The notes under the pieces: generated by a model
What the model was told of the DNA's origin: nothing
Databases searched by the model: none
The model's input: the letters and a program-made list of their open reading frames with translations, nothing else
Position numbers and translations under genes: made by a program
Assembly: GCA_963716375.1 (NCBI GenBank)
Contig: OY970306.1
Location: 2,421,228 to 2,485,227 of the forward strand
Source: an uncultured Chloroflexia bacterium
GTDB lineage: Bacteria > Chloroflexota > Limnocylindria > Limnocylindrales > CSP1-4
Direction of reading: 5' to 3'
Length of the DNA stretch: 64,000 bases
In this document: positions 1 through 64,000 of the stretch, piece after piece
How the letters are laid out: each line of letters starts with the position of its first letter
Position numbering within the stretch: the first letter of the stretch is position 1

Positions 1-93
1 CTTGGTCGCGGTGGTGCTCGTGCTGCTGCTGCAGGCGGCGGCAGCCAGCGCCACCACGATCAGCAGCGCGGCCAGTCGGCGTGTCGTTTGCAT
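1..93 (-). CDS. Lipoprotein N-terminus (partial, runs off window); probable substrate-binding protein of the adjacent ABC transporter
   Basis: The reverse complement of 1-93 reads MQTTRRLAALLIVVALAAAACSSSTSTTATK, a signal peptide with lipobox LAAAAC|S. A GGAGGG Shine-Dalgarno sits at about 100-106. It lies last in a permease-ATPase-permease operon. Confidence 0.5.
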   Translation of the reverse strand, partial: MQTTRRLAALLIVVALAAAACSSSTSTTATK

Positions 94-228
94 GAGAACC
101 CTCCTCGTCGAAACTCCCTGGGCTGGGCGCGACGCGTGTCGATGATCAGGTGCTTCGCTCACCTCCTCCTGTCGGCGACCTGCGCGGGGCGTCCCGGCCG
201 GCCGCATCGGTCGCTCGCCGACCTCCGT

Positions 229-1071
229 TCACGGTTCCTGTTCCCGCATGGCGGTATGCCACGGCATCATCAGGCGCTCAAATGCGAGTACCACGAGATA
301 GAAGACGATGCCCAGCAGGCAGGCCATGACGATCGCCGCCCAGGCATTCGGGTAGCGGAAGACGTACGCCTCGGAGGTGATGTAGATCCCGAGTGCCTGC
401 TGCGGACCGCCGAAGTACTCGCCCACGACGGCCCCGATGACGCTGAGCGTGGTCGCGATCTTGAGGCCTGTGAAGATGTACGGCAGGGCGTTCGGGATCC
501 GGAGCTTGCGCAGGACCTGGCCTTCGGTGGCGGCCAGGGAGTGCATCAGCTCGACCGCGGAGGGGTTGACCTCGGTCAGGCCCCGGACCGTGTTGATCAT
601 CATGGGGAAGAAGACCATCAGGGCGACGATGGCCATTCGCGAGAACGGGCTCTGCGAGCTGAACCAGTTGTTGGCAATCGGCGCGAACGCGATGATCGGG
701 ATCGAATTGGCCGCGATCGCCAGCGGCATCAGCGACTCGCGCGCGGATTCCCAGCGTGAGGTCGCGAGCGCGACGCCGACGCCCAGGGTCACCCCGATGA
801 GGAGGCCGCCGAGGGCCTCGGTCGCGGTGAAGAGGATGCCGGACTGGAGCGTCGGCCACTGATCGACGAGGGCCGCGGCGATGACCGACGGCCGCGGCAG
901 CAGGAACTGCTGCACGCCGAGCACCGTCAGCGTGACTTCCCACAGGACGAGGACGATCAGGAAGACGGCGATGGGCGGCCCCAGCGATCGCGCCCGGGCC
1001 CCCGGCCGCAGCCGTCCCGGCCCGCTCGAGACGGACCCGCCCGGTTGGCCGACCGCCACGCCGGCGCTCAC
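229..1071 (-). CDS. ABC transporter permease (NitT/TauT aliphatic sulfonate/nitrate/taurine-type family)
   Basis: A 280-aa multi-TM protein with BPD-transporter signature around ...LKIATTLSVIGAVVGEYFGG... It overlaps the upstream ATPase stop by 4 bp. Confidence 0.85.
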   Translation of the reverse strand: MSAGVAVGQPGGSVSSGPGRLRPGARARSLGPPIAVFLIVLVLWEVTLTVLGVQQFLLPRPSVIAAALVDQWPTLQSGILFTATEALGGLLIGVTLGVGVALATSRWESARESLMPLAIAANSIPIIAFAPIANNWFSSQSPFSRMAIVALMVFFPMMINTVRGLTEVNPSAVELMHSLAATEGQVLRKLRIPNALPYIFTGLKIATTLSVIGAVVGEYFGGPQQALGIYITSEAYVFRYPNAWAAIVMACLLGIVFYLVVLAFERLMMPWHTAMREQEP

Positions 1072-2000
1072 CCGAGACCTTCCGCCCGGACCCGCGCCGC
1101 ATCGGTCGCGGTCATGCCCGGCGCGTCACTCTCGTTGCGGCGGAGCGATTCGCGGACCGCCGTGACCAGTTCGAAGTAGTGCTCCTGCTCCCGTGTCTCG
1201 ACCACCCGGGGCTGCGGCAGGTCGACGTCGATGACGGATGAGATCCTGCCCGGCCGGGCCGACATCACGACGACCCGGTTGGACAGGAAGACGGCCTCTG
1301 GGATCGAGTGCGTCACGAAGACGATCGTGGTCCCGAGTCGCCGCCAGATGTTCATCAGCTCGAGGTTCATCCGCTCGCGGGTCATCTCGTCGAGGGCCCC
1401 GAACGGCTCGTCCATCAGGAGGAGCCGCGGATCGAACGCGAGGGCGCGGGCAATCGCCACGCGCTGCTGCATGCCGCCCGACAGCTGCCAGGGGTATTTC
1501 GGGGCGAACTCGCGCAACTCGACGAGGTCCAGCAGGCTCCTCGCCCGGCGCTCGCGTTCGGCCTTCGGGAAACCCATGATCTCCAGCGGCAGCTCAACGT
1601 TGCCGATCACGGTCCGCCAGTCCATCAGGACGGGCGCCTGGAAGACCATCCCGTAGTCGCGGTCGAGGCGGGCCTGGCGGGCCGGCTTGCCGTTGATCCG
1701 CACCTCACCCTCGGTCGGGCCGGTGAGGTCGCCGATGAGCCGCAGCAGGGTCGACTTGCCGCAGCCGGATGGACCGATGAGCGAGACGAACTCGCCCTCG
1801 GCGACGGACAGGTCGATCGAATGGAGTGCCTCGACCGAGCCCTCGCCAGTCCCGAACGTCTTGCCGACGCCGGCGATGTCCACCACGGACCGAGCCGGGG
1901 CCGTGGCGTGGGACGTGGCGGCCGGCGCTGCCAGCCCGGAGTGCGCCGCCGCCGAGGCTGGCGCAGGTCCGGCGGGTGTGGCGCCCGTCGGGTCCGTCAT
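1068..2000 (-). CDS. ABC transporter ATP-binding protein (NitT/TauT family)
   Basis: Walker A GPSGCGKST, ABC signature LSGGMQQRVAIARAL and Walker B LLLMDEPFGALD. The start MTDPTG overlaps the upstream permease stop (ATGA). The longer 577-aa ORF on the track is an N-terminal read-through artefact. Confidence 0.85.
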   Translation of the reverse strand: MTDPTGATPAGPAPASAAAHSGLAAPAATSHATAPARSVVDIAGVGKTFGTGEGSVEALHSIDLSVAEGEFVSLIGPSGCGKSTLLRLIGDLTGPTEGEVRINGKPARQARLDRDYGMVFQAPVLMDWRTVIGNVELPLEIMGFPKAERERRARSLLDLVELREFAPKYPWQLSGGMQQRVAIARALAFDPRLLLMDEPFGALDEMTRERMNLELMNIWRRLGTTIVFVTHSIPEAVFLSNRVVVMSARPGRISSVIDVDLPQPRVVETREQEHYFELVTAVRESLRRNESDAPGMTATDAARVRAEGLG

Positions 2001-2944
2001 GGCCGGGCCTCGATCGGCCGGTAGCGGCCGCGGGTGACGAGCCGTTCCACGACCCAGATCAGGCCGACGAAGAACAGCCCCAACAGGCAGGTCGCGATGA
2101 TCGTGGCCCAGAGCTTCTCGGGATCGGTCACGTAGTACTGGTTGAAGTTGAGGATCGCGCCGCCGAGTCCCCCCGGGATGCCCGAGGGCAGCTCGCCGAT
2201 GATCGCGCCGATGATGCTGGCCGTGGCCCCGATCCGGAGCGCCACGAACAGGTACGGCACCGACGCCGGCAGGCGCAATCGCCAGAGGATCTGCGACCGA
2301 CTCGCGGCATACGAGCGCATCAGCTCGAACGCCCGCGGGTCGGCGGAGCGCATCCCGCGCAGCGCGCCGACGGTGACCGGGAAGAACGTCAGGTAGGCCG
2401 AGATGACCGCCACGGACAGCCAGTCGGCCCGCAGGAAGATCACGATGATCGGGGCAAGAGCGATGATCGGCACGGTCTGGGACGCGACCACGTAGGGCAC
2501 CAGCGCCCGCTCCAGCAGGCCCGAATGGATGAACAGGATGGCGAGGCCGAGGCCCAGCAGCGCCCCGAAGACGAACCCGATGAGCGCCTCCTGGAACGTG
2601 AAGACCGCCGCACCGAGCAGGACCGACGCCATCGGCGGGCCGTTCCGCTGGGCAGGCTCCAGGAACGAACCGGCGATGTTCCAGACATGGGGCAGGGCAA
2701 GGTCCGTGGCGATCCGAATCGAGAACGGCGGCCGGTGTTCGTAGTCGATGCCGAACCCGGCGATCGAGGCGTGGATGCGCCACGGATCGCCGGCGAGCCA
2801 CTTGAGCAGCTCCCAGGCGACGAGCAGCAGCCCGATGACGACGAGGATCCCGAGCGTCCGCCGCCGCCGGCTGAGCCCCGCGCTCGCCGAGGGCGACGCG
2901 GATCGACCGCCCGGCCGGATCAGCGAGCGGCTTGCCGTGGTCAT
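1997..2944 (-). CDS. ABC transporter permease (NitT/TauT family), second permease
   Basis: A 315-aa multi-TM protein, paralogous to 229-1071 in permease topology and motifs. Confidence 0.85.
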   Translation of the reverse strand: MTTASRSLIRPGGRSASPSASAGLSRRRRTLGILVVIGLLLVAWELLKWLAGDPWRIHASIAGFGIDYEHRPPFSIRIATDLALPHVWNIAGSFLEPAQRNGPPMASVLLGAAVFTFQEALIGFVFGALLGLGLAILFIHSGLLERALVPYVVASQTVPIIALAPIIVIFLRADWLSVAVISAYLTFFPVTVGALRGMRSADPRAFELMRSYAASRSQILWRLRLPASVPYLFVALRIGATASIIGAIIGELPSGIPGGLGGAILNFNQYYVTDPEKLWATIIATCLLGLFFVGLIWVVERLVTRGRYRPIEARP

Positions 2945-2969
2945 TCGACGCTCGGCCGCCCGCTCGCCG

Positions 2970-4307
2970 TCAGGCTCGGACCGACTGGTCGGTGATCGCG
3001 AGGGCCCGATCGATGATCTCGAAGCCCTGGCGGAGCTCGGCCTCGCTGATCGTCAGCGGCGGGTTCGTGTAGACGCTGTTCCAGCGGACCATCGTGTAGA
3101 GGCCCTCCTGGCGGAAGAACCGGCCGATGGCGGCCATCTCGTCCGAGGTCCCGTTGTACGGCGTCAGCGGGGTGTACGGCTCACGGCTCCGGACGAGATC
3201 GATGATCCCGAACAGGCCGATGTTGCGCGCCGCGCCGACGGACGGGTGGCGGGCGACCAGGTCATCCATCAATGAGCGCATCAGGACGCCTCGCCGGGCC
3301 GCCTGCTCGATCAGCCCGTCCTCCTCGTAGACCGCGATCGTGGCCAGGGCGGTGGCGCAGCCAAGTGGGTGGCTGTTGTACGTCAGCCCGCCGTAGAACA
3401 CGTTCTCGCGGAAATGCTCCGCGATGTGATGGCGCATCCCGAGAGCCCCGAGCTGGACGTAGGCGCTCGTCAGCCCCTTGGCCATCGTCATCAGGTCGGG
3501 TACCACGCCCCAGTGGTCGATCGCGAACCACTTGCCGGTTCGCCCGAAGCCGGCCATCACCTCGTCAACGACCAGCAGGATTCCATTGCGATCGCAGATG
3601 TCACGCAGGCCCTGCATGTAGCCGTCGGGCGGGACGAGGATGCCATTGGTGCCCACGACGGTCTCGACGAAGATCGCCGCGATCGTCCTCGCCCCCTCGT
3701 ACATGATCACGTCCTCGGTCTGCTGGAGGACCTCGGCGACGGGCTCCGGCTCGGCCTTCGCCCAGCGGTGGAAATCCGGGATTCGCACGACCCCGGGCAT
3801 GCCCGGCTCGACCGGCCAGCGCCGCGGATCGCCGGTCAGGGTGATGGCCCCGTTTGTGCCGCCGTGGTACGAGCGGTAGCGGGCCAGGATCTTGTTGCGG
3901 CCGGTGAACATGCGGGCGACCTTGATGGCGTTCTCGTTCGCCTCGGCGCCGCCGTTCGTGAAGAAGAACGTGTCGATGTCGCCCGGAGTGATCTCGGCGA
4001 GCTTCGCGCCCAGGCGCGCCCGGGGCTCGGTTGCCATGAACGGATTGGCGTAGGCCAGGGTCGCGGCCTGCTCCGCGATGGCCCGGACGACGCGTTCGTC
4101 GCCATGGCCGATGTTCGTGCACATCAGCTGGGCGTTGAAATCGAGGTAGCGCTTGCCTTCGGGGGTCCAGAACCAGCAGCCCTTGGCCCCGGCGACGGGG
4201 ATCGGATCGACCCGCGCCTGGGCGGACCATTCGAAGATCGTGTGCTGCTTCGTGAGCGCGACGATCTCTTCGCCGGTCATGGAACCCGGCGCTGTGCTGA
4301 TTCCCAT
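2970..4307 (-). CDS. Class-III PLP aminotransferase (omega-amino acid/beta-alanine:pyruvate aminotransferase-like)
   Basis: A 445-aa protein with an aminotransferase-class-III fold, including the PLP-lysine region ...DEVMAGFGRTGKWFA... Its context with pyrimidine-catabolism genes and mmsA suggests a beta-alanine to malonate semialdehyde role. Confidence 0.85.
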   Translation of the reverse strand: MGISTAPGSMTGEEIVALTKQHTIFEWSAQARVDPIPVAGAKGCWFWTPEGKRYLDFNAQLMCTNIGHGDERVVRAIAEQAATLAYANPFMATEPRARLGAKLAEITPGDIDTFFFTNGGAEANENAIKVARMFTGRNKILARYRSYHGGTNGAITLTGDPRRWPVEPGMPGVVRIPDFHRWAKAEPEPVAEVLQQTEDVIMYEGARTIAAIFVETVVGTNGILVPPDGYMQGLRDICDRNGILLVVDEVMAGFGRTGKWFAIDHWGVVPDLMTMAKGLTSAYVQLGALGMRHHIAEHFRENVFYGGLTYNSHPLGCATALATIAVYEEDGLIEQAARRGVLMRSLMDDLVARHPSVGAARNIGLFGIIDLVRSREPYTPLTPYNGTSDEMAAIGRFFRQEGLYTMVRWNSVYTNPPLTISEAELRQGFEIIDRALAITDQSVRA

Positions 4308-4593
4308 CGGTCCACCTCGGGCTGGCTGTGCCGGCCGCAGGGGCCATCCGTGACGGCCTCACGCCCGGAGGGGACCCGAGCGTCCAGCCTGTCTTCCGCG
4401 GTCGGGCGATCCCTCGGAACGTGGCCGTCATTCAACCACACTTGAGCACGCCGGCCCAGCCGTCCGGACCGGATTCGGCGGTGGCGCCGGCGCCCGCGAT
4501 GGGCCACCGGCCCTGGCGCCGGGTGACGGGTTCCGGCTTCGGCGGTACCATGGCGACCGGACCCATCCCCCGCGCACCGCACAGGTACAGGCC

Positions 4594-6972
4594 ATGCCCA
4601 TGCCGTCGAGGGCACGATTCGCCCTCGCCGCAGCGCTCGCCCTGGTCGCGAGCGGCGTTCCCTTCGGCACGCTTCCCCCGCTCGATGACCTTCGATCCGG
4701 GCTCGGCCTGGAGCCCGGATCGGCCCGGGCAGCCATCCAGCAGCAGTTCGCCCAGCAGGGCATCCTGCCCGTCGCCCCGGGCGTGAATCACGAGTGGGGC
4801 GCGATGTCGACGAGTTCCGGACCGCAGGTCGTCAACCTCGTCGAGGTCGCCCCGAACGCGCCGGGGATCACGTTCGAGTCGTCGATCGCGCGCGGTACGG
4901 TCGTCGGCCTGGAGCGGCCGAGCGCCACGGCCAACCGCCAGAGCGTCGAGGGCCACCGCGCCGTCGCGGCGATCAACGGCGACGTCTGGAGCAGCTCGAG
5001 CGTCGGCGCCCAGGCTGCGCCCTTCGGGCTCGACATCCATCACGGCGAGCTGGTCGTCGCAGGCTCCGCCGCGCGGCCCGCCTTCGGGATCGACGGCAAC
5101 GGCCAGCCTCTCATCGGCGCCCCGGTCGTGACGGTCAACCTCCTGACCGGCGATGGCGCGTTCCACCCGATCGACCGCGTCAACCAGCGCCGCAACGCCG
5201 GCGAATTCGTCCTCTACACGCCGCGCTTCGGGTCGCAGACGGACGCCGACTCGTCGGGCATCGAGGTGGTCCTGAGCGGCGTTCCGCTGCCCCTCCGCGC
5301 CAACCTGAACGTGCCGGCCACGGTGGTCGCGGTCCGACCAGCAACGGGTTCGCTGCCGATCGACCCCACGACCGTCGTGGTGACGGGTCCGACGAATTCC
5401 TGGCTCGCGACGCTGCTGCCGGGCCAGCCGCTCCAGTTGACCCTGTCGATCACCTCGGGCTGGGAGAACGCCTCCGAAGTGATCGGCGGGCGCGAATTCA
5501 TCCTCCGCAACGGGAACACGTACATCTCGCCCCACCCGGCCATCGCCGACCAGCTCCACCCCCGGACGGCCCTCGGGATCACCGCGGACGGCGGCGTCGT
5601 CCTTGTCGTCGTCGATGGGCGCGACGCGGGCGTAAGCACCGGCGTCACCGACTCCGAGCTGGCGTCGCTCCTCGCCAGCAAGGGGGCCATCAATGCGATC
5701 AACCTCGATGGGGGCGGCTCGACCTCGATGTCCGTCCGGCAGCCGGGCGACGGGGTCGTCTCCGTCGTCAATCGGCCGTCGGACGGCACCGAACGATCGG
5801 TTGCCAACAGCCTCGTCCTGTTCAGCGCCGCTCCGACCGGTCCGCTGGCGATCCTCAACGTCACGCCCCATGCCACGTCGACCTACGTCTCGGCGTCGGT
5901 CCCCTATCGCCTGACCGGCCAGGATGCTGCGTACAACCCGGTCGGGGTCCCGGCCTCATCCATTGCCTGGTCCGTGGCCGGCGCCGCGGGAACCTTCGAT
6001 TCCGGCGGCCGCTTCACGCCGACCGGACCGGGCTCGGCGACGATCACGGCGGCCGTTGGCCCGGTCGAGGGTTCGGCAAGGCTGAACGTGCTCGTCGACA
6101 CCTCGCCCCCGGTCGCCCAACCGCCGGTCGTGACGCTCCTGAAGGGCGAGGCCATCGGTACGAGCATCCCGGTCCAGGTGAGCTGGCCGGCCGGCAAGGA
6201 CGTCGGGATCGGGCTGGCCGGCTACGCGCTCGATCGGAACGTGAACGGCCACGGCTGGGCGGCGACGCCATCCGGCAGCGCGATGAACCGGTACGTCCCA
6301 TCGGGTCTCGCGCGCAACACGAACTATCGCTATGCGATTCGCGCCTCGGACAAGGCCGGCAACGTCGGGGCCTGGGTGACCGGGCCGTCGTTCCGGGTCG
6401 TGACGCTGTCCGAAGCGTCGCCCTCGATCTCGTTCCACGGATCGTGGAGTCGCATCAAGTCGCCCTCCTATGACGGCAAGGCCGCGAAGTCGACCCGGAC
6501 TGCCGGTGCGTCGGCAACGTACACCTTCGTCGGGATGAGCTTCGCCTGGGTGGCCGCCACGAGTCCTGTCCGGGGCTCGGCTGCGGTCTACGTCGACGGC
6601 GTGCTGGCAGCCAACGTCAGCACGTACTCGAAGACGACGACGGCCCGGGAGATGGTCTTCACGCGCAGCTGGGACAAGATCGGCCGGCACACGGTCAAGA
6701 TCGTGGCGCTCGGGACGGCCGGCCATCCGCGGGTCGATATCGACGCCTTCGTCGTCCTGGCGAGCCCGACGATCACGGTCGGGGCGCCGCCGGCGTCCGG
6801 CAAGCCGGTTCCGTCGCCGACGCCCAGCCCGACCCCGACACCCACGCCGTCGCCGACCCCCGTGCCGACGCCGCCGCCCAGCCCGAACCCGTCGCCGACT
6901 CCCTCGCCCACCCCGACGCCCAGCCCGACCCCGTCGGGCGCTCCGACGCCGACACCGTCCGCCACGATCTGA
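4594..6972 (+). CDS. Secreted multidomain protein: phosphodiester glycosidase (NAGPA-like) domain + Ig-like/FN3 domains + conserved C-terminal beta-domain + Pro/Thr/Ser linker tail
   Basis: Signal peptide MPMPSRARFALAAALALVASG. Motifs AINGDVW and AINLDGGGSTSM are typical of the phosphodiester glycosidase family. An FN3-like YRYAIRASDKAGNVG is present. The C-terminal domain GHPRVDIDAFVV is shared with 58382-60547. The tail is PSPTPSPTPTPTPSPTP... Confidence 0.75.
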   Translation: MPMPSRARFALAAALALVASGVPFGTLPPLDDLRSGLGLEPGSARAAIQQQFAQQGILPVAPGVNHEWGAMSTSSGPQVVNLVEVAPNAPGITFESSIARGTVVGLERPSATANRQSVEGHRAVAAINGDVWSSSSVGAQAAPFGLDIHHGELVVAGSAARPAFGIDGNGQPLIGAPVVTVNLLTGDGAFHPIDRVNQRRNAGEFVLYTPRFGSQTDADSSGIEVVLSGVPLPLRANLNVPATVVAVRPATGSLPIDPTTVVVTGPTNSWLATLLPGQPLQLTLSITSGWENASEVIGGREFILRNGNTYISPHPAIADQLHPRTALGITADGGVVLVVVDGRDAGVSTGVTDSELASLLASKGAINAINLDGGGSTSMSVRQPGDGVVSVVNRPSDGTERSVANSLVLFSAAPTGPLAILNVTPHATSTYVSASVPYRLTGQDAAYNPVGVPASSIAWSVAGAAGTFDSGGRFTPTGPGSATITAAVGPVEGSARLNVLVDTSPPVAQPPVVTLLKGEAIGTSIPVQVSWPAGKDVGIGLAGYALDRNVNGHGWAATPSGSAMNRYVPSGLARNTNYRYAIRASDKAGNVGAWVTGPSFRVVTLSEASPSISFHGSWSRIKSPSYDGKAAKSTRTAGASATYTFVGMSFAWVAATSPVRGSAAVYVDGVLAANVSTYSKTTTAREMVFTRSWDKIGRHTVKIVALGTAGHPRVDIDAFVVLASPTITVGAPPASGKPVPSPTPSPTPTPTPSPTPVPTPPPSPNPSPTPSPTPTPSPTPSGAPTPTPSATI

Positions 6973-7079
6973 GGCACTGAGGGCCCTCGGGCCCGGTGTA
7001 AGCTTCGACGACTGATTGACCGGTTGCGGGTCCGGTCTGGCCGGCCCGCGCCAGCGACCCCTCGCGGAGGTGACGCCCA

Positions 7080-7931
7080 ATGCCCCGAAACGTTCGCGGA
7101 GCGCTGCTGCAGGCAACCTGGACCGGCGACAAGGAATCGATGATCCAGAAGCACGAGCGCTACGCCCACGAGGCCGCCGCCCAGGGCGCCCAGGTGATGC
7201 TCTTCCAGGAGCTGTTCTACGGGCCCTACTTCTGCCAGGTCCAGGACGCGCAGTACTACAGCTACACCGAGCACATCCCCGACGGACCCACGACGAAGCG
7301 GATGCAGGATCTCGCCAGGCAGACGGGCATGGTGATCGTCGTCCCGATGTACGAGGAGGACGAGAAGGCCTCGGGGATCTACTACAACACGGCCGCCGTG
7401 ATCGACGCGGACGGGAGCTACCTCGGCAAGTACCGCAAGACGCACATCCCCCATGTCAAGGGCTTCTGGGAGAAGTTCTACTTCCGGCCGGGCAACCTCG
7501 GCTATCCGGTCTTCGAGACGGCCGTCGGCAAGGTCGGCGTCTACATCTGCTACGACCGCCATTTCCCGGAAGGCGCCCGCGCACTCGGCCTCAACGGCGC
7601 GGAGATGGTGTTCATCCCGAGCGCCACGAGTCGCGGCCTCTCCGAGTACCTCTGGCGGATCGAGCAGGTCAGCCATGCCGTGGCCAACGGCTACTTCGTC
7701 GGCACGATCAACCGCGTCGGCATCGAGAAGGATCTCGGCGAGGACGACTTCTACGGCCAGAGCTACTTCGTGAACCCGCGCGGCCAGTTCATCGGCGCGG
7801 TCGGCGACGCGCACGAGGAGGAATTGCTGGTCCGGGACATGGATCTCGACCTGATCACCGAGGTCCGCCAGACGTGGCAGTTCTACCGCGACCGGCGACC
7901 CGACCAGTACGGAGACCTGGTCGCCCCCTGA
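7080..7931 (+). CDS. Beta-ureidopropionase (beta-alanine synthase), nitrilase-superfamily carbon-nitrogen hydrolase
   Basis: A 283-aa protein with strong similarity to eukaryotic-type beta-ureidopropionase (YRKTHIPHVKGFWEKFYFRPGNLGYPVFET...NGAEMVFIPSATSRGLSEYLWRIE...NRVG). The catalytic Cys lies in the YICYDRHFPE context. Confidence 0.85.
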   Translation: MPRNVRGALLQATWTGDKESMIQKHERYAHEAAAQGAQVMLFQELFYGPYFCQVQDAQYYSYTEHIPDGPTTKRMQDLARQTGMVIVVPMYEEDEKASGIYYNTAAVIDADGSYLGKYRKTHIPHVKGFWEKFYFRPGNLGYPVFETAVGKVGVYICYDRHFPEGARALGLNGAEMVFIPSATSRGLSEYLWRIEQVSHAVANGYFVGTINRVGIEKDLGEDDFYGQSYFVNPRGQFIGAVGDAHEEELLVRDMDLDLITEVRQTWQFYRDRRPDQYGDLVAP

Positions 7932-8079
7932 AACCTCCGACCAATGGCAACCTCGGGCGGACGGCATCCTCGGGCCAATGGCCTCGCGGGGCTCGGCCTT
8001 GGACCTCGGAGGGCGATTGCTCGGTCCACGGCGAGGGTGGCACGGCCGGCAATGAACAGTCACTGAGGGTTCCGTCACG

Positions 8080-9090
8080 ATGGACTTCGGGTTCACGCTC
8101 AAGCCGGAACACACGATCGAGCGCCACCTGGCCCTGACCCGCCAGGCGGAAGCCGCGGGCTTCAACTACGGCTGGCTGTTCGACTCCCATGTCCTGTGGC
8201 GCGAGCCGTACCCGCTCCTGACCCTCATGGCCGGGGCCACGACCCGGATGCGCCTCGGGACCTGTGTCACGAATCCAGCGACACGAGAGCCGACGGTGAC
8301 AGCCAGCGCCCTCGCCACGCTCAACGAGCTGAGTGGCGGCCGGATGGATCTCGGGATCGGCCGCGGCGACAGCGCGCGCCGGGTGCTCGGCAAGCCGCCG
8401 ACCTCGATGGCGATGCTCGAGGAGGCGGCGATCGTCATTCGCGACCTCGCCGAGGGCCGGGCGATCGAATACGAGGGCACGTGGCTGCAGTTGACCTGGG
8501 CCTCGGGCTTCGACCTGCCGCTCTGGATCGCGGGCTACGGCCCCAAGGCGATGGAGCTCGCCGGCCGGGTCGCCGACGGGATCATGCTCCAGCTGGCCGA
8601 TCCGGACCTGATCCGCCTCCTCGTCGGCCAGATCCACGATGCCGCACGGCGGGCCGGCCGGGATCCGGCCGAGATCCGGGTCATGGCGGCAGCCCCGGCC
8701 CACGTCGGACCGCTGGACCTGTGCCGCGAGCGGACCCGCTGGTTCCCGGCCCTCGTCAGCAACCATGTCGTCGATCTCGTCAACCGCTACCCGCGAGACC
8801 AGCTGCCGGCGGCACTGACCGGGTACATCTCGGATCGGACGGGCTACGACTACCACCACCATGCGGAGGTCGGCTCGGCCAACGCGGCGTTCGTCGGCGA
8901 CGAGGTGACGGACCGGTTCTGCGTCCTGGGGTCGGTCGACGATCACCGGCGCAAGCTGCGCGAGCTGGCGGCCGCCGGCGTGGACCAGTTCAACCTGTAC
9001 CTGATGAACGGCGACGAAGAGGAGATCGTCTCGGTCTACGGGAGCGAGGTCATCCCCGAACTCGGGGAGGTTCGGGCGACTCGTGGGTAG
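8080..9090 (+). CDS. Luciferase-like monooxygenase (LLM) family, probable F420-dependent oxidoreductase
   Basis: A 336-aa protein with a TIM-barrel LLM fold (MDFGFTLKPEH..., GIGRGDS, DQFNLYL). It is embedded between beta-ureidopropionase and dihydropyrimidinase. Confidence 0.8.
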   Translation: MDFGFTLKPEHTIERHLALTRQAEAAGFNYGWLFDSHVLWREPYPLLTLMAGATTRMRLGTCVTNPATREPTVTASALATLNELSGGRMDLGIGRGDSARRVLGKPPTSMAMLEEAAIVIRDLAEGRAIEYEGTWLQLTWASGFDLPLWIAGYGPKAMELAGRVADGIMLQLADPDLIRLLVGQIHDAARRAGRDPAEIRVMAAAPAHVGPLDLCRERTRWFPALVSNHVVDLVNRYPRDQLPAALTGYISDRTGYDYHHHAEVGSANAAFVGDEVTDRFCVLGSVDDHRRKLRELAAAGVDQFNLYLMNGDEEEIVSVYGSEVIPELGEVRATRG

Positions 9091-10090
9091 CCCGTCCGGA
9101 GCGGCCGGTCCGGCGGTCGGGCTCGTCCTTCGCCCGCTTCGCCCGGCGGACGCGCCCGCACTGTTCGACCTGGTCCGGCTCAGCCGGGCGGTCGACGGCG
9201 TGATCGAGCCGTTCACGCTCGACGAGCTGACTCACCACTGGTTCGATCATCCGGGTTCGAATCCGGAGGTCGATTCGCTGGGGGCGTTCGACTCGGACGG
9301 CGGCCTCGTCGGGTTCGCCTGGGTCTTCGCCAGGGATCGCCCATCCGACGTGGCCCGCGTCTTCCTCGCGGGCGACGTCCACCCCGGCCACCGCCGCGAG
9401 CGCCTCGGAACGCTGCTCCTGCGCCGGGCCGAAGAGCGGGCGCGGGTCGTCCTCGCGACGCTGGGGCCGGCGCTGACCGGCGAGATCTTCCTCGATTCGC
9501 CCGCGGGTTCGGCAGGTCGTGAGGCGCTGTTCCTGGGCGCGGGCTATCGGGAGGCACGGACGTTCGCGACGATGCGCCACTCCATGGCCGAACCGCCAGC
9601 GCCGGCCGAGCTCCGAGCCGACCCGCCGGGCTTCACGTTCCAGACCTGGACCGAAGCCCTCGATGACGAGACGCGGGCCGCCCACAACGACGCGTTCCGC
9701 GATCACTGGGGATCGGATCCCGTCTCGCGCGAACGCTGGCGACACGTCGTCCGGGGCGCGCCGGGTTTCGACAGCGCCTCGTCCTGGCTGGGTCTCGACG
9801 GCGACACCGTCGCCGGCTACACGCTGACCACGTTCACCACGGACGACGCCGGCCGCCGGCTCGGCTGGCTCGGCTCGATCGGCGTCCGACGCGGCTACCG
9901 GAAGCGCGGCCTCGCGTCGGCGCTGATCGCCCGCAGCCTGGCCGGATTCCGCGAGGCCGGGGCCCTCGAGGCCGGCCTCGACGTCGACCTCGAGAATCCC
10001 AGCGGCGCGCCGCGCGTCTACGGCGCCCTCGGGTTCCACGTCACCCGCCGATCGACGATCTACGTCAAGTCGGTCACGCCCGAGCGCTGA
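9083..10090 (+). CDS. GNAT family N-acetyltransferase with two tandem GNAT domains (MshD-like architecture)
   Basis: A 335-aa protein with two acetyl-CoA-binding motifs (RRERLGTLLLRRA and RKRGLASALIARS). Its start overlaps the LLM stop. Confidence 0.7.
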   Translation: MGSPSGAAGPAVGLVLRPLRPADAPALFDLVRLSRAVDGVIEPFTLDELTHHWFDHPGSNPEVDSLGAFDSDGGLVGFAWVFARDRPSDVARVFLAGDVHPGHRRERLGTLLLRRAEERARVVLATLGPALTGEIFLDSPAGSAGREALFLGAGYREARTFATMRHSMAEPPAPAELRADPPGFTFQTWTEALDDETRAAHNDAFRDHWGSDPVSRERWRHVVRGAPGFDSASSWLGLDGDTVAGYTLTTFTTDDAGRRLGWLGSIGVRRGYRKRGLASALIARSLAGFREAGALEAGLDVDLENPSGAPRVYGALGFHVTRRSTIYVKSVTPER

Positions 10091-10106
10091 CCGCGGAGGA
10101 GGAGCC

Positions 10107-11504
10107 ATGCGGACCCTGATCACGAACGGCACTGTCGTCACGGCCGAGGGCAGCCAGCGGGCCGACGTCCTCGTCGACGGAGAGCGGATCACGGCGCTGG
10201 GCGACGCCCTCGCCCGGCAGGGCGTGTCGCCGGATCACACGATCGACGCCACGGGCAAGTGGGTGATCCCGGGCGCCATCGACGTCCACACGCACATGGA
10301 GCTGCCATTCGGTGGCACCTTCGCCAAGGACACGTTCGAGTCCGGGACCCGGGCCGCGGCGTTCGGCGGGACGACCACCATCGTCGACTTCGCCGTCCAG
10401 TCGCGCGGCCGCTCGCTCCGCGAAGGCCTCGACACGTGGCATGCCAAGGCCGAGGGCAACGCCGTCGTGGACTACGGCTTCCACATGATCATGTCCGACG
10501 TCAACGATTCGACGCTGGCGGAGATGGACCAGCTCGTGGCCGAGGGCATCCCCGACTTCAAGCTGTTCACGGCCTACCCGGGCGTCTTCTACAGCGACGA
10601 CGGGGCGATCTTCCGGGCCATGCAGCGAACCGCCACCAACGGCGGCCTGATCATGATGCACGCGGAAAACGGCCCGGCCATCGACGTCGTGGCGGGCGAT
10701 CTCGTCGCCGCGGGCAAGACCGACCCGTACTTTCACGGCGTCGCCCGCGAGCCGATCTTCGAGGGCGAAGCGACGAACCGGGTCATCCGCCTCGCCGAAG
10801 CGGCCGGGGTGCCCGTGTACATCGTCCACCTCTCGGCCCGCGACGCGCTCAACGAGGTGCGGGCCGGGCGGGATCGCGGGACGCGCGTCTTCGCCGAGAC
10901 GTGCCCGCAGTACCTGTTCCTCTCGCTCGACGACCTCGGCGACGGCTTCAACGGCGCCAAGTTCATCTGCTCGCCGCCGCTGCGGACGGCCGACCACCAG
11001 GCGGAGCTGTGGACGGGTCTCGTCAAGGACGACCTGGCCGTCGTCTCGACGGACCACTGCCCCTTCGACTTCCACGGCCAGAAGGAGCTCGGGCGGGGCG
11101 ATTTCCGCAAGGTTCCGAACGGCCTGCCGGGCGTCGAGGACCGGGTCGACCTGATGCACGACGGCGGCGTGGTCTCGGGCCGGATCTCGCCCGAGCGGTG
11201 GGTCGAGATCATCGCCACGGCTCCGGCCAAGCTCTTCGGGATGTACCCGCGGAAGGGCACGATCGCCATCGGCGCCGATGCCGACATCGTGATCTACGAC
11301 CCGACGGCCGAGCACACGATCTCGGCCAAGACCCACCACATGGCCGTCGACTACTCGTGCTACGAGGGCCGCAAGGTGCGCGGCCGGTCCGACGTCGTGA
11401 TGTCGCGAGGCTCGGTCGTGGTGCGCGACGGGCAGTTCCACGGCCGCAAGGGCTGGGGCCGGTTCGTCAAGCGCTCGCCGAGCCAGCTCATCCACCAGGG
11501 GTAG
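10107..11504 (+). CDS. Dihydropyrimidinase / D-hydantoinase (cyclic amidohydrolase)
   Basis: A 465-aa protein with HxH metal motif DVHTHMELPFGGT, GGTTTIVDFA, and a carbamylated-Lys region consistent with dihydropyrimidinase. Confidence 0.9.
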   Translation: MRTLITNGTVVTAEGSQRADVLVDGERITALGDALARQGVSPDHTIDATGKWVIPGAIDVHTHMELPFGGTFAKDTFESGTRAAAFGGTTTIVDFAVQSRGRSLREGLDTWHAKAEGNAVVDYGFHMIMSDVNDSTLAEMDQLVAEGIPDFKLFTAYPGVFYSDDGAIFRAMQRTATNGGLIMMHAENGPAIDVVAGDLVAAGKTDPYFHGVAREPIFEGEATNRVIRLAEAAGVPVYIVHLSARDALNEVRAGRDRGTRVFAETCPQYLFLSLDDLGDGFNGAKFICSPPLRTADHQAELWTGLVKDDLAVVSTDHCPFDFHGQKELGRGDFRKVPNGLPGVEDRVDLMHDGGVVSGRISPERWVEIIATAPAKLFGMYPRKGTIAIGADADIVIYDPTAEHTISAKTHHMAVDYSCYEGRKVRGRSDVVMSRGSVVVRDGQFHGRKGWGRFVKRSPSQLIHQG

Positions 11505-11645
11505 GCCGCGGCCGGGTTGGGCGCACCTCGTGCGCAGACTGCCCGGTGCCGTGCGGGGCGGCTTCTTGTCACATTCTCACCCAGTGAGCGCTAGCCAGGA
11601 TTCGGCCCCGAACCCACGGCCTCGCTTGGCTTGTACGCCGCCCTG

Positions 11646-11663
11646 GTTGACGATTCCGTCAAC
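11646..11663. promoter_or_regulatory. Perfect palindrome GTTGACG-ATTC-CGTCAAC (candidate transcription-factor operator)
   Basis: A 7-bp inverted repeat with a 4-bp spacer. It sits centrally inside a longer imperfect inverted repeat (11571-11599 / 11721-11749), in the 538-bp intergenic region upstream of mmsA. Confidence 0.4.
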
Positions 11664-11796
11664 TTCTGGTCCCGATTTGGGGTCGGATGTTGCCTCGCGC
11701 GGCCTGGCTCGGCGGTAGCGCCTGGCTAGCGTCCGCCCGGTGAGAATCTGACCGGTTCCCTCCTGCGTCGAGAGTGCTGCCGGGACGGACCCCGGC

Positions 11797-11890
11797 GCCA
11801 CTCGCGCCGGGGCGCCACTCGCGCCGGGGCGCCACTCGCGCCGGGGCGCCACTCGCGCCGGGGCGCCACTCGCGCCGGGGCGCCACTCGC
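11797..11890. repeat. Perfect 17-bp tandem repeat (GCCACTCGCGCCGGGGC) x about 5.6, intergenic
   Basis: Copies of GCCACTCGC start at 11797, 11814, 11831, 11848, 11865 and 11882. The period is not a multiple of 3. It lies about 150 bp upstream of the mmsA start. Confidence 0.9.
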
Positions 11891-12041
11891 AGGAAGGCGG
11901 CACTCGCGCGATCCATTCGACCGGAGGCCCATGCCGGCGGCGGTACAATCGCCCGACTTCGGGTCGCCGCGCCTTCGGCCGCCCGCTCAAGCTCGCTCGT
12001 GGCACCTTCAGCGTCACGACCGCAGTGCCAAGGAGAGCCCG

Positions 12042-13520
12042 ATGGCCACGACGATGGAACCCCGCTCGCGAACCGAGGCTGCGACGCTGCGCAACTACAT
12101 CGGTGGTCGGTGGGTCGAGGCGACCGACGCCCGCGAGAGCATCGAGGTCCCCAATCCCGCAACGGAAGAGGTCCTCGGCCTCGTCCCGCTCTCGGGTGCG
12201 GGTGACGTGGCCGCGGCCGCCCGCGCGGCCCGCTCGGCCTTCCACGACTGGAGCGAGATCCCCGTTCCGGAGCGCGTCAAGTACCTCTACACGCTCCGAA
12301 CCGCCTACCTCGACAACCGCGAGGAGCTGATCCGCGGCGTCACGATCGAGAACGGCAAGATCTACTCGGATGCCGCCGGTGAGTACCGCCGCGCTCTCGA
12401 AGTCATCGAGTTCGCCATCGGGATGCCGACCCTGATGGCCGGCTACAACGTCGAGTCCGTCAGCCGCGGCATCGACACGATGATGGAGCGCTATCCGGTC
12501 GGGGTCACCGCGGCCATCACGCCGTTCAATTTCCCGCTGATGGTGCCCTTCTGGACGCTGCCGATCGCGATCGCCGCGGGCAACACCTACATTCTCAAGC
12601 CGTCGGAGCGGACGCCGTACAGCGCGATGCGCATCGCCGAGCTGATCGACCAGATCGGCCTGCCGGCGGGCGTCTTCAACCTCGTCCACGGCGCGGCCGA
12701 CGCCGTCCAGGCGATCTGCGCCGAGCCCGAGATCGACGCCGTCAGCTTCGTCGGCTCGGCGCGGGTCGCGAAGATCGTCTATGAGGCCTGCGGCAAGCAC
12801 GGCAAGCGCGTCCAGGCCCTGGGCGGGGCCAAGAACCACATCGTCGTCATGCCGGATGCGGTTGTCGCGCCGAGCGTCGAAAACCTCGCCGAGTCGGCCT
12901 TCGGCAATGCCGGCCAGCGCTGTCTCGCGGGCTCCGTGCTCACCGTCGTCGGCTCGGCCAGCGAAACGGTCCTGCCGCACGTCGTCGAGCGGGCCGAATC
13001 GATGAAGCTCGGCTTCGGCCTCGACGAGGGCATCGACATGGGCCCCGTCATCCGGGCCAATTCCCGCGAGCGGATCCGCCGGCTCGTCGACCAGGGCCTC
13101 AGCGAAGGCGCCACGATCATCCGCGACGGTCGCTCGAAGGTGCCGGACAAGGGCTTCTTCGTGGGTCCGACGATGATCGAGATCCAGCCAGACTCGATCC
13201 TCGCCGGCGAGGAGCTGTTCGGGCCGGTCCTGTCGGTGTTCAAGGCCGACACGATCGACACGGCCATCGACCTGATCGTGAACACCAACGACTACGGCAA
13301 CGCGAGCTCGATCTTCACGTCCTCGGGCAAGGCCGCGCGCGAGTTCAAGCGCCGCAATCCGGCGGGCATGATCGGGATCAACGTCGGCGTCGCTGCGCCC
13401 GTGGCCTTCTTCCCGTTCAGCGGCCACCGCAACTCGTTCTTCGGCGACCTGCACGTCACGGGCCGCGACGGGGTCGAATTCTTCACGACCAAGAAGACGA
13501 CGACCACGCGCTGGTTCTGA
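12042..13520 (+). CDS. mmsA: Methylmalonate-semialdehyde / malonate-semialdehyde dehydrogenase (CoA-acylating), aldehyde dehydrogenase family
   Basis: The protein starts MATTMEPRS..RNYIGGRWVEA and is 492 aa, with ALDH motifs and RBS AAGGAGAG. The upstream in-frame extension to 11931 lacks an RBS. Confidence 0.85.
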   Translation: MATTMEPRSRTEAATLRNYIGGRWVEATDARESIEVPNPATEEVLGLVPLSGAGDVAAAARAARSAFHDWSEIPVPERVKYLYTLRTAYLDNREELIRGVTIENGKIYSDAAGEYRRALEVIEFAIGMPTLMAGYNVESVSRGIDTMMERYPVGVTAAITPFNFPLMVPFWTLPIAIAAGNTYILKPSERTPYSAMRIAELIDQIGLPAGVFNLVHGAADAVQAICAEPEIDAVSFVGSARVAKIVYEACGKHGKRVQALGGAKNHIVVMPDAVVAPSVENLAESAFGNAGQRCLAGSVLTVVGSASETVLPHVVERAESMKLGFGLDEGIDMGPVIRANSRERIRRLVDQGLSEGATIIRDGRSKVPDKGFFVGPTMIEIQPDSILAGEELFGPVLSVFKADTIDTAIDLIVNTNDYGNASSIFTSSGKAAREFKRRNPAGMIGINVGVAAPVAFFPFSGHRNSFFGDLHVTGRDGVEFFTTKKTTTTRWF

Positions 13521-13566
13521 CGGGCGGCAGCGGCCGCGTGGGCATGACATCTCGGGGCTGTTCAGG

Positions 13567-15003
13567 CTAGGTCGGGATCGGGGGCTCGGCCTCCCTGTTG
13601 GCAGCGTCCCGTGCGACTCGTTCTGGCTCGGCAAGCGCGGCGGCGGCGATGATCTCTTCGAGCTCTGGCGGGGTCAAGTGCGCCGGCACGGGTTCGGCGG
13701 CCGCCGGGACCGGCTCGGCCACAACCGGCTCGGCCGGCGCAACGTCCGGACCGAGGGCGACGCGATCGGCGAATGCCTCGGCCGCCGTCAGTTCCTCGGC
13801 GTCAACGTCGCCTTCAGGCAGCGAGGTGGTCGTGGACGAGACAAACGCGGCGATCGCGGCGCCCTTGGGCACCGGCGCTCGACCGGACAGGTTCGGGAAG
13901 TCGCCGCCGGCCCACCCACGGCCCGAGCGTTGGGCCGTTAGCAGGGTCTCCCGCAAACCGCTTTCGGTGGTCGGCGAGCCCGCTGCGGCGATGCCCGGTG
14001 CGGCCGCACGCGGAATGACGAGCTCCGAGGGCGTGACGACAGGTGGAGTCACCTGCCGGACGTCCGCCGGCGCCGGCCGTCCAATTCGAGAGCGTTCGGC
14101 CAGGACTTCGCGACTGTCCCGCCCGGTATGGGTCGCCAGCAGGACGAACAGCCCGAAGCTCGCAGCGGCAATCAGGAGCGCGGTGATCTGGCCGGCTCGG
14201 AACGGCCCGAGGACCTCGGGATCGCGCCACAGGAAGGCCGCTGCGATGCGAGCGAGCGCCCACAGGCTCAGCGCCGCGAAGAACACCCGCCCGTCCTGGT
14301 CCCGGAATCGGCCGACGAGCAGCAACGATCCGATCAGGAGGAAGACCGAAAGGATCAACAGGCCCTCGTAGACCTGCGCCGGATGGGCGGGAACCTGCGG
14401 GGTCAGCGTGCCCCATGGGCCTTCGCCGAGATAGCGGGTGGCCCACGGGAGATCGGACGGACTGCCCTGGCCGTTGGCGCCGAGGACCATCGCGAACTTG
14501 CCGAGGGCGAGGCCGAGGAGCAGCGGGATCGTGACGACATGCAGCCAGCGCCCGACCGGTGCCCCGAGCGCCATCGCGACAAGGATGCCAGCGGCGGTGC
14601 CGAAGATGATCGCGAAGCTCAGCTCGAGGCTGCCCTGGCCTGGATCGACGATGTACCCCGGATTGACGGAGTAGTAGTCCCAGTGGACGACGACGTAGCC
14701 GATCCGGCCGCCGATGACGGCGCCCGGGATGACGCCCAGGAGGATGAGCAGAAGATCGTCACGACGCAGGTGCCAGACGCCACGTTCGCTGCCGCCGAGC
14801 TCCGGGGAGGCCTCGTTCACGGCCGGCATCCGCCCGGCAATCAGGCCGGTGAGCGCGATCGACACGACGATGACCGCGGCGAGTGCCAGCGTTTCCCACC
14901 GGATGGCGAGTTCGCCGATCCTGAGAAGCGCCCCGAAGTCGAACGAGATGACTGCGGGCGTCACGGCTCTGGTCAGTGTACCGACGCGATCACCCCGGGA
15001 CAC
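13567..15003 (-). CDS. lgt: Prolipoprotein diacylglyceryl transferase paralogue (divergent Lgt) with long Ala/Pro-rich C-terminal extension
   Basis: The N-terminal core aligns motif-for-motif with canonical Lgt at 22556: GRIGYVVVHWDYY vs GRLYHVIDQWALY; LALGKF vs ARWGNF; YEGLLILS vs YESLSGIL. Confidence 0.65.
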   Translation of the reverse strand: MSRGDRVGTLTRAVTPAVISFDFGALLRIGELAIRWETLALAAVIVVSIALTGLIAGRMPAVNEASPELGGSERGVWHLRRDDLLLILLGVIPGAVIGGRIGYVVVHWDYYSVNPGYIVDPGQGSLELSFAIIFGTAAGILVAMALGAPVGRWLHVVTIPLLLGLALGKFAMVLGANGQGSPSDLPWATRYLGEGPWGTLTPQVPAHPAQVYEGLLILSVFLLIGSLLLVGRFRDQDGRVFFAALSLWALARIAAAFLWRDPEVLGPFRAGQITALLIAAASFGLFVLLATHTGRDSREVLAERSRIGRPAPADVRQVTPPVVTPSELVIPRAAAPGIAAAGSPTTESGLRETLLTAQRSGRGWAGGDFPNLSGRAPVPKGAAIAAFVSSTTTSLPEGDVDAEELTAAEAFADRVALGPDVAPAEPVVAEPVPAAAEPVPAHLTPPELEEIIAAAALAEPERVARDAANREAEPPIPT

Positions 15004-15035
15004 CCTGTTCCGGCCGCGAACGAGCCATGCCGGGT

Positions 15036-16046
<1,011 letters not shown>

Positions 16047-16123
16047 CTATCGACTGGCAGGCCCGCCCCGGTGACAGCCGCGGCTGGCGATGAGGGTGCC
16101 GGAGCGCGCAGAGCGGACTGCCC

Positions 16124-17563
16124 CTACTGGACGACCTCGTACTGGGCCATCATCCCGGCGTCCTCGTGTTCGAGGACGTGGCAATGGAACACGAACACGC
16201 CCAGGTTGTCTGTGAACTTCAGGCGGATCACGACCGTCTGGCCGCCGCTGATGTTCCACGTCTCCTTGATCGCCTCCCACGGCGGTGGGGCCGCCCCGTT
16301 GCGGCTGACGAGCTGCTGATCCTCCTCGTGGATGTGGACGTAGTGATTGGCCTTGCCGGTGTTCTTCAGGATCCACGTCTCGGTTGTCCCGAGCCGCGGC
16401 ATCGCGTCGATGCGCGCCATGTCCATGACCTGGCCGTTGATCGTCCACTGGCCGGTCACCCGGCTCTGGCCGAAGTCGAATTCGCGGGTGACCGCGGAGA
16501 TCGGGTCGAGCTTCGGCAGCGGACGGAACGCCGCCGGGACCGAGCTCGTCTCGGTCAGGTTTCGGGTCACACGGAACTGCATGACCTGACCGAGTGAACC
16601 GCTGACGCCGAGGTTCTTCAGGACGATCTTCTGGCCGAGGTGGCCAGCGAAGCTGACGACCACGTCCACCCGCTCGGCCGGGCCGATCACCATGTGGGTC
16701 CGCTTGACCGGCTTGGGCAGGAGGCCGGATTCCGTGCCGATCTGGGTGAACGTCTGGCCGTCACTCAGTGCGAGGTCATAGGCGCGGAAGTTGGACGCAT
16801 TGAGGATTCGCAGCCGGTACGACCGATCGCCCACGGTGAAATACGGCTGGGGGACGCCGTTGACGAGGATCTGCGTGCCGAGATCGCCGGCCTTGTTGAA
16901 GGTGTAGGAGATCTGGTTCTTCGAGTCGAAGGTCCGGTCGACGATCATCAGCGGCACATCGAACACGCCCTTGGGCAGTGTCTGGGGCTCCGACGGATCG
17001 TCGACGAGGTACATCCCGGCGAGGCCCATCCAGACGTTGCGACCCGTCACGTCCATGCGGTGATCGTGGTACCACTGGAGCGCCGCGCGCTGGTTGCCGC
17101 CGTTCTCGGTGCCCGTGTAGGTGTAGGTGTAGGAGCCGCCGGTCGGGATGAGGAAGTCGTCCGGCTGGCCGTCGTTCTCGGTCGTCGAGTGATTGCCGTG
17201 GTTGTGCAGGGTGATCTCGCCGGCCGAGGCCGGCAGGTTGTTGACGAGGGTGACCCTGGTCGGATGCCCCGTGGTCTGGCGAATCGTGGGGCCCGGGAAC
17301 ATGCCGTTGTAGGTCCACATCATCGTCTTGGCACCCGGCATGATCTGGACGGGCGTCTGGGCCGCAGTCAGCGTGACATTCGCGCCCGTCAGCACCGGCG
17401 GGATCTTGAGCGGCAGGGTGAACGGCACGAAGCTGGCCGCGCCGGTTGGGGCGGGCGCCGCGAGCGCCGCGACCATGAGCAACCCGAGCAGCGCTCCCGC
17501 ACGACGCGCAGCGGACGGACGAATCACCCTGACAGTCTCCTCGTTGGCAGTGGTCCGATGCAT
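16124..17563 (-). CDS. Multicopper oxidase (laccase/CueO-like), Tat-exported
   Basis: A 479-aa protein with a twin-arginine leader SAARRAGALLGLLMVAALA. Copper-binding motifs are HNHGNH, WYHDH, HIHEED and HCHVLEHEDAGMM. Confidence 0.85.
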   Translation of the reverse strand: MHRTTANEETVRVIRPSAARRAGALLGLLMVAALAAPAPTGAASFVPFTLPLKIPPVLTGANVTLTAAQTPVQIMPGAKTMMWTYNGMFPGPTIRQTTGHPTRVTLVNNLPASAGEITLHNHGNHSTTENDGQPDDFLIPTGGSYTYTYTGTENGGNQRAALQWYHDHRMDVTGRNVWMGLAGMYLVDDPSEPQTLPKGVFDVPLMIVDRTFDSKNQISYTFNKAGDLGTQILVNGVPQPYFTVGDRSYRLRILNASNFRAYDLALSDGQTFTQIGTESGLLPKPVKRTHMVIGPAERVDVVVSFAGHLGQKIVLKNLGVSGSLGQVMQFRVTRNLTETSSVPAAFRPLPKLDPISAVTREFDFGQSRVTGQWTINGQVMDMARIDAMPRLGTTETWILKNTGKANHYVHIHEEDQQLVSRNGAAPPPWEAIKETWNISGGQTVVIRLKFTDNLGVFVFHCHVLEHEDAGMMAQYEVVQ

Positions 17564-17569
17564 TGTGCC

Positions 17570-18853
17570 TCAGGCGCCGTCCAATGCCCGCCGGAGGTCC
17601 TCGATCAGATCGCCGGCGCCCTCGATGCCGACCGAAAGCCGGATCAGGGCCGCGTTGACCTCGAGCGGTGAGCCGGCCACGGACAGGTGTGTCATGGCGG
17701 CCGGCACCTCGATCAGGGACTCGACGCCGCCCAGGGATTCGGCCAGGGTGAACAGGCGGGTCGCCTCGCAGATCGCCACGGCCCGCTCCACTGCGGTGCG
17801 ATTCGCGGGTCCGCCGGGTCGCGGAACGAACGAGACCATCCCGCCACCGAGGCGCATCTGGCGAGCCGCGAGTCCGCCCGTAATTTCAGTACCCGTCGAA
17901 CCCGAATGGGTGTCGGCCGCCGCCTCGTCCTCGCCCAGGCCGGGGTAGCGGACCTCGGCGACGTCCGCTCGGCCCCGCAGGAACCGCGCAACGGCGAGCG
18001 CATTGGCGCTGTGCCGCTCGACCCGCAGGTGGAGCGTCCGCAGGCCCCGCAGCACGAGGAAGCAATCGAGCGGCCCGGGCACCCCGCCCATCGCGTTCTG
18101 CAGGAAACGGAGCCGCTGGGCGACGGCGTCGTCGTTCGTGACGGCCACGCCGCAGACGGTGTCGCTGTGCCCGGCCAGGTACTTCGTGGCCGAGTGGAAG
18201 ACGATGTCGGCACCCATCGACAGGGGTCGCTGGATGGCCGGCGAGGCGAACGTGTTGTCGACGACGATCAGCGGCCGCTCGCCGCCCGCCTGCTCTGTCC
18301 GCTGCCGGACGACCGTCGCGGCCCCGGCGATGTCGATGAGCTTCAGCAGCGGATTGGTCGGCGTCTCGAACCAGACGAGCCGGGTCCGCTCCGTCAGCGC
18401 CTCCCACAGGACGTCCGGGCCCGCCGCGAGATCGACGTAGCGGGCGTCCACGCCGCTCGCCCGATGGACCCGTTCGAAGTACCGATACGTGCCGCCATAG
18501 ACATCGTCGCCGACGACGATCTCCTGGCCTGCGACGGCCAGCTGGGCGATCGCCGCCGTCGCGGCCGAGCCGCTCGCGAAGGCGATTCCGTGCCGGGCGC
18601 CCTCGAGCGCGGCCACGGCCCGTTCGAGACGGCCGCGGGTCGGGTTCTGCGAGCGGCTGTACTCGTAGCCGCCGCGTGGCCGTCCGACACCGTCCTGCGC
18701 GTAGGTGCTCGTCTGGTAGATCGGCGGCGATACGGCGCCTGTCAGCTCGTCGGGTTCGGCGCCGGCATGGACGGCGACCGTGTCGAACTCGAGACCGGCG
18801 AGATCGAGCGCTCGGCGGTCGTCGGCGGACGCGGGACCGGGAAGCCCAGGCAC
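17570..18853 (-). CDS. Cystathionine gamma-lyase/gamma-synthase family PLP enzyme (Cys/Met metabolism, trans-sulfuration)
   Basis: A 427-aa protein with ...PPIYQTSTY..YEYSRSQNPTR... and PLP-Lys region FHSATKYLAGHSD. Confidence 0.85.
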   Translation of the reverse strand: MPGLPGPASADDRRALDLAGLEFDTVAVHAGAEPDELTGAVSPPIYQTSTYAQDGVGRPRGGYEYSRSQNPTRGRLERAVAALEGARHGIAFASGSAATAAIAQLAVAGQEIVVGDDVYGGTYRYFERVHRASGVDARYVDLAAGPDVLWEALTERTRLVWFETPTNPLLKLIDIAGAATVVRQRTEQAGGERPLIVVDNTFASPAIQRPLSMGADIVFHSATKYLAGHSDTVCGVAVTNDDAVAQRLRFLQNAMGGVPGPLDCFLVLRGLRTLHLRVERHSANALAVARFLRGRADVAEVRYPGLGEDEAAADTHSGSTGTEITGGLAARQMRLGGGMVSFVPRPGGPANRTAVERAVAICEATRLFTLAESLGGVESLIEVPAAMTHLSVAGSPLEVNAALIRLSVGIEGAGDLIEDLRRALDGA

Positions 18854-18855
18854 GA

Positions 18856-20316
18856 TCAGCCGCGCGTGGTGCTGTGGGCGAGGTACTCGAGGAGGTCCAG
18901 CCGGGTCACGATTCCCGCCGGATGGGCCCCCGTGACGGCGATCAGCGCCGACGTCCCGCCCGAGAGGAGCGCGAATGCCTCATCGAGTGTCGCCGTGGCA
19001 TCGACAAGGGGCAGGGGCCGCTCCATCACCTCGCCGATCGTCCGATCCACGACCGCGGGATCGCGGTAGGCGCGATCGAGGAGGCTCTTCTCGGAGACCG
19101 AGCCGACGAGCCCGGCAACGGCATCGCCGGTGGGCTGCTCCGACACGGGCATCTGGCTGATCCCGTACTCCTGGAACGTCTCGATGGCCGTGCCGACCCG
19201 ATCGGTGGTGCGGCTGACGACGAGCTGCGGTCGCTCCCCGCCGTGGTGGTCGTCGCTCAACAGCTGTGCGATCCGGATCGAGCCGCCGGTCGTCGGGAGG
19301 AGGCCGTTGATCCGCATCCACTCGTCGTTGTAGAGCTTGGACAGGTAGTTCCGGCCGCCGTCGGGGAGCAGGACGACGACGACGGCCTCGTGACCGCCGG
19401 CAGTGGTCGTCAGCTCGCGGACGAGGTCCCGCGTTGCCACGAGGGCCGTGCCGCACGACTCGCCGGCGAGAATACCCTCCTCGCGCGTCAGCCGGCGGGC
19501 CATCGCGAACGCGTCGCGGTCCGAGACGCGAACCCAGCGATCCACGGTCGCGGGATCGAAGGTGCCCGGGAAGAAGTCCTCCCCGACGCCCTCGGTCAGG
19601 TAGGGCCTCGCCGTGTCACCGGACAGGACGCTGCCCTCGGGATCGGCGCCCACCACGACGAGGTCGGGGTTCTGCGCCCGAAGGTGATGCACCGCGCCCG
19701 AGATCGTCCCGCCCGTCCCGACGCTGGCGACGAAATGGGTGATTCGGCCCTCGGTCTGCGCCCAGATCTCGGGTCCGGTCGTCCGCTCGTGGGCGAGGGT
19801 GTTCTCGAGATTCCAGTACTGGTCGGGCTTGAACGCCCCGGGGATGTCGCGCGCCAGTCGGGCCGCCACCGAGTAATAGCTTTCGGGCGATTCGGGGGGC
19901 ACGTTCGTCGGACAGAGGACGACCTCCGCGCCGTATGCCCGCAGCAGTGCCTGCTTCTCCGTGGACTGCTTGTCGGCCATGACGAAGATGCAGCGATAGC
20001 CCTTGAGCGCCGCGGCGATCGCCAGGCCGTGGCCGGTGTTGCCGCTCGTCGGCTCGATGATCGTGCCGCCGGGCCGCAGGAGGCCGGCGCGTTCGGCGGC
20101 CTCGATCATCGGCAGCCCGATCCGATCCTTGACCGAGCCGCCCGGATTGAGCATCTCGAGCTTGGCGAGCACGAGCGGCTGGCGCTCGGCCGGACCCAGG
20201 TCGCGCAGGACCCGGGTGATGCGGACGAGCGGCGTGTGACCGATCAGATCGAGGATCGAGGCGGCGTACTCCATCGCGCGGAGTATAGGGATAGCGCTCG
20301 CGCGGCTAGCGAGCAA
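18856..20316 (-). CDS. Cystathionine beta-synthase with C-terminal CBS-domain pair
   Basis: A PALP-fold protein (GGSVKDRIGLPMIE, SGNTGHGLA) plus a C-terminal CBS pair. The likely true start is MEYAASILD at about 20274. It is adjacent to the gamma-lyase, giving a reverse trans-sulfuration pair. Confidence 0.85.
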   Translation of the reverse strand: MLASRASAIPILRAMEYAASILDLIGHTPLVRITRVLRDLGPAERQPLVLAKLEMLNPGGSVKDRIGLPMIEAAERAGLLRPGGTIIEPTSGNTGHGLAIAAALKGYRCIFVMADKQSTEKQALLRAYGAEVVLCPTNVPPESPESYYSVAARLARDIPGAFKPDQYWNLENTLAHERTTGPEIWAQTEGRITHFVASVGTGGTISGAVHHLRAQNPDLVVVGADPEGSVLSGDTARPYLTEGVGEDFFPGTFDPATVDRWVRVSDRDAFAMARRLTREEGILAGESCGTALVATRDLVRELTTTAGGHEAVVVVLLPDGGRNYLSKLYNDEWMRINGLLPTTGGSIRIAQLLSDDHHGGERPQLVVSRTTDRVGTAIETFQEYGISQMPVSEQPTGDAVAGLVGSVSEKSLLDRAYRDPAVVDRTIGEVMERPLPLVDATATLDEAFALLSGGTSALIAVTGAHPAGIVTRLDLLEYLAHSTTRG

Positions 20317-20410
20317 GCGTGCCCCTGTCCCGCGCGGCTAGCGGGCAGGGGCAAGAAAGGGCCCGCCCGGCCAGCGAGCCAGCGTGCCCTGTCCCGCGCG
20401 GCCGAGGTCG
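20300..20410. repeat. Intergenic direct/inverted repeat block upstream of CBS gene
   Basis: GCTAGCGAGCAAGCGTGCCCCTGTCCCGCGCGG is repeated about 64 bp later as GCCAGCGAGCCAGCGTGCCCTGTCCCGCGCGG. An internal stem GCCCCTG...CAGGGGC is present. Confidence 0.6.
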
Positions 20411-20668
20411 ACACCCAAATCGTCACTTGCGCACGTGCGGCTCCTTGACCAGCCTCCAGGGCCGAACTGTCGTCGATTGAGCACGTCACGCTCACGCCCT
20501 CGCACGGGTGACGGGAGGACACCCGTTTCCGCCTGGTCACGGTGCGTGGCACGCTCATCCGACAGGATCGGGGCCGGGGCCAGGGCAGGGCCCAGGTCCG
20601 GGCCGCGCGGCCGGAGTCCGCGTCGCGCGGCCGGAGTCCGCGTCGCGGCAGCGCCCGCAGTCGCCGCC

Positions 20669-21691
20669 TCAGCGGCGCCTGGGCCGCTGGAGCAGGAGCC
20701 AGGTGAGGCCGCGCCATCGATGCGGTGGGGGTGGCTGGACGAGCGTGGCGGCGAGCGCGCTCACTTCGGGCGCCAGCAGCTCCTCGAATCGCTGCGTCAG
20801 CGTGCGTGCCAGGGCCAGCTCTTCGCGCGAACCCGGTTCCGGGAATGACGCGTCCGCTGCCAGCCCAAGCAGCAGTCGGGCGCTCGTCGGCACGAGGATC
20901 CGGCTCGCCAGGCGCCGGCCGAGGTAGAGCTCCTGGCTGCCGACCATCACGAACGGCACGATCGGCGCGCCTGTCCGGATCGCGATCAGGGCCGCCCCGA
21001 CTCGAAAGACGGCGAGACGGTCGGGCGGCCCGGCGACTCCACCTTCGGGGAACAGGACGAAGATGCCGCCAGCCCGCAGCACGGCAGTGGCCGACTCGAC
21101 GTGCTGGTCCACGCCGACCCCACCGCGCCAGACCGGCAGCATCCCGCCGATCCGATGCAGGAGCCATTCCTTCCAGCGCCGATCGAAGGCCGACGCCGCG
21201 CTGCCGAGGAACCAGGCCCGCGGCTCGAGCGGGAGTGCGTGGAGGACGAGGAACGGGTCGAGCCAGCCGCGGTGAATCGCTCCGACCAGGAGGTACCCGC
21301 CGGGCGGCAGCCGCTCCCGCCCGGCCGTGTCGACGCGAAGTCGGAAGACCCCGAAGAGCAGGCCGCGGGCCAGCAGTCGCAGCGCGCGAACGAGCAGGGA
21401 GGCGCGCGTCTCGGGCGTCCGGCCCAGCCAGGCGAGGCCCTCGCGAGTGTCGACCCGCTGGGCCTTCAGGGCCTCGGGCGTGAGTCGAGCCGCCTCGCGC
21501 GACCGGCGGGCGGGTTCCCCGGGCTCGCTCAGGTTGGCTCCGGGGCCGCCGGCGTGACCGGCGTCGCCGACGGTTCGGTCGCCGGAGCAGCGCCGGGCTC
21601 GGTCGCCGGAGCATCGCCGGATCGCGCGTCGCCGGAGCAGCGCCGGGCTCGGTCGCCCCGTCAGGCTCACCCACGGCTTCGTCCGCAGCAA
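20669..21691 (-). CDS. Lysophospholipid/1-acyl-glycerol-3-phosphate acyltransferase family (PlsC-like); start uncertain
   Basis: Acyltransferase motif I HRGWLD (HX4D) and motif III VLFPEGG. The listed start is a TTG. The N-terminal 80 aa look non-coding and overlap the tandem-repeat zone. Confidence 0.55.
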   Translation of the reverse strand: MLRTKPWVSLTGRPSPALLRRRAIRRCSGDRARRCSGDRTVGDAGHAGGPGANLSEPGEPARRSREAARLTPEALKAQRVDTREGLAWLGRTPETRASLLVRALRLLARGLLFGVFRLRVDTAGRERLPPGGYLLVGAIHRGWLDPFLVLHALPLEPRAWFLGSAASAFDRRWKEWLLHRIGGMLPVWRGGVGVDQHVESATAVLRAGGIFVLFPEGGVAGPPDRLAVFRVGAALIAIRTGAPIVPFVMVGSQELYLGRRLASRILVPTSARLLLGLAADASFPEPGSREELALARTLTQRFEELLAPEVSALAATLVQPPPPHRWRGLTWLLLQRPRRR

Positions 21692-22556
21692 CCGGGACGG
21701 CCGCTGGCTCCGGCGGAGGCGGCTGCCACGCGCCCGGCCGATGCCTCACGACGAGCGTGATCACGCCGAGCGACACGAACCCCATCGACACGAGCTGCGC
21801 GACGGGAATGCCGAAGAACGTCCAGTTGTCCACGCGCAACGTCTCGAGCAGGAAGCGCACGAGGCCGTACCAGATGAAGAAGATGGCCACGAGGTCACCG
21901 GGTCGCAGCCGATTGCCGTAGCGGCGGGCGATCCAGAGCAGCGTGATCGCCCCGAGGATTCCCGAGAGGGATTCGTACAGGAACAGGGGCTGGAAATGGG
22001 TGTCGGCCGGTGTCGTCCCGATCAGCCCGGTGATGGTCGAGGGGATGTCCGGGCATTCGTAGCCTGCGACGCGATGGGCACAGTCGATCGCGATGCCCCA
22101 CGGCAGCTTCGTCGGCGGGCCGTACAGCTCCTGGTTGAAGAAGTTGCCCCAGCGGGCGATGCCCTGCATCGCGAACACGGCCGGCGCAGCGATGTCGGCC
22201 CACGTCCAGAACTCGAGGTGCTTGTAGCGGGTGTAGAAATAGAGGGCGATGATCCCGGCGATCAGCCCGCCGTAGGCGCCGAGGCCCGTGTAGGGCGGCA
22301 GGACGATCCTGAGTGGATCGTCCTTGTAGAGGGCCCACTGGTCGATGACGTGGTACAGGCGGCCGCCGATCAGCGCCGCGCCGGCCACGATGATCATCCC
22401 GTTGGGGATCACGGCCTGCGGCAGCCCGCGCCGGCGAGCCTCCGAAATGATGATCCAGTAGCCCACCGCGAGACCGACCGCGTAGCCGATGCCGTACCAG
22501 TAGACCGAGATGGGGCCGAGCTGGAACAGGAGTGGGCTCGGGGTGAAGTCGATCAT
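21560..22556 (-). CDS. lgt: Prolipoprotein diacylglyceryl transferase (canonical Lgt); 3' end undefined (no in-frame stop until 20244)
   Basis: Lgt signature motifs GRLYHV and RWGNFFNQELYG, YESLSGILG, and seven TM segments. The frame continues as Arg-rich non-protein-like sequence through the whole downstream gene. This implies an indel or collapsed repeat near 21580-21650. Confidence 0.75.
21577..21657. repeat. about 25-bp tandem repeat (GGTCGCCGGAGCAGCGCCGGGCTC) x about 3.2
   Basis: Copies start at 21577, 21601 (degenerate) and 21628. The period is not a multiple of 3. It is located at the lgt 3' end / acyltransferase 5' junction. Confidence 0.8.
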
Positions 22557-22605
22557 CGCGTGCGAGTGTAGTCGGGCAGACGGCAGATCGCCGTGCGCCC
22601 GGCCG

Positions 22606-24928
22606 CTAGGGTCGGTTGCTGACCCGTTCGACGGCGGACGACGATTCGAGGAGGCCGATGGACGTGGCCCGATCGATCGCCTCGCTCCGCGACGCCGCGT
22701 CCAACTTGCGATAGATCGACTTGGCCTGCGTCTTGACGGTGTTCGTCGAGAGGAACAGGCGATCCGCGATCTCCCGGAACGAGAGGTGGGTCGCGAGGAG
22801 CGGCAGCAGGCGCAGCTCGGCCATGGTCAGCGTGGACGCGCCGAGCACGCCACCGCGCGCCGAGTCGACCCGCAGCTGCAGCTCGGCCGTCTCCTCCTCC
22901 AGGAGGCCCAGCGACGTCCGCCGCGCGGCGATCTCCCGGATCTCGCCGAGCAGGACCCGGGCCCCGCCGGCGTCCCCCATCGCGAGGAGCGCGAAGGCGA
23001 GATCGATACGCGCCCGGATGGCGAGCCACGGGAGGGCGTGGGTGAGGATCTGGCGGTGACGCTGGGCGTGCGCCGCGTCGAGGCGGGCCTGGGCAAGGCC
23101 ACCGCGATGCGCCGCCACGCGCGCCGCCAGCGCCGAGGCCGCAACGCCGGCCACCAGCTCGCCGAGGGCGCCGTCGACGACGACGGCCCGCGCGTCGCGC
23201 GCGAATCCCTCCGCCGCGAGCCAGTCCGCCCGACGGACCGCGAGCCAGCCACGATGGACGAGCGCGAGGGCGAGGGTCATCTTGCGACCGGCAGCCTGGC
23301 CGGCCTCCACGGCACGGGCGAGGGTGATGTCCCCGAGTTCCACGTCGCCGTTGAGCGCCTCGGCCACGCCGAGGATCGAGAGCGCGTCCGGCCCGATCGA
23401 CATCCCGATCGACAGGTCGGCCACGGCCGCCCGGGCGTCGTCGCGCATCGGCCCGACACCGCTCGCGCAGAGCAGCGCGCGCATGTGACCGCGCAGCCCG
23501 CGAGCAGCCCCGGGGCGCTCGGCCGTCGCCGTCGTCACCCGATCGGCCCAGCGTTCTGCGGCCCCGGAATTCCCGATGATCGCGAAGAGGATTGCCCCGA
23601 AGCAGATGACCTCGACGAGCTCCGGCAGTTCGAGATGGCGTTCGTACCACTCGTACCAGGTTCGGAGCGTCTCCACCCGGCCGGCGTCGAGCGCCTGCTC
23701 GCTGAGCTCGAGCATGAGCCGTCCGATGCGCTCCGTATCCCGGCCCGCGAACGCATATTCGAGGGCCGTCTCGGTTTCACCGGCATCCTCGTACCAGGTC
23801 GCCGCCCGGCGATAGAGCCCGGGTGCGATCTCCGGCATTGTCCGGAACAGCTCGGCGACGAGCAGCTCGCGGAGCATGCCGTGCCAGCGATAGGTTCCCC
23901 CGTGGGCGTCGAGCGGGACGAGGAACAGGTTCGATTGCTCGAGCTCGCGCAACCGCTCCGACGAGCCGCGTCGTTTCGAGAACCGCGTCGCAGAGCGCCG
24001 GCGCGAGACGGTCGAGGACCGACGTTCGAACGAAGAACTGCCTGTCGTCGTATGGCAGCCGCGCCAGGATCTCGGCCCGGAGGTAGTCGGCGACGAGGCG
24101 TCGACCGGTCACGGGGATGGCCGTCCCGTCGCCCGACGGCGATCCGGAGCGAAGGGACAGCGCGGCGAGATAGACGCCCGCGGCCCAACCCTCGGCGGCC
24201 TCGTTGACGCGGTGCGCCTCGGCGGCATCGATTCGCGCCCCGGCCATGGCCAGCACCCGCGCCGCTTCGGCGTCGTCGAGCGCGAAGTCCTCGCGTTCCA
24301 CCATGGCGAGGACGCCGGCGGCCATGAGATGCGGCACCGGCAGCAGCCGCGCGGTTCGCGTGGCGAGGGCGATCTGGGAGCCGGCCGGCAGGCCCTGGGC
24401 GAGCATGACGATCGCGTCGATCGACGCCTGGCTGGCGATCTCCGCGTCGTCGATCACCAGGATGAACGGCTGCGAGCTGGCGGCGACGAGACGGGCGACC
24501 GTTGCGAGGGCCGAGGTCCACGCGGATTCGCCGCGGACCCGGAGGTCTTCGAAGGCCTGGTCGGATGGCCCGATGACCTGGCGGAGCGCCAGCGTGAGAT
24601 AGCGGAGCAGGACTGCCGGGTCGATGTCGCGCTCGTCCAGGGTCAGCCAGGCTGCGGCACGCTCGTCGGAGCCGACCCATTCGGAAAGGGCCGTGGACTT
24701 GCCGTAGCCGGCCGGAGCGACGGCCGCCAGGAGCGGGAAGCGGCCCAGGCTCGCGAAGCGATGCTCCAGGCGCGGCCGGGCGACGAGGCCCTCGCGCCAG
24801 CGGGGCCGGTTGAGCTTCGATTCGAGGACCGGGAACCCGGCGGATAACTCGATCGAACCGATGGGCTCCTCATCGAGGATTCTTGGCATGGCAGTGGGCA
24901 CTCGCTGGTATCGTCCTCGCCCGCTCAC
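22606..24928 (-). pseudogene. LAL/MalT-like LuxR-family transcriptional regulator, split by a frameshift (N-terminal AAA ATPase part 23777-24928; C-terminal TPR + LuxR HTH part 22606-23952)
   Basis: The N-terminal part has P-loop APAGYGKST. The C-terminal part has the LuxR HTH ...LSFREIADRLFLSTNTVKTQAKSIYRKLD. The two ORFs overlap by 176 nt in frames +1 apart. The junction maps to an AAA/TTT homopolymer (cgtttcgag at about 23973). Confidence 0.6.
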
Positions 24929-25050
24929 GGGACCGCGTCAGCAGGGGACGATTGCCGAACCGGCAGAGTACGCCTCATGGGGCCGTGCTGCTCGGCGTCC
25001 GCGGCAGACCGCCGCGCCGCGTCGGTGCCGCACCGGCCCCGCGCGGCCCG

Positions 25051-26229
25051 CTAGAGCGGCGGCCGCAGGTCCTCTGTATCCGACGGATCCGCCGGATCCG
25101 CCGGATCGTCGAAGTCGCGGCCCGGACCGGGCGCCCCGGCCGGTTCGTTGAAGAGGCTCGTCAGGTCGTCCGAATCCGCGGGCGGAACCCCGCCGGGGCC
25201 CAGCGGCGTGATCGAGGTGGCAGCCGGGGCGGCGGGCGGATACGTCGGCGGGAGCGGGCTCATCACCGGCGGTGCAGATGGCGAATCGGCCGGCCCAGGC
25301 GCCGCCCCTGCCGCAGCGGCAGTCGGCCCGCCCGATCCATCGCCGGTGCCGCTCGATCCCGATGACGAGGCTGCCGCGGTCACGGCGGCCGCGCCGGCGA
25401 TGGGCGCGGCGTACGGACTCCGCCCCGGAGGTACCGTCGAGCCGCCCGTCATGGCCGGGTCGCCGCCCGTCGAACCGCCCGCAGCCGCGCCGCCCGTTCC
25501 GGCACCGCCCGCAGCTGCGCCGCCCGCCGGCGGACCACCCGCCGAACCGCCGCCCGTCGAACTACCGGAACCAGGTGGCGGCGGCGTCCGCTGTCGCACG
25601 AGGACGAGGCCGACGATGGCGGCCACGATCAGTGTCAGGACGGCCAACGGAAGGAGCGGCACCCCGGAACTGCCGGCCGGCGTGCCGGTTCCCGAGCCAC
25701 TCGCCGAAGGCGCGGCAGACGTGGTCGGTTTCGCGGTCGGCTTGGCCGTCGGCGAGGCGGTCGGGGTGGGGGTCGGACTGGCGGTGGGCTGAGCGGACCC
25801 GGACTCGCTCGGCGCCGTGCTTGCCGCCGCGGAGCCCGAGGGCTCGACCGATGCCGTCGGCTTGGCGGTCGGTTTCGCGGTCGGCTTGGCCGTCGGTTTC
25901 GCGGTCGGCTTGGCCGTCGGTTTCGCGGTCGGCTTGGCCGTCGGTCGCGGCGAGCGCGTCGGTCGCGGCGAGCGCGTCGGTCTGGCGCTCGACACGGCCG
26001 AGGAGGACGGCCCGGCGCTCTGGGAAGCCCCGCCTGTCGGCCCGGCACTCGATCCCGGGCTGCCAAGGCTGGGCCGAAGGCTGGCCAGGCCGGAGCCCAC
26101 GCCGGACGGCAGATTCGACGCTGACGGAGTCCCACCGCAGGCGGCCACGAAGATCGCGAGGATCAGGAACGCCAGCCCGAGCAGCGCGGTGTGACCACGG
26201 TTGTTTCGCATGCGATGTGAGTCTCCCAT
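25051..26229 (-). CDS. Lipoprotein with (PTAK)n and (PTRSPR) repeats, one TM helix and a Gly/Ala/Pro-rich cytoplasmic tail
   Basis: Lipobox LAIFVAAC|GG. The protein carries 8x PTAK encoded by 12/24-bp DNA tandem repeats (25855-25990), a TM segment LLPLAVLTLIVAAIVGLVLV, and a low-complexity tail. Confidence 0.6.
   Translation of the reverse strand: MGDSHRMRNNRGHTALLGLAFLILAIFVAACGGTPSASNLPSGVGSGLASLRPSLGSPGSSAGPTGGASQSAGPSSSAVSSARPTRSPRPTRSPRPTAKPTAKPTAKPTAKPTAKPTAKPTAKPTASVEPSGSAAASTAPSESGSAQPTASPTPTPTASPTAKPTAKPTTSAAPSASGSGTGTPAGSSGVPLLPLAVLTLIVAAIVGLVLVRQRTPPPPGSGSSTGGGSAGGPPAGGAAAGGAGTGGAAAGGSTGGDPAMTGGSTVPPGRSPYAAPIAGAAAVTAAASSSGSSGTGDGSGGPTAAAAGAAPGPADSPSAPPVMSPLPPTYPPAAPAATSITPLGPGGVPPADSDDLTSLFNEPAGAPGPGRDFDDPADPADPSDTEDLRPPL
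25855..25990. repeat. In-frame tandem DNA repeats (24-bp unit CTTGGCCGTCGGTTTCGCGGTCGG x about 3.5, then 18-bp unit x2) inside lipoprotein gene
   Basis: Seen directly in the sequence. The repeats encode the PTAK and PTRSPR repeats. Confidence 0.85.
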
Positions 26230-26534
26230 CCCGATCTCAGGGGTCCGATGGTGTTGGCGGCCGGCAGACTCGCGGCAGCCCCACCAGTCTGCGCCACACG
26301 CAGGCCGACTGGAACGCCGTGCCGCCTTGCTGACGCCTGGGACGGCGCTAATGGTTCGGGCGTTTCTCCGGGACGTGCCCGTGCGCCCCGGATCGTCGTT
26401 CTCGACCGTGGGCCCATCGCCGCGGGTTCACCCGCTCGGGATGAGGCACGGCGGCCGCATCGGCCGGATGCTCACGGTCTGCTGCCTCACGGCAGCCGTG
26501 ATCGGCGGGAGGCGCCGCCGATGGAGGACGACCG

Positions 26535-27089
26535 ATGCTCCGATCACGAGCGCGCGGCGTCGGCTCCCAGCCCGATCGACTCGAGCCCGCCCCCGATTCA
26601 CCGGGTGCGGCGTCCACCTACCAGGTGCGCGCCCGGATGCTCGCGATCGGCACGGACTACTGGATCGAGGATGCCGCGCGCCGGCGGACCTTCGTGATCG
26701 ATGGCCCGGCCATGCAGGCCCGTCGCATGCTCGTCATGCGGGACTCGATGGGCGTGGAGCGGTTCCGGGTTCCGATGCGCCCGACCGGCCTCCCTGATTC
26801 GTTCGCGATCGAGCATGCCGGTGACGTGGTGGCGCGCGTCGTCCGTTCGATGACCTCGCCCCTTCGCGAACAGTTCGGGGTGGATCTGGCGGCGGGCGGG
26901 TCCTGGAGCGTGGCCGGCAGCATCGGGGATCACGAATATGAGATCGACGGACCGGTGGGGCGGGTCGCGACGGTCTCGAGGCGATGGTTCCATGTCGCCG
27001 ACAGCTACGGGGTGGCCATTGCGCCCGGTGAGGATGACGCCCTTGTGCTGGCCGTCGGAATCGTCGTGGACGAACTGGTCCGCCGCTGA
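26535..27089 (+). CDS. LURP-one-related / DUF567 (tubby C-terminal-like) family protein; start uncertain (26535 or about 26636)
   Basis: ...YQVRARMLAIGTDYWIEDAARRRTFVIDG... matches the N-terminal Y.V..k..s.gddy.IeD pattern of the family. Confidence 0.45.
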   Translation: MLRSRARGVGSQPDRLEPAPDSPGAASTYQVRARMLAIGTDYWIEDAARRRTFVIDGPAMQARRMLVMRDSMGVERFRVPMRPTGLPDSFAIEHAGDVVARVVRSMTSPLREQFGVDLAAGGSWSVAGSIGDHEYEIDGPVGRVATVSRRWFHVADSYGVAIAPGEDDALVLAVGIVVDELVRR

Positions 27090-27152
27090 CGATCCCGCGG
27101 GCCGATGCCGCAACCGGATCCCGAACGGCGCGACCCGCCGAGGTCGGACGCC

Positions 27153-27578
27153 TTAGCCGCGGCGAACGACGACGCTCTTGCGCCGATCAGGCAGGGGCGC
27201 GGGAATTGCCGGCGCCGACCCGTGCTCGGGCGGCTCGCCGCTGAGTTCGAGTTCGGCCTCGATGTCGTAGCCGAGGCCGAGTGCGAGCTTGGGCGCGCCG
27301 TCCACGATCAGCGCCGAGCCCACGATGGGGGCCACGGCGATCAGCGCGTCCACGAGTTCGGTCGGGGTAGCGCCGGAAGCCAGGCCGACCGAGACGGCCC
27401 TGGCGAAGGCGGCGTGCGGCCCACCCAGGGCGACCAGTGCACCGAGCCTGACCAGCGCCGTCACGCGGGGATCCAGGCACCCCGAGACGTCCGATGCGCC
27501 GCCCGGCCCGAGAATCTGTTCGAGCAGACGGTCATCGCTGAGGGCGAGGCGTCTGAGCTTCTCTTCGTAGCCGTCCAC
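27153..27578 (-). CDS. Carboxymuconolactone decarboxylase family protein (AhpD-like core)
   Basis: A 141-aa protein with CMD-domain helices and the conserved ...GATPTELVDALIAVAPIVG... Confidence 0.65.
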   Translation of the reverse strand: MDGYEEKLRRLALSDDRLLEQILGPGGASDVSGCLDPRVTALVRLGALVALGGPHAAFARAVSVGLASGATPTELVDALIAVAPIVGSALIVDGAPKLALGLGYDIEAELELSGEPPEHGSAPAIPAPLPDRRKSVVVRRG

Positions 27579-27934
27579 CTGGTTCCTCCCGCCCCGACGC
27601 GCGGGGCGCCGCTTGTCCGTCTCGTCTCAACGCGAGCAGGCGGAGTGGTCGATCGAAGGTCGCGCCGGGCGACGGCTCGGGGCGAACCGGCCGCCCGATG
27701 CGGGCACGCATCCCGATCGGCCGGGACGCTGGGCCATCGGGGCGATGAAAGCGACACGTTGCCGCCGGGGCGGTCCCGCGGCGGCCGATCGGCAGCCGAT
27801 CCGGGTTGGTCGGCCCGGACCCGGTCGAACGTCTCGGCCGGATCCCGGGCACTGGTCGGTCGGTCAGGGCACCTCGGGATGCCGTGGCCTCCGTCCGAAG
27901 CGGGGACGGATCCGCTGGGCCAGGACCAATTCGC

Positions 27935-28426
27935 TCAGGCGAGCGCCTTGGCCTTCAGGGTCTGGTACTCGGCCTCCGTGATGGCCCCGGAAGCGCGCAG
28001 CGCCTGAAGCTTGGCGATCTCGTCGGCCGTCGAGGTCGTGGCCATCGGCGCCGTCGCCGCGCTGGCAGCCGTCGGACTGGCGCTTACGCCGCCCGGCATG
28101 GGCTCGTTCTTGAGCGAGCTCTGGCGGGAGATGATGTAGACCAGCGCGCCCAGGAACGGGAGAATCACGATCGCGATGATCCAGATCGCCTTGAGCCCGC
28201 CGCTGATGTCATGCCGCCGGATGATGTCCGCGAAGATCGCGATGAAGATCCAGATCAGCAGGAAGATGAAGTAGAAGACGATCATCCCCCAGATGACGTC
28301 CCAGAACGTCAGCGTGCTCGTGCCGACGCTGGAGCAGCCCGCGAGCAGCAGCGGCGCCGCGATGACCAGCAGCGCGAGGCCGCGCACCCACGGTGTGCGG
28401 AACGGCGCCATCAATTGAGCGACCAT
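27935..28426 (-). CDS. Membrane lipoprotein with PLD-nuclease/cardiolipin-synthase N-terminal (PLDc_N) TM domain and C-terminal SHOCT domain
   Basis: The start MVAQLMAPF was chosen; the 260-aa track ORF has a non-protein-like N-terminus. Lipobox LLLAGC|SS. The PLDc_N TM pair is FWDVIWGMIVFYFIFLLIWIFIAIFADIIRR...AIWIIAIVILPFLGALVYII. The SHOCT domain is ADEIAKLQALRASGAITEAEYQTLKAKAL. Confidence 0.65.
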   Translation of the reverse strand: MVAQLMAPFRTPWVRGLALLVIAAPLLLAGCSSVGTSTLTFWDVIWGMIVFYFIFLLIWIFIAIFADIIRRHDISGGLKAIWIIAIVILPFLGALVYIISRQSSLKNEPMPGGVSASPTAASAATAPMATTSTADEIAKLQALRASGAITEAEYQTLKAKALA

Positions 28427-28620
28427 GAAGCTTCTCCTCCAGCTGTGACCCCATCGGCTCCGAGCGGAGCGACGAACCGGGACGCGGGACGCCGTCCCAT
28501 CCAGCCGATCGTGGTCCCCGGCCGCACGGTCATCATCACCCGCACCGGATGAGGCCAGTGCCGGTCCGCGACCCGGCCCGCCGAATTCGGCCGCCGACCG
28601 AGTCCCGCCGGTGGCGCCGG

Positions 28621-29277
28621 TCAGGAGAACATGTACTTGGCGCGATCGATGCTGGCCGCCGTGCGGCCCATGGACTGGTACTGGTAGCCCACCCCGATCA
28701 CGGCCACGACAACCCACAGGATGACCGCCAGCGGGTGATTGAGGACGTTGGACACCGCGCCGCCACGACCCATCTGGTCAACCGTGATCTGGCCGAGCAG
28801 GATGAAGGCGCCCGCCGCGACGTAGACTCCGCCGCCGATGGAGCTGAGCAGGATCACGAGGAGCGCCGGGGCATTGAGGACAAGGACGCCCACGGCGAAG
28901 ACGAGCCCGACGCCGGCTCCGACGACGAACGACAGGAGGCCGCTGTCGATACCGAAGAAGGCCATCAGTCCCGTCCCGAGGGTCCAGCCGACGATCCCGC
29001 CGAGCAGGATGATGGCCCCGTAGTAGAAGAAGAACGAGAGGACAGCGAACACGAGCCCGAGGATGACGCCGCCAGCGAGACTGAGGACCGTGCGGAACAA
29101 GCCGTCGCCGAAGATCTCCAGGATCAGCGAGGCGCCGATGAGCATGCCCGTCGCGAAGCCCATCACCGGCAGCAGGAAGAAGAACGCCTTGAACCCGGCA
29201 AAGGTGAACAGCGCCCCAAGGCCGAGCGCCGCGAGTCCCACGATCAGCGTATCGATCAGCATCGGCGTTCTCCCCAC
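28621..29277 (-). CDS. Polytopic membrane protein (DUF4203-like), function unknown
   Basis: A 218-aa protein with about 6 TM helices, rich in Gly/Ala/Leu. It is probably co-transcribed with 27935-28426. Confidence 0.55.
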   Translation of the reverse strand: MGRTPMLIDTLIVGLAALGLGALFTFAGFKAFFFLLPVMGFATGMLIGASLILEIFGDGLFRTVLSLAGGVILGLVFAVLSFFFYYGAIILLGGIVGWTLGTGLMAFFGIDSGLLSFVVGAGVGLVFAVGVLVLNAPALLVILLSSIGGGVYVAAGAFILLGQITVDQMGRGGAVSNVLNHPLAVILWVVVAVIGVGYQYQSMGRTAASIDRAKYMFS

Positions 29278-29450
29278 ATCTGCAGGGCCGGCGGCCCTCC
29301 GCTCCCATGATCGTGTCCGGCGGCCGCGACCGCCGCGTCACCCGGCACGGATGATGCCCGCCGCGTCGCCGTCGTCAAGCATGATGCACGTGCCCGGTTG
29401 AGGGCGATGTCGCGCGCGCCGGTTCCGGACCGTTCCACCCAGCGCGCGCC

Positions 29451-30809
29451 ATGGGAGGAACGATCATGAGGGCACGACTGGGAGGCCTGCGAAGGGCCGC
29501 CGTCCCCGTCGCGGCGGCGGGCGGCGCTGCCGCCCTCGGACTGCGCCTGCGATCCCATCGGAAGGTCGCCTGGCCGACGCCGCCGGGCGGCATCGAAGCC
29601 GACCAGAGCCGCGAGAAGACGGCGGCGATGCTGGCCCAGCCGCGAATCGGCCGGAGCGACCTCGCCATGGGCTTCGCGCCCGCGCTGGCGACGTCGGTCG
29701 AGCCGCTCCTGCACGGTCCCCGCTACTTCCCGCGGATCCTCGAGGACATTGCCGGAGCGAAGGATCACATCCACATCCTGATCTACGGCTACAAGGAAGG
29801 CGACATCGGCCGGACCTTCCTCGAGGCACTGTCGGGCAAGATCCGCGAGGGGGTTGAGGTCCGGATGTCGGTCGATGCCATCGGCAGCGAGATCGACGGC
29901 GGTAGTCGCAAGCTGTATGCCGACCTTCGCGCGGCTGGAGTCCAGATCGTTGCGAATGAAGGACTGGCGACCATTCGCACCGGCCCGCTCGGCAGCCGCA
30001 AGCCCACCCGGCATTGGGACGACTTCCTGCATTTCGACCATCGCAAGATGGTCATCGTCGATGGCCGGGTCGCCTACGTCGGGGGGACCGGGATCGAGGA
30101 TTCGTACACGACCGAGCGGTTCTACGATGTGATGTGCCGCCTGACCGGACCGATCGTCGCCCAGCTCTCGCTGATGTTCCTCGTGACGTGGCGCCATCAC
30201 AACGGCCCGGTCCCCGAGGGCGATCTGCTGCGTTACTTCCCGGCCGACGTGACCGAAGAGGTGCCGGATCTCGCCACGGCGATCCTGGGCACAGTCCTCT
30301 GGAACGTGCCGGGCACCGGTCACCACCCGATCAGCGACGTGATCGAGCAGTCCCTCGAATCGGCCCAGTCCCGGATCGACATCGTCAATCCCTACATCTC
30401 GAACCGGGCCATCCTGGCCGGCCTCGTCGCGGCCGCCCAGCGCGGCGTCGCAGTCCGGCTCGTGGCCCCCGGCGAGCCAACGCCGCCCTACCCGGCCGCG
30501 GCGTTCCGCCACGCCTACCCGGCGCTGCTCGACGCCGGCGCGGAGATCCTCCTCCATCCCCAGATGGCCCACGCCAAGGTGCTCCGGATCGACGATCGCG
30601 TGCTGATCGGCGGCTGCAACCTCGACGACCTGAGCCTGTTCCGCAACAACGAGCTTGACATCCTCTTCGAGGACCCCTCGATGCCGGGCATCGTCGAGCG
30701 CTCGGTGTTCGACGAGCTGATCGGCATGTCCGTGCCCGCCCAGGCTTCGACCGGCTGGCGCACCACCACGTGGGAGGCGCTGATGTCACGCGGATCGAGG
30801 TTCCTGTGA
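29451..30809 (+). CDS. Phospholipase D-family protein with two HKD motifs (cardiolipin synthase/ClsB-like)
   Basis: HKD-1 is HFDHRKMVIVDGRVAYVGGTGIED. HKD-2 is HAKVLRIDDRVLIGGCNLDD. Its overall length (about 450 aa) and flanking motifs match bacterial Cls/PLD enzymes. Confidence 0.8.
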   Translation: MGGTIMRARLGGLRRAAVPVAAAGGAAALGLRLRSHRKVAWPTPPGGIEADQSREKTAAMLAQPRIGRSDLAMGFAPALATSVEPLLHGPRYFPRILEDIAGAKDHIHILIYGYKEGDIGRTFLEALSGKIREGVEVRMSVDAIGSEIDGGSRKLYADLRAAGVQIVANEGLATIRTGPLGSRKPTRHWDDFLHFDHRKMVIVDGRVAYVGGTGIEDSYTTERFYDVMCRLTGPIVAQLSLMFLVTWRHHNGPVPEGDLLRYFPADVTEEVPDLATAILGTVLWNVPGTGHHPISDVIEQSLESAQSRIDIVNPYISNRAILAGLVAAAQRGVAVRLVAPGEPTPPYPAAAFRHAYPALLDAGAEILLHPQMAHAKVLRIDDRVLIGGCNLDDLSLFRNNELDILFEDPSMPGIVERSVFDELIGMSVPAQASTGWRTTTWEALMSRGSRFL

Positions 30810-30828
30810 GCCCGAAGGGTGGCAACCG

Positions 30829-33027
30829 ATGACCACGATCCGGCGCCTCTTCGGCTTCTACGCGCTCCAGTTCCGGATCATCTGGGAGTGGCGGCCGGGC
30901 CCCCGGGCGCTGATCAAGCGCGCCATCCTCTCGTTCCTCATCGCGTTCGTCGCGCTGGCACTCACCGCCGCGATCCTGCCCGGTATCTCCATCGCCGACT
31001 GGCGGACGGTCGCGGCCGCCGTGATCGTGCTGTCGCTCTTCCAGATCCTCGTGCGGCCGGTGGTCCTGGGGTTGCTGGCCGGGGTGTCGGTCATCCTCGT
31101 CGTGATCGCGACGCTGATCTTCCAGGTCCTCGGGTTCTACGTGGTGGCCTGGGCCCTGCCGAACTTCCATCTCAACGGCTTCGTCACGGCGTTCATCGCG
31201 TCGTTCGTGTACGCCTTCTTCGACACGGTCCTCATCTCGATCCTCGCAATTGACCAGGATGATTCGTACTGGGCGACGCTGCTCCAGCAGATCACGGCCC
31301 AGCAGGCCGACGTCATCCACAGCGACGATCCGGGCGTCGTCATCATCCAGATCGACGGCCTGGCGATGCCGATCCTCGCCCACCAGATCCGGGCCGGCCG
31401 CGTGCCATTCATCTCGCGCTGGGTCCGCAGCCGGGAGATGGTCATGGATCCCTGGACGGCGCTCCTGCCATCCCAGACCTCGGCCTCGCAGGCGGGCATC
31501 CTCCACGGCAACAACTCGTTCATCCCGGCGTTCCGCTGGTGGGAGAAGCCCCGCGGCCGGATGCTCGTCTCGAACCACCCGGCCGACGCCATCGAGATCG
31601 TCCGGCGGGCCTCGGATGGCGAGGGCCTGCTATCGAACAACGGAGCGAGCATCGGCAACCTCGTCTCGGGCGATGCCGTCCGCAGCTACATCACGATGGC
31701 CACCATCAAGGACAAGAGCCAGGGTCTCGGCAAGAGCCAGACCTTCCTCTCGTTCTTTGCCAGCCCCACCAACTACCTCCACACGATCATCCTCACGGTC
31801 GGCGAGATGGGCAAGGAGTACGTCCAGGCGCGACGCGCCCGGCGGGCCGGCATCGAACCGAGCATGCACCGTGGCTGGCCATACCCGGTCGCACGCGCGG
31901 CCACGAACGTGACCCTGCGCGCGCTCTCGACGTCGCTCGTAATGGAAGAGATGTTCCACGGCACGCCCGTGATCTACGTCGACTACACCGACTACGACGA
32001 GATCGCCCATCACAGCGGCCCGGAGCGCAGCGAGACGCTCGATGCGCTCGACGGAGTCGACAAGACGATCGCGACGCTCGTCAAGGCCGCCCGCAGCACG
32101 CCCCGGCCGTTCGAGTTCATCGTGCTCTCGGACCACGGCCAGAGCCTTGGCTCGACGTTCCTGCAGCGGTACGGCAAGACCCTCCAGGCTGTCATCTCCG
32201 ACCTGATGGGCGGCGCCAAGGTCCAGGCCGAGGTCACGGCCGGCGACACGTGGGGGCCGTTGAATGCGGTCGTCTCGGAGGCGTCGCAGACGAGCGGCGC
32301 GACCGGCGCCCTGACGCGGCTTGCGTTCGCCTCGCGGACGACGGACGGCGCCATCGACCTCTCGCCGGAGATGACCGTCAGCGCGGAGACCGGCCTCGAG
32401 TTGCCCGAGCTGGTGGTCTGCGCCTCCGGCAACCTGGCCCTGATCTACTTCAGCCGAGTCTCGGGGCGGGTGACCCTCGAGGAAATGGAGAAGCGCTGGC
32501 CGCACCTGGTCGAGGAGCTGGCCCAGCACCCGGGCATCGGCCTCCTGATGGTCCGATCCGCCGAGAAGGGCACGCTCCTGATCGGTCCGGAAGGCGTCCG
32601 CGGGATCGACGAGGAGGTCGCCCCGGAGGTCGATCCGGTCGCGAAGTACGGCGAGCACGCCATCGACGGCCTGCGGCGGGTGGACGGCATGGAGTTCTGC
32701 GGTGACCTCGTCGCGATCAGCCTGCTCGATCCGAGCACCGATGAGGTGGCGGCGTTCGAAGAGCTCATCGGCTCCCATGGCGGACTCGGTGGCCCGCAGA
32801 CGCACCCGTTCGTCCTCCACCCAGCCGAATGGGAGGTCGACGAGCCGATCATCGGCGCGGAGGCGGTCTACCGCCAGATCCGGACGTGGCTGTCCGACAT
32901 CGGCATCGAGCTCGGGCCGGACGGCAAGGGCGCCTCGGCTGCGCCGAAAGCCGCCGCGGGCGCCACGGAAACCGCGGCGGCAGCTCCGGCGGCTGCAGCT
33001 CCGTCCGCGGAGGCGCCGAAGGCCTGA
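30829..33027 (+). CDS. Membrane-anchored type-I phosphodiesterase/nucleotide pyrophosphatase (alkaline-phosphatase superfamily) fused to N-terminal four-TM holin-like (PF04020-type) domain
   Basis: The N-terminal 140 aa form four TM helices resembling the YvlD/phage_holin_4_2 family (ILPGISIADW...ILVRPVVLGL...). The NPP core has ...VIYVDYTDYDEIAHHSGPERSETLDALDGVDKTIATL...FIVLSDHGQS. The C-terminus is Ala-rich. Confidence 0.7.
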   Translation: MTTIRRLFGFYALQFRIIWEWRPGPRALIKRAILSFLIAFVALALTAAILPGISIADWRTVAAAVIVLSLFQILVRPVVLGLLAGVSVILVVIATLIFQVLGFYVVAWALPNFHLNGFVTAFIASFVYAFFDTVLISILAIDQDDSYWATLLQQITAQQADVIHSDDPGVVIIQIDGLAMPILAHQIRAGRVPFISRWVRSREMVMDPWTALLPSQTSASQAGILHGNNSFIPAFRWWEKPRGRMLVSNHPADAIEIVRRASDGEGLLSNNGASIGNLVSGDAVRSYITMATIKDKSQGLGKSQTFLSFFASPTNYLHTIILTVGEMGKEYVQARRARRAGIEPSMHRGWPYPVARAATNVTLRALSTSLVMEEMFHGTPVIYVDYTDYDEIAHHSGPERSETLDALDGVDKTIATLVKAARSTPRPFEFIVLSDHGQSLGSTFLQRYGKTLQAVISDLMGGAKVQAEVTAGDTWGPLNAVVSEASQTSGATGALTRLAFASRTTDGAIDLSPEMTVSAETGLELPELVVCASGNLALIYFSRVSGRVTLEEMEKRWPHLVEELAQHPGIGLLMVRSAEKGTLLIGPEGVRGIDEEVAPEVDPVAKYGEHAIDGLRRVDGMEFCGDLVAISLLDPSTDEVAAFEELIGSHGGLGGPQTHPFVLHPAEWEVDEPIIGAEAVYRQIRTWLSDIGIELGPDGKGASAAPKAAAGATETAAAAPAAAAPSAEAPKA

Positions 33028-33192
33028 GCGGACCCGGCCTGACCAGTGGGCGCCGGGGCCGGTCGTGTCACCGCGGCCGCCGGCAGCCACCCCGCCCGGC
33101 GGTCCATCGGGACCACGGCGTCCGGCTGGCTATACTGGCGGCCCAATGACTGAGACGCCGGCCGTCCTCGTTCCTGCGCCTGAGCGCGCTTC

Positions 33193-33774
33193 GTGAACGC
33201 CGAGTTCAACTGGTGGCTGCTCGTCGTCGGCGTCGTCGCCGGCGCGGGCCTGGCCTGGCTCGTGCTCGGCGACTGGAACCGCAGCGAGGCCGATCTCGAC
33301 GCCCGCGAGCGCGAAGTCGAGGCGGTCTGGATCGCCGATGCGCTGCGGGAGCACAACGCGACCACGGATCCGCTGCTCGTCGAGGGCATCCTCAAGCTGC
33401 ATCGCGACTACCTCACCCTCGCCTCACCGGCCGACGACTGGATGATCGAGGCCGACGGCATGGCGGATCTCGACGACGACTGGGATGCCAGCGACCAGGC
33501 CGTGGTGGACGCCGCGGACAGCTCGTGGGTCGCGGGCGGCCATCGATCCATTCGTGACGGAGGCGCCTCGATTCGAGCCACGGACAGCGAGGCCGTCAGC
33601 TCTGCGCCGCGGACGGTGGCCGTGGCAGCCACGCCGCGAGACGCGGACCTGCCGGCCGCGATAGCCGACAACGGCGCGGGCCACGACGACCCGGACGATC
33701 CGCAACTCGAACTGGACCTGGATCCGCCGGCCAACCCGGCCGGTTCCGCGGCGGCGTACGACCCGGAATCGTAA
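33193..33774 (+). CDS. Hypothetical membrane-anchored acidic protein
   Basis: A GTG start, an N-terminal TM WWLLVVGVVAGAGLAWLVL, then an Asp/Glu-rich region. No recognisable domain. Confidence 0.4.
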   Translation: MNAEFNWWLLVVGVVAGAGLAWLVLGDWNRSEADLDAREREVEAVWIADALREHNATTDPLLVEGILKLHRDYLTLASPADDWMIEADGMADLDDDWDASDQAVVDAADSSWVAGGHRSIRDGGASIRATDSEAVSSAPRTVAVAATPRDADLPAAIADNGAGHDDPDDPQLELDLDPPANPAGSAAAYDPES

Positions 33775-33784
33775 GCGGCCCGGC

Positions 33785-34744
33785 TCAGGTCTCCTGGCCG
33801 GCAGGCCGGAGGCTCGCCCGATCCACGGAGCCCGCGTGCTCATCCGGCCCAGCGGGCCGATCCGGCCGATGCGCCCGGGCGGCCATCGTCAACTCGTCCA
33901 CGGCCGTCCTCGACGACGCCTGGGCCGCCGTCGCCCCGGCCGCCGCGTCTGAACCCGAGCCCGCGGCCGGCCGGCGGCCGATATGGAGCGCCACGGCTCC
34001 GAGCGCCAGCCGGCGGTACGAGACCTCGACGAGGCCGGCATGCCGCATCGTGGCGGCCAGCTGCCCCGGCGGCGGAAACCCCTTGAGCGAATCCGGCAGA
34101 TAGCGATAGGCCGTCCGGCGCCCGGTCAGGCCGCCGAGGAACGGCGCGGTCCGCCGGAACAGGCCGAGGTAGACCTTCGCCCAGGCCCGTGGGCGGGGCA
34201 TCGACAGCTCGAGGCAGACGACCCAGCCGCCCGGCCGTACCAGGCGCCGCATCTCGCGGAACCCGGCCTCGAAGTCCGGCAGGTTGCGGAGCCCGAAGGC
34301 GATCGTGGCGGCGTCGAACTGGGCGTCCGGGACGGGCACTGCCAGCGCATTGGCCACGATGAAGTCGAGCTGGACGAGGTCGGGGTTCGCGGCTCGAGCC
34401 GCCTCGATCATGCCCGGTGAGAGGTCGACGCCGAGAACCCGGCCGAAGGGCCCGACGCGCAGCGCGAGCTCCTCCGACAGCTTGCCCGTGCCGCAGGCGA
34501 GGTCCACGACGGCGCCACCCGGCTGCAGCCGGGTGGCCGCCACCGCCGCGTGGCGCCAGCCCCGGTCCGAACCGAGCGTCATCACGGTATTCATCCGGTC
34601 GTAGACCGGGGCGATCTCGTCGAACATCGCGGCGACCTGGTCGGCGGGCACAGGATTGCCGGGTCGGGGCTCCTCGGGAGCCCGAGTCGGCCTGATTCGT
34701 CGGCGCAGCCAGCGCATTCGCGGCGGGAATCGCATCATGGTCAT
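33785..34744 (-). CDS. ubiE: Demethylmenaquinone/ubiquinone C-methyltransferase (UbiE/MenG family), with N- and C-terminal extensions
   Basis: ...AAMFDEIAPVYDRMN... plus SAM motif VVDLACGTGKLS, and GWVVCLELS, typical of UbiE/MenG. Confidence 0.75.
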   Translation of the reverse strand: MTMMRFPPRMRWLRRRIRPTRAPEEPRPGNPVPADQVAAMFDEIAPVYDRMNTVMTLGSDRGWRHAAVAATRLQPGGAVVDLACGTGKLSEELALRVGPFGRVLGVDLSPGMIEAARAANPDLVQLDFIVANALAVPVPDAQFDAATIAFGLRNLPDFEAGFREMRRLVRPGGWVVCLELSMPRPRAWAKVYLGLFRRTAPFLGGLTGRRTAYRYLPDSLKGFPPPGQLAATMRHAGLVEVSYRRLALGAVALHIGRRPAAGSGSDAAAGATAAQASSRTAVDELTMAARAHRPDRPAGPDEHAGSVDRASLRPAGQET

Positions 34745-34777
34745 CTTCGCCTACCCGGGGAACAAGGATCGGAGCCC

Positions 34778-35014
34778 ATGACACAGCCAGCCAATCGCTC
34801 AGCCGAGGCCTGCCCCGTCTGCGGCGCCCACGAATTGAGCCTGATCGAGTTTCCCGACATCTCCGGGACCGGCTACCAGGTCATGAACGAATCGATCGGC
34901 ATGGGCGAGCCCGAGCCATCGAGCCAGCCGGGCATCGGCTGCCTGGCGTGCGGCGCCGAGTGGAACGACCTGGCCGCGTTCCGTCGGGGCGCCGACGCGC
35001 GAAATCCCGAGTAG
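34778..35014 (+). CDS. Small zinc-ribbon protein (CxxC...CxxC), hypothetical
   Basis: An internal ATG preceded by AAGGAT. The protein begins MTQPANRSAEACPVCGAHEL and ends ...GCLACGAEWND. The upstream part of the track ORF overlaps ubiE antisense. Confidence 0.4.
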   Translation: MTQPANRSAEACPVCGAHELSLIEFPDISGTGYQVMNESIGMGEPEPSSQPGIGCLACGAEWNDLAAFRRGADARNPE

Positions 35015-35057
35015 CGCTCCGGGCCGCCATCGCGCAGGTACGCCGCTCAGAGTGCGA

Positions 35058-35996
35058 CTACAGCGTGCCGGCCAGGACCGGATCGGGCGTCGCGAGGGTG
35101 CCGCCGGCATCGCTGAGGCTGACGCCGAAGGTGGAACCCGTGGGGACGTGGGCCAGCAGCGCGACATCGCCGACCCAGTAGGCGATCCCCGTCGGGCTGT
35201 AGAACATCGGCCCGAGCCGCTTGCGCTGGCCATTGATCGCTACCCAGCAGCTGTAGGTCTGGCCGAGCGTCGGTTGGGCGAGCCCGTCCGCCACGGCGAC
35301 CATCTCACCGCTGCTGGGGGAGAACTCGAGCACGCCGCGGGCGGCCGCATCCGTTGCCGACGTCAGGACGACACGCGTCGAATCCGGCTGGGCGGCGATC
35401 CGGATGCTCCACTGGGCGACCTGGGCGAGAGCGGCCGAATCGGCCGTCCGGGGCAGGTCGTCGGCGTCCCGACGGCTGACGACGATCCCGGCCGTCAGGG
35501 TCACCGCGATCAGCACGATCGCGGCCGTGGCCACGATCCAGGTGAGCGCGGGCGAACCCGGCCGCAGCGCCCCTCCGATCCGCTGGCCGAACGAGCGCCG
35601 GATGAGCGTCGGGGTCGCAGCGACCTGGGGATCGGCTGGGGCCCCGGAGCCGGCCGGCTCGGACGGGGCCATCGGCGTCACCGCCACGGCGGCGGTAGCC
35701 AGCGCCGGAGCCGCGTCGGCCGCCGCTGCCCCGGTCCCGCGAGGGCGTCCGACGGCACGGACGAACGCGAGCGTCCGATCCTTGAGCTCGGGCGGCGCCT
35801 GCATCCCGATCGTGTCGCGCAGGACCGCGGCGGACTGGCTCAGCCGGACGAATTCGGTGGTGCACTCGCTGCAGCCGGCCAGGTGCCCGGCCACGAGGCC
35901 GGCGTCCGGCGTATCGCCGGCGATCATCCGATCGAGGCCAGCCGGTTCGATGGCCGCAAGCTCGAGCGCTTCGCGAACCTCCGCGTGGCTGATCAT
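35058..35996 (-). CDS. Anti-sigma factor, ZAS-type (RskA/anti-sigma-K-like): N-terminal zinc-binding domain, TM helix, extracytoplasmic domain
   Basis: HLAGCSECTTE (HxxxCxxC), TM helix LTWIVATAAIVLIAVTLTAGIVV, and a C-terminal anti-sigma-K domain. Its start overlaps the sigma-factor stop (ATGA). Confidence 0.75.
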   Translation of the reverse strand: MISHAEVREALELAAIEPAGLDRMIAGDTPDAGLVAGHLAGCSECTTEFVRLSQSAAVLRDTIGMQAPPELKDRTLAFVRAVGRPRGTGAAAADAAPALATAAVAVTPMAPSEPAGSGAPADPQVAATPTLIRRSFGQRIGGALRPGSPALTWIVATAAIVLIAVTLTAGIVVSRRDADDLPRTADSAALAQVAQWSIRIAAQPDSTRVVLTSATDAAARGVLEFSPSSGEMVAVADGLAQPTLGQTYSCWVAINGQRKRLGPMFYSPTGIAYWVGDVALLAHVPTGSTFGVSLSDAGGTLATPDPVLAGTL

Positions 35997-36688
35997 CGGT
36001 TCGTCTCGTCGGTTCGGTCGGTGGCGGGCACGGCGACGAGTCGCAGCGACGGCGGTTCCGGCCCGAAGGTTGGGCCAAGTGCCTCGCGCAGGTGCAGCAG
36101 GGCACGCCGGGTGCGGGTCTTGACCGTGCCCAGCGGCCAGCCGAGCCGCTCAGCGATCTCCGATTGCGTCAGCTGGTCGCGGTAGGCCATCAGGATCACG
36201 GTGCGCTCGGTTTCCGGCATCTCGTCGAGGGCCGAACGGATCGCCTCGCGGGTCTCCAGCGACTCGAGCTCGCCTTCCGGGCCGCGCCCGAGATCGGCGC
36301 CCCCGACGACCGTTCCGGCCACGCTGACCCGTTCGAGGGTCGCGCCATCGGCCTCATCTTCGTGGCTGATCGATGAGATCGGCACCAGGCGCGGGCGCCG
36401 GCCCATCGCGCGGAGCCGGTCCACGGTCCGATTCCGGGCAATCGTGTGCAGCCACGCGGCAAGGGAGCCGGCGGCCGGATCGAAGAGCTCTGCTCGATTC
36501 CACAACGCGAGAAACGTCTCCTGCACCACCTCTTCGGCCACCTGGCGGTCATCCGTCAGGCGGCATGCGGCGGCGTACACGGCATCGCCGTGGCGGTCAT
36601 ACAACTCGGCGAGGGCCGACTCGGAGCCCTGGGCCACCTCGCGAACGAGGGCAACCTCAACCGCCGCCTGGTTTCCGGCACCCGTCAT
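35993..36688 (-). CDS. ECF (extracytoplasmic function) RNA polymerase sigma-70 factor
   Basis: Region 2 is ...LYDRHGDAVYAAACRLTDDRQVAEEVVQETFLALW. Region 4 HTH is ...LTQSEIAERLGWPLGTVKTRTRRAL... Confidence 0.85.
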   Translation of the reverse strand: MTGAGNQAAVEVALVREVAQGSESALAELYDRHGDAVYAAACRLTDDRQVAEEVVQETFLALWNRAELFDPAAGSLAAWLHTIARNRTVDRLRAMGRRPRLVPISSISHEDEADGATLERVSVAGTVVGGADLGRGPEGELESLETREAIRSALDEMPETERTVILMAYRDQLTQSEIAERLGWPLGTVKTRTRRALLHLREALGPTFGPEPPSLRLVAVPATDRTDETNR

Positions 36689-36763
36689 CCGATACGCCGC
36701 CCGCGCCCGATCGGTTCTCGGGCCTGCGCCCGACCCTGGCTGGTCATCGTCGATCCCGGCACC

Positions 36764-37987
36764 CTAGGTCGTCGACACGCCGATGAGGCGCCCGACGAAG
36801 AATGTCACGGTCGCGGCCGCACCGCCGATGGCGACCTGCCGGGCGCCCGAGAACAGCAGGCTTCGGCCGGTGAGAAGGCTCACGGCGGCGCCCACGGCGA
36901 ACAGCGCAACGAGGCTCAGGGCGAGGCTGATGAAGAAGATCGTGGTGCTGCCACCGAACAGGTACGGGACGACGGGCACCGCGGCCCCGGCCGCAAACGC
37001 GACGAACGACCCGAGCGCCGCCTTGATGGGTGAGCCGAGCTCGTTGGGATCGAGGCCGAGCTCCTCTCGAACGAGCGTATCGAGGGCGGTCTTCGGGTCC
37101 GCGAAGATCCGATGGGCGATCCGGGCGGACTCCTCCTCGGTGAAGCCCTTGGAACGGTAGATCCCGCTCAGCTCGGCCTCCTCCTCGGCGGGCATCGCCT
37201 CGAGCTCGGCGCGTTCGAGGCTGATCTGGCGCTCGTACAGCTCGCGCTGCGACTGCATCGAGATGTACTCGCCGGCGGCCATGCTGAACGACCCGGCAAG
37301 GAGGCCGGCGATCCCTGCCAGCAGGATGAACTTCGCGTCACCCGAGGCCCCGGCCACGCCCATCACCAGGGACAGGTTGCTGGTCAGGCCGTCACTCACC
37401 CCGAAGATGACGGCCCGCAGGGTTCCGGACTGGCCGGTCCGATGCCACGACTCGCGGCGGGCGATCTCGGCCGGGGTCGTCCGACCTCGGGGCACGATGG
37501 CCGTGCCGGCCTCGGCGGTTCCGGGGGCAGTGGCAGTTCCGGCGGCCGTGGCGGTGCCGGCGGCCGAGCCGTTCCCCGATGCGGCGTCCTCGCTGGCGGC
37601 GAGTCGCTTCCAGATCTCGGCGTGCTCGCGCTCGTCGGCGGCGATCGCGGCCACTTCCGGCGAGACCTGCCCCGAGTAGATGTCCTCCTCGTCGCCCTCG
37701 AGAGCCTGGACCATGTCGGCCACGGCCCGCGTCCCGAAGGCCCGCGCGAGGGCGACGATGAAGCGGATCCGCATCCGCGGCCGCCCGGCCGGCGGGACGA
37801 TCGCGCCCTGGGATTCGAGCTGGCGGGCCCAGATGTCGGCGTGCCGGCGCTCGTTGCCCGCGATCATCCGGAACGCCTCGGCGCGGCGCGGATCCTTCTC
37901 GATCGTCGACAGGGAGTCATACAGCACGATCGCGTCGCGCTCGAGCTTCAGGTTCGCCAGGCTCTGCTGGACGTCGGCAATGGGCAT
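36764..37987 (-). CDS. Erythrin-VIT1 fusion: N-terminal ferritin-like/rubrerythrin diiron domain + C-terminal VIT1/CCC1 iron-transporter domain (MbfA-like)
   Basis: Two ExxH diiron motifs (ERRHADIW, EREHAEIW), then VIT1 family motifs (GVSDGLTSNLSLVMG, AAGEYISMQSQ) and 5 TM helices. Confidence 0.8.
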   Translation of the reverse strand: MPIADVQQSLANLKLERDAIVLYDSLSTIEKDPRRAEAFRMIAGNERRHADIWARQLESQGAIVPPAGRPRMRIRFIVALARAFGTRAVADMVQALEGDEEDIYSGQVSPEVAAIAADEREHAEIWKRLAASEDAASGNGSAAGTATAAGTATAPGTAEAGTAIVPRGRTTPAEIARRESWHRTGQSGTLRAVIFGVSDGLTSNLSLVMGVAGASGDAKFILLAGIAGLLAGSFSMAAGEYISMQSQRELYERQISLERAELEAMPAEEEAELSGIYRSKGFTEEESARIAHRIFADPKTALDTLVREELGLDPNELGSPIKAALGSFVAFAAGAAVPVVPYLFGGSTTIFFISLALSLVALFAVGAAVSLLTGRSLLFSGARQVAIGGAAATVTFFVGRLIGVSTT

Positions 37988-38103
37988 CGCAGGCCTGATG
38001 CTACAGGCACCGCTGCCGATTCGACCGCCAGCCGTCCATCGTGCCTGCGGAGACCCCGCGCACGAAACCCGATGGCAGTGGCCGCGTCTCGTAGACTGCG
38101 CGA

Positions 38104-39114
38104 ATGCCGAGCGAATCGACCCCCGCGACGGGCCTGCCGCCCCTCGTCTACCTGAACGCCGCAGACGTCGTCGCGTCCATGCCGCCGATCGAGGAACGCC
38201 TCGTCCTGGCCGAGCGCACGATGCGGGCGCTGGTCGGCGAGGCGCAGCTGCCGCCGAAGATCGGCGTCAGCCCGAGGCCGGCCGATTCGTTCGCCCACGC
38301 GATGCCCGCGCATCTGCGCGATCGCCAGCCGGCAGGCGACCTCCTGGGCATGAAATGGGTGCTCGGCTACCCGACCAACAACGCGCTGGGCATCGCCTCG
38401 ATCCACGGCGTCGTCCTGCTCAACGATCCGGCCACCGGCGTCCCGATCGGGGTCCTCGACGGTGGCCCGATCACGGCCCAGCGCACGGCTGCGATCAGCG
38501 GGGTCGCGATCAGCCGCTGGGGCCCGGCGATCACCGGCCGTGCCCCCCGGGCGACGATCGTCGGCACGGGCATCCAGGGCCGCAGCCACCTGCCGGTCAT
38601 CGCGCACGTCCTGCCAGGCGTCGACCTCGTGCTCTTCGATCGGGACCGGGAACGCGCGGAGGATCTGGCCGAGGCGGCTCGCCGGGAATCCGGCGTCCGC
38701 TCGGTCACGCTCGCCTCGTCGGCGCGCGAGGCCGTGACCAACGCCGACGTCGTCGTCACCGCGGCTTCCTTCGGCCCCGTCAACCAGGTGCTGACAAACG
38801 ACTGGCTGGCGCCGACGGTGACCGTCGTCCCGGTCGATTACGCGACGTATGTGTCCGCGGGCGTCGCCCGCTCGGCCGCCCTGTTCCTCGTCGACGAACG
38901 AGATCAGTTCCTGGCGAACCGGGCGGCCGGCCTGTTCGAGGACTACCCGGACCCGGCCGCCATGATCGGCGAGGCCCTGATCGCCGGCACGCCCCGACCG
39001 GCGGGCCGCGTCGTCATCTCCCACCTTGGGGTCGGCCTCGCCGACGTCGTCTTCGCCGACGCGATCCTGCGAGCGGCCATCGCAGCCGGCCGCGGCACCG
39101 TCCTGCCTCGCTGA
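38104..39114 (+). CDS. Ornithine cyclodeaminase / mu-crystallin family protein
   Basis: A 336-aa protein with a Rossmann fold IVGTGIQGRSHL and the family-conserved ...AASFGPV.. region. Confidence 0.8.
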   Translation: MPSESTPATGLPPLVYLNAADVVASMPPIEERLVLAERTMRALVGEAQLPPKIGVSPRPADSFAHAMPAHLRDRQPAGDLLGMKWVLGYPTNNALGIASIHGVVLLNDPATGVPIGVLDGGPITAQRTAAISGVAISRWGPAITGRAPRATIVGTGIQGRSHLPVIAHVLPGVDLVLFDRDRERAEDLAEAARRESGVRSVTLASSAREAVTNADVVVTAASFGPVNQVLTNDWLAPTVTVVPVDYATYVSAGVARSAALFLVDERDQFLANRAAGLFEDYPDPAAMIGEALIAGTPRPAGRVVISHLGVGLADVVFADAILRAAIAAGRGTVLPR

Positions 39115-39126
39115 CCTCGCACCCTA

Positions 39127-41773
39127 ATGCACCGGTTGCGGCGGCTGCTCATCGGGCTTGCCGTGATCGTTGCGATCGTCGTGGTTGCGGCCGGCGGGCT
39201 GGTCGCCTCGATCACGTCGCGATCGCTCCCGCAGGTCAGCGGCTCGCTCCAGCTCCCGGGCCTCGGCGCACCGGTCTCAGTCCAGCGCGATGCCTCGGGC
39301 GTGGCGCAGATCACCGCCGACACGCCGCACGACCTGTTCATGGCGCAGGGCTACGTCCACGCCCAGGAACGGCTCTGGCAGATGGAGGTCTGGCGGCACA
39401 TCTCGTCTGGTCGCCTGGCCGAGCTGTTCGGCCCGACGCAGCTCAAGACCGATGAATTCATCCGGCTGCTCGGCTGGCGGCAGGCTGCCCAGGTCGATCT
39501 CGACGCGGCGTCGCCGCGGGTCCACGAGGCGCTGAACGCGTATGCCGACGGAGTGAACGCGTACCTCGATGCGCATCGGGGCAACCTCGGGCTGCCGTTC
39601 GTCGTGGTGGGGCTCAAGTCGGGCGCCGGCGCCGGCTACACGCCGGAACCCTGGACCGCGCTCGATTCGATGGCCTGGGCCAAGGTCCAGTCGTGGAACC
39701 TCGCCGGCAACTTCGACTCGGAGGTCTTCCGGATCCTGGCCGACGCGAAGCTGGCCGACCCGGCCCGCACCGATCAGCTCCTGCCGCCCTACCCCGCCGG
39801 CGCGCCGATCATCACGGCCGACGCGGCCACGGCCGATGGCGCGTCGATGGCCGGCGCGGCCACGGCTGGCGTGCCTGCTGCCACGGCCGATGCCGCTGCC
39901 GCGGCCGACGCCGCTGCGGCTGCCACGGCCAATTCGACCGTCATGACCCCGTCCGAAGCGGCCGCCTGGCAGCACCTCGCCGAGCTCAGTCTCGCCCCGA
40001 GCGAGCTCGCCGGCCTGGACGGCGGCCAGGGCCTGGCCGGTGACCACGGCATCGGCTCCAACAACTGGGTCGTGGCGCCGGGCCTCAGTGCGACCGGTCA
40101 CGCACTGCTGGCCAACGATCCCCACCTCGGGATCGGGATGCCGTCGCTCTGGTTCATGAACGGGCTCCACTGCCGGACGGTCTCGGCGGCCTGCCCGTTC
40201 GATGTCGTCGGCGTGTCGTTCCCGGGCGTGCCGGCGGTCGTCCTCGGCCACAACGCCCGGATCGCCTGGGGCGCGACGAACGCCAATCCGGACACGCAGG
40301 ACCTGTTCATCGAGAAGGTCGATCCGGCCAACCCGGCCGACTACCTCTTCAAGGGCCAGTCGATCCCGTTCGCGACTCGGACCGAGACGATCAAGGTCGC
40401 GGGCGCCGCGGATGTCCAGCTCACGATCCGCTCGACCGGCCACGGCCCGATCGTCAACGACGTCGACGACCAGCTCCGCCAGTCCAGCACGCTCTATGCC
40501 CTGCGCTGGGCCTCCACGACCGGCCCGGAGACCACGGTGGACGCGATCTTCGCGTTGAATACGGCGGGCAATTTCGATGAGTTCCGGGCGGCGCTCTCGA
40601 AGTACGGCTCGCCGGCCCAGAACTTCGTCTACGCCGACGTCGACGGCCACATCGGCTACCAGCTGCCCGGCAACATCCCGATCCGGGCCGACGCCACGGA
40701 CCTCGGCGATCGACCCGTTCCGGGCTGGGACGGGCTCCACGAATGGACGGGTCAGATCGCCTTCGACGACCTGCCGAAGCTCTACGATCCGCCGTCCGGG
40801 CTGATCGTCAGCGCCAACAACGAGATCGTGGACGCCTCCTACCCGTACCTGATCTCCCGCGAATTGGATCCGGGCTATCGTGCCGGGCGAATCCTGGCCC
40901 TGCTGAAGGCCGCCGGCCGGAATGGCGTGACCCTCGACGAGATGAGCGCCATCGAGAACGATACGCTCGTCCCGAGAGCCGCCCTGATCGTCCCGAAGCT
41001 GAAGGCTGCGAATGCCTCGACCCCCGACGGCCAGCTCGTTGCCGGGCGGATCCGGACCTGGAATCAATCGTGCGACGTGGACAGCCTCGGCTGCGCGGCG
41101 TACATGACCTTCGAGTACAGGCTGCTGCGCGACGTCTTCGACGACGACCTGGGGCTCGATCTCGCCCGGGACTACGTCGGCACGACGATGTCCTGGCAGG
41201 CCCTGATCGACCTCCTGGCGCGGCCGGCGGATCCCTTCTGGGACGATCGGCAGACACCGGTTCGCGAGGGGGCCGACGCGATCATCGGGCGCGCCATGGA
41301 CGAGGCCGGCCGCGATCTGCGGAATGCGCTCGGCGTGGATTCGCGCTGGACGTGGGGCCGCTTGCACACCGCGACGTTCCGCGAGCCGACCCTCGGCTCA
41401 AGTGGCATCGGACCCCTTGAGTGGTACTTCAACTCCGGGCCCTACCCGGCGGCAGGGGCTGCCGGCGCGGTGCTGAACACGTACTGGCAGGCCGGCCGGG
41501 CGTACCCGGATCCCTACGACCCGACCTATGCGCCAACCAACCTGGTCGGCACGTTCGAGGTGACGAATTTGCCGAGCTACCGCCAGGTGATCGACCTCGG
41601 CAACCTCGATTTCGGCGAGGTTCATCCAGACGACCGGGAACAGCGGCAATCCGTTCGATCGCCACTACGGCGACCTCATCGACGACTGGCTGCACGGCCG
41701 GCTGATCCCGATGCCGTTCTCGACGGCCGCCGTGGACCGAGCCACGGTCTCGACCCTCACCCTGACGCCATGA
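39127..41773 (+). CDS. Penicillin amidase/acylase family (Ntn-hydrolase, S45) protein; C-terminal about 45 codons are in the +1 frame (frame disruption near 41615-41630)
   Basis: N-terminal TM/signal, the conserved GYVHAQERLWQME, and the nucleophile region SNNWVVAP. The canonical C-terminus NSGNPFDRHYGDLIDDWLHGRLIPMPF...TLTP* is only in frame +1. Its stop overlaps the next gene's ATG (ATGA). Confidence 0.7.
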
Positions 41774-42960
41774 CCGTGGCCGATCTGATCGTCGTCGGCG
41801 CTGGGTCGATGGGTGGCTGGACCGCGTTCTGGGGCAATCGCGCCGGGCTCGACACCCTGCTGCTCGACGCGTTCGGGCCGGGCGATGCCCGAGCAACCTC
41901 GGGCGACGAGAGCCGGATCGTCCGCAGCGCGCATGGCGCCGACGACCTCTACGCTCGCTGGTCCCGGGAGGCTCGCGAGCTCTGGCTCAGGTTCAGCGAC
42001 GAATGGGCGGAACCCCTGTTCATCCCGGCCGGGACCCTCTGGCTGGCCCGACGGGAGGGCGCGATCGAGGCGGCCTCCGAGGCGACGCTGCGCGGGCTCG
42101 GCATCCCCGTCGAGCACGTCGGACCGGACGAGCTCGCGCGGCGCTGGCCGCAGATCGATCCGGTGGGCCTCGCCTTCGGCCTGTACGAGCCGGAGGCCGG
42201 CCTCGTCCGAGCCCGCCGCTCGACGATCGTCGTGGCGGAGCAGCTGGCGCGAGAGGGTGGCCGGGTCGAGGTCGCCGCGGTCCGCCCGGGGCGATCGGCC
42301 GGCGATCGGCTCCTCGACGTCGTCGGTGCGGACGGCGCGCGGCGAGCTGCGGACCAGTTCGTGTTCGCCTGCGGGCCGTGGCTGCCACGCCTCTTTCCCG
42401 AGGTGATCGGGCCGCTGATCCGGGTCACCAAGCAGGACGTCGTCTTCCTCGGACCGCCGGCCGGCGACTCGAGCTACGGCGCCGACCGACTGCCCGCCTG
42501 GGTCGAGCTCGATTCGGCGATCTACGCCCTGCCGGCCCTCGACGGGCGCGGGGTGAAGCTCGGGCCGGACCGGGCCGGCGCGCCGTTCGATCCATCCGCG
42601 GGCGAACGCATCGTCGACGCGGATTCGGTGCGCCTCGTCCGCGACTACGTCCGGCGTCGCGTGCCGGGACTGGCGCGCGCGGCCGTCGTCGAGACCCGCG
42701 TCTGCCAGTACGAATCCACGATCGACGGCCACTTCGTGATCGATCGGCACCCCGACTGGTCCAACGTGTGGCTGGTCGGCGGCGGCAGCGGTCACGGCTT
42801 CAAGCACGGCCCGCTGCTCGGCCAGTACGTCGTGGCGCGTCTGGGGGGAGCCGCGCCGGGGCCCGGCGAGGAGCGCTTCGGCCTCGCCCGCGCCGGGGCG
42901 GCGCCGGCCGGCGTTCGAACCGGCGGCGGCGCGATCCCGGACGACTCGCCGCCCTACTGA
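41770..42960 (+). CDS. FAD-dependent oxidoreductase (DAO family; sarcosine/amino-acid oxidase-like)
   Basis: Dinucleotide motif DLIVVGAGSMGGW and C-terminal GGGSGHGFKHGP. Confidence 0.8.
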   Translation: MTVADLIVVGAGSMGGWTAFWGNRAGLDTLLLDAFGPGDARATSGDESRIVRSAHGADDLYARWSREARELWLRFSDEWAEPLFIPAGTLWLARREGAIEAASEATLRGLGIPVEHVGPDELARRWPQIDPVGLAFGLYEPEAGLVRARRSTIVVAEQLAREGGRVEVAAVRPGRSAGDRLLDVVGADGARRAADQFVFACGPWLPRLFPEVIGPLIRVTKQDVVFLGPPAGDSSYGADRLPAWVELDSAIYALPALDGRGVKLGPDRAGAPFDPSAGERIVDADSVRLVRDYVRRRVPGLARAAVVETRVCQYESTIDGHFVIDRHPDWSNVWLVGGGSGHGFKHGPLLGQYVVARLGGAAPGPGEERFGLARAGAAPAGVRTGGGAIPDDSPPY

Positions 42961-42981
42961 GGGCGCCCCGGGGCCGGCCGG

Positions 42982-43572
42982 TCAGCCGGCCGGTTCGAAT
43001 TCGAGCCGGACGATCCAGCGCGACCGGCCGCCCGACGTCGCGTCGGTCTCGCGGACCGTTCGAAAGCCCGCTCGCCGGAACATGCCGACCGTGCCGACAT
43101 AGGCGAGCTCCGCCTTGAGCCTCGGCCCGTCGCCACCGACCGGGTAGGCCTCGAGGCCCGCCGCGCCGCGCTCGCGGGCATAGGCCACGGCGCCGTCCAG
43201 CAGATCGGCCGTCACCCCTGAGCCGCGCGCGTCGCGATGGACGAAGAAGCAGACGATCGACCAGACGGGCAGGTCGTCCACGGGCGGCAGCGTCCGGGAT
43301 CGATTGAGCCGCTCGAGCGAACTCCTCGCCCCGAGCCCGATCCAGCCGACAGCCCGACCGCCCCGAACCGCGAGGAGGCCCGGCGCGGGATCGTCGCCGG
43401 CCATCGCCTGGAGCCGCTCCCGGTGGGCCGTGCCGGTGGTGGCGCTGTAGTCGCCCGCCGACAGCCGCCAGAACATGCACCAGCAGCCACCGTCCGCGCC
43501 ACGCCGGCCGAACAGCTCGGCGACGTCGGCCCATCGATCGGCCGTGAGCGGGACAATCTCGGTGCCCGCCAT
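42982..43572 (-). CDS. GNAT family N-acetyltransferase
   Basis: A 196-aa protein with acetyl-CoA motif ...HRDARGSGVTADLL... Confidence 0.7.
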   Translation of the reverse strand: MAGTEIVPLTADRWADVAELFGRRGADGGCWCMFWRLSAGDYSATTGTAHRERLQAMAGDDPAPGLLAVRGGRAVGWIGLGARSSLERLNRSRTLPPVDDLPVWSIVCFFVHRDARGSGVTADLLDGAVAYARERGAAGLEAYPVGGDGPRLKAELAYVGTVGMFRRAGFRTVRETDATSGGRSRWIVRLEFEPAG

Positions 43573-43961
43573 CAGTTGCGCAGCGCCCGATTGAGCTGGG
43601 CCGAGAACGGCACGCGCGTCAGGAGGCGGCTGCCGGCCCGGATCTCGAAGGCGTAGAGGCCAGGCTCCGGCACGAGCGTGCCCATCAGGTCCACGGTGAG
43701 GTCGAGGCCACGGAGTGGCTGTTCGGGCGACGCCGCCGCCACATCGGCCCGCAGGGCGAGTTCCGCGAGCACCGTCCGGCCTCGAACGAACCGCATGCCG
43801 AGGTCGACGACGGCCTCCGATTCGTTCGGCTCGAGGGCGATCCGGATGACGAGGACGCCGGTCAGCGTCGTCGGAAACGAGGCGGCCAGCACGGACTGGA
43901 AGATGCCGATCACGCTCGGCTTGTCGTTGACGACCTCGCTTCGATCGGCCAGGACGGCCAT
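43572..43961 (-). CDS. Hypothetical protein
   Basis: Start chosen at MAVLADRS (the track ORF's upstream part overlaps the Rieske gene). No recognisable domain. Confidence 0.3.
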   Translation of the reverse strand: MAVLADRSEVVNDKPSVIGIFQSVLAASFPTTLTGVLVIRIALEPNESEAVVDLGMRFVRGRTVLAELALRADVAAASPEQPLRGLDLTVDLMGTLVPEPGLYAFEIRAGSRLLTRVPFSAQLNRALRN

Positions 43962-44001
43962 CAGGACTCGCAGCGCCAGCCTCCCCTCGTCACGTGCGTG
44001 G

Positions 44002-44298
44002 CTACTCCCAGAACTCGATGATGACGCGGCCATCTTCGATCGACACGGGATAGACGATCAGCGGCTCGTCCGCGGGCGGATCGAGCGGATCGCCGGTCTC
44101 GAGATCGAAGCGCGAGAGGTGCAGGGCGCAGGTCAGGGTGTCGCCGGTCAGGAACCCCTTGTCGAGCTCGAAGTACTCGTGGCTGCAGACGCCCTGGACG
44201 GCCTTCAGCTCGCCCCGGACGTTGATCACGAGGACCTGCTCGACGCCGTCCACCCAGCCCATCTTCATGGTCCCTTCGGGGACCTCGTCGATCCCCAT
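44002..44298 (-). CDS. Rieske [2Fe-2S] ferredoxin-like protein, suf-associated
   Basis: CSHE...CALH (CxH-X17-CxxH). It lies directly downstream of sufD, as in actinobacterial suf operons. Start chosen at MGIDEVPEG to avoid the sufD overlap. Confidence 0.7.
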   Translation of the reverse strand: MGIDEVPEGTMKMGWVDGVEQVLVINVRGELKAVQGVCSHEYFELDKGFLTGDTLTCALHLSRFDLETGDPLDPPADEPLIVYPVSIEDGRVIIEFWE

Positions 44299-44315
44299 CA
44301 GGTCCACGCGGCGGG

Positions 44316-45753
44316 TCACGCCGCGCTGGTTCCCGACGGCTCCAGACGCGCAGCGTCCCATTTCGCCTCGAGCAGCTCGCGCAGGCGGTCCCGGGCCGAC
44401 TCCAGCGGCATGCGCGCCACGACCGGCTCGAGGAAACCGAGGACGATGAACTTGCGCGCGTCGTCCGGCGCGATCCCGCGGCTCTCGAGGTAGAAGAGCT
44501 GCGACTCGTCGATCGGGCCGACCGACGACGAATGCATCGCCCGGCGGCAGTCGGGCTGGTCGATCTCGAGGCTCGGGATGGCCACGGCCCGGGCCCCGCG
44601 CGAGAGGTTCATCCCGAACTCGCCGAGGAAGCTGTCCGTCCCGATGGCCGACTTCTCGATCGTGATCAGGCCCTTCATGAAGCTGCGGGCGGAATCCTGG
44701 AGGACGCCCTTCGAGAGGAGGTTGCCGGTCGTGTCGCGGCCGATGTGGCGGGTGAACGAGGTGAGGTCGAAGAGCTGGTCGTCCGAGCCGAAGACGATCT
44801 CGACCTGCTCGACGGAGCTGCCGTCACCTTCGAGCCGGTTGTCGACCCGATTGCGGACGAGCCGCCCACCCAGCTGGGCGAGCGCCCAATGGAGGCTGGC
44901 CTGGCGGCCGATTGCGGCATGCCGGTGGATGAACACGACCTGGTCGATCGTGCAGTTCTGGAGGCTGGCCAGCGACAGGTGGGCGCCCTGCGCCAGACGG
45001 ACTTCGCTGGTGCCGGTGAAGAGCGCCTGCGGCACTTCCTCGCCCTCCGCGCAGGCCACGGCCGGCCGGTACGGCTCGAGTTCCTCGACGACGCGCGCCT
45101 CGGCGTCCTCGCCGACCTCGATCAGCGTCCGTGTCAGGACGGCGCTCCCCGGACGGCCGAGCAGCCAGCGCAGGACGATCGGCTCCTCCAGGCGCAGGCC
45201 GGCCGGAACCGCGAGGTGGATGCCCTGGCTCCACAGCGCACGGGTGAGCTGGGCCAGCTTGTCACCCGCGGGCAGCGTCGTTCCGCCGTCGATCGCGGCA
45301 CGGAAGCCGGCCGGGTCGCGCGCCCGCGAAGCTCGCGAAGGTCTCGAGGACGACCCCGGCCGCGGCGGCGGCCGCGGACAGGACCAGTTGGGCAACTCCG
45401 TCATCGCCGAGCTCGATCAGGCCGGCCGCGCCCTCGGGCAATGCGGAGGTCGTTCCGTCCGGCGCTCCCTCGCGGTTCGTTGCGGGGATCGCGGGCTGGA
45501 CATCGGCGAGACGCGCGTTGCGCAGGTCGAGGTAGGTCGTGTAGAGCGGGTTGCTCTCGACCGGCAGCGGCGCGAACGCGGCGAGTGCGGCCAGCCGATC
45601 GGCGAGGAGCCACTCGGGCTCGCCGAGGTCCGCGGATTGACGGCGCGTCGTCACCTCGTCGGCGAAGGTGAGACTGAGCTCGGTCGGCGACTGACGCGGC
45701 CGCCGGGCCGCTCCAGTGGTTCCGGGGCGGACCGGCCGGTCGACCTGGGTCAC
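44316..45753 (-). CDS. sufD: Fe-S cluster assembly protein SufD, reading frame interrupted (N-terminal part in the frame of ORF 45262-46293, C-terminal part in the frame of ORF 44316-45404)
   Basis: The N-terminal part has ...[33 protein letters not shown]... The C-terminal part has ...[37 protein letters not shown] start overlaps the sufB stop (GTGA). The junction ...FASFAGAR / [12 protein letters not shown] maps to 45300-45325 (gcgggcgcgcgac). Confidence 0.7.
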
Positions 45754-47153
45754 CCGAGCGAACCCTCCATCTCGAGCTTCACGAGGCGGTTGAACTCGAT
45801 GGCGTACTCCATCGGCAGTTCCTTCGTGAACACTTCGAGGAAGCCCTGGACGATCAGGTTCTGGGCCTCGTTCTCGGTCAGGCCGCGACTCATCAGGTAG
45901 AAGACCTGGTCGGCGCTGATCTTGCCGACGGTGGCCTCGTGGGTCATCGTCGTGTCGTCTTCCTGGATGTCGATGTACGGATACGTGTCGCTGCGGCTCT
46001 GGTCGTCGAGCATCAGCGCATCGCAGCGGACGCTGGCGACGACGCCCGTGGAGCCCGGCGCGACCTTCAGGGAGCCGCGGTACGTGGCCCGGCCGCCGTC
46101 CTTGCTGACGGACTTGGAGACGATCCGCGAGCGCGTGTTCGGCGCGAGGTGGATCGCCTTGGCGCCCGTGTCCTGGTGCTGGCCCCGACCGGCCACGGCG
46201 ACCGAGATGATGTCGGCCGTGGCGCCCTCGCCGCGCAGGTAGATCGACGGGTACTTCATCGTCAGCCCGGAGCCCGTGTTCGCGTCGATCCACTCGACCG
46301 TCGAGTTGGTGTGCGCGTGGGCCCGCTTCGTGACGAGGTTGTAGACGTCGTTGCTCCAGTTCTGGATCGTCGTGTAGCGGACCTTGGAGCCCGGCAGCGC
46401 GATGACCTCGACGACCGCCGAATGCAGCGAGTCGGTCGCGTAGATCGGGGCCGTGCAGCCCTCGATGTAGTGGACCTTGGCGCCCTCGTCCACGACGATC
46501 AGCGTCCGCTCGAACTGGCCCGTGTTCTCGCCGTTGATGCGGAAGTAGGCCTGCAGCGGCAGCGGCACCTCGACGCCCTTGGGCACGTAGACGAACGAGC
46601 CGCCCGACCAGACCGCGCTGTTGAGCGCCGCGAACTTGTTGTCCTCGGGCGGGACGACCGTGCCGAAGTACTTGCGGAAGATCTCCGGGTGCTCGATCAG
46701 GGCCTGGTCCGTGCCCATGAAGACGACGCCGATCTTGGTCAGCTCTTCACGGACGGAGTGGTAGACCACCTCGGAGTCGTACTGGGCGCCGACGCCCGAG
46801 AGGAACTTGCGCTCCGCCTCGGGGATCCCGAGCCGCTCGAACGTGGCCTTGATCTTCTCCGGCACGTCGTCCCACGACTTCTCTTCGCGCTCGGACGGCT
46901 TGCGGTAGTAGACGATCTTGCCGAAGTCGATCCGGCTGAGGTCGCCGCCCCAGGTCGGCATCGGCCGGGCCAGGAAATGATCGTAGGCGCGGAGCCGGAA
47001 CTGGAGCATCCAGTCGGGCTCGCTCTTGAACGCGCTGATCTCCTCGACGGTCTGCCGGGTCAGGCCGCGCCTGGTCTCGGCGAGATACACGATGTCGTCG
47101 TGGAACGCGAACTCTTCGCGCTTGTCGCTGACCAGCTCGCGTGTCGCGGTCAT
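45750..47153 (-). CDS. sufB: Fe-S cluster assembly protein SufB
   Basis: A full-length 467-aa protein, highly conserved (...[25 protein letters not shown]...). Confidence 0.95.
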
Positions 47154-47188
47154 CAGGGCTCCTGGGGTCGTGGCGGTGAGGGGCGCGG

Positions 47189-47216
47189 TAATTCCGAGTC
47201 ATATTATCGGAATTCC
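47189..47216. promoter_or_regulatory. AT-rich palindrome TAATTCCGA-N10-TCGGAATTCC immediately upstream of sufB (candidate operator)
   Basis: An 8-10-bp perfect inverted repeat about 40 bp upstream of the sufB start codon, inside an otherwise GC-rich 510-bp leader. Confidence 0.4.
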
Positions 47217-47664
47217 TGCCCAAACCGTCAACGGGCCCTCGGGCGAGGAGCCGTGGCGCTCCCCGTAACCGACGATGAGCAGCTCCGTGCACGCCGGGTG
47301 TTCATTGTCCGGGCAAGGGCTGGCCGCGGCGGCCTGGCGGTTCATCTGGCTGCCCCCGAGCCCGCCGTTGATGAGTCGGATGCTCACCCAGCGAGCATTC
47401 GGTCGCGCAAGGGGCGCGATCTCATGCACCAGCCCGCGCCCGACCCACGGCAACCCGGCGGAATGAACATGTGGCGTGCGCGCCGGACACCTTCCGGTAC
47501 GAGCAGTCCGCAGGGGCCGAGGCAGCCGGCTGGCGCCGCGAGAACCGCGCGCAGCGCGGCTGCGGCCGCAGCCAGTGACCGTCGATCGTTCTTGCGAGCC
47601 GAAGGCCCGGATCGGCTGATGGCCACGGCCAGCCCGCGGCGCAGCCGCAGCGATCGCCAGCAGG

Positions 47665-48117
47665 TCAGACCTTGCCCTCGCGCAGGGTCGCGACGCTCTT
47701 CTCGATCCGGCGCTGACGGGTCTCGGGCGTCTTCGCATCCTCGATGCTGAGCACGTGCCGGAGCCGGTTGCTGTAGGAGAGGCCGTCGAAGAACCGCCTC
47801 GCATCCGGCTCCCGATCGAGGGCCGCCGCGAAGTCGGCGGGCACCGTCACCTCGCGCGGCTCGGTGTCGATCTCGAGATCGACGTCCACCTCGTCGCCCG
47901 CGGCCGTGCCGGAGAGCCGCCGGTTCTCGTTGCTGACACCGAGCCAGTACTCGCCGCCCATGAAGGCGATGCTGCTGCGCCAGGTGTAGCCGTTGATCGT
48001 GACGCGGACGGCCGGCTTGCGGCTCGTGCCGAGGGCCGCCACGACCTCGTCCGGGATTCGCATCCCCGCGGCCGTCTTGCCGGTGCCTTCGATGAGTGCT
48101 CGAATTCGCATTGCCAC
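47665..48117 (-). CDS. DUF1905 + YdeI/OmpD-associated (DUF1801-like) family protein
   Basis: A 150-aa protein (...VRVTINGYTWRSSIAFMGGEYWLGV...RQRRIEKSVATL). Confidence 0.6.
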   Translation of the reverse strand: MAMRIRALIEGTGKTAAGMRIPDEVVAALGTSRKPAVRVTINGYTWRSSIAFMGGEYWLGVSNENRRLSGTAAGDEVDVDLEIDTEPREVTVPADFAAALDREPDARRFFDGLSYSNRLRHVLSIEDAKTPETRQRRIEKSVATLREGKV

Positions 48118-48135
48118 CAGTATTGCCCAGGACGG

Positions 48136-49926
48136 TCAGGCCGGTTGCACGCCCGACACCGGCCCCGGTGCCTCGACCGGACGCGGTCCGGTTCGCGGCA
48201 GCAGGAGCGAGAAGACGACCCCGAGGAGGACGAAGCCGGTCGCTACGAATCCTGCGGCCCGGGTCGCATCCACGAACGACTGTGATGCGGCGGCGACATA
48301 GGGCGCCAGAAGTTCCTTCGCCTGCGGCGCACCGAGGATCGCCACCACGGCCGGCGGCAGATCCACGTACTCGGCGACCGAGGCCGGGTCGTCGCGCAGC
48401 GGTCCGATCGCCTGCCCGGCCGACGCATCGAGCGCCGTCAGGACGAAGTCGCCGATCTGGGACGCAACGGCCGGCGGCACCCCGGTCGGCGGCGGGATCG
48501 TCTTGAATGCCGTCGCCGAGGTCGTGATCAGCACCGTGAACAGGACAGTCCCGAGGATCGCGATCCCAAGGGCGGAACCGACCTGGCGGAGGGTGGAATT
48601 CGCCCCGGAGGCAAGCCCCGATCGCTCGACGGGGACGTCAGACAGCACGATGCTCGTCAGCTGCGCCGTGGCAAAGCCCACCCCGATGCCGTAGATGAAC
48701 AACGGGATCGCCAGCTCGACGCCGGTCACGGTCGTCGAGATCAGTATCGAGGTGGCGAAGATCCCGATCGCCTCGAGCACCATCCCGGTCGTCACGACCC
48801 AGCGCGGCCCATAGCGCCGGGCGAACCTGGCGGCGAGCGGGGCGGAGACGAAGGCCCCGATCGCCAGAGCCAGGAAGATCAGGCCGGTCTGGAAGGCCGA
48901 GTAGCCGCGGACCGCCTGCAGGAACAGCGGCAGCGCGAACAGGAGCCCGAACTCGCCGAGCGAGACGATCGTGCCGGCGAGATTGCCGAACCGGAAGCCG
49001 CGATATCGCCACAGGCTGAAGTCGAAGAGGTAGAACTTGCCGGCCCGCCGCCGCCATGTCTCGACCACGGCGAACAGGACCAGGGCCAGCAGCCCGAGGC
49101 CGATGGCAAACGGGATCACGGAGACAGCCTCGACCGGCCAGGTCCAGCCGAGAATCGTGAACGGATGATCGGGATTCGGGGTCCACCAGCCGTATTGGCG
49201 GCCCTCGATCAACCCGAAGATGAACAGCCCGAGGCCGCTCGTGATCAGCAGGAAGCCGGGCAGGTCGAAGCCCACGCGAGCGTTCGATTCCTTCAATTCG
49301 CCGATGTAGCGGAGCGTGCCGGCGATGGCGATGAGACCGATCGGGACGTTGATGAAGAATGCCCAGCGCCACGAGAGATAGGTGGTCAGGAATCCGCCGA
49401 GCAGGGGCCCGACCGCGGCCATGCCACCGATCACCGAGCCCCAGATTCCGAACGCGATGGCCCGATCCCGGCCCTGGAAGTTCGCGTTGAGGATGGCCTG
49501 GGTCGAGGGCAGGATCATCGCCCCGCCGACGCCCTGGAGGACGCGGGCCAGGATGAGAATGTTGCCGTTCGGGGCCAGGCCCGCCAGCATCGACGCGGCG
49601 ATGAACACGAGGAGGCCGGTGAGATACATCCGGCGGCGGCCCGTCACGTCGCCCAGGCGGCCAAAGGTGATGAGGAGCGAGGCGAAGACCAGCGCGTAGA
49701 TCGTGTTGATCCACTCGGCCTGGGTCGAATCGAGATTGAGGTCCCGGATAATCGAGGGGACGGCGACGTTCACGATCGTCGCGTCCACGATGATCATTGC
49801 GACGCCCACGCTCAGGAGGGCGAGACCGATCCAGCGGCCCCGGCCGGCTGCCGACATTGACGCCCCGTCGGGCGGACCGCCTCGCGCTGCCACTGACCGT
49901 TCCTCCCGGAGCCTGAGGCCCAACAA
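48136..49926 (-). CDS. MFS transporter, DHA2 (14-TMS EmrB/QacA) drug-efflux family
   Basis: Motif A GRLGDVTGRRRM and 14 predicted TM segments. The likely start is MSAAGRGRW at about 49857. Confidence 0.85.
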   Translation of the reverse strand: MLGLRLREERSVAARGGPPDGASMSAAGRGRWIGLALLSVGVAMIIVDATIVNVAVPSIIRDLNLDSTQAEWINTIYALVFASLLITFGRLGDVTGRRRMYLTGLLVFIAASMLAGLAPNGNILILARVLQGVGGAMILPSTQAILNANFQGRDRAIAFGIWGSVIGGMAAVGPLLGGFLTTYLSWRWAFFINVPIGLIAIAGTLRYIGELKESNARVGFDLPGFLLITSGLGLFIFGLIEGRQYGWWTPNPDHPFTILGWTWPVEAVSVIPFAIGLGLLALVLFAVVETWRRRAGKFYLFDFSLWRYRGFRFGNLAGTIVSLGEFGLLFALPLFLQAVRGYSAFQTGLIFLALAIGAFVSAPLAARFARRYGPRWVVTTGMVLEAIGIFATSILISTTVTGVELAIPLFIYGIGVGFATAQLTSIVLSDVPVERSGLASGANSTLRQVGSALGIAILGTVLFTVLITTSATAFKTIPPPTGVPPAVASQIGDFVLTALDASAGQAIGPLRDDPASVAEYVDLPPAVVAILGAPQAKELLAPYVAAASQSFVDATRAAGFVATGFVLLGVVFSLLLPRTGPRPVEAPGPVSGVQPA

Positions 49927-49931
49927 CTTGA

Positions 49932-49952
49932 CTAACGAAACTGTTTCGTTAG
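49932..49952. promoter_or_regulatory. Perfect palindrome CTAACGAAAC-T-GTTTCGTTAG in the MarR/MFS divergent intergenic region (candidate MarR operator)
   Basis: A 10-bp inverted repeat lying between the divergently transcribed MFS and MarR genes. Confidence 0.55.
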
Positions 49953-50004
49953 GATACTACTTCGAGCGGGCGTTGGTGCAACAGGTGACCCTGGGGAGAC
50001 CGCC

Positions 50005-50559
50005 ATGGCAAGCGCGGAGACCGGCCAACCGGCGGGCGAGGAACTCGACGATGCACTGGCCGTCGGGCAGCTGCTGATGGAGCTCATCCACGTGGTCTAC
50101 ACGAGCCGTGAGCCCGGGGCCGTCCCGGGAACCGGCGCGACCGCCGCGGACGGCCCATCGCCCGCGGGCACCGATCCGGCCGATACACAGCCGTCGGTCT
50201 CGCCGCACGCCATCCGGGCGGCGATGTTCCTCTGGCAGCGCGGCCCGAGCACGATCGGCGAACTGGCCGATGGCCTGGCCATCTCGATGGGTTGGGCCAG
50301 CCGGGTCGTGTCCGAGCTCGAGTCGTCCGGGATGGTCGTCCGGTCGGCGGATCCAACGGATCGGCGGATCGTCCGCGTCTCACTCTCGCCGCAGGCTCGG
50401 ACGGTGGTGCAACATGCCCACCTGTGGCGCGCCCACGCCATCGACCGCGCTCTCGACGGGCTCGATGACGCAGGTCGAGCCACCGTCCGGATCTTCCTGG
50501 CACGAGCCGCCGAGGAGCTGCGCCGCGCCAGGCGAGACCGTCGCTCGGGTCCGGCCTGA
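50005..50559 (+). CDS. MarR family transcriptional regulator
   Basis: Winged HTH ...IGELADGLAISMGWASRVVSELESSGMVVRSADPTDRRIVRVSLS... Confidence 0.8.
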   Translation: MASAETGQPAGEELDDALAVGQLLMELIHVVYTSREPGAVPGTGATAADGPSPAGTDPADTQPSVSPHAIRAAMFLWQRGPSTIGELADGLAISMGWASRVVSELESSGMVVRSADPTDRRIVRVSLSPQARTVVQHAHLWRAHAIDRALDGLDDAGRATVRIFLARAAEELRRARRDRRSGPA

Positions 50560-50731
50560 CGATCTCGCCCCAGGGCAGGCCTGGGCCGGACAATCGTCGC
50601 GGCGGCATCAGTTCGCGAGGTTCGGCGACGAATGTCGATTCAGTGCAGTCTCCGTTCGACGCCATGAGTGACGGGCCCCTTCGAGCCGATGGCCGGCGGG
50701 CGGACCCGGGATAGCGCAGGGAGATTCGGCG

Positions 50732-51157
50732 ATGCGAGTCATGGTGATGGTCAAGGCCAGCCCGGAGACCGAGGCCGGCGTGCTGCCCGATCAGGCGATG
50801 CTCACGGAGATGGGCCAGTACAACGAGGAGCTCGTCAAGGCCGGCGTCATGCTCGCCGGGGAAGGGCTCCACGAGAGCGCCAAGGGGGTTCGGATCCGGT
50901 TCTCCGGCAGCCGCCGGACGGTCGTCGACGGGCCGTTCAGCGAGACGAAGGAGCTGGTCGCCGGGTTCTGGCTCTGGCAGGTCAAGTCGATGGCCGAGGC
51001 GATCGAGTGGGCCAGGCGCTGCCCGAATCCGACCGGCGTCGAATTGGAGCTGGAGATCCGCCAGGTCTTCGAGGCAGACGACTTCGGGGCGGAATACACC
51101 CCCGAGCTGCGGGCCCGGGAGGAGCGCCTGCGCGCCGAGGTGGCCGGCCGACAGTGA
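50732..51157 (+). CDS. YciI-like (YCII-related) domain protein
   Basis: A 141-aa protein (MRVMVMVKASPETEAG...) of the family that is typically encoded upstream of SigJ-type sigma factors. Confidence 0.75.
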   Translation: MRVMVMVKASPETEAGVLPDQAMLTEMGQYNEELVKAGVMLAGEGLHESAKGVRIRFSGSRRTVVDGPFSETKELVAGFWLWQVKSMAEAIEWARRCPNPTGVELELEIRQVFEADDFGAEYTPELRAREERLRAEVAGRQ

Positions 51158-52467
51158 CCACGGCTGACACCCACGAGGCGATCGAGGCAGTCTGGCGGAT
51201 CGAATCCGCCAGACTGATCGCCGGTCTGGCCCGGCTGGTCCGCGACATCGGCCTGGCCGAGGAGCTGGCCCAGGATGCGCTGGTGGCGGCGCTCGAGCAG
51301 TGGCCCGAATCCGGGATCCCGCGGAATCCGGGCGCCTGGCTGATGGCGACGGCGAAGCATCGGGCGATCGACCAGCTGCGTCGCAGGACGGTGCTCGAGC
51401 GGAAGCACGAGGAGATCGGGCGCGAGATCCGGGTCGGCGACCAGGTCGCGTTGGCCGCCGTCTCGGCCGGCATCGACGACGACGTCGACGACGACCTGCT
51501 GCGCCTGGTCTTCACGGCCTGCCATCCGGTGCTCTCGCGAGAGGCTCGGGTCGCGCTCACTCTCCGGGTCCTGGGCGGCCTGACGACGACCGAGATCGCC
51601 CGTGCCTTCCTCGTGCCGGAGGCGACGGTGGCGCAGCGGATCGTGCGCGCCAAGCGGACGCTCACGGCCTCCCGGGTCCCGTTCGAGGTGCCGCGCGGCG
51701 CCGATGTCGCGATCCGGCTCGCGGCCGTGCTCGAGGTCGTCTACCTGATCTTCAACGAGGGCTATTCGGCAACGGCCGGCGACGACTGGCTGCGGCCGGC
51801 GCTCTGCGAGGAGGCCCTGCGCCTCGGCCGGATCCTGGCGGAGCTCGCCCCCAGGGAGCCCGAGGTGCACGGGCTCGTGGCCCTGATGGAGATCCAGGCC
51901 TCGCGTTCGCATGCGCGAACCGGGCCCTCGGGCGAGCCGATCCTCCTCCTCGACCAGAATCGCGGCCGCTGGGACCAGCTGCTCATCCGGCGCGGGCTGG
52001 CAGCGCTCCAACGGGCCGAGGACCTGGGCGGGACGCTGGGGCCGTATGCACTCCAGGCGGCGATCGCGGCCTGCCACGCTCGGGCCCGCACCGCGGCCGA
52101 GACCGACTGGCCGCGGATCGCGGCGCTCTACGACGCGCTCGCCGAGCTTGTCCCCTCCCCCATCGTCGAGCTCAATCGGGCCGTGGCGGTCGGGATGGCA
52201 TTCGGACCCGAGGCCGGGCTGGAACTGGTGGATCGGCTCGTCGCGGCACCGCAGCTGGCCGGCTACCACCTCCTGCCGAGCGTCCGCGGCGACCTCCTGG
52301 CGAAGGTCGGCCGCAGCGACGAGGCGCAGGCCGAGTTCCTGCGGGCGGCCACGCTGACGCGCAACTCCCGCGAGCGGGCGCTCCTGCTCGAGCGGGCCGC
52401 CGGCATCGACCGTGGCGGGCGTGGTCAGCCGGGCCGGCGTCCGGATCGGGCACCGCGGGGACGCTAG
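51154..52467 (+). CDS. RNA polymerase sigma-70 family factor (ECF-like with long C-terminal TPR-like extension)
   Basis: A GTG start overlaps the YciI stop (GTGA). Region 2 is AQDALVAALEQW. Region 4 is LTTTEIARAFLVPEATVAQRIVRAKRTL. A C-terminal extension of about 250 aa follows. Confidence 0.8.
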   Translation: MTTADTHEAIEAVWRIESARLIAGLARLVRDIGLAEELAQDALVAALEQWPESGIPRNPGAWLMATAKHRAIDQLRRRTVLERKHEEIGREIRVGDQVALAAVSAGIDDDVDDDLLRLVFTACHPVLSREARVALTLRVLGGLTTTEIARAFLVPEATVAQRIVRAKRTLTASRVPFEVPRGADVAIRLAAVLEVVYLIFNEGYSATAGDDWLRPALCEEALRLGRILAELAPREPEVHGLVALMEIQASRSHARTGPSGEPILLLDQNRGRWDQLLIRRGLAALQRAEDLGGTLGPYALQAAIAACHARARTAAETDWPRIAALYDALAELVPSPIVELNRAVAVGMAFGPEAGLELVDRLVAAPQLAGYHLLPSVRGDLLAKVGRSDEAQAEFLRAATLTRNSRERALLLERAAGIDRGGRGQPGRRPDRAPRGR

Positions 52468-52537
52468 GATTCGAAGCTCCGCGGACGCCGCTGCCCGTCG
52501 GCCTTCGGCGGCCGGCGTCGCGCGTACGAGGTGAGGC

Positions 52538-53389
52538 ATGGCGGTCGAGCTCCTGTACCCGCGGCCGCCCCTGGCCAGCATCACCCAGTCGCAACGGGAC
52601 CAGTTCTACCGGGACGGCTACCTCCTGTTCCCGGGTGTGCTCTCGCCAGCCGACATCGGGCCGATCGTGGCCGCGGTCGATCGCATCTACGAGCGCGACG
52701 TGCTCGGCGGTCCGAATCCGGATCCCACGCGACGCTTGGACGCCCTCGGCGTGCTCCACGAGGACCAGGCCTTCATCGACCTGATCGACCACCCGTCGAT
52801 GTTCGGCGTGGTGCTGGACCTGCTCGGGCCGTACATCCAGTTCGGGCTGGCGACGGCGACCGTCCATCCACCGAACCCGGTCTTCAAGGGATTCCTCCAC
52901 GTGGACGGCGGCCCGCACCTGCAGCGGATCCGGGTCAGCGAGACGAGCTGGCCGCTGCAGGTCAAGGTCCTCTGGTTCCTGACCGACGTCTCGGCGACGG
53001 ACATGGGCAACATCGTGTTCGTACCGGGCAGCCACCTGCGGCCGTTCCCAGAGGAGGGCGGCCACGACGAATTCGGCGAACTGCCCGCGGCCACGACCCC
53101 GGGCACGACCCAGGTCCTGGCGAAGGCCGGCGATGCGCTGGTGTTCACCCACTCGCTCTGGCACGGCGGGGCTCGCAACTCCTCCACCGTGACGCGCAAG
53201 AACATCCAGTACGGCTACAACCAGATGTTCTTCCGGAACTTCGACTACGACCCGATCCCGCCCGAGGTGATCGCGGCATGTACCCCGCGCCAGCGCCGGC
53301 TCCTGGGCGATCTCGGCCCGGACGGCAAGCCGAGCCAGCACTTCTACCCGCCGCGAGACCATCTGAAGCTCATGTTCGGTACCGACTAG
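52538..53389 (+). CDS. Phytanoyl-CoA dioxygenase (PhyH) family Fe(II)/2-oxoglutarate oxygenase
   Basis: HxD...H facial triad (HVDGG ... SLWHGG) and the PhyH-type N-terminus ...QFYRDGYLLFPGVL. Confidence 0.8.
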   Translation: MAVELLYPRPPLASITQSQRDQFYRDGYLLFPGVLSPADIGPIVAAVDRIYERDVLGGPNPDPTRRLDALGVLHEDQAFIDLIDHPSMFGVVLDLLGPYIQFGLATATVHPPNPVFKGFLHVDGGPHLQRIRVSETSWPLQVKVLWFLTDVSATDMGNIVFVPGSHLRPFPEEGGHDEFGELPAATTPGTTQVLAKAGDALVFTHSLWHGGARNSSTVTRKNIQYGYNQMFFRNFDYDPIPPEVIAACTPRQRRLLGDLGPDGKPSQHFYPPRDHLKLMFGTD

Positions 53390-53425
53390 CGTCGAGCCGC
53401 CTCCCGAAGGACGGCCGGATCGGAC

Positions 53426-54914
53426 CTACGGCGCGATGTTGTGGTTCAACCGGAAGACGTTGTCGGGATCCCAGGCCCGCTTGAGCGCCGTGAGCCGGGT
53501 GAGCTTCGCATCGCCATAGATGGCCCGGCTCTCCTCCGGCCCTGACTCGGCGATCTCGTTGACGTAGCGGCCCGTCACGGCGTCCGGCTCGACGATCGCC
53601 ATCGCCCGGCGAATCCAGTCGCGATAGGCCTCGTCGAGGGCCGGGTCCTCCCAACCGGCGTCGGCGCTGATCTCGAATCGCGCGTCACGACCGGTGAACG
53701 CGGTGGCCTCGTCGGGCACCCGGGCGATGGCCCCGCCCTGCACCGTGACCGAGAACGAGCTCTCCGCGGGCGCCCGACTCGCGTGCTCGACCAGCGCGTC
53801 CAGGACGGCCGGGCGGAGATCGTTGGCGTACGCACCCTTGATGTACGACCGGTGGCCCGGGCCCATGGCCAGGTCGTTCGCGGTCTGGACCTCGAGGTAC
53901 GGTGCGTCGCGGTCCCAGCCCGAGACCGGCTCTGGCCCCGCTCGAAGCGGAGCGATGTCGCGTTCGACCGCCGCGGCATCGCCACTGTGGTTGTAGCCAA
54001 CGAGCACGATCGGCCCGCCCGCCACCGACTCGGGGTAGTCCGCCGCCGGTTCCGCGAGGCCGATCGCGAAGATCAGCGCAATCTCGTCCGCCGCAACGGC
54101 GGCGAAGTCCCGGATCATCGCCCAGACTTCGTGAACCTTGGCGGCGGGGTAGATGCGGAGCCCGCGGTGGAGCAGCGGACCGAACGGCCGGAGCTCGAAT
54201 TCGAACGCCGTCACGACCCCGAAGTTGGCACCGGCTCCCCGGATCCCCCAGAAGAGGTCGGGCTCGACCGAATTCGCTCGCCCGCACCGCTCGACCGTCC
54301 GCGGTCACGAGCTCGATCGCCCGGAGGTTGTCGATCGTCAGCCCGAAGTGCCGCTGGAGCCGGCCCATCCCGCCGCCGAGTGTCAGGCCGCCGATGCCGG
54401 TATGGCCGACGGTCCCGATCGGGCAGACGAGGCCGTGGGCCTGGGCGGCAGCATCGAGCTCGCCCATCAACGCACCGCCGTTGGCACGGGCGATGCGCCG
54501 GTCGGGGTCGACCGTCACCCCGCGAAGGTGCGAGAGATCGATGACGAGCCCGCCGTCGCAGGTCGAGTGCCCGGCGGCGCTGTGGCCGCCGCAGCGGACG
54601 GCGATCTCCAGGTCGCGTTCGCGTCCGAACCGGATCGCCGTCGCGACGTCGTCGACGCCGGTCGGACGAACCAGGATCGCGGGTCGCCGGTCGAACATGG
54701 AGTTCCAGACCCGGCGCGCCTCGTCATAGCCCCGGTCGTCCGGGGTGATGACCTCGCCGCTGAACGTCGCGCGGAGGCGAGCCACCTGTCGGAGCGTGAG
54801 CGGAGTCGGCAATCCTGTCATGACCTTTGCGAGAATACGGCCCTCGGCAAGGCGCGCGAGAGCATGCCGTCTAGGGTGTCGCGACGTGGTCCCGCCAGGT
54901 GTGCTCCGGTTCAT
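53426..54914 (-). CDS. FAD-linked oxidase (BBE/PCMH-type FAD_binding_4 + BBE C-terminal domain), reading frame interrupted near 54270-54290
   Basis: The N-terminal part (frame of 53685-54914) has ...[13 protein letters not shown]...[10 protein letters not shown]. The C-terminal part (frame of 53426-54214) has ...[28 protein letters not shown]...[16 protein letters not shown]. The two are joined by a 1-nt frame change at gcgagcgaattc. The likely start is MTGLPTP at about 54821. Confidence 0.7.
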
Positions 54915-55713
54915 AGCCCAGCATCCGGCGTGCCTTCTCGATCGACAGGAGCGTTTCCCGCCCCTCGAGCGGCCGCTGGAGCGGCACGCTCGGGTAGACC
55001 GCCCGCATCAGCTCGGCCGATGGCTGGGGCATGACCGTGTCGGCAGCCGCGACGATGAACGTCTCGGCGCCATCGACCCCCGATTGGAGGGCGAGCCGGA
55101 CCGAGAGCGCGACGTCGCGCACGTCGACGTAGCTCCAGAGGTTCCACTCTCGCAGGTGCACGTCCGCCCAGTAGGCCGGGAAGTCTGCGTACTCATCGGG
55201 CTCGCGGATCGCCGAGAACCGAAGGCCTAGGAACGGGATGCCCGTCCGGCGGGCGAATTGCGTGGCGATCACCTCCCCGACGAGCTTCGAAAGCGCGTAC
55301 GAGGTCTCCGGCCGAGGGACGATGGCCTCGGTGACGGGCGCTCGATCGGGCGGCCGGGCCGGACTCCATGGCTCGCCGAGGACGAGCTCGCTCGAGGCCC
55401 AGATGACACGTTGCAGCCGATGGAGCTCGGCCGCCGCAAAGACGTTGTACGTGGAGACCGCGTTGATCCGGAAGGTCTCGGCCGACGGCAGCAGGCGCGG
55501 ACCCGAGATCGCGGCGAGATGGACCACTGCCCTCGTGCCGCTCAGCACGTCGCAGGCCTGCCCGAAGTCGGTCAGATCCGCGGTCACCGATCGGCCCTGC
55601 GATCCGCCGTCAGAGGCGAGGTCGACGTTGAGGACGTCGTGGCCATGGGCCCGCAGGTCGGCCACCACCGCCCGACCCGCCTTGCCACTCCCGCCGGTCA
55701 CCGCGATTCGCAT
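54871..55713 (-). CDS. NAD-dependent epimerase/dehydratase family (SDR) protein
   Basis: [16 protein letters not shown] with a Rossmann fold and the YxxxK motif ...[10 protein letters not shown]... Confidence 0.8.
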
Positions 55714-55960
55714 CTCTGCCTTCAGCCTACGCGATCGGTGGAAGGCCGATCCAGCAGTTCTATCGGGCGCACGACCATCTCAAGTTGATCCTCGGGACCG
55801 GCTGAGGCGGACCGCAACCCCGGCCCCCGCCCGAAGGGTCCCCGCAAGAGATTGAGTCGCCGAGCGCCGCGGGATGCCCATACCTTGTGGGTGCGCCAGA
55901 ACCGTCTGGCGGCCCAACCGTCAATTCTTTCCACGATGACGGTCACGCCCTGAACCCCTG

Positions 55961-56611
55961 GTGAATCGCGCTCCTCCGGGCGACCCACGCGACGTTGCGC
56001 TCCCGTACCCTTCGGTTGTGACAGATCCTCTCGCTCTGCCCGACACGCCGGTCCGAACGCTGTTCGAGCGGATTGCCGGCCCGGCCGCAGCCGCGTCGCC
56101 CGATCTGGCGGCGATCGGCGCCGCCCTCGTCGACCTGGCGAGTGACGTTGCGTACCTGGCGCCCTGGGTCGCCCGGCTCGGCGACCAGAGCGGCGCGCTG
56201 GCGATTCACGCGCCGGAGCGCGGGCCTCGACTGATCCTCGTCCATCGGCGTGAGGGACAGATGGGTGCGATCCACGACCACGGCACCTGGGTCGCCATCA
56301 GCCCGATCGTCGGTCTCGAGACGCATCGCCGGTATCGAATCGTCGGAGAGGGCGCGGAGGCCCGCCCCGAGGTCGCCGAGGCGCGCGCCCTGGGGCCATC
56401 GGACCTCGCCACGCTCCTTCCGCCCGAGGATCTCCACGATCACGGTCACCTTGCCGAACACGGCGCCCCCGCCTACGTCCTGATCCTGACCGGCGACGAT
56501 CAGACACGATTCAGGCGCACGGAATGGGACCTTGCGACCGGCCGGCACCGGATCCTCGAACGAGGCGACGTCGGCCGATTCCTGGCCAGCCAGCCCATGC
56601 CGGACGCCTGA
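55961..56611 (+). CDS. Cupin-fold protein (cysteine-dioxygenase-type-I-like His triad); start uncertain
   Basis: ...GAIHDHGTWVAI... and a downstream His resemble the CDO/cupin metal-binding site. Confidence 0.4.
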   Translation: MNRAPPGDPRDVALPYPSVVTDPLALPDTPVRTLFERIAGPAAAASPDLAAIGAALVDLASDVAYLAPWVARLGDQSGALAIHAPERGPRLILVHRREGQMGAIHDHGTWVAISPIVGLETHRRYRIVGEGAEARPEVAEARALGPSDLATLLPPEDLHDHGHLAEHGAPAYVLILTGDDQTRFRRTEWDLATGRHRILERGDVGRFLASQPMPDA

Positions 56612-56640
56612 CGCGCGTGGACGTTGATCCAGTCATCGAG

Positions 56641-57813
56641 ATGCTCGGTCGTCCGCTTCGCCTGGCGGTGATCGGTGGCGGCCCCGGCAGCTTCATCGGG
56701 GCGATGCACCGAACGGCCGCTCGACTCGACGGCCGCTACGAGCTGGTCGCAGGGGTGGTCTCGTCCGATCCCGAGCGATCCCAGAGAGCGGCGGCCGCAA
56801 TGGGCATCGATCCCTCTCGCGCCTATGTCCATGCGAGCGCGATGCTCGGGGCCGAGAGCGAACGCGAGGATGGTGCTGAGGTCGTCGCCGTCATGTCGCC
56901 GAACGACAGCCATCATCGGTACGCCACGGCGGCCCTGGATCGCGGATTCGATGTCATCTGCGACAAGCCCATGACGAACACCCTCGCAGAGGCCCTGGAC
57001 ATCGTGCGGATGGTTGAGGCCACCGGGCTGGTCTTCTGCCTCACGCACAACTACACCGGGTACCCGATGGTGCGCCAGGCCCGCGCGCTGGTTGAGGATG
57101 GGCAGGTCGGTGAGATCAGGCTGGTCCAGGTCGAATACGTCCAGGGAGGCAAAGCCGACGAGTCCGACCCGGACCCAGACCACGGGTTGCCCTGGCGCTA
57201 CGACCCGGTGCGCGGTGGACCATCACTGGTGATGGGCGACATCGGAACGCATGCCCATAACCTGGTCCGATTCGTGAGTCGTCTCGAGGTTGCGGAAGTC
57301 GCCGCCGAGATCGGGCACGTGATCCCGAAACGACCTGTCGACGACTACGGCGCCGCCATGTTGCGCTTCGACAATGGGGCGCGCGGGACCTTCTGGGTCA
57401 CGCAGACCGCGGCCGGGGTGGAGAACGATCTCCGGATCCGCGTGTCCGGCACCAAGGGCAGCCTGGAGTGGCGCCAGGAACGGCCGACGCGGCTCACCTT
57501 GAAGCCGCTCGAGGGACCTGTCCGCGTCTACACGCCGAACGGGCCCGGGACTCTGCCGGCCTCAGCCCGTGCCTGCCGGATCGCCGCCGGGCACCCGGAA
57601 GGGTTTCACGAAGCCTTCGCCAACATCTACTCGGACGCTGCCGAGGCGATCGCCGCCCGGCGCTCGGGCCGTGCGGCCGATCCGCTGGCCCTCCAGTTCC
57701 CGAACGAACGCGACGGCGCCATCGGCGTGAAGTTCGTCGAGGCCGCTGTTGCCTCGAGCCACGCCAACGGGACCTGGACTGACGCCAGACTTCCGCTCGA
57801 GGAGAAGACGTGA
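56641..57813 (+). CDS. Gfo/Idh/MocA family NAD(P)-dependent oxidoreductase
   Basis: LRLAVIGGGPGSFIGAMH with a Rossmann N-terminal domain and an alpha/beta C-terminal domain. The start MLGRP was chosen; an alternative GTG is at 56617. Confidence 0.85.
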   Translation: MLGRPLRLAVIGGGPGSFIGAMHRTAARLDGRYELVAGVVSSDPERSQRAAAAMGIDPSRAYVHASAMLGAESEREDGAEVVAVMSPNDSHHRYATAALDRGFDVICDKPMTNTLAEALDIVRMVEATGLVFCLTHNYTGYPMVRQARALVEDGQVGEIRLVQVEYVQGGKADESDPDPDHGLPWRYDPVRGGPSLVMGDIGTHAHNLVRFVSRLEVAEVAAEIGHVIPKRPVDDYGAAMLRFDNGARGTFWVTQTAAGVENDLRIRVSGTKGSLEWRQERPTRLTLKPLEGPVRVYTPNGPGTLPASARACRIAAGHPEGFHEAFANIYSDAAEAIAARRSGRAADPLALQFPNERDGAIGVKFVEAAVASSHANGTWTDARLPLEEKT

Positions 57814-58230
57814 TGCCTGACCGCAGGGAGATCGGATCGCTGGAGGCTCGGGGCCTGATCGCGATGATCGCGGACCGGCTCGATGCCCAGGGCCAGGGTG
57901 CCGCCGTGGCCGTCGTCGACCCGCACGGCGAACTCGTCGCGTTTCTCCGCACCGACGGATGTGGCCTGGCGTCGATCAATATCGCGATCCACAAGGCGTT
58001 CACGGCGGCTCGCGAACGGTGTCGAGTCCAGCGTCCTCGGAGAGCGCTCCCGAACGGAGGGCTTCCCCATCACCAATTTCGGGGACCCGCGGTACGTGGG
58101 CTGGGGCGGCGGGGTCCCGATCATCGTTGCCGGCGTGGTGATCGGAGCAGTCGGGGTGAGTGGCCTGCCGGAAGCCGCCGATGTCGAACTGGCCCGATGG
58201 GCCGCGGAGAGCTTCGCGGCCGCCGGCTGA
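57810..58230 (+). CDS. GlcG/HbpS-like (DUF336) heme-binding family protein, reading frame interrupted near 58015
   Basis: The N-terminal part ...AVAVVDPHGELVAFLRTDGCGLASINIAIHKAFTAA is in the frame of 57810. The C-terminal part ...GFPITNFGDPRYVGWGGGVPIIVAGVVIGAVGVSGLPEAADVELARWAAESF is in the frame of 57883-58230. The junction is at gctcgcgaacgg. Confidence 0.6.
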
Positions 58231-58381
58231 ATAGAGCGAGAGGGGCGACCCCGCGATCACCCGCAGCCGACGCCGGCTGGTATCCGTAACCGGGTCATTC
58301 ATGACGCACGGCACTTGTCACTGGCCCACCACGGGTCCACGCTGACGTTGCGTCTTTCGCCTCTTCGAAACGGAGGCGTCG

Positions 58382-60547
58382 ATGGGCTTCGCGCACGGAT
58401 CAATCGGCGTCCTGGCTGCGTTCGTCCTCGCTGCCGCGAGCCTGGCGGTCGGTCCTGTCGTGCCGGAGCGGCAAGCCGACGCCAGCGCCGTCGAGATGCC
58501 CACGCTCTCAGCGTTCGGGTCGCCGACGTTCGACGGCCGGCTCGATACGCTGGAGTGGTCGGCCGCGGCCCGGATGGAGCTGTTCGCGCGGCTCCCTGAG
58601 GCGAGTGGCGGCGGGAACGTCCCTGCCGTCCTGCTCGTCATGAACGACGACCGGAACCTCTGGATCGCGGTCCGGATCGGAACGGTGGCCGACCAGGCCA
58701 GCTTCAGCCTGACGCTCGACACTGACGCCGACGGGGCGCCTACGTCCGGTTCCGACTTCGTCTCCGCGCAACTGACAGAAAATGGGTTCACGTCAGTTGA
58801 CGGCTTCTGGTCGCCGTGCAGTTCCGGTCCCGGACAGTGCCTGCAAGATGACGCGGCGGCGTCCCCGGCGGGGACCAGGGACCTGCTGGCCTCGGGTTCA
58901 CGACCTGACGAAACCCGGGTGTTCGAGCTCGTGCATCCGCTCGATTCTGCGGACGACGCGCGCGACGTCAGCCTCCGTCCCGGAGACACCATCGGGTTCC
59001 AGGCCGTGATCGGGCTCGGTGAGACCAGGGCAGTTGGCTGCGACACCGGCGCCTGCGGCGGCGGTGTGAACGGCTACGGCCGGATCACCGTTGCTCGACC
59101 CACGGCCACCGCGATCGGACCGGGTCCGTCGGTCGTGGCAACCCTGTTCCCGTCAGCGGCCCACGGTGCCTGGGACCGCGGAACGACGGTGGTGAAGGTC
59201 GCGGGTGTTGGTGCTCAGGGCTCGTCCGTTGCGCTTCGGGTCTGGGCGGCGCCGGCACCGGGCCCGCCGCTCGGGGGTCAGCGCCTCCGGCTCACTGGCA
59301 ACTCGACGCACCGCATCTTCGCGAACGGAACCACGATCCTGCACGCGTACGCCGTGGACGGCCAAGGGCATCCGGGTCCCTGGCAGGCGGTGTCGGTCCA
59401 CATCGATGGCATCGCTCCAACTGTGACGCCGCCGCGGCTCACGTTCAGGGACGGTGGCATCGTCGGCGGCGCACCTTCCTCGACCCAGGTTGCGTGGCTC
59501 GGCGCGGACGCCGCGTCAGGGGTGGCAACCTTTGAGCTGCAGGAATCGGTCCTCGGGGGCCCATACGTCACCGTGGCGAACGTGCGAGGTGACGCCGTGA
59601 CCGCCGTCGGTCGGGCCGTGCGGATCGGGCCGGACTATCGCTATCGCATCCGGGCGACGGACGTGGCCGGCAACCGCGGGCGATGGGTCGAGGGGCCGTC
59701 GTACCGCGTGTTCCTCGTTGACTCCCGGAACAGCGCCATCACGTACAACGGTTCGTGGGCGGTTGCTCCGAACCACGAAGCAGTCGGTGGATCGACCACA
59801 TTCGCGAGGACCGCAGGCGCAACGGCCAGCCTCTCCGTCCTGGGCAGCGCCGTCGCGTTGGTCGCACCGACGGGCGCTGATCACGGCCAGGCGATTGTCA
59901 CCCTCGACCACGGCAGGATGGCTGGTCCGAAGATCGTGGATCTCGGCTCGCCTGCGGCAAGCGCGCGGGTTGCCTACCGGACCGAGTGGAGCGAGACCGG
60001 CCAGCACGTGATCGAGGTCAGGGTGCTCGGGACGCCCGGGCATCCGCGGATCGATATCGACGCGTTCCTCGTGATCGCGGCCGTCGGGGTGACGGGGATC
60101 GCATCCGTCGGGACCGGTCAACCAGTCACCTTCGAGGCAGAGGTCCTGGGCATGGACGGGGACGTGTCGTCAATCCCGATCGTGCGCATCATGAGTCCAT
60201 ATGGACACGGGCTGTGGAGCAACGATCGGCAACTTGAATGGGCGGCCCAACCCGGCGAGACGATCTCCCTCGCGGTGCCGATCACGATCGGTCGCTGGAA
60301 CCTCATCGTCTACCCGACCCTCGGACCAAACTACGGCGAGGTCCAGGTGTCGTATGGCTGGCCGGTGGGGCGCCGGATCGACCTGTATGCGCCAACGGTT
60401 CGGCCTGGCGAACCGGTGAACCTCGGGACCATCGTGTCGTCGTGGTCGCAGGTCCAGGGGATCAGTTTCACTGTGACCGCTCACAACGCGGCTTCGGACG
60501 GCTACAGCGTCGGAATCGACAAGATCGTCCTCGTCCCGACCGAATGA
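58382..60547 (+). CDS. Secreted multidomain protein (CBM9/DOMON-like N-terminal domain, Ig/FN3 repeats, conserved beta-domain shared with 4594-6972, C-terminal CBM-like domain)
   Basis: Signal peptide MGFAHGSIGVLAAFVLAAASLAVG. FN3-like YRYRIRATDVAGNRG. The shared domain ends ...GTPGHPRIDIDAFLVIA. Confidence 0.65.
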   Translation: MGFAHGSIGVLAAFVLAAASLAVGPVVPERQADASAVEMPTLSAFGSPTFDGRLDTLEWSAAARMELFARLPEASGGGNVPAVLLVMNDDRNLWIAVRIGTVADQASFSLTLDTDADGAPTSGSDFVSAQLTENGFTSVDGFWSPCSSGPGQCLQDDAAASPAGTRDLLASGSRPDETRVFELVHPLDSADDARDVSLRPGDTIGFQAVIGLGETRAVGCDTGACGGGVNGYGRITVARPTATAIGPGPSVVATLFPSAAHGAWDRGTTVVKVAGVGAQGSSVALRVWAAPAPGPPLGGQRLRLTGNSTHRIFANGTTILHAYAVDGQGHPGPWQAVSVHIDGIAPTVTPPRLTFRDGGIVGGAPSSTQVAWLGADAASGVATFELQESVLGGPYVTVANVRGDAVTAVGRAVRIGPDYRYRIRATDVAGNRGRWVEGPSYRVFLVDSRNSAITYNGSWAVAPNHEAVGGSTTFARTAGATASLSVLGSAVALVAPTGADHGQAIVTLDHGRMAGPKIVDLGSPAASARVAYRTEWSETGQHVIEVRVLGTPGHPRIDIDAFLVIAAVGVTGIASVGTGQPVTFEAEVLGMDGDVSSIPIVRIMSPYGHGLWSNDRQLEWAAQPGETISLAVPITIGRWNLIVYPTLGPNYGEVQVSYGWPVGRRIDLYAPTVRPGEPVNLGTIVSSWSQVQGISFTVTAHNAASDGYSVGIDKIVLVPTE

Positions 60548-60606
60548 CCCCGACCGGCCGACGAGATCTACCGACGGTGGTCCGGAGCCGCCGATACGAT
60601 GAACCG

Positions 60607-61293
60607 ATGACGTCCCAGCTTCGCGTGCTCGTCGAAGAGCCCACGAGGGGCAAGCGCTGGGTCGCTGTCGCGGCGGACTGGCCGGGTCTCGAACGGGGCG
60701 GCAAGACGGAGGACGAGGCGGTCGAGAAGCTCGCGCGCTACGTGCCGCGATACCTGCCGGTTGCGCGGCGTGTCCGGCTCGGCTCGGAGCTCGCGAGCCA
60801 GACCGAGCCCGACATCATCGGCCGGTACCGGGGGGTCGGCTCGACTGACTTCTGGGGCATCTCGTTCGCGCCCTCGCCGCTGGACCGCGAGCCGTTCGAC
60901 GCGCCGACCTTCGACCGCCAGGTGCGACTGCTGCGGGCGGCGTGGGCCGAGTTCGACGAGACGGTCGCCCGCGTCTCGGCGGAGCTGCGGCCTGGCGTGC
61001 GGGGCGGTGGACGCTCCCGCGACGTGATCGTCCGGCATGTCCTGGCGAACGAGGGTGGCGACTTCTCGAAGCGCGTGAACGCGAAGTCCGAGTGGGAGGA
61101 CCTTCAGACACCGGGCGGGCTCGCTTATCACCGCGACCGCTTCGTCGAAGCGATGCGCGCCTGGTACGCGGAGGGCAGGCCGCTCGGCAACTGGACGATC
61201 CCATACCTGCTCCGCCACACGGCGTACCACGTGCTCGACCACACCTGGGAGATGCAGGACCGGGACCTCACGGACGACGCCGCCGCCGGATGA
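60607..61293 (+). CDS. Hypothetical protein: HicB-like (UPF0150-fold) N-terminus fused to DinB/YfiT-like domain
   Basis: The N-terminus ...RWVAVAADWPGLERGGKTEDEAVEKLARYV is antitoxin-HicB-like. The C-terminus has ...HTAYHVLDHTWEM (a DinB_2-like His motif). Start chosen at MTSQLRV. Confidence 0.45.
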   Translation: MTSQLRVLVEEPTRGKRWVAVAADWPGLERGGKTEDEAVEKLARYVPRYLPVARRVRLGSELASQTEPDIIGRYRGVGSTDFWGISFAPSPLDREPFDAPTFDRQVRLLRAAWAEFDETVARVSAELRPGVRGGGRSRDVIVRHVLANEGGDFSKRVNAKSEWEDLQTPGGLAYHRDRFVEAMRAWYAEGRPLGNWTIPYLLRHTAYHVLDHTWEMQDRDLTDDAAAG

Positions 61294-61698
61294 CCGCTGC
61301 CGCGCGAGCCACGGTTCCGTGTGGCGGTGCCGCGGCCGCCTGACCTCCTGAAAGCCGCCCGCTCTCCTCTCCCGCTGGCTGTTGCGTGACGGGCCCATCG
61401 AGGCCTAGCATCATCGGGCACGTGTCGGGACAACGTTCGAGGTGCCGTGCGCCTCGATGACGTCAAATCGGGCACGCTTTGGGGGAGGTATCTCAAGGTC
61501 CGGTCACCGACCGTCGACGGGCGCCTCTGCGCCACAGACACCCTGATTCCGACGTGACCGATCTCCCGCCCGCCGGTAACCACGAACCCGAAGACGCTCC
61601 GACAGGTGGCGATGGATGGGGCCGACCAAGGCCCCGAACGGGACTCACCTCACCACAATCGTGGCGCTAGCGTCCCTGACGCAAAGGAGACCGACCAC

Positions 61699-62871
61699 AT
61701 GAGCCAGGAGTACGGTCAGACCCTCGTCGCGTTCGTGCTGGACTCGGGCAAGTCGGCGCGGCGGCTGCTGAAGCGGATCCAGGAGATCGACGACGTCGAT
61801 CCCAACGTAAAGATCGTCGATGCCGCGATCGCCGACCGGAGCAGGTTCCGGGTCAAGGTCCATCAGACCATGGATCGCGGTGGCGCCAAGGGTGCTGCGC
61901 GCGGCGCGGGCCTCGGGGTCATCGTCGGCGCGATCATTGCCGGACCTGCCGGTGCCGTCGTCGGCGGCGCCGCGGCTGGCACGCTGAACGGCCTGCGGAA
62001 TCGCCTGCATGACGTCGGGATCGACGACAAGTTCATGCGGTCGGTCACCCATGAAATCGAGCGCGGCAAGAGCGCTCTCTTCATCCTGTACGAGGGGAAC
62101 TGGGCGGCATCGATCGGGATGATCGAGCAGGCCGTCACGGCCGACAAGGCCATGCTGATTTCCAGCACGCTGCCCCCCAAGACGGAACTCGCCCTCAAGG
62201 CGCTCGTCGACCCGGCGGTCGAGGCGCTCGGCGGCGAGGATGTCGTTTCGGATTACGAAGTGGAGGTCAAGGAGGCACCTGCCGCGCCCGTTGCGGCGGC
62301 TGCGGTGGTTGCGGCTGCGGCGCCGGCCGCGACCCCCGACGACCTGACCCAGCTCAGCGGCATCGGACCCAAGGCAAGCGCTGCATTGAGCGCTGCCGGA
62401 ATTACGACGTACGCGGCACTGGCCGATGCCAACGAGCCGGAGGTCCGGCACGCGCTCCACGAGTCGGAGATGGCGCCTCCGGCCAACGTCGGGACCTGGC
62501 CGATGCAGGCCAGCTTCGCGGCGAAGGGCGACTGGCAGGGTCTCACGAAGTACAACAAGCGAAACGCTGCGCCGAGCACGGCCGGAGCGACGAAGGCCAA
62601 GCCGGCAGCCAAGGCGAAGGCGGCCACGCCGGCGGCGCCCGACGACCTGACGAAGCTCAACGGGATCGGGCCGCGGATCTCCATGATCCTGTCAGACGGC
62701 GGCGTGACCACCTACGAGCAGCTCCAGCACACCGATCAGTCGGAGCTCCGCAAGATCATTGCCCAGGGCGGGGCGCTGCCGCCCTCGAGCCTCGATACCT
62801 GGCCCACCCAGGCCTCGTACGCGGCGCGGGGCGATTGGCAGGGCCTGGCGACCTACAACAGCCACAAGTAG
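61699..62871 (+). CDS. DUF1269-like N-terminal domain protein with two C-terminal helix-hairpin-helix (DUF4332-like) repeats
   Basis: RBS AAAGGAG. The start is MSQEYGQTLVAFVL... A Gly-rich TM-like segment is GLGVIVGAIIAGPAGAVVGGAAAG. Two repeats of DDLT(Q/K)L(S/N)GIGP(K/R)... are typical HhH. Confidence 0.55.
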   Translation: MSQEYGQTLVAFVLDSGKSARRLLKRIQEIDDVDPNVKIVDAAIADRSRFRVKVHQTMDRGGAKGAARGAGLGVIVGAIIAGPAGAVVGGAAAGTLNGLRNRLHDVGIDDKFMRSVTHEIERGKSALFILYEGNWAASIGMIEQAVTADKAMLISSTLPPKTELALKALVDPAVEALGGEDVVSDYEVEVKEAPAAPVAAAAVVAAAAPAATPDDLTQLSGIGPKASAALSAAGITTYAALADANEPEVRHALHESEMAPPANVGTWPMQASFAAKGDWQGLTKYNKRNAAPSTAGATKAKPAAKAKAATPAAPDDLTKLNGIGPRISMILSDGGVTTYEQLQHTDQSELRKIIAQGGALPPSSLDTWPTQASYAARGDWQGLATYNSHK

Positions 62872-62916
62872 CGTCCGAGCCGGCGCCGATCGCGGTGCCG
62901 GACGACCAGAAACGAA

Positions 62917-62946
62917 AGAGACCCTCCCGGTGCCGGGAGGGTCTCT
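62917..62946. terminator. Bidirectional intrinsic-terminator-like hairpin between convergent genes
   Basis: AGAGACCCTCCC-GGTGCC-GGGAGGGTCTCT forms a perfect 12-bp GC-rich stem. On the minus strand (msrA) it is followed by a U-rich CUCUUUCGUUUCU. Confidence 0.6.
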
Positions 62947-62958
62947 TGCCTGCGAGCG

Positions 62959-63627
62959 CTACTCGACGTACTGCAGCGGCGTGACCACGAAGTCAGCCGG
63001 CAGGTCAACGCCGGTCGAATGGTTGGGGCAATAGCCCCGGGGATTCTTCGCGAGGTACTGCTGGTGGTAGTCCTCGGCGTAGTAGAACGGGCCGGCCTTC
63101 ACGATCTCGGTCGTGATCTTGCCGAACTTCGCGGCCGTCAGGTTCTTCTGGAAGGCGTCGCGTGACGCCTCGGCCAGCTGGCGCTGCTCATCGTCGGTGT
63201 AGTAGATCGCGGACCGGTAGCTGGTCCCGGTGTCGTTGCCCTGGCGCATCCCCTGGGTCGGATCGTGATCCTCCCAGAATGTCTTCAGGAGCTGCTCGTA
63301 GCTGACCTTCGCCGGGTCATACGCCACGAGAACCGCCTCGGCGTGACCGGTCTTGCCGGAGCAGACCTCCTCGTAGGTCGGGTTCGGCGTATATCCGCCC
63401 GTGTAGCCGACCGCGGTCGAAATCACGCCGGGCATCTGCCAGAAGACCTTCTCGGCGCCCCAGAAGCAGCCGAAGGCGAAGATGGCCGTCCGCGTGCCGT
63501 CTGGCCACGGGCCGGCGAGGGGGGCGCCATTGACGGAATGGCGGGCTGGAATGGGCATGGCCTGGCTGCGGCCCGGCAGTGCCTCGTCGGGGCGGGGCAT
63601 CGTCGCGTGAGAACGGAACAGAAACAT
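62959..63627 (-). CDS. msrA: Peptide methionine sulfoxide reductase MsrA
   Basis: The active site GCFWGAE and ...[27 protein letters not shown]... are strongly conserved. Confidence 0.9.
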
Positions 63628-63685
63628 GCCGTAACTGTACGAGGGGTCTGTGACGATGTGGTGACGAGCGGCCCGGGATTCCGGC

Positions 63686-64000
63686 CTACCCGGCGGAGGC
63701 AGGTTCGCCGTTCGAGGACTCGTCCGAACCGGTGGCCATCGCTGCCATCGCCGCCGGATCGCCGTTCCGGGTCGCGTGGCTCGACGTGCCGGGCGGGCCC
63801 GGCTCGCTCACGGGGCCAGCTTCGAAGCCGCCGCCTTCCGGACGCCAGCCCTCGGCCTGCGACCAGAATTGCTCCGTTCCATTCATCCCGGCGTCATCGG
63901 AATCGGCCTGACTCGCGAGCATCGGCCAGCGCTGTTCGATACGGCGGCGGGCCCGGCGTGCCGCACCGCGGACCTTCGGGGCCGTTGCCGGCGACGTCAA
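63686..64000 (-). CDS. Hypothetical protein fragment (C-terminal part; continues beyond window)
   Basis: An open frame to the window edge. Low-complexity composition, no recognisable domain. Confidence 0.2.

Follow-up and report, generated by a model that had tools for sequence, protein, structure and literature searches.

Gene content at the left end of the window

The window, by which we mean the whole stretch of DNA that was analyzed, is 64,000 nucleotides long and comes from an uncultured Chloroflexia bacterium. Positions 1 to 13520 hold the following features.

1..93, minus strand: start of a lipoprotein gene (translation, MQTTRRLAALLIVVALAAAACSSS...), which exits the left edge of the window
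229..1071, minus strand: ABC transporter permease 2 (BPD_transp_1; PF00528, 87 bits); 4-nt overlap between its start and the stop codon of the ATPase gene
1068..2000, minus strand: ABC transporter ATPase, NitT/TauT type (PF00005); ATG at 2000, overlapping the stop codon of the permease gene
1997..2944, minus strand: ABC transporter permease 1 (NCBIfam matches to SsuC/TauC/NtrB-like permeases)
2970..4307, minus strand: class III (omega) aminotransferase, PRK06062 subfamily (517 bits; cutoff, 472)
4594..6972, plus strand: 792-amino-acid protein with a NAGPA (phosphodiester glycosidase) domain (PF09992, 111 bits)
7080..7931, plus strand: nitrilase superfamily carbamoyl-amidase, CNH (PF00795, 220 bits)
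8080..9090, plus strand: luciferase-like (LLM) F420-dependent oxidoreductase (TIGR03842, 427 bits; cutoff, 295)
9083..10090, plus strand: double-GNAT acetyltransferase, weakly MshD-like (PF00583, 58 bits; MshD, 53 bits, under the cutoff of 163)
10107..11504, plus strand: dihydropyrimidinase/D-hydantoinase, DHP or PydB (TIGR02033, 580 bits; cutoff, 393)
11548..11562, plus strand: terminator-like hairpin with a T-rich tail, 3' of the DHP gene (consensus match only, no commoner than in shuffled sequence)
12042..13520, plus strand: CoA-acylating (methyl)malonate-semialdehyde dehydrogenase, mmsA (TIGR01722, 521 bits; cutoff, 448.5)

A first-pass annotation had named the aminotransferase, amidase, DHP, and mmsA genes and linked them by co-localization into a reductive pyrimidine pathway without a canonical dihydropyrimidine dehydrogenase. 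Profile and structure database matches agreed with its coordinates and superfamilies for all four. It had omitted the LLM and double-GNAT genes (8080-9090 and 9083-10090), both of which lie between the amidase and DHP genes, as well as the ABC importer at 1-2944. The first step, which it treated as missing, has an obvious candidate in the overlooked F420-dependent LLM oxidoreductase inside the operon.

Enzymes and importer of the putative pathway

The closest solved structures to the DHP protein were Bacillus D-hydantoinase/dihydropyrimidinases (1e-151). The amidase has the catalytic residues Glu43, Lys120, and Cys157 in the motifs FQE, YRKTH, and ICYD. Its two closest solved-structure groups, with which it shares the CN-hydrolase fold and the Glu-Lys-Cys residues, were plant N-carbamoylputrescine amidase (1e-61) and animal beta-ureidopropionase (fly, 1e-51; human, 4e-49); D-carbamoylases followed at 1e-26. 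However, it is 283 amino acids long, without the N-terminal extension that the animal enzymes have, and its 269 bits against the AguB equivalog model are under the cutoff of 410. Therefore, its earlier description as a eukaryotic-type beta-ureidopropionase was right about the CN-hydrolase family but overstated. Amidase orthologues that are 83 to 93% identical lie upstream of LLM in 74 of 80 Limnocylindria loci, and others (66 to 75% identical) occur in Streptomyces and Streptomyces-type metagenomic operons. From this context only, we propose that the substrates are N-carbamoyl-beta-alanine and beta-ureidoisobutyrate (PydC function).

The first-pass assignment of the aminotransferase as a beta-alanine type held at the level of class III. 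However, its closest PDB entry is 6JIX, a taurine:2-oxoglutarate aminotransferase (4e-100), and so beta-alanine specificity is taken from context only. We propose that it is a PydD-like beta-alanine/beta-aminoisobutyrate transaminase. In 35 of 80 Limnocylindria loci, the gene and CNH are divergently oriented, and an aminotransferase of the same PRK06062 subfamily (771 bits) adjoins LLM in another locus, L134.

The aminotransferase is also the first gene of an operon with the NitT/TauT-type ABC importer (229-2944, plus the lipoprotein start at about 93), which belongs to the conserved module. Synteny between permease 1 and the aminotransferase was conserved in 25 of the 80 Limnocylindria loci. 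The ATPase was 58 to 64% identical to its counterpart directly 3' of LLM in about 25 operons of the Streptomyces-type metagenomic set, and its identity to the Paracoccus ATPase that follows LLM was 42.5%. The lipoprotein is probably the substrate-binding protein, by analogy with an actinobacterial-type operon on L109, a low-GC metagenomic contig, which has the same order of permease, ATPase, permease, and substrate-binding protein. In L109 and Paracoccus alike, the substrate-binding protein encoded beside LLM is NMT1/THI5-like. Characterized members of the NMT1/THI5 family handle pyrimidine moieties, and a pyrimidine may be what this importer carries.

Absence of a canonical dihydropyrimidine dehydrogenase

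The reported absence of PreT, PreA, and PydA was borne out for the window. A tblastn search of all of it with Escherichia coli PreT and PreA returned nothing better than an E value of 0.15, and Pfam scans of about 55 window open reading frames found no DHO_dh-type protein. PydA-type enzymes are also absent from the related loci, with no PreA homologue at an E value of ≤1e-3 across the 2.05 Mb that surround 164 LLM loci. On other replicons, canonical clusters place preA at most a few kilobases from hydA and lack TIGR03842; an example is the M20 hydrolase-preT-preA-hydA cluster of Mycetohabitans. The only step missing from the cluster in the window is one that LLM could perform.

The LLM protein is on the reductase side of the F420 family

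TIGR03842, which NCBIfam classes as hypoth_equivalog, matched the syntenic Streptomyces protein at 590 bits and the L109 protein at 578 bits. The closest sequence match of the window LLM was Mer, F420-dependent 5,10-methylenetetrahydromethanopterin reductase (8e-36), and matches to Adf (2e-15) and FGD (7e-17) were far weaker. An AF2 model (pLDDT, 82; pTM, 0.85) had Mer-F420 structures as its best structural matches (TM, 0.78). Mer (1Z69 and 8QPL), which consumes F420H2 and reduces a heterocyclic substrate, is the closest solved relative, with the TIM-barrel F420 fold and 28 to 30% identity over the full length. A split between reductases and dehydrogenases has been described within the LLM F420 family (PMC6279831), and the window LLM falls on the F420H2-consuming reductase (Mer) side.

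Even so, LLM differs from Mer. It scored under both Mer family cutoffs (155 versus 276 bits and 143.5 versus 348.7 bits), the catalytic Glu6 of Mer (mutated in 8QQ8, E6Q) aligns with Thr6 of LLM, and its context is pyrimidine catabolism rather than C1 metabolism. In our alignment, Cys62 and His37 of the window LLM were not conserved across phyla. A probable substrate lid (residues 253 to 270) is a low-confidence part of the AF2 model.

F420 biosynthesis and Fno genes were absent from the window and from the 10 kb flanking the Limnocylindria and metagenomic loci. Membership of cof operons supports a predicted F420 dependence in relatives: in Paracoccus and Leisingera, a cofG-cofH-cofD-cofC-cofE-npdG(Fno) operon has LLM as its last cistron.

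LLM adjoins pyrimidine breakdown genes in three bacterial phyla

Both of our locus sets were seeded on LLM. They show that LLM keeps pyrimidine pathway neighbors, not that every such pathway uses LLM. Among the 34 Limnocylindria (Chloroflexota) loci flanked on each side by at least 7 kb, a same-strand DHP gene was within 7 kb of LLM in 32 and CNH in 33. Counting all 80 Limnocylindria loci, CNH was near LLM in 74, DHP in 54, and the aminotransferase in 35. The metagenomic set had DHP near LLM in 55 of 80 loci and the aminotransferase in 16 of 80. Streptomyces has the order CNH-aminotransferase-...-DHP-LLM, with the DHP stop codon 12 nt 5' of the LLM start. In 49 of the 52 Streptomyces-type metagenomic loci with upstream sequence, which are probably actinobacterial, a DHP, (methyl)malonate-semialdehyde dehydrogenase (MMSDH), or CNH gene ended within 250 nt upstream of LLM. 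Typical operons there were CNH-DHP-LLM and CNH-(aminotransferase)-DHP-MMSDH-LLM-ABC, and their aldehyde dehydrogenase is a true MMSDH (704 bits).

On a Leisingera caerulea plasmid, a cof-Fno-LLM operon is divergent from pntA-pntB-omega-aminotransferase (AptA)-M20 carbamoyl-amidase-hydA-NCS1 nucleobase permease. A hydA gene was about 11 to 13 kb from LLM on all 10 LLM-bearing Leisingera plasmids. The Leisingera amidase is not orthologous to that of the window. Therefore, function rather than inherited gene order accounts for the linkage. We propose that these neighbors supply an electron route from PntAB through NADPH and Fno to F420H2. The linkage is not universal, however, because hydA was not found in 59 kb upstream or 10 kb downstream of the cof-LLM-ABC operon of Paracoccus alcaliphilus.

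Because the gene set recurs around orthologous LLM genes in 160 independent loci, the co-localization is far beyond chance. The pathway link that had been drawn from co-localization now has synteny behind it in Chloroflexota, in Streptomyces and Streptomyces-type metagenomic loci, and in one alphaproteobacterium, and the reading of a reductive, Pyd-type pyrimidine cluster is likewise backed.

A proposed pathway

F420H2 is an obligate hydride donor (E0', about -340 mV), and its reductases typically add hydride to activated C=C bonds and electron-poor rings. We infer the substrate of LLM and the direction of its reaction from the genes around it. With moderate confidence, these suggest that LLM is an F420H2-dependent uracil/thymine reductase, a nonhomologous replacement for dihydropyrimidine dehydrogenase; we found no paper describing it as such. 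The whole of region 1-13520 would then be a uracil/thymine catabolic module in which an unrelated, single-subunit TIGR03842 protein has replaced PydA/PreTA, which is an Fe-S flavoprotein, a reading that we hold to be somewhat probable.

In this module, a pyrimidine would enter through the NMT1/THI5-type ABC importer. LLM would reduce uracil or thymine with a hydride that passes from F420H2 to C6, with protonation at C5, to give 5,6-dihydrouracil or dihydrothymine. DHP would open the ring, and the nitrilase-type amidase would release beta-alanine or beta-aminoisobutyrate with NH3 and CO2. The class III aminotransferase would convert these to malonate or methylmalonate semialdehyde, from which MMSDH would form acetyl-CoA or propionyl-CoA.

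Alternative explanations

A conventional dihydropyrimidine dehydrogenase elsewhere in the genome might do the first step, with LLM as an accessory redox enzyme of that pathway. Its role would be, for example, F420H2-dependent, PydE-like formation of the 3-hydroxy acid from malonate or methylmalonate semialdehyde, or else detoxification of a side product. The genome sequence analyzed was the window, the LLM class includes the carbonyl/alcohol oxidoreductases Adf, FGD, and fHMAD, and an extended version of the Pyd pathway that includes a malonic semialdehyde reductase is known (PMC7332683). However, we consider an accessory role unlikely. LLM is in the Mer clade rather than the Adf/FGD clade, and it tracks the upper-pathway DHP and CNH much more closely than the aminotransferase. 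A bona fide MMSDH lies between DHP and LLM in many operons and L109 additionally has a HIBADH-type 3-hydroxyacid dehydrogenase, so an extra semialdehyde reductase would be redundant. Also, canonical clusters keep preA beside hydA, yet none of the 164 loci had PreA. It is rather more doubtful that the module degrades another cyclic ureide or amide (hydantoin, a substituted or modified pyrimidine, or an unsaturated hydantoin) that LLM reduces before a hydantoinase and a carbamoylase act. TIGR02033 enzymes are broad D-hydantoinase/dihydropyrimidinases, and the amidase is closest to N-carbamoylputrescine amidase rather than to a characterized beta-ureidopropionase, but it is much nearer to either (1e-51 to 1e-61) than to D-carbamoylases. 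The recurrent MMSDH and frequent omega-aminotransferase of these operons are consistent with beta-alanine or beta-aminoisobutyrate as products, and hence uracil or thymine as substrates; they do not fit the alpha-amino acids from 5-substituted hydantoins. The nucleobase permease in Leisingera argues the same way.

A Chloroflexota variant of the reductive uric acid (yanthine) pathway is very improbable. The bioinformatic proposal of a Chloroflexota yanthine reductase resembles ours, in that an F420-dependent luciferase family enzyme (PF00296), adjoining SsnA and the amidohydrolase HyuA, replaces a PydA-like flavoenzyme (YgfK/UacX) in reductive nucleobase dearomatization (PMC12507026). E. coli HyuA and the DHPs of related loci share 45% identity, and the upstream genes of a CSP1-4 locus encode a PucR regulator, AllH, a carbamate kinase-like protein, and an isochorismatase. 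However, that pathway degrades a purine, urate, and is defined by SsnA neighborhoods (PMC12507026). Searches for SsnA, YgfK, YgeW, YgeX, and YgeY homologues were negative for the window and for the loci of Limnocylindria and Streptomyces at E ≤ 1e-8, and for the 80 metagenomic loci at E ≤ 1e-10. XdhD, absent from the window locus, had only weak matches (22 to 26% identity), about 5 to 10 kb from LLM, in two metagenomic loci, and beta-amino acids followed by MMSDH are unlike the diaminopropionate and pyruvate of that route. Oxidative cleavage of the uracil ring by LLM as a RutA-like flavin monooxygenase is hardly credible. RutA, annotated in E. coli, is likewise a luciferase family protein that acts on uracil, but it was 27% identical to the window LLM over about 100 residues (E = 2e-4), and its model was absent among the 25 NCBIfam families matching LLM at E ≤ 1e-5. 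The loci have no rutB-G set, and TIGR03842 proteins are attached to F420 biosynthesis operons; F420H2 is not known to support oxygenase chemistry. A Rut-type route would also leave DHP and the carbamoyl-amidase without a substrate.

Comparison with known systems

Pyd clusters, such as those of Brevibacillus agri, E. coli (PreTA), and Clostridium (PydAc), combine PydA/PreTA, PydB, and PydC, and some add PydD and PydE/MSDH (PMC7332683). The window shares with these clusters a dihydropyrimidinase, a carbamoyl-amidase, a beta-amino acid aminotransferase, a semialdehyde dehydrogenase, and a dedicated transporter. It differs from them in lacking any DHO_dh family PydA (NADPH, NADH, or ferredoxin linked), in place of which the operon has LLM, with another fold, another cofactor, and no Fe-S clusters. 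On genetic grounds, a putative F420/FMN enzyme, NpsU/SSGG-03002, has been implicated in reduction of the uracil C5=C6 bond in napsamycin/mureidomycin (PMC10714638). However, it resembles PPOX-class (split beta-barrel) F420 enzymes rather than LLMs, its substrate is a nucleoside-peptide antibiotic, and its activity could not be demonstrated in vitro (PMC10714638).

Lineage-specific genes and mmsA

The NAGPA gene, which stands between the aminotransferase and the remaining pathway genes, had no homologue in the 160 related loci. It is a lineage-specific insertion and is probably unrelated to the pathway. The double-GNAT gene also had no homologue in these 160 loci and is lineage specific, but it is in the operon, because its first 8 nt overlap the end of the LLM gene, stop codon included.

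The DHP and mmsA genes are separated by 537 nt, which hold the terminator-like hairpin, the probable end of a CNH-LLM-GNAT-DHP transcript. The family and coordinates first given for mmsA were correct, but besides this distance from DHP, it differs from the syntenic MMSDH of relatives. The latter (704 to 728 bits) is on the opposite strand and is 41 to 44% identical to window mmsA, which, judged by its sequence, is a divergent paralogue. A ribosome-binding site (AAGGAG) lies 6 nt 5' of its ATG at 12042, and mmsA probably has its own transcript.

A probable pyrimidine catabolic cluster contains an F420-dependent oxidoreductase

Genes of the window, which has a G+C content of about 70%, were chosen by third-position GC and annotated afterwards. 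Those at its left end are listed here.

Genes of region 1-13520 (scores in bits, with model cutoffs)
Start at ~93, minus strand: lipoprotein, running off the window edge
229-1071, minus strand: ABC permease (permease 2)
1068-2000, minus strand: ABC ATPase
1997-2944, minus strand: ABC permease (permease 1)
2970-4307, minus strand: class-III aminotransferase (PRK06062, 517 versus 472)
4594-6972, plus strand: NAGPA-domain protein, 792 aa
7080-7931, plus strand: nitrilase-type carbamoyl-amidase (CN-hydrolase, CNH)
8080-9090, plus strand: luciferase-like F420-dependent oxidoreductase, LLM (TIGR03842, 427 versus 295.45)
9083-10090, plus strand: double-GNAT gene, its start overlapping the LLM stop codon
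10107-11504, plus strand: dihydropyrimidinase, DHP (TIGR02033, 580 versus 393)
12042-13520, plus strand: CoA-acylating methylmalonate-semialdehyde dehydrogenase (MMSDH), mmsA (TIGR01722, 521 versus 448.5)

The first-pass annotation had named the dihydropyrimidinase, amidase, aminotransferase, and mmsA genes, and family-model scores confirmed that all four are real and correctly placed. However, its inventory overlooked LLM and the double-GNAT gene, which separate the amidase from DHP, and the ABC importer that follows the aminotransferase. On the minus strand, the aminotransferase, importer, and lipoprotein genes form one operon-like row, running from right to left, with 4-nt overlaps at the permease 1-ATPase and ATPase-permease 2 junctions. 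Region 1-13520 would be a complete import-and-degradation module for pyrimidines, and we consider it very likely that the cluster is pyrimidine catabolic.

The window DHP matched dihydropyrimidinase/D-hydantoinase structures in the PDB at 1e-151. The amidase had been called a eukaryotic-type beta-ureidopropionase. It does share the nitrilase superfamily with the animal enzyme and has an intact Glu-Lys-Cys catalytic triad, but it is only 283 aa long. Among solved structures, plant N-carbamoylputrescine amidase matched it best (1e-61), and the beta-ureidopropionases of fly (1e-51) and human (4e-49) ranked below. D-carbamoylases were far behind (1e-26). Assignment as AguB, the N-carbamoylputrescine amidase of TIGR03381, was rejected, with 269 bits falling below the equivalog cutoff of 410. 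Orthologues of the amidase stay beside DHP in the Chloroflexota, Streptomyces, and Streptomyces-type loci described below. It is a candidate N-carbamoyl-beta-alanine amidohydrolase (PydC), a substrate assigned to it by no curated model. Genes for handling beta-alanine or beta-aminoisobutyrate are present at the family level, as an omega-aminotransferase and a semialdehyde dehydrogenase; the closest solved relative of the aminotransferase is taurine:2-oxoglutarate aminotransferase.

A 537-nt spacer separates DHP from mmsA. Promoter and terminator scans of the window returned nothing exceeding shuffle expectation. At 11794-11890, beyond a terminator-like hairpin (11548-11562), the spacer holds 5.7 perfect copies (100% matches) of a 17-nt unit repeated in tandem, GGCGCCACTCGCGCCGG. 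The double-GNAT gene is translationally coupled to LLM through an 8-nt overlap and is weakly MshD-like (53 bits versus a cutoff of 163); no GNAT homologue was found among 160 related loci. The NAGPA (phosphodiester glycosidase) gene is an insertion that separates the divergent operons of the aminotransferase and the amidase, and its 792-aa product had no homologue in the relatives' loci examined.

The oxidoreductase resembles F420-dependent reductases

LLM covers positions 1-329 of the 329-position TIGR03842 profile, which NCBIfam lists as a hypothetical equivalog, and it matches PF00296 (212 bits), the luciferase-like TIM-barrel fold. Its AlphaFold model (AF2) had a pLDDT of 82 and a pTM of 0.85. 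The closest solved relatives are the F420-dependent methylene-H4MPT reductases (Mer), at 8e-36 over the full length. In Foldseek the model superposed best on Mer-F420 structures (TM 0.78), with Adf, FGD, and fHMAD next. F420 enzymes of this superfamily have been described as forming two clades, one of reductases (Mer) and one of dehydrogenases (PMC6279831). Judged by its sequence and its predicted structure, the window LLM sits with the reductases.

LLM was rejected as Mer itself, since it scored 155 bits with PRK02271 (cutoff 276) and 143.5 bits with TIGR03555 (cutoff 348.7). Also, the catalytic Glu6 of Mer (FGIEF of 1Z69) aligns with Thr6 (FGFTL) of the window LLM in the HMMER alignment. Thr6 is invariant within our Limnocylindria alignment and is Val or Cys in other phyla. 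Elements invariant across three phyla are DS, VTNP, GRGDSA, YGP, AAPA, NHVxD, GYDY..H, and FC. The GYDY loop corresponds to the poorly modelled segment 253-270 and, by analogy, is plausibly a substrate lid. Conservation assigned no LLM residue as catalytic; Cys62 and His37 were considered as catalytic acids and discarded, neither being conserved across phyla.

The family is large, with at least 8000 clusters at 90% identity, the closest mostly from metagenomes. A representative-library search returned 467 clusters at 50% identity (E <= 1e-30). The nearest relatives of the window protein are 75-94% identical and metagenomic, and those with names are Chloroflexota (CSP1-4, Limnocylindrales).

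The oxidoreductase gene accompanies pyrimidine catabolism genes in three phyla

A one-genome-per-species scan seeded on LLM yielded 80 loci, essentially all from Chloroflexota and mostly from Limnocylindria/Limnocylindrales. CNH preceded LLM, in the same orientation, in 74 of the 80, and DHP was downstream in 54 (at least 50% alignment coverage, within the available flank). Of the 34 loci flanked by 7 kb or more on each side, 33 had CNH and 32 had DHP. The row of aminotransferase and ABC genes was divergently placed in 35/80 loci, and the GNAT and NAGPA genes of the window were in none. The slots between CNH, LLM, and DHP carry variable cargo: CSP1-4 has an AhpC/TSA-type gene and a PIN/MazE toxin-antitoxin pair, and GNAT fills the corresponding slot in the window.

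Conservation in the relatives holds for CNH and DHP beside LLM, but the window mmsA is not the syntenic gene. In the relatives, the aldehyde dehydrogenase is a clear MMSDH (728 bits), yet its gene lies on the other strand and the protein shares only 41-44% identity with that of the window. The window mmsA is therefore a divergent paralogue in a different arrangement. Its TIGR01722 score was 521 bits, versus 704-728 bits for the MMSDH proteins of syntenic operons.

In Chloroflexi bacterium CSP1-4 (loci L002 and L007, LDXM01000008.1), the genes upstream of CNH-LLM-DHP encode a PucR-family regulator, an AllH-domain protein, a 979-aa protein without a Pfam match, an isochorismatase/RutB-like protein, and a carbamate-kinase-like AA_kinase that is 48% identical to E. 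coli YqeA. These genes hint at adjacent ureide or oxamate metabolism.

Two Streptomyces replicons carry, on a single strand, CNH (69% identity), a class-III aminotransferase, further genes, DHP (60%), and LLM (48%), with 12 nt from the end of DHP to the start of LLM. A metagenome scan with an alignment headed by the Streptomyces LLM, and so seeded on LLM like the Chloroflexota scan, added 80 loci with proteins 61-79% identical to it; the contigs checked ranged from 45% to about 70% G+C. Of these loci, 52 have 1.6 kb or more of upstream sequence, and in 49 of the 52 DHP, MMSDH, or CNH ended within 250 nt of LLM. Recurrent operons were CNH-DHP-LLM and CNH-(aminotransferase)-DHP-MMSDH-LLM-permease-ATPase-permease-substrate-binding protein. 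Their aldehyde dehydrogenase is a genuine MMSDH (704 bits), their ATPase shares 58-64% identity with the window ATPase, and their substrate-binding protein is NMT1/THI5-like. TIGR03842 scores were 590 bits for the Streptomyces LLM and 578 bits for that of L109, a locus on a low-GC contig.

L109 (contig Ga0208408_1000132, 45% G+C), probably from a freshwater actinobacterium, has the fullest operon: CNH-aminotransferase-DHP-MMSDH-LLM-HIBADH-like dehydrogenase-permease-ATPase-permease-NMT1/THI5 substrate-binding protein. Its 3-hydroxyisobutyrate-dehydrogenase-type gene follows LLM.

Plasmids of Paracoccus and Leisingera carry an F420 biosynthesis operon, cofG-cofH-cofD-cofC-cofE-npdG, in which npdG encodes Fno and the TIGR03842 gene comes last. 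In Leisingera caerulea (L169, NZ_CP081074.1, 155000-185000), this operon is divergent from pntA-pntB-omega-aminotransferase-M20 amidase-hydA-NCS1 nucleobase permease. There, the aminotransferase matches AptA (750 bits), the M20 carbamoyl-amidase TIGR01879, and hydA, the dihydropyrimidinase gene, TIGR02033 (615 bits). All 10 LLM-bearing Leisingera plasmids have hydA about 11-13 kb from LLM. Because the Leisingera amidase is of the M20 type and not the nitrilase type, LLM is associated with the pathway and not with one inherited gene string. The cof-LLM-ABC operon of Paracoccus alcaliphilus had no hydA in the 59 kb upstream or the 10 kb downstream. Sulfopyruvate decarboxylase (comDE) and TRAP transporter genes lie just past the pathway genes of L. 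caerulea.

The usual dihydropyrimidine dehydrogenase is absent from these loci

The first-pass annotation had found no PreT, PreA, or PydA, the usual dihydropyrimidine dehydrogenase of the DHO_dh family, in the window. We agree: tblastn gave E values of at least 0.15, and Pfam scans gave no DHO_dh-type protein. With the PreA subunit as the query, there was no match at E <= 1e-3 in 165 sequences totalling 2.05 Mb (the window and 164 LLM loci). Canonical clusters have preA within a few kilobases of hydA and no TIGR03842 gene, an example being M20 hydrolase-preT-preA-hydA in Mycetohabitans. No LLM-bearing Leisingera plasmid was among the PreA-bearing replicons: ten records would have put Leisingera into their top ten genera, where it is missing. 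No F420 biosynthesis (cof/fbi) or Fno gene was found in the window or up to 10 kb away from the Limnocylindria and metagenomic loci.

A candidate F420H2-dependent dihydropyrimidine dehydrogenase

The sole activity lacking around LLM is the reduction of uracil or thymine at the C5=C6 bond, and LLM is of an F420H2-using reductase lineage that lies in or beside these operons in three phyla. Therefore, we favor LLM as the first-step enzyme and think it reasonably probable that it is an F420H2-dependent dihydropyrimidine dehydrogenase, with its substrate inferred. F420H2 would donate a hydride to C6 of uracil or thymine, followed by protonation at C5. Hydride transfer to pyrimidine C6 with C5 protonation is ordinary chemistry for deazaflavin reductases. 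This route would have no need of the four Fe-S clusters or two flavins of PydA. In Leisingera, electrons might pass from PntAB to NADPH and then, via Fno, to F420H2.

It is possible that a PydA is encoded elsewhere in the genome, of which the window covers 64 kb, and that LLM is an accessory enzyme, for example in semialdehyde reduction. However, LLM tracks DHP and CNH more tightly than it tracks the aminotransferase, operons that carry LLM already include MMSDH (and once HIBADH), and its position in the Mer clade also speaks against an accessory role. Substrates of the hydantoin type, or other cyclic ureides, are harder to reconcile with the recurrent MMSDH and omega-aminotransferase genes and the NCS1 nucleobase permease.

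An F420-dependent luciferase-family reductase has been proposed, on purely bioinformatic grounds, for a reductive uric acid pathway in Chloroflexota (PMC12507026), and the HyuA-like DHP and the one carbamate-kinase-like gene in CSP1-4 would suit that pathway. Even so, neither the window nor the Limnocylindria and Streptomyces loci carry SsnA, YgfK, XdhD, or YgeW/X/Y, and XdhD-like matches, weak and distant, occurred in only two of the 80 metagenomic loci. The urate reading is therefore not supported. The Rut pathway was also discarded. LLM is 27% identical to RutA over about 100 aa (E = 2e-4), which is superfamily-level similarity, and the loci have no rut gene set (RutB-G).

The later steps are those of the textbook pathway, unlike the candidate first enzyme. 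All dihydropyrimidine dehydrogenases characterised so far belong to the PyrD/DHO_dh family and have FMN and Fe-S clusters (PMC7332683), and no F420-dependent pyrimidine reductase turned up in our search of open-access literature and bioRxiv. The nearest precedents are an unproven Chloroflexota "yanthine reductase" and a PPOX-like putative F420/FMN enzyme genetically implicated in uracil-ring reduction in mureidomycin. NpsU resembles PPOX-class enzymes and not a Mer-like LLM (PMC10714638), so it is a precedent in chemistry only.

If LLM has this role, a non-homologous enzyme would replace the usual one at the first, committing step of pyrimidine degradation by its most widespread route. We also lean, a little less firmly, toward TIGR03842 as a whole being a widespread, Fe-S-free, F420H2-dependent dihydropyrimidine dehydrogenase that is not homologous to PydA/PreTA, which would give a function to a large family whose role is as yet hypothetical. 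A 2021 review of F420 treated the reason that Chloroflexi and Proteobacteria make this cofactor as an open question (PMC8498797), and an F420H2-driven pyrimidine reductase would bear on it. In that case, Chloroflexota and probably also Actinomycetota would have pyrimidine catabolism as a core physiological use of F420, and the complete cofGHDCE-Fno operon of some Alphaproteobacteria, with LLM as the only attached F420 enzyme, would be explained as well. Otherwise, genome-scale metabolic models of Chloroflexota and Actinomycetota from soil and fresh water would keep scoring the pathway as incomplete.

Other features of the window

The prolipoprotein diacylglyceryl transferase (LGT) ORF at 13567-15003, called at 478 aa, is longer than usual for this enzyme, and the LGT domain occupies residues 26-287 only. 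A 732-aa protein (30829-33027) has an N-terminal Phage_holin_4_2 membrane domain and a type I phosphodiesterase/nucleotide pyrophosphatase domain, and it adjoins a PLD-like protein (29451-30809). An ornithine cyclodeaminase/mu-crystallin gene is at 38104-39114. It is followed, within 38104-42960, by a gene for a 1277-aa fusion of a penicillin-amidase (PF01804, 687 bits) and a DAO-type FAD oxidoreductase (PF01266, 157 bits), which looks like an unusual domain combination.

Follow-up and report, generated by a model that had tools for sequence, protein, structure and literature searches.

The luciferase-like (LLM) oxidoreductase encoded in the 64,000-nucleotide stretch of DNA analysed here (the window) is best explained as an F420H2-dependent uracil/thymine reductase that would replace the dihydropyrimidine dehydrogenase PydA. 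The evidence for this reading is comparative only, and we put its probability at roughly 0.7. We favor it because the gene is linked to genes of pyrimidine breakdown across phyla, because its proteobacterial orthologs belong to an F420 operon, and because the canonical enzyme is missing from the same loci. These three lines also support the proposal in the initial annotation that the LLM protein supplies the missing dihydropyrimidine dehydrogenase step with F420, within the limits of a comparison. The genes under discussion are listed in Table 1.

Table 1. Genes of the proposed pyrimidine cluster and adjoining features in the window.
Feature	Position	Strand	Details
ABC transporter permease	229-1071	-	BPD_transp_1
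ABC transporter ATPase	about 1068-2024	-	ABC_tran
ABC transporter permease	1997-2944	-	BPD_transp_1
Class III aminotransferase	2970-4307	-	PF00202 E=5.6e-87; NF004718 517 bits, cut-off 472
CN_hydrolase, candidate beta-ureidopropionase (PydC step)	7080-7931	+	PF00795 E=3.4e-65
LLM (luciferase-like) oxidoreductase, TIGR03842 family	8080-9090	+	ATG to TAG, 336 aa
Double-GNAT acetyltransferase	9083-10090	+	PF00583, two stretches
Dihydropyrimidinase / D-hydantoinase (PydB step)	10107-11504	+	TIGR02033 580 bits, cut-off 393
CoA-acylating methylmalonate-semialdehyde dehydrogenase	11931-13520	+	TIGR01722 520 bits, cut-off 448

The GC3 of the LLM reading frame is 0.91, a value typical of real genes in this window of ~70% GC. 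Its sole Pfam domain is PF00296 Bac_luciferase (E=1.5e-62), and residues 2-328 match positions 1-329 of the TIGR03842 profile with 427.2 bits (cut-off 295.45), which establishes family membership. TIGR03842 is listed in NCBIfam as 'LLM class F420-dependent oxidoreductase', CPS_4043 family, with the status 'hypoth_equivalog' and without an assigned function. That no member of TIGR03842 has been examined biochemically or genetically counts against the best explanation. The AF2 model of the protein has the (beta/alpha)8 luciferase-like fold (pLDDT 90, pTM 0.89), and in a Foldseek search with this model ranks 1-29 were all F420 enzymes (Mer, Adf, Fgd and FGD2; TM 0.72-0.78). Likewise, a PDB sequence search placed Mer (1z69/8qpl) first, and its other top matches were F420-dependent LLMs as well.

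Conserved residues were compared in 12 other TIGR03842 members drawn from Chloroflexota, Actinomycetota and Proteobacteria (39-78% identity). The invariant residues of the family, V63-T-N-P, G-R95-G-D97-S-x-x-R101, Y153-G-P, Q171 and R-W221-F-x5-N228-H229-x2-D232, were found in the window protein and in all 12, and the window protein carries the family motifs VTNP, GRGDSxxR and RWFxxxVxNHVxD. Residues Gly61-Val62 of jMer, the F420 backstop, align with Cys62-Val63, and this Val is invariant in TIGR03842. Judged from the alignment, Val63 thus meets the description of the small hydrophobic backstop of the LLHT non-prolyl cis-peptide, while the cis conformation and F420 binding are inferred. Mer is the nearest characterised relative of the protein (127 bits, ~30% identity), and two homologs carry the source label 'methylenetetrahydromethanopterin reductase'. 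However, the idea that the window gene encodes this enzyme is effectively refuted. The Mer models matched well under their cut-offs (NF002619, 155.3 vs 276; TIGR03555, 143.5 vs 348.7), the catalytic Glu6 of Mer is Thr6 here (T/V/C/S in the family), its stacking Phe233 is the invariant His229, and no C1-carrier genes are present in the neighbourhood.

RutA is a luciferase-like enzyme that acts on uracil. The LLM protein might likewise be an FMN-dependent monooxygenase that attacks the pyrimidine ring, or might be unrelated to the pathway and merely co-located with it; we consider either possibility very improbable. Matches to FMN-LLM models in NCBIfam were weak and far under the respective cut-offs, whereas the strong matches were all to F420 classes, and the RutA model was absent among the best 25 NCBIfam matches. 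One TIGR03842 member (P0294/L087) does occur in a different context, beside hydantoinase A/B, a 441-aa LLM, an isochorismatase and an amidase, and the second LLM and the isochorismatase are RutA/RutB-like in type. In the window, however, neither isochorismatase nor flavin-reductase genes lie beside the LLM gene, and no RutB-G set adjoins it. Furthermore, ring opening by the LLM protein would leave the dihydropyrimidinase pointless.

The position of the gene agrees with the initial annotation, which placed it between beta-ureidopropionase and dihydropyrimidinase: a CN-hydrolase gene and a dihydropyrimidinase gene flank it, although the beta-ureidopropionase role of the former is only a candidate one. 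The CN-hydrolase scored 269 bits against the AguB model, under the cut-off of 410, and matched no equivalog model; its nearest PDB entry is an N-carbamoylputrescine amidohydrolase (212 bits), with the fly and human beta-ureidopropionases at 171-179 bits. The dihydropyrimidinase is closest in the PDB to the Bacillus D-hydantoinase/dihydropyrimidinase (~508 bits). The aminotransferase is a candidate for the beta-alanine / beta-aminoisobutyrate aminotransferase of a PydD-like step, and the dehydrogenase is a CoA-acylating (methyl)malonate-semialdehyde dehydrogenase for the final step to acetyl-/propionyl-CoA. With these two genes, the window contains the downstream handling of beta-alanine that belongs to a Pyd cluster. 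The ABC transporter is a candidate pyrimidine importer. Its binding-protein gene is lost beyond the left edge of the window, and the counterpart of this block in a related locus (L001) terminates with an NMT1-type binding protein. Searches of the window for Rfam families and tRNAs gave no match, the region between the CN-hydrolase and LLM genes showed no conservation among 29 loci, and a scan for promoters and terminators gave nothing above chance.

The gene directly downstream was described in the initial annotation as a tandem GNAT translationally coupled to the LLM gene. We confirmed the two GNAT stretches, and the longest reading of the frame, from a GTG start, overlaps the LLM stop codon by 8 nt. 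The coupling is not conserved: no GNAT homolog was detected in any of the 64 related loci with enough flank, even at E<=1e-3, and the slot between the LLM and dihydropyrimidinase genes is filled elsewhere by AhpC-TSA, PIN/MazE or sigma/anti-sigma genes. Its match to the MshD model reaches only 53 bits, against a cut-off of 163. Because it is missing from all related loci, the GNAT was rejected as a pathway component; by this comparison of loci it is an insert specific to the window and lies outside the conserved system.

The linkage of the LLM, dihydropyrimidinase and N-carbamoyl amidase genes was observed in 80 Limnocylindria genomes, in Streptomyces, in Ilumatobacteraceae and in marine Alpha- and Gammaproteobacteria. 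The LLM protein of the window has no record of its own in the assembly index. A genome-collection search with a closer LLM alignment returned Limnocylindria only, and the other lineages came from a contig search and a plasmid collection. The closest relatives of the cluster genes belong to the Chloroflexota class Limnocylindria, not to Actinobacteria, and the window itself derives from an organism of that class, so that the original framing of the protein as an actinobacterial LLM enzyme does not hold. Within Limnocylindria, a CN-hydrolase with 83-93% identity lies no more than 5 kb upstream of the LLM gene in 63 of 69 loci, and a dihydropyrimidinase no more than 9 kb downstream in 34 of 41. 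An aminotransferase is found upstream in 32 of 43 loci, and an Aldedh gene (40-44% identity, opposite strand) in 17 of 41.

The three genes remain linked across three phyla despite rearranged orders, and the amidase is swapped between lineages for a non-orthologous type, a CN-hydrolase in some and an M20 enzyme in others. The Streptomyces order differs from that of the window: the dihydropyrimidinase stop codon lies 15 nt ahead of the LLM start, with the CN-hydrolase gene upstream. In Ilumatobacteraceae the order is CN-hydrolase, dihydropyrimidinase, Aldedh, LLM and ABC transporter, with the Aldedh gene directly before the LLM gene, and Aminotran_3 genes also occur in the Ilumatobacteraceae and Leisingera clusters. 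A soil clade (L089) has a CN-hydrolase, dihydropyrimidinase and CN-hydrolase block divergent from an LLM and CN-hydrolase pair. An NMT1-ABC transporter adjoins the LLM gene in Ilumatobacteraceae, in Cohaesibacter and in locus L091, where the amidohydrolases are only distant kin of dihydropyrimidinase. A plasmid-borne hydA of P. denitrificans lies in a hydantoin-racemase context without an LLM gene and is uninformative.

This linkage is also compatible with a pathway of the same kind that acts on another N-heterocycle, such as a substituted hydantoin, a purine-derived ureide (for example 'yanthine', from reductive uric-acid breakdown) or a modified pyrimidine, with the amidohydrolase and the amidase processing that compound. 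We regard this as unlikely, but of the alternatives considered it deserves the most attention. TIGR02033 spans dihydropyrimidinases and hydantoinases, the window dihydropyrimidinase is ~44% identical to E. coli HyuA of uric-acid reduction, and hydantoins and allantoin are among the substrates of NCS1 transporters. Moreover, a luciferase-family putative F420 reductase has been described in Chloroflexota SsnA clusters (PMC12507026), AllH, PucR and a carbamate-kinase-like gene lie just upstream in the CSP1-4 locus, and the P0294 clade resides among the hydantoinase, amidase and isochorismatase genes mentioned above. On the other hand, a search at E<=1e-10 detected no homolog of SsnA, YgfK, YgeW, YgeX, YgeY or XdhD in the window, nor in the 92 loci. 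The sole matches of this uric-acid gene search were the similarity of HyuA to dihydropyrimidinase and a YqeA-like gene in CSP1-4. The aminotransferase and methylmalonate-semialdehyde dehydrogenase of the window suit beta-alanine and beta-aminoisobutyrate, not diaminopropionate, and the proteobacterial clusters contain a RutR-like regulator and an AptA-type omega-aminotransferase.

We then compared these loci with E. coli PreA and PreT. With a threshold of E<=1e-3, tblastn matched neither of them in the window or in the 92 loci (1.36 Mb in total), although this result covers the loci only and a PydA encoded elsewhere in the genomes is not excluded. PreA is a close neighbour of the dihydropyrimidinase gene in ordinary clusters, at a distance of 0.2-6.3 kb, as seen in 17 plasmid records among the matches listed for both. 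Leisingera, with 10 dihydropyrimidinase-bearing and 10 LLM-bearing plasmids, was not seen among the PreA-bearing organisms in the matches listed. This complementarity between PreA and LLM is not airtight, because 24 of the 84 PreA records fall outside those matches. Since the LLM protein has no homology to PreA or PreT, it could only be a functional analogue of PydA.

The link to F420 is found in the proteobacterial orthologs (46-49% identity), which are encoded by the last gene of a cofG-cofH-cofD-cofC-cofE-npdG-LLM operon. We observed this operon, which provides a full set of F420 biosynthesis genes, in Leisingera, Paracoccus alcaliphilus, Cohaesibacter, Pseudovibrio and Marinobacterium. The npdG gene directly upstream of the LLM gene matches TIGR01915, the NADPH-dependent F420 reductase (191 bits, cut-off 150), and an NADPH:F420 reductase in this place points to a reductive direction of the LLM reaction. 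The presence of F420 biosynthesis and F420 reductase genes in the ortholog operons, rather than a flavin reductase gene, is a further argument against an FMN-dependent monooxygenase. In four of the five proteobacterial loci the operon is flanked by genes for a dihydropyrimidinase, an amidase of the M20 hydantoinase/carbamoylase family, a transporter (NCS1 or NMT1-ABC) and a TetR regulator resembling RutR; in Paracoccus alcaliphilus there is no dihydropyrimidinase within 12 kb, a departure that, like the context of P0294/L087, speaks against the best explanation. The minimal cluster, in Pseudovibrio, contains only the transporter, the dihydropyrimidinase, the M20 amidase, the cof genes, Fno, the LLM gene and the TetR regulator. 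According to the predicted functions of these genes, the conversion of uracil to dihydrouracil is the sole step in the Pseudovibrio cluster without an assigned gene. A tblastn search with the Leisingera CofG, CofH, CofD, CofC, CofE and NpdG sequences was negative for the 64-kb window and for the Limnocylindria loci, and a Pfam scan of about 45 window ORFs, which covers the window and not the whole genome, found no F420 biosynthesis or F420-reducing gene. This absence counts against the proposed function, and the availability of F420 in the organism of the window is an inference.

The same operons bear on the possibility that the LLM protein is an F420-dependent malonate/methylmalonate-semialdehyde reductase, a PydE-like enzyme that forms 3-hydroxypropionate, with uracil being reduced by an unlinked enzyme. 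Interconversion of alcohols and carbonyls is common among LLM-type F420 enzymes (Adf, Fgd and hydroxymycolate dehydrogenase), an extended Pyd pathway that includes a semialdehyde reductase is a known variant, and the step would use up reductant, in line with the npdG linkage. However, we find this explanation improbable. A semialdehyde dehydrogenase gene is already located beside the LLM gene in the window and in Ilumatobacteraceae. Pseudovibrio, Marinobacterium and Cohaesibacter have no aminotransferase within 10 kb, which implies that no semialdehyde is made there, yet they keep the LLM gene and the F420 operon. Finally, under this assignment none of the clusters would encode the PydA step.

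For a uracil/thymine reductase, a mechanism can be proposed by analogy with Mer, in which the substrate, the reaction direction, the binding and use of F420, catalysis and the roles of individual residues are all inferred. Reduced F420 would bind at the C-terminal face of the TIM barrel, with the conserved Val63 behind the deazaflavin in the backstop role that Val has in Mer. Uracil or thymine would occupy the site that in Mer takes up the pterin's pyrimidine ring, in contact with the invariant Asp97 and Gln171. C5 of F420H2 would donate a hydride to C6 of the base, and C5 of the base would take up a proton, for which the family-invariant His229 (Phe233 in Mer) is the best candidate donor. The product, 5,6-dihydrouracil or 5,6-dihydrothymine, would then be ring-opened by the dihydropyrimidinase, and the CN-hydrolase would yield beta-alanine or beta-aminoisobutyrate together with NH3 and CO2. 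The aminotransferase and the semialdehyde dehydrogenase may carry these on to acetyl-/propionyl-CoA, and the ABC transporter probably brings in the base. F420H2 would be regenerated by a gene product encoded elsewhere in the genome, and in the proteobacterial clusters by the NADPH:F420 reductase encoded directly upstream of the LLM gene.

In the table of a 2021 F420 review, most characterised LLM-type F420 enzymes use alcohols, ketones or imines, not C=C bonds, and enone reduction is given as a trait of the FDOR family, which contradicts the statement in the initial annotation that LLM enzymes of this type commonly reduce such bonds. The same table includes picrate reductase, a precedent for an LLM-type enzyme that passes a hydride from F420H2 to an aromatic ring. 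In the mureidomycins, a second precedent, genetic evidence points to a putative F420/FMN oxidoreductase that reduces the uracil C5=C6 bond. In our full-text literature searches, no paper connected the function of dihydropyrimidine dehydrogenase or dihydropyrimidinase with F420.

The reductive breakdown of pyrimidines is textbook biochemistry, and the enzymes known for its first step are limited to an Fe-S flavoprotein complex and its ferredoxin-dependent relative. If the proposed function is correct, a non-homologous, single-subunit, deazaflavin-dependent replacement would represent a new way to dearomatise uracil, and the widespread TIGR03842 family would gain a function. The 2021 review noted that no F420-dependent enzyme had been studied in Proteobacteria or Chloroflexi and called the role of the cofactor there 'minor or niche-specific'. 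The reading proposed here would answer this question, and the gene clusters suggest a concrete and readily testable role. We incline, though only slightly, to a broader view that gives non-actinobacterial bacteria, in TIGR03842, their long-missing physiological F420 enzyme. In many marine Alpha- and Gammaproteobacteria the whole F420 biosynthesis operon, together with the NADPH:F420 reductase, would on this view be essentially an accessory of pyrimidine catabolism that feeds one Fe-S-free uracil/thymine reductase in place of the FAD/FMN/4x[4Fe-4S] dihydropyrimidine dehydrogenase, and Chloroflexota and Actinomycetota would rely on this reductase too. F420 would then become a cofactor of core nucleotide catabolism, and the reductase a fourth kind of PydA beside the NAD(P)H- and ferredoxin-dependent ones. 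Such a reductase, free of Fe-S clusters, would probably be O2-tolerant and could find use in dihydropyrimidine or beta-amino-acid biocatalysis and in studies of fluoropyrimidine metabolism.

Several known systems resemble the proposed one in part. NpsU and SSGG-03002, of napsamycin and mureidomycin biosynthesis, act in secondary metabolism on a nucleoside-antibiotic intermediate, and in vitro activity was not obtained. A prediction of a similar type exists for the same phylum: a Chloroflexota 'luciferase family' yanthine reductase (Life Metab 2025, PMC12507026), in which an LLM protein would replace a PydA-like or YgfK reductase beside a ring-opening amidohydrolase. That prediction is bioinformatic only, and it concerns SsnA-linked clusters of the uric-acid type, whose SsnA, YgeW, YgeX and YgeY are absent here. 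Mer shares with the window protein the TIM-barrel fold and, judged from the alignment, the Val of the cis-peptide backstop, and its Asp96 and the carboxamide at 178, both in contact with the pterin's pyrimidine ring, are kept. It differs in gene context, and the window protein carries invariant motifs, GRGDSxxR and RWFxxxVxNHVxD, that set it apart. The picrate and nitroarene hydride transferases (Fht/Npd) are LLM-type enzymes for which F420H2 is the hydride donor and an electron-poor aromatic ring the acceptor, and the NADPH:F420 reductase NpdG regenerates F420H2 in these systems, just as an npdG-family gene directly precedes the proteobacterial LLM gene. However, their substrates are nitroaromatic xenobiotics, and they belong to another LLM subfamily restricted to a few Actinomycetales. 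With PydA (E. coli PreT/PreA and the ferredoxin-dependent clostridial PydAc), the window protein shares the proposed pathway position, the place in the cluster adjoining the dihydropyrimidinase and N-carbamoyl amidase genes, and the proposed chemistry, with hydride to C6 and a proton to C5 of uracil or thymine. The two have no sequence similarity: PydA is an FMN enzyme of the DHO_dh fold that is supplied either by ferredoxin or through FAD and four [4Fe-4S] clusters, whereas the LLM protein would take its hydride directly from a diffusible deazaflavin, without Fe-S clusters.

Genes of the window (G+C about 70%) were told from the many spurious open reading frames by a codon-position GC filter. 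The luciferase-like oxidoreductase (LLM) matches full-length the NCBIfam model TIGR03842, "LLM class F420-dependent oxidoreductase" (427 bits; cut-off 295), which NCBI classes as "hypoth_equivalog", a family without known function. Open reading frames and Pfam and NCBIfam matches confirm the initial annotation's placement of this gene between a CN-hydrolase, the candidate beta-ureidopropionase, and a dihydropyrimidinase. The solved structures closest to the CN-hydrolase are N-carbamoylputrescine amidase and then fly and human beta-ureidopropionase; those closest to the dihydropyrimidinase are Bacillus D-hydantoinase/dihydropyrimidinase. Judged by sequence, the window holds a candidate gene for each step of reductive pyrimidine (Pyd) breakdown except uracil to dihydrouracil, and the LLM is the only gene of the set left without a role. 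We propose, with a probability of roughly 0.7 resting on comparative evidence only, that it is an F420H2-dependent uracil/thymine reductase replacing dihydropyrimidine dehydrogenase (PydA).

Genes of the window, with coordinates in the window.
Gene	Coordinates	Strand	Remarks
ABC-transporter genes	229-2944	-	opposite strand to LLM
Class III aminotransferase	2970-4307	-	opposite strand to LLM
NAGPA-domain gene	4594-6972	+	792 aa; NAGPA phosphodiester-glycosidase domain, Pro/Ser/Thr-rich C-terminal tail
CN-hydrolase	7080-7931	+	269, below N-carbamoylputrescine amidase cut-off of 410
LLM	8080-9090	+	ATG to TAG, 336 aa; Pfam Bac_luciferase, E=1.5e-62
Double-GNAT	9083-10090	+	335 aa, two GNAT domains; between LLM and dihydropyrimidinase
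Dihydropyrimidinase	10107-11504	+	TIGR02033, 580 bits vs 393
CoA-acylating (methyl)malonate-semialdehyde dehydrogenase	11931-13520	+	TIGR01722, 520 vs 448
PLD-like gene	29451-30809		adjoins next gene
Holin-IV/phosphodiesterase gene	30829-33027	+	732 aa; 4-TMS "phage holin superfamily IV" membrane domain, type I phosphodiesterase/nucleotide pyrophosphatase domain
Ornithine-cyclodeaminase/mu-crystallin gene	38104-39114	+	directly before next gene
Penicillin-amidase/DAO fusion	39127-42960	+	1277 aa; full penicillin-amidase (Ntn hydrolase) domain, DAO-type FAD oxidoreductase; unusual architecture
DUF6941 protein	43572-44033		with SufB/SufD genes
Small Rieske [2Fe-2S] protein	44002-44361		with SufB/SufD genes
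SufB/SufD genes	44002-47153 (region, Rieske gene included)	-	

The source is not an actinobacterium but a Limnocylindria-like member of the Chloroflexota: the best LLM homologs (75-94% identity) belong to Chloroflexota labelled CSP1-4, Limnocylindria or Limnocylindrales, as do all 80 loci returned by a species-level genome scan. Window proteins were compared with these loci by tblastn, and loci with too little flank were excluded from the counts. The CN-hydrolase precedes the LLM by no more than 5 kb in 63 of 69 loci and stands immediately beside it in 50 of 69 (83-93% identity), and the dihydropyrimidinase lies within 9 kb downstream in 34 of 41. The aminotransferase (32/43), the ABC ATPase (25/41) and an aldehyde dehydrogenase (17/41) also recur. 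The tandem GNAT, claimed to be coupled to the LLM, does overlap its stop codon by 8 nt in its longest reading; a GNAT homolog was found by tblastn in 0 of 64 loci, even at E≤1e-3. Because of this absence, and because the gap between LLM and dihydropyrimidinase is a variable slot that elsewhere holds AhpC-TSA, a PIN/MazE pair or sigma/anti-sigma genes, we regard the GNAT as a local insertion outside the system. Its product is weakly MshD-like (53 bits; cut-off 163). The NAGPA-domain gene is likewise inserted, between aminotransferase and CN-hydrolase, with a counterpart there in 2 of 80 loci (38-40% identity). In a Chloroflexi CSP1-4 genome (loci L002/L006, 1-7400), purine-catabolic genes adjoin the pyrimidine-catabolic ones: just upstream of CN-hydrolase-LLM lie AllH, a carbamate kinase resembling YqeA of E. 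coli (48% identity), a regulator of the PucR type, an isochorismatase and a protein of 979 aa.

Distant lineages matter here, since loci within Limnocylindria do not count as independent. Members only 39-51% identical to the window LLM, still above the TIGR03842 cut-off, keep the same partners in different gene orders. In Ilumatobacteraceae (Actinomycetota) the order is CN_hydrolase - Amidohydro_1 - Aldedh - LLM - ABC - NMT1 ... Aminotran_3, and in Streptomyces sp. BHT-5-2 and S. rimosus it is CN-hydrolase - aminotransferase - ... - dihydropyrimidinase - LLM, the LLM following by 15 nt; both Streptomyces resemble the window in CN-hydrolase (68-70% identity) and dihydropyrimidinase (60-61%). 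A soil-metagenome clade (L089) has CN_hyd - Amidohydro_1 - CN_hyd divergent from LLM - CN_hyd, and another clade (L091) has NMT1-ABC, amidohydrolase, LLM and CN-hydrolase, its amidohydrolases being more distant relatives. The divergent cluster of L091/L092 (~4100-16500) also includes GntR, FAA hydrolase, a second LLM, two CoA-transferase subunits, another amidohydrolase and an aminotransferase, and may be a variant pathway. Linkage of this subfamily to dihydropyrimidinase extends over Chloroflexota, Actinomycetota and Proteobacteria. We consider it very improbable that the LLM is a chance neighbour or an FMN monooxygenase. Two members have other contexts, one in Paracoccus alcaliphilus and one (P0294/L087) beside hydantoinase A/B, a 441-aa LLM, isochorismatase and amidase. 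It is possible, if unlikely, that the window LLM acts on a different heterocyclic substrate; the P0294 clade may represent a different heterocycle-degradation pathway with the same reductase family. That clade (L087/L088, ~1-16000) retains all TIGR03842-invariant residues, and its further neighbours are a Bmp-type nucleoside ABC transporter, DUF1989, CobW and a cyclase.

The most informative clusters compared are proteobacterial. In Leisingera caerulea, Paracoccus alcaliphilus, Cohaesibacter, Pseudovibrio and the gammaproteobacterium Marinobacterium arenosum, an LLM 46-49% identical to that of the window is the final gene of a cofG-cofH-cofD-cofC-cofE-npdG-LLM operon, npdG exceeding the NADPH-dependent F420 reductase cut-off (191 bits vs 150). 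This physical linkage to a complete F420 biosynthesis pathway supports, by inference, F420 dependence of the family, and the presence of the NADPH:F420 reductase gene argues that the LLM consumes F420H2 and is a reductase. In four of the five organisms the operon is flanked by dihydropyrimidinase (Leisingera copy: TIGR02033, 615 bits), an M20 amidase of the hydantoinase/carbamoylase family (TIGR01879, 400 vs 204), an NCS1 nucleobase symporter or NMT1-type ABC transporter, and a TetR regulator whose top match is RutR, below the model cut-off (PF08362 TetR_C_3 in two loci). Since the amidase is swapped, M20 for CN-hydrolase, while LLM and dihydropyrimidinase stay, what the clusters share is identified as the Pyd pathway with its three steps. 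Within the minimal cluster of Pseudovibrio, uracil reduction, an inferred activity, is the only task left for the LLM. A PydE-like semialdehyde reductase is very unlikely, given that the LLM occurs together with aldehyde dehydrogenases and that minimal clusters lack the aminotransferase. Leisingera adds to these genes an AptA-type omega-aminotransferase and PntAB transhydrogenase; on plasmid NZ_CP081074.1 (162491-171579; L096/L098) PntAB is co-oriented with aminotransferase, M20 amidase, dihydropyrimidinase and NCS1, a group oriented divergently to the cof-npdG-LLM operon. In Leisingera and P. alcaliphilus the cof-LLM region has a small DUF1330 gene beside it.

By tblastn (E≤1e-3), E. coli PreA and PreT matched neither the window nor any of 92 related loci (1.36 Mb together), which does not exclude PydA elsewhere in these genomes. 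As a positive control, a plasmid collection was searched and had PreA in 84 records and dihydropyrimidinase in 138; in the 17 records that are among the matches listed for both genes, the two lay 0.2-6.3 kb apart. Ten Leisingera plasmids had dihydropyrimidinase and ten the LLM; Leisingera was absent from the PreA-bearing organisms among the matches listed, which lack 24 of the 84 PreA records. A locus of Paracoccus denitrificans PD1222 plasmid 1 (L103, 101404-104329) has a dihydropyrimidinase homolog with Asp/Glu (hydantoin-type) racemase, GntR and TRAP transporter and neither LLM nor PreA, a hydantoin-type context distinct from Pyd clusters.

By sequence, the closest solved structures to the LLM are F420-dependent methylene-H4MPT reductase (Mer; 127 bits) and then other F420 LLMs, and with its AlphaFold model (pLDDT 90) Foldseek ranks 1-29 are F420-dependent LLMs only. 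An alignment of 13 TIGR03842 members, drawn from three phyla, with the Mer of M. jannaschii was read by the residue roles given in Gehl et al. 2024. The F420 backstop Val62 of Mer corresponds to invariant V63, and its pterin pyrimidine-ring contacts, Asp96 and carboxamide 178, to invariant D97 and Q171. In contrast, catalytic Glu6 is replaced by T/V/C/S and stacking Phe233 by invariant His229 within an RWFxxxVxNHVxD motif. With both residues lost and Mer models far below their cut-offs, we rejected Mer identity and give it next to no weight. Arg95, Ser98, Arg101 and Tyr153 are invariant and family-specific. The LLM therefore looks, from alignment alone, like an F420 enzyme predicted to bind a pyrimidine-type ring, and its family appears as tightly conserved as expected of a single function. 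As a uracil/thymine reductase, it would transfer hydride from F420H2 to C6, and C5 would receive a proton, most plausibly from His229; the dihydropyrimidine would pass to the adjacent dihydropyrimidinase, and the remaining genes would complete the pathway. In Proteobacteria, NADPH would supply F420H2 through NpdG.

Precedents exist: picrate reductases of the LLM type pass a hydride from F420H2 onto an aromatic ring (2021 F420 review), and genetic evidence indicates that NpsU/SSGG-03002 reduces the mureidomycin uracil ring. In SsnA clusters of Chloroflexota, a 2025 paper (PMC12507026) notes a putative F420 reductase of the luciferase family that takes the place of YgfK/UacX. We rejected such a reductive uric-acid cluster here: none of the loci has a homolog of E. 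coli SsnA, YgfK, YgeW, YgeX, YgeY or XdhD at E≤1e-10, and the only resemblance is that of HyuA to the dihydropyrimidinase (~44% identity); CSP1-4 does have a YqeA-like kinase. The PydA variants cited in PMC12507026 are NADH- and ferredoxin-dependent only. In a full-text literature search, no paper described a dihydropyrimidine dehydrogenase that depends on F420, which is not conclusive, as many subscription papers lay outside the search; according to the 2021 review, F420 enzymes of Proteobacteria or Chloroflexi had never been studied, and TIGR03842 is still without function in NCBIfam release 20 (June 2026). The uracil-reductase hypothesis is specific, widely distributed and readily testable, no family member having been subjected to experiment. 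The pathway, the fold and the cofactor are known; what we propose as new is a non-homologous enzyme for the first step.

Follow-up and report, generated by a model that had tools for sequence, protein, structure and literature searches.

Linked genes for a ClsB-like phospholipase D-superfamily enzyme and a YvlD-anchored NPP-type phosphoesterase in Limnocylindria: a putative module for membrane phospholipid turnover

The question raised by four adjacent genes (g1 to g4) in a 64,000-nucleotide stretch of Chloroflexota (Limnocylindria-type) DNA (the window; 70% GC) is whether they encode a dedicated system for phospholipid headgroups, as proposed in an initial annotation. The genes were compared with curated domain models, structural matches and the neighbourhoods of related loci.

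Results

All four open reading frames annotated between 27935 and 33027 were recovered and their domain assignments were upheld (Table 1). Chance reading frames were ruled out by the coding-type composition of g1 to g4 (GC3 0.82–0.93 versus GC2 0.42–0.57) and by homologues of each in other loci, which for g3 and g4 number in the hundreds to thousands. The mechanically called frame of g1 extends to a GTG at 28717, a longer version that overlaps g2, and the true start of g3 is probably the ATG at 29466, downstream of GGGAGGA, which gives a product of 447 aa, the length of its database copy (P0271). The 173 nt between the divergent g2 and g3 are likely the promoter region of both genes; one sigma-70-like match was noted there (minus strand, 29378–29351, versus 0.3 expected) and no match to Rfam families. 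The Shine-Dalgarno-like GAAGGGTGG precedes the ATG of g4, and no terminator-like site was found between g3 and g4. This operon-like spacing, i.e., a gap of 19 nt with a ribosome-binding site, suggests that g3 and g4 are co-transcribed as a two-gene operon.

Table 1. Position and assignment of features at the locus (numbering of the window)
Feature	Coordinates	Strand	Length	Basis
g1, lipobox-PLDc_N-SHOCT protein	27935..28426	-	163 aa counted from ATG	Pfam, hydropathy
g2, polytopic TM7S3/TM198 (DUF4203)-like protein	28621..29277	-	218 aa, ~6 TM	Pfam, hydropathy
Divergent g2/g3 intergenic region	29278..29450	.		sigma-70-like match
g3, ClsB-like two-HKD PLD-superfamily enzyme	29451..30809	+	452 aa	Pfam, NCBIfam
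g3-g4 spacer, Shine-Dalgarno-like GAAGGGTGG	30810..30828	+	19 nt	sequence reading
g4, YvlD/Phage_holin_4_2 anchor and NPP domain	30829..33027	+	732 aa	Pfam, AF2, Foldseek

The g4 product consists of a four-TM anchor (approximately residues 25–139), a linker helix, an NPP/PhnA-type domain (approximately 169–690) and a disordered Ala/Pro tail (699–732). Its annotation as an NPP core on a YvlD/holin-like anchor was borne out by Pfam matches to Phage_holin_4_2 (46 bits, residues 31–134) and Phosphodiest (37 bits, residues 170–440), by the VLSDHG motif at residues 431–436 and by an AF2 model (pLDDT 84.4, pTM 0.85) with four TM helices and an N-terminal helix. The nucleophile T217 and the metal ligands D176, D390, H394, D435, H436 and H650 are all present and were invariant in 60 close homologues and in 17 distant ones, down to 30% identity. 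The best Foldseek matches were PhnA, SPAP, ENPP6/7/5 and Xac NPP (E 1e-9 to 1e-5), in a fold branch (NPP/PhnA/PafA) that includes the lipid-cleaving ENPP6 and ENPP7. Xac NPP was also the best PDB match by sequence, with the DxxxH and DHG motifs aligned in the profile match, and the score against Pfam Sulfatase was only 16.6 bits. The anchor had been thought unusual for an NPP domain; instead, the combination defines a very large family, with at least 806 clusters at 50% identity in Chloroflexota, Actinomycetota and other taxa, and no experimental characterization of any member was found in the literature or NCBIfam. For this family the database label "phage holin family protein" misleads, since a phage or lysis context is absent.

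Seven K/R but only one D/E occur in the N-terminal 32 residues of g4, before the four TM helices, and at locus L095 a YvlD anchor also precedes an ATP-dependent UbiB/ABC1 domain. From charge distribution, the predicted model and this second use of the anchor we infer that the NPP domain would lie on the cytoplasmic side, an argument weakened by the acidic segment directly after TM4 (0 K/R, 6 D/E).

Both HxKxxxxD motifs of g3 (HRKMVIVD at residue 197 and HAKVLRID at residue 374) are intact, as initially read, and Pfam matches were to PLDc_2 (103 bits over two stretches) and PLDc. No hydropathy peak at the N-terminus reached 1.6, i.e., g3 has no strong TM anchor, and no PDB relative was detected by sequence; orthologues at 62–78% identity are common in Limnocylindria. 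The name Cls/PLD stood only in part. g3 resembled cardiolipin synthases (TIGR04265, 131 bits, cut-off 290; ClsB, 104 bits, cut-off 281) rather than nuclease-type enzymes (NucT, 20 bits), but its scores were less than half of every Cls equivalog cut-off in NCBIfam, and "Cls" is to be read as resemblance only.

Neighbourhoods were compared for 167 related loci, including 80 Limnocylindria NPP loci, 80 diverse metagenome loci and 7 loci of PLD orthologues. The four families were never found together in these 167 loci and thus do not form the fixed four-gene set at first proposed. The part of that proposal that held was the linkage of PLD and YvlD-NPP genes, which is far more frequent than chance and recurs in several unrelated lineages. 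A PLD gene lay within 10 kb of 16 of the 80 Limnocylindria NPP loci, no more than two genes away in 10, and was absent from the other 64; an NPP gene lay within 7 kb of the PLD orthologue in five of seven cases (orthologues on long contigs), the remaining two being without one. Since several genomes hold two or three NPP loci each, linkage of about 20% is in keeping with a single linked paralogue in each genome. Gene order differs among Limnocylindria loci (PLD>NPP, NPP>PLD or divergent), and an NPP clade of about 13 loci keeps PLD throughout. PLD-bearing loci also share suf, Rieske, sigma/anti-sigma, VIT1, AI-2E and RND genes, and most of the Limnocylindria co-occurrences are not independent observations because they fall within one broader syntenic block. 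Genes directly beside the NPP paralogues of Limnocylindria were mixed (DUF2252, 9; ion channels, 8; DUF1269, 6).

Members of the g4 family are typically paired with a second phosphoesterase. Among the 80 diverse metagenome loci, partners were MBL (21), Metallophos (9), EEP (7) and PLD (9), the directly adjacent genes being Lactamase_B_2 in 21, Metallophos in 8 and EEP in 7, with gaps of -93 to +59 nt save one of 206 nt, and partner type tracked the NPP tree. No fewer than four unrelated lineages (48–65% GC) have PLD/Cls beside NPP, in arrangements such as Cls-Metallophos-NPP (L100, L115 and L116; Cls with 570 bits to TIGR04265), PLD 41 nt upstream of NPP (L091), NPP-MBL-PLD (L097) and LPG_synthase_TM-PLD-EEP-PLD-YvlD::UbiB-YvlD::NPP (L095 and L099). 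The family is sometimes coupled to MprF-type flippase-like domains; fusions comprised LPG_synthase_TM::YvlD::NPP (P0154) and, weakly, MBL::YvlD::NPP (P0172), and, among PLD orthologues on long contigs, the closest one overlaps an LPG_synthase_TM gene. The lipid-headgroup theme of the initial annotation is backed by these linked or fused flippase-like domains and by the bona fide Cls. The best curated matches of the Metallophos partner were YaeI phosphodiesterase (110–126 bits) and LpxG, a UDP-sugar-lipid pyrophosphatase. Similarities to PglZ and DrmC were faint, and PADLOC returned no match for g1, g2, g4 or the partner enzymes, a result that speaks against a defence system.

Nucleases and nucleotide phosphodiesterases are known in each of the four partner folds (MBL, Metallophos, EEP and PLD), and the theme shared by these partners therefore need not be lipids.

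That g1 is a lipoprotein with PLDc_N and SHOCT domains was supported by Pfam scores above cut-off (29.2 versus 23.3 bits and 35 versus 27 bits, respectively) and by the lipobox LAGC at residues 28–31, after a hydrophobic h-region; hydrophobic segments number three. The lipobox is kept in the four closest orthologues (L001, L042, L066 and L070), all of which adjoin PLD>NPP, and is missing in other PLDc_N-SHOCT paralogues. g1 is a recurrent, presumably accessory, membrane protein at PLD>NPP loci. The idea that PLDc_N was split away at this locus was not sustained, since small stand-alone PLDc_N-SHOCT proteins (173 aa or fewer) were described long before by Eberhardt et al. 2013 (PMC3581485). The polytopic, DUF4203-like nature of g2 agreed with its six hydropathy peaks and with a match to TM7S3_TM198 (once DUF4203) that was under the cut-off of 29.2 for g2 itself (25.8 bits, E 1e-5) and reached E 3e-9 for relatives from other loci. 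Homologues at 28–40% identity were noted in seven other loci and abut the NPP gene in six (L009, L034, L062, L112, L144 and L135), mostly in divergent orientation. g2 is a recurrent yet dispensable neighbour of NPP genes.

Discussion

Our preferred explanation, which we hold at about an even chance, is that g3 and g4 act as a membrane-surface phosphoesterase pair that would process glycerophospholipid headgroups at the inner leaflet. On this explanation, g3 would be an anchor-less ClsB-like two-HKD phosphatidyl-transferase or hydrolase, for which g1 might serve as a membrane anchor or regulator in trans, and g4 a bimetallo NPP-type enzyme with Thr217 as nucleophile, held by YvlD with its catalytic domain in the cytoplasm. 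The partner enzyme would first cleave or exchange one phosphoester bond and the NPP enzyme would then cleave the remaining one, for example releasing Pi from PA or a phospho-headgroup, or acting on a CDP- or glycerophospho-diester, with phospholipid turnover or remodelling as the outcome. The pairing thus points to a putative function in membrane phospholipid turnover.

It is somewhat unlikely that the genes are merely neighbours by descent, i.e., that g3 is a housekeeping cardiolipin/PG-remodelling synthase and g4 an unrelated membrane phosphatase in a slowly decaying syntenic block, with g1 and g2 also unrelated. Such a block would accord with the suf-to-RND genes common to PLD-bearing loci, the 64 NPP loci without PLD, the heterogeneous neighbours of the paralogues and the presence of the foursome in the window alone, but proximity of PLD and NPP persists while order and orientation vary, PLD is retained across a whole NPP clade and recurs beside NPP in unrelated lineages, and the short g3-g4 gap suggests co-transcription. 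An improbable alternative is that YvlD-NPP proteins act on non-lipid phosphodiesters (nucleotides, cyclic or linear oligonucleotides, nucleotide-sugars or polyprenyl-PP-linked intermediates) in signalling, salvage or an envelope-polymer role, their four kinds of partner being nuclease- or nucleotide-phosphodiesterase-type. Classical NPPs cleave nucleotide pyrophosphates, and this chemistry, the match to Xac NPP, the nucleases in every partner fold, the resemblance of the Metallophos partner to YaeI and LpxG and the faint PglZ and DrmC similarities are all in keeping with it. Against it stand the blank PADLOC result for g4 and partners, the bona fide Cls among linked PLDs, the far better scores of g3 on Cls than on Nuc models, a membrane anchor that is obligatory in every member, and the flippase-like fusions and operons and YvlD::UbiB, which point to lipids.

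LtaS and EptA are membrane-anchored alkaline phosphatase (AP)-superfamily enzymes with a Thr nucleophile, and by analogy g4 could be a transferase like these or OpgB, its Thr moving a phospho-headgroup (glycerol-phosphate or phosphoethanolamine) from phospholipid to a polymer, lipid or protein while PLD regenerates or supplies the donor. We regard this as very improbable. Links to PG/CL-type enzymes and flippase-like domains would match a donor-lipid logic, but Foldseek placed g4 in the NPP/PhnA/PafA branch with LtaS/EptA-type enzymes absent among the 50 matches listed, the Sulfatase score was low, and g4, with four TM helices of another family, is predicted to be cytoplasmic whereas LtaS and EptA work outside the membrane. 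More generally, LtaS, EptA (MCR-1) and OpgB combine a polytopic anchor with an AP-superfamily domain, have a Thr/Ser nucleophile and use phospholipid headgroups; g4 shares the domain combination, but theirs is a sulfatase-like branch with a 5-TM anchor of another family and an extracytoplasmic catalytic domain.

With regard to known systems, g4 shares fold branch, bimetallo ligand set and Thr nucleophile with PhnA and with NPPs (Xac NPP; ENPP2 autotaxin, ENPP6 and ENPP7), and ENPP2/6/7 illustrate that the NPP fold is able to cleave lipid headgroups. In contrast with these enzymes, to which it is only about 10–14% identical, g4 has an extra C-terminal elaboration of about 250 residues and an N-terminal 4-TM YvlD domain where they have a signal peptide or a type-II anchor, and is predicted to be cytoplasmic, not extracellular. 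Residues 31–134 cover the full 105-position Phage_holin_4_2 model and the g4 model has four TM helices, but YvlD/DUF360 proteins are stand-alone (about 110 aa) whereas here the domain is the N-terminal anchor of a 600-aa enzyme and in L095 that of a UbiB kinase-like domain. Like the cardiolipin synthases ClsA, ClsB and ClsC, g3 has two HKD motifs in a single chain, its best curated-model matches are to cardiolipin synthases (TIGR04265 and ClsB), and like ClsB and ClsC it is without PLDc_N membrane helices; unlike in these enzymes, a separate PLDc_N module occurs in g1, joined to SHOCT and a lipobox. Architecture and size class of g1 are those of the earlier PLDc_N-SHOCT proteins (PMC3581485), and g1 and its four closest orthologues differ from them in the added lipoprotein signal and in adjoining PLD>NPP genes. 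PlcP, according to a passage in PMC9239053, is a metallophosphoesterase-type phospholipase C. The PlcP-Agt system of phosphate-starvation remodelling differs in its glycosyltransferase partner, which, like signs of Pho regulation, was not seen at YvlD-NPP loci, in that the Metallophos partner best matches YaeI and LpxG, and in that the partner in the window is PLD rather than Metallophos; it is similar in that one YvlD-NPP clade has a calcineurin-like phosphoesterase as its tightly coupled partner, and a module of two phosphoesterases would suit the removal of phosphate from membrane lipids.

Domain structure and extent of the g4 family

The fourth of four adjacent genes in the window (g4) encodes a four-TM YvlD domain (Phage_holin_4_2, PF04020, DUF360) followed by an NPP domain, i.e., a phosphodiesterase domain of the alkaline-phosphatase superfamily. 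Pfam scores were 46 bits for PF04020 (cut-off 28.8, model positions 2-105) and 37.2 bits for Phosphodiest (cut-off 23). The bimetallo signature of an Asp, a Thr/Ser nucleophile, DxxxH, DH and a distal His was complete (D176, T217, D390/H394, D435/H436 and H650), and these catalytic residues, the possible absence of which was raised in the initial annotation, were unvarying in both homologue alignments, the distant one consisting of 17 representatives at 29-40% identity. By sequence, the match of a 60-homologue profile to solved structures was weak, with DxxxH and DHG aligned to Xanthomonas NPP (Xac NPP). In the AlphaFold2 model, which was confident (pLDDT 84.4, pTM 0.85), a helix at the N-terminus precedes the four TM helices, and a linker helix leads into a large alpha/beta domain. 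The Foldseek neighbours of this last domain were phosphonoacetate hydrolase (PhnA 1ei6, E 1.8e-9, TM-target 0.57), SPAP, ENPP5/6/7 (TM-target 0.61 for ENPP7), Xac NPP and PafA. The model thus places g4 in the NPP/PhnA branch of the superfamily, in agreement with the Phosphodiest score and with the NPP-type core initially described.

Because the 32 N-terminal residues that precede the TM helices are rich in K/R (7, against 1 D/E), both termini of g4, and hence the enzyme domain, are predicted to be cytoplasmic; the acidic stretch following TM4 is a mild counter-sign. Since every member is anchored in the membrane and has an intact bimetallo/Thr site, YvlD-NPP proteins are predicted to be active phosphoesterases operating at the membrane.

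Holins of superfamily IV are small stand-alone proteins of phage lysis cassettes that form lethal membrane lesions. Such a role for g4 was rejected because the protein is large (732 aa), is fused to an enzyme and lies in another gene context; the annotated neighbours of g4 included no phage genes and were instead chromosomal housekeeping or membrane genes. The protein contains a holin-IV domain but is no holin.

The pairing of YvlD with NPP, initially considered unusual, proved to be the family norm. A word-indexed search with g4 gave 2,115 significant matches; the best 120 carried both Pfam domains, with a single exception. Among 50%-identity representatives, an exhaustive search yielded 3,814 matches (806 at E <= 1e-30), and for most of the best 150 the alignment ran from the TM domain to the HGG motif at the C-terminus, with identity as low as about 30%. 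A search seeded with a Solirubrobacterales member gave 7,680 matches among 8,000 candidates. With thousands of sequences, which form 806 or more clusters at 50% identity, YvlD-NPP is among the larger enzyme families without a studied member. One entry of the protein collection (P0001) was identical to g4, and an exact look-up of g4 in the assembly index gave no match. No NCBIfam model for the family was found, nor was any study of it among literature on YvlD, DUF360, PF04020 and the annotation phrases. The enzyme is hidden by the database names 'phage holin family protein' and 'YvlD (DUF360)', the first of which is a misleading pipeline label.

Genes adjoining g4 in the window

The ORFs and domains of g1 to g4 were as initially described, coordinates and Pfam matches being in agreement. 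The four ORFs had coding-type GC3 values (0.82-0.93) in a window of about 70% GC, whose proteins had their nearest relatives in Chloroflexota MAGs that bear the label Limnocylindrales or 'Chloroflexia'. The rest of the 64-kb window contained no further copy of these families and no MBL (Lactamase_B_2), Metallophos, EEP (Exo_endo_phos) or LPG_synthase_TM gene.

Table. Features of the window and of related loci (L numbers, compared loci; P0154, metagenome protein)
Feature	Position	Strand	Remarks
Pro/Ala/Thr/Gly-rich protein, 392 aa	window 25051-26229	-	PTAK repeat run, weak Pfam PT repeat
LURP-one-related (LOR) match, 184 aa	window 26535-27089	+	36 bits; 850 bp from g1
g1, PLDc_N + SHOCT, 163 aa	window 27935-28426	-	Pfam, both above cut-off
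g2, polytopic, TM7S3/TM198 (formerly DUF4203)-like	window 28621-29277	-	Pfam, below gathering score
g3, PLDc_2 in two stretches + PLDc	window 29451-30809	+	Pfam
g4, Phage_holin_4_2 + Phosphodiest, 732 aa	window 30829-33027	+	Pfam, residues 31-134 and 170-440
193-aa protein, one N-terminal TM segment, acidic tail	window 33193-33774	+	165 nt downstream of g4
UbiE/COQ5-type methyltransferase	window 33785-34744	-	just downstream of cluster
ECF-type sigma factor, RskA-like anti-sigma, Rubrerythrin-like::VIT1 fusion	window 35058-37987	-	
UbiE/COQ5-type methyltransferase	L166:8346-9134	+	directly after PLD orthologue; locus without NPP
YvlD fused N-terminally to UbiB/ABC1 kinase-like domain	L095:7758-9917; L099:7717-9873	+	TIGR01982, 350 bits
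MprF-type flippase-like LPG_synthase_TM	P0154; L095:1402-2442; L164:8332-9480; L163:4-1140		
PLD-adjacent YvlD-NPP gene in two or three consecutive ORFs	L163:2134-4746; L167:3667-5827		long-contig MAGs

The g3 protein carries both HxKxxxxD motifs in one chain (HRKMVIVD at 197, HAKVLRID at 374), so that the intact HKD motifs of the initial Cls/PLD assignment were confirmed, whereas scores against NCBIfam equivalog models fell below cut-off (TIGR04265, 131 against 290; PRK12452, 104 against 787; ClsB, 104 against 281). These scores point to a Cls-like protein rather than a demonstrated Cls. Neither a Pfam match to PLDc_N nor an N-terminal hydropathy peak was seen in g3, which is without a convincing TM segment, and within the cluster PLDc_N occurred only in g1. 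GGGAGGA precedes position 29466, the most likely true start of g3, and the copy in the database has 447 aa. The start of g4 lies 19 nt past the g3 stop, preceded by GAAGGGTGG, and g2 and g3 are divergently oriented.

In g1, a C-terminal SHOCT domain, a length within the limit of about 173 aa and the lack of a catalytic domain fit the PLDc_N-SHOCT class of small proteins. The view that PLDc_N had been split from the PLD was not upheld, since proteins made up of PLDc_N and SHOCT alone are common (PMC3581485). A lipobox (pattern [LVI][ASTVI][GAS]C) at residues 28-31, LAGC, behind R10/R15 and a hydrophobic core, predicts a lipoprotein, and four orthologues keep this feature as VAGC, LTAC or LAGC. 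Genes of the g1 type were found in 13 loci, also near NPP genes without PLD, and the lipobox-bearing subgroup was confined to the window and to PLD>NPP loci L001, L042, L066 and L070. An iterated g1 HMM matched 36 ORFs, many with SHOCT but no PLDc_N, and those counts were left out as evidence of PLDc_N.

The match of g2 to the TM7S3/TM198 model (PF13886) covered 192 of 199 model positions (25.8 bits against a gathering score of 29.2, E 1e-5), and the same model matched two immediate NPP neighbours in the metagenome set, down to E 3e-9. Homologues of g2 were noted in 7 loci, directly adjoining the NPP gene in 6. The 286 matches of an iterated g2 HMM to raw six-frame ORFs were rejected as an artefact of high-GC antisense ORFs spanning the antisense NPP strand; the HMM rebuilt on trimmed envelopes gave 9 true matches.

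Beyond the cluster, the LOR gene was not conserved, being kept in 0/80 genome and 1/80 metagenome loci; its family, known mostly from plants, has a tubby/scramblase-like fold. The 392-aa protein is of low complexity and has two hydrophobic segments, an N-terminal one with a Cys behind it (AACGG) and a central one; long spurious ORFs lie opposite it on the other strand. The 193-aa protein, which had no Pfam match, is probably outside the module because its weak homologues, found in four loci, were separated from the NPP gene by about 7 kb. The sigma factor, anti-sigma and VIT1 genes are part of a syntenic block that accompanies PLD/NPP in other Limnocylindria loci (clusters c33, c21 and c12), and the proximity of a methyltransferase may reflect residual synteny or a link to quinone/lipid metabolism. 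Small DUF1269, DUF6325 and SHOCT proteins and AI-2E transporters flank NPP/PLD in L041, L048, L054, L072, L161-L163 and L167, and SHOCT-only proteins adjoin NPP in L056, L061, L120 and L138, with one about 130 nt downstream in L031. No Rfam elements, including riboswitches, were present in window 26000-35000; a promoter/terminator scan was a poor guide in this high-GC organism.

Linkage of the four genes in related loci

The related loci comprised 80 genome loci (the closest g4 relatives, all Chloroflexota) and 80 metagenome loci (distant relatives, GC 25-73%), both sets being searched by tblastn, clustering and iterated HMMs, together with 7 PLD-anchored loci. All four families occurred together in none of these sets (0/80, 0/80 and 0/7), and the four-gene unit initially proposed was therefore discarded. 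The only recurring subsets were pairs and one triple (g1, g3 and g4), the latter in L001, L042, L066 and L070.

Orthologues of g3 (44-64% identity) were within 10 kb of NPP in 16/80 Chloroflexota loci and within two genes in 10, arranged as PLD>NPP, NPP>PLD, divergently, or with one or two genes between. Since several genomes supplied two or three NPP loci apiece, a PLD linkage of about 20% is that expected for one PLD-linked paralogue per genome. Counted from the PLD side, five of seven long-contig orthologues had a YvlD/NPP gene within 7 kb, another had no NPP but an overlapping LPG_synthase_TM gene, and the last had neither. A broader syntenic block (suf, Rieske, sigma/anti-sigma, VIT1, AI-2E and RND transporters) is common to most of the Chloroflexota PLD-NPP loci, so that these observations are not independent. 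The broken YvlD-NPP genes of L163 and L167 represent either assembly frameshift errors or gene decay.

Partners of YvlD-NPP outside Limnocylindria

PLD-family genes also adjoin NPP in lineages beyond Limnocylindria. In L100, L115 and L116, a bona fide cardiolipin synthase with PLDc_N (TIGR04265, 570 bits), a YaeI/LpxG-like metallophosphoesterase and NPP follow each other on one strand. A long PLD ends 41 nt ahead of NPP in L091, the order in L097 is NPP, MBL-fold hydrolase and PLD, and the row in L095 and L099 is LPG_synthase_TM, PLD, EEP, PLD, a YvlD::UbiB/ABC1 fusion and, directly downstream, YvlD::NPP. Pfam matches among the 132 immediate NPP neighbours in the diverse set included Lactamase_B_2 (21), Metallophos (8), Exo_endo_phos (7), PLDc_2 (2) and LPG_synthase_TM (2). 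With our own HMMs, a phosphoesterase partner was found within two genes of NPP in at least 34/80 diverse loci, a lower bound because the EEP HMM recovers just 2/7 EEP neighbours that Pfam detects and many contigs end near the NPP gene. NPP and its partner were -93 to +59 nt apart, save for a single gap of 206 nt, and partner type tracked the NPP tree. In Limnocylindria, MBL, Metallophos or EEP partners of NPP were not found, PLD being the sole phosphoesterase partner there.

Fusions were also noted. P0154 (1052 aa) is an LPG_synthase_TM::YvlD::NPP protein, P0229 ends in an additional Yip1 domain, and the N-terminus of P0172 matches MBL weakly. The settings of LPG_synthase_TM were fusion ahead of YvlD::NPP, first position in the PLD-EEP-PLD operon, and overlap with the stop of the closest long-contig PLD orthologue. 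Because YvlD is also fused to a UbiB/ABC1 kinase-like domain, this 'holin' domain seems to serve quite generally to anchor cytoplasmic enzymes in the membrane, and the ATP-dependent UbiB-like domain behind the same anchor in L095 is consistent with a cytoplasmic g4 domain.

Proposed function

Lipid phosphodiesterases with partner folds include sphingomyelinase-type EEP and NAPE-PLD-type MBL enzymes. Each fold found beside NPP (PLD/Cls, metallophosphoesterase, EEP and MBL) includes well-known lipid phosphodiesterases, the metallophosphoesterase example being PlcP (PMC9239053). Because of these folds, and because true Cls and MprF-type flippase-like domains recur, the favoured model is one in which glycerophospholipid headgroups of the inner leaflet are attacked in two steps; g3 would be the partner enzyme in the window, and g4 might cleave PA or a phospho-headgroup monoester, a glycerophosphodiester, or CDP-DAG. 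From recurrent adjacency alone, g1 could tether or regulate the anchor-less g3.

The initial idea of a headgroup system was thus supported in part: action of a PLD-linked, membrane-anchored NPP on phospholipid headgroups has real, purely comparative support, whereas the unusual fusion, split PLDc_N and four-gene unit were not sustained. This idea would extend to the large uncharacterised YvlD-NPP family, for which the comparisons suggest a frame of a cytoplasm-facing tethered phosphoesterase acting with a second phosphoesterase on membrane lipids. More broadly, and tentatively, YvlD-NPP with a swappable partner (MBL, calcineurin-like, EEP or PLD/Cls) and sometimes an MprF-type protein might constitute an unrecognised, widespread inner-leaflet glycerophospholipid pathway, of which the window would hold the PLD variant with g1 as detached PLD anchor; we regard this as possible though doubtful. 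Its hosts would be bacteria of soil and freshwater, among them Chloroflexota and Actinomycetota, and its output might be, for example, Pi and diacylglycerol released for phosphorus-sparing membrane remodelling.

Taken alone, the Limnocylindria data are plausibly explained by inherited synteny without functional coupling, against which stand PLD-NPP pairs in unrelated lineages and the operon-like g3-g4 junction. A nucleotide or nucleic-acid substrate is in keeping with the nucleases known in every partner fold and is nevertheless less likely, since the links to Cls and flippase domains favour lipids and PADLOC was empty save for a weak similarity of g3 to DrmC. An LtaS/EptA-like transferase is less likely in view of the fold branch and predicted orientation of g4. 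Anti-phage defence (BREX PglZ, DISARM DrmC) was rejected on PADLOC and NCBIfam results: g4 scored 16.7 bits against PglZ_4 (cut-off 140) and had no PADLOC match, g3 scored 43 bits against DrmC, weaker than on Cls models, and the annotated neighbours included no defence genes.

If the headgroup reading is false, the locus is a Cls-like gene next to an orphan phosphatase. If true, a new route of phospholipid turnover would be present in abundant, mostly uncultured lineages of soil and freshwater (Limnocylindria, Solirubrobacterales) in whose ecology phosphorus economy and membrane remodelling are important, and stand-alone PLDc_N-SHOCT proteins would gain a first functional setting. The PLDc_N membrane module of g1 is that of ClsA-type enzymes, in which it is present in cis, whereas in g1 it is encoded separately.
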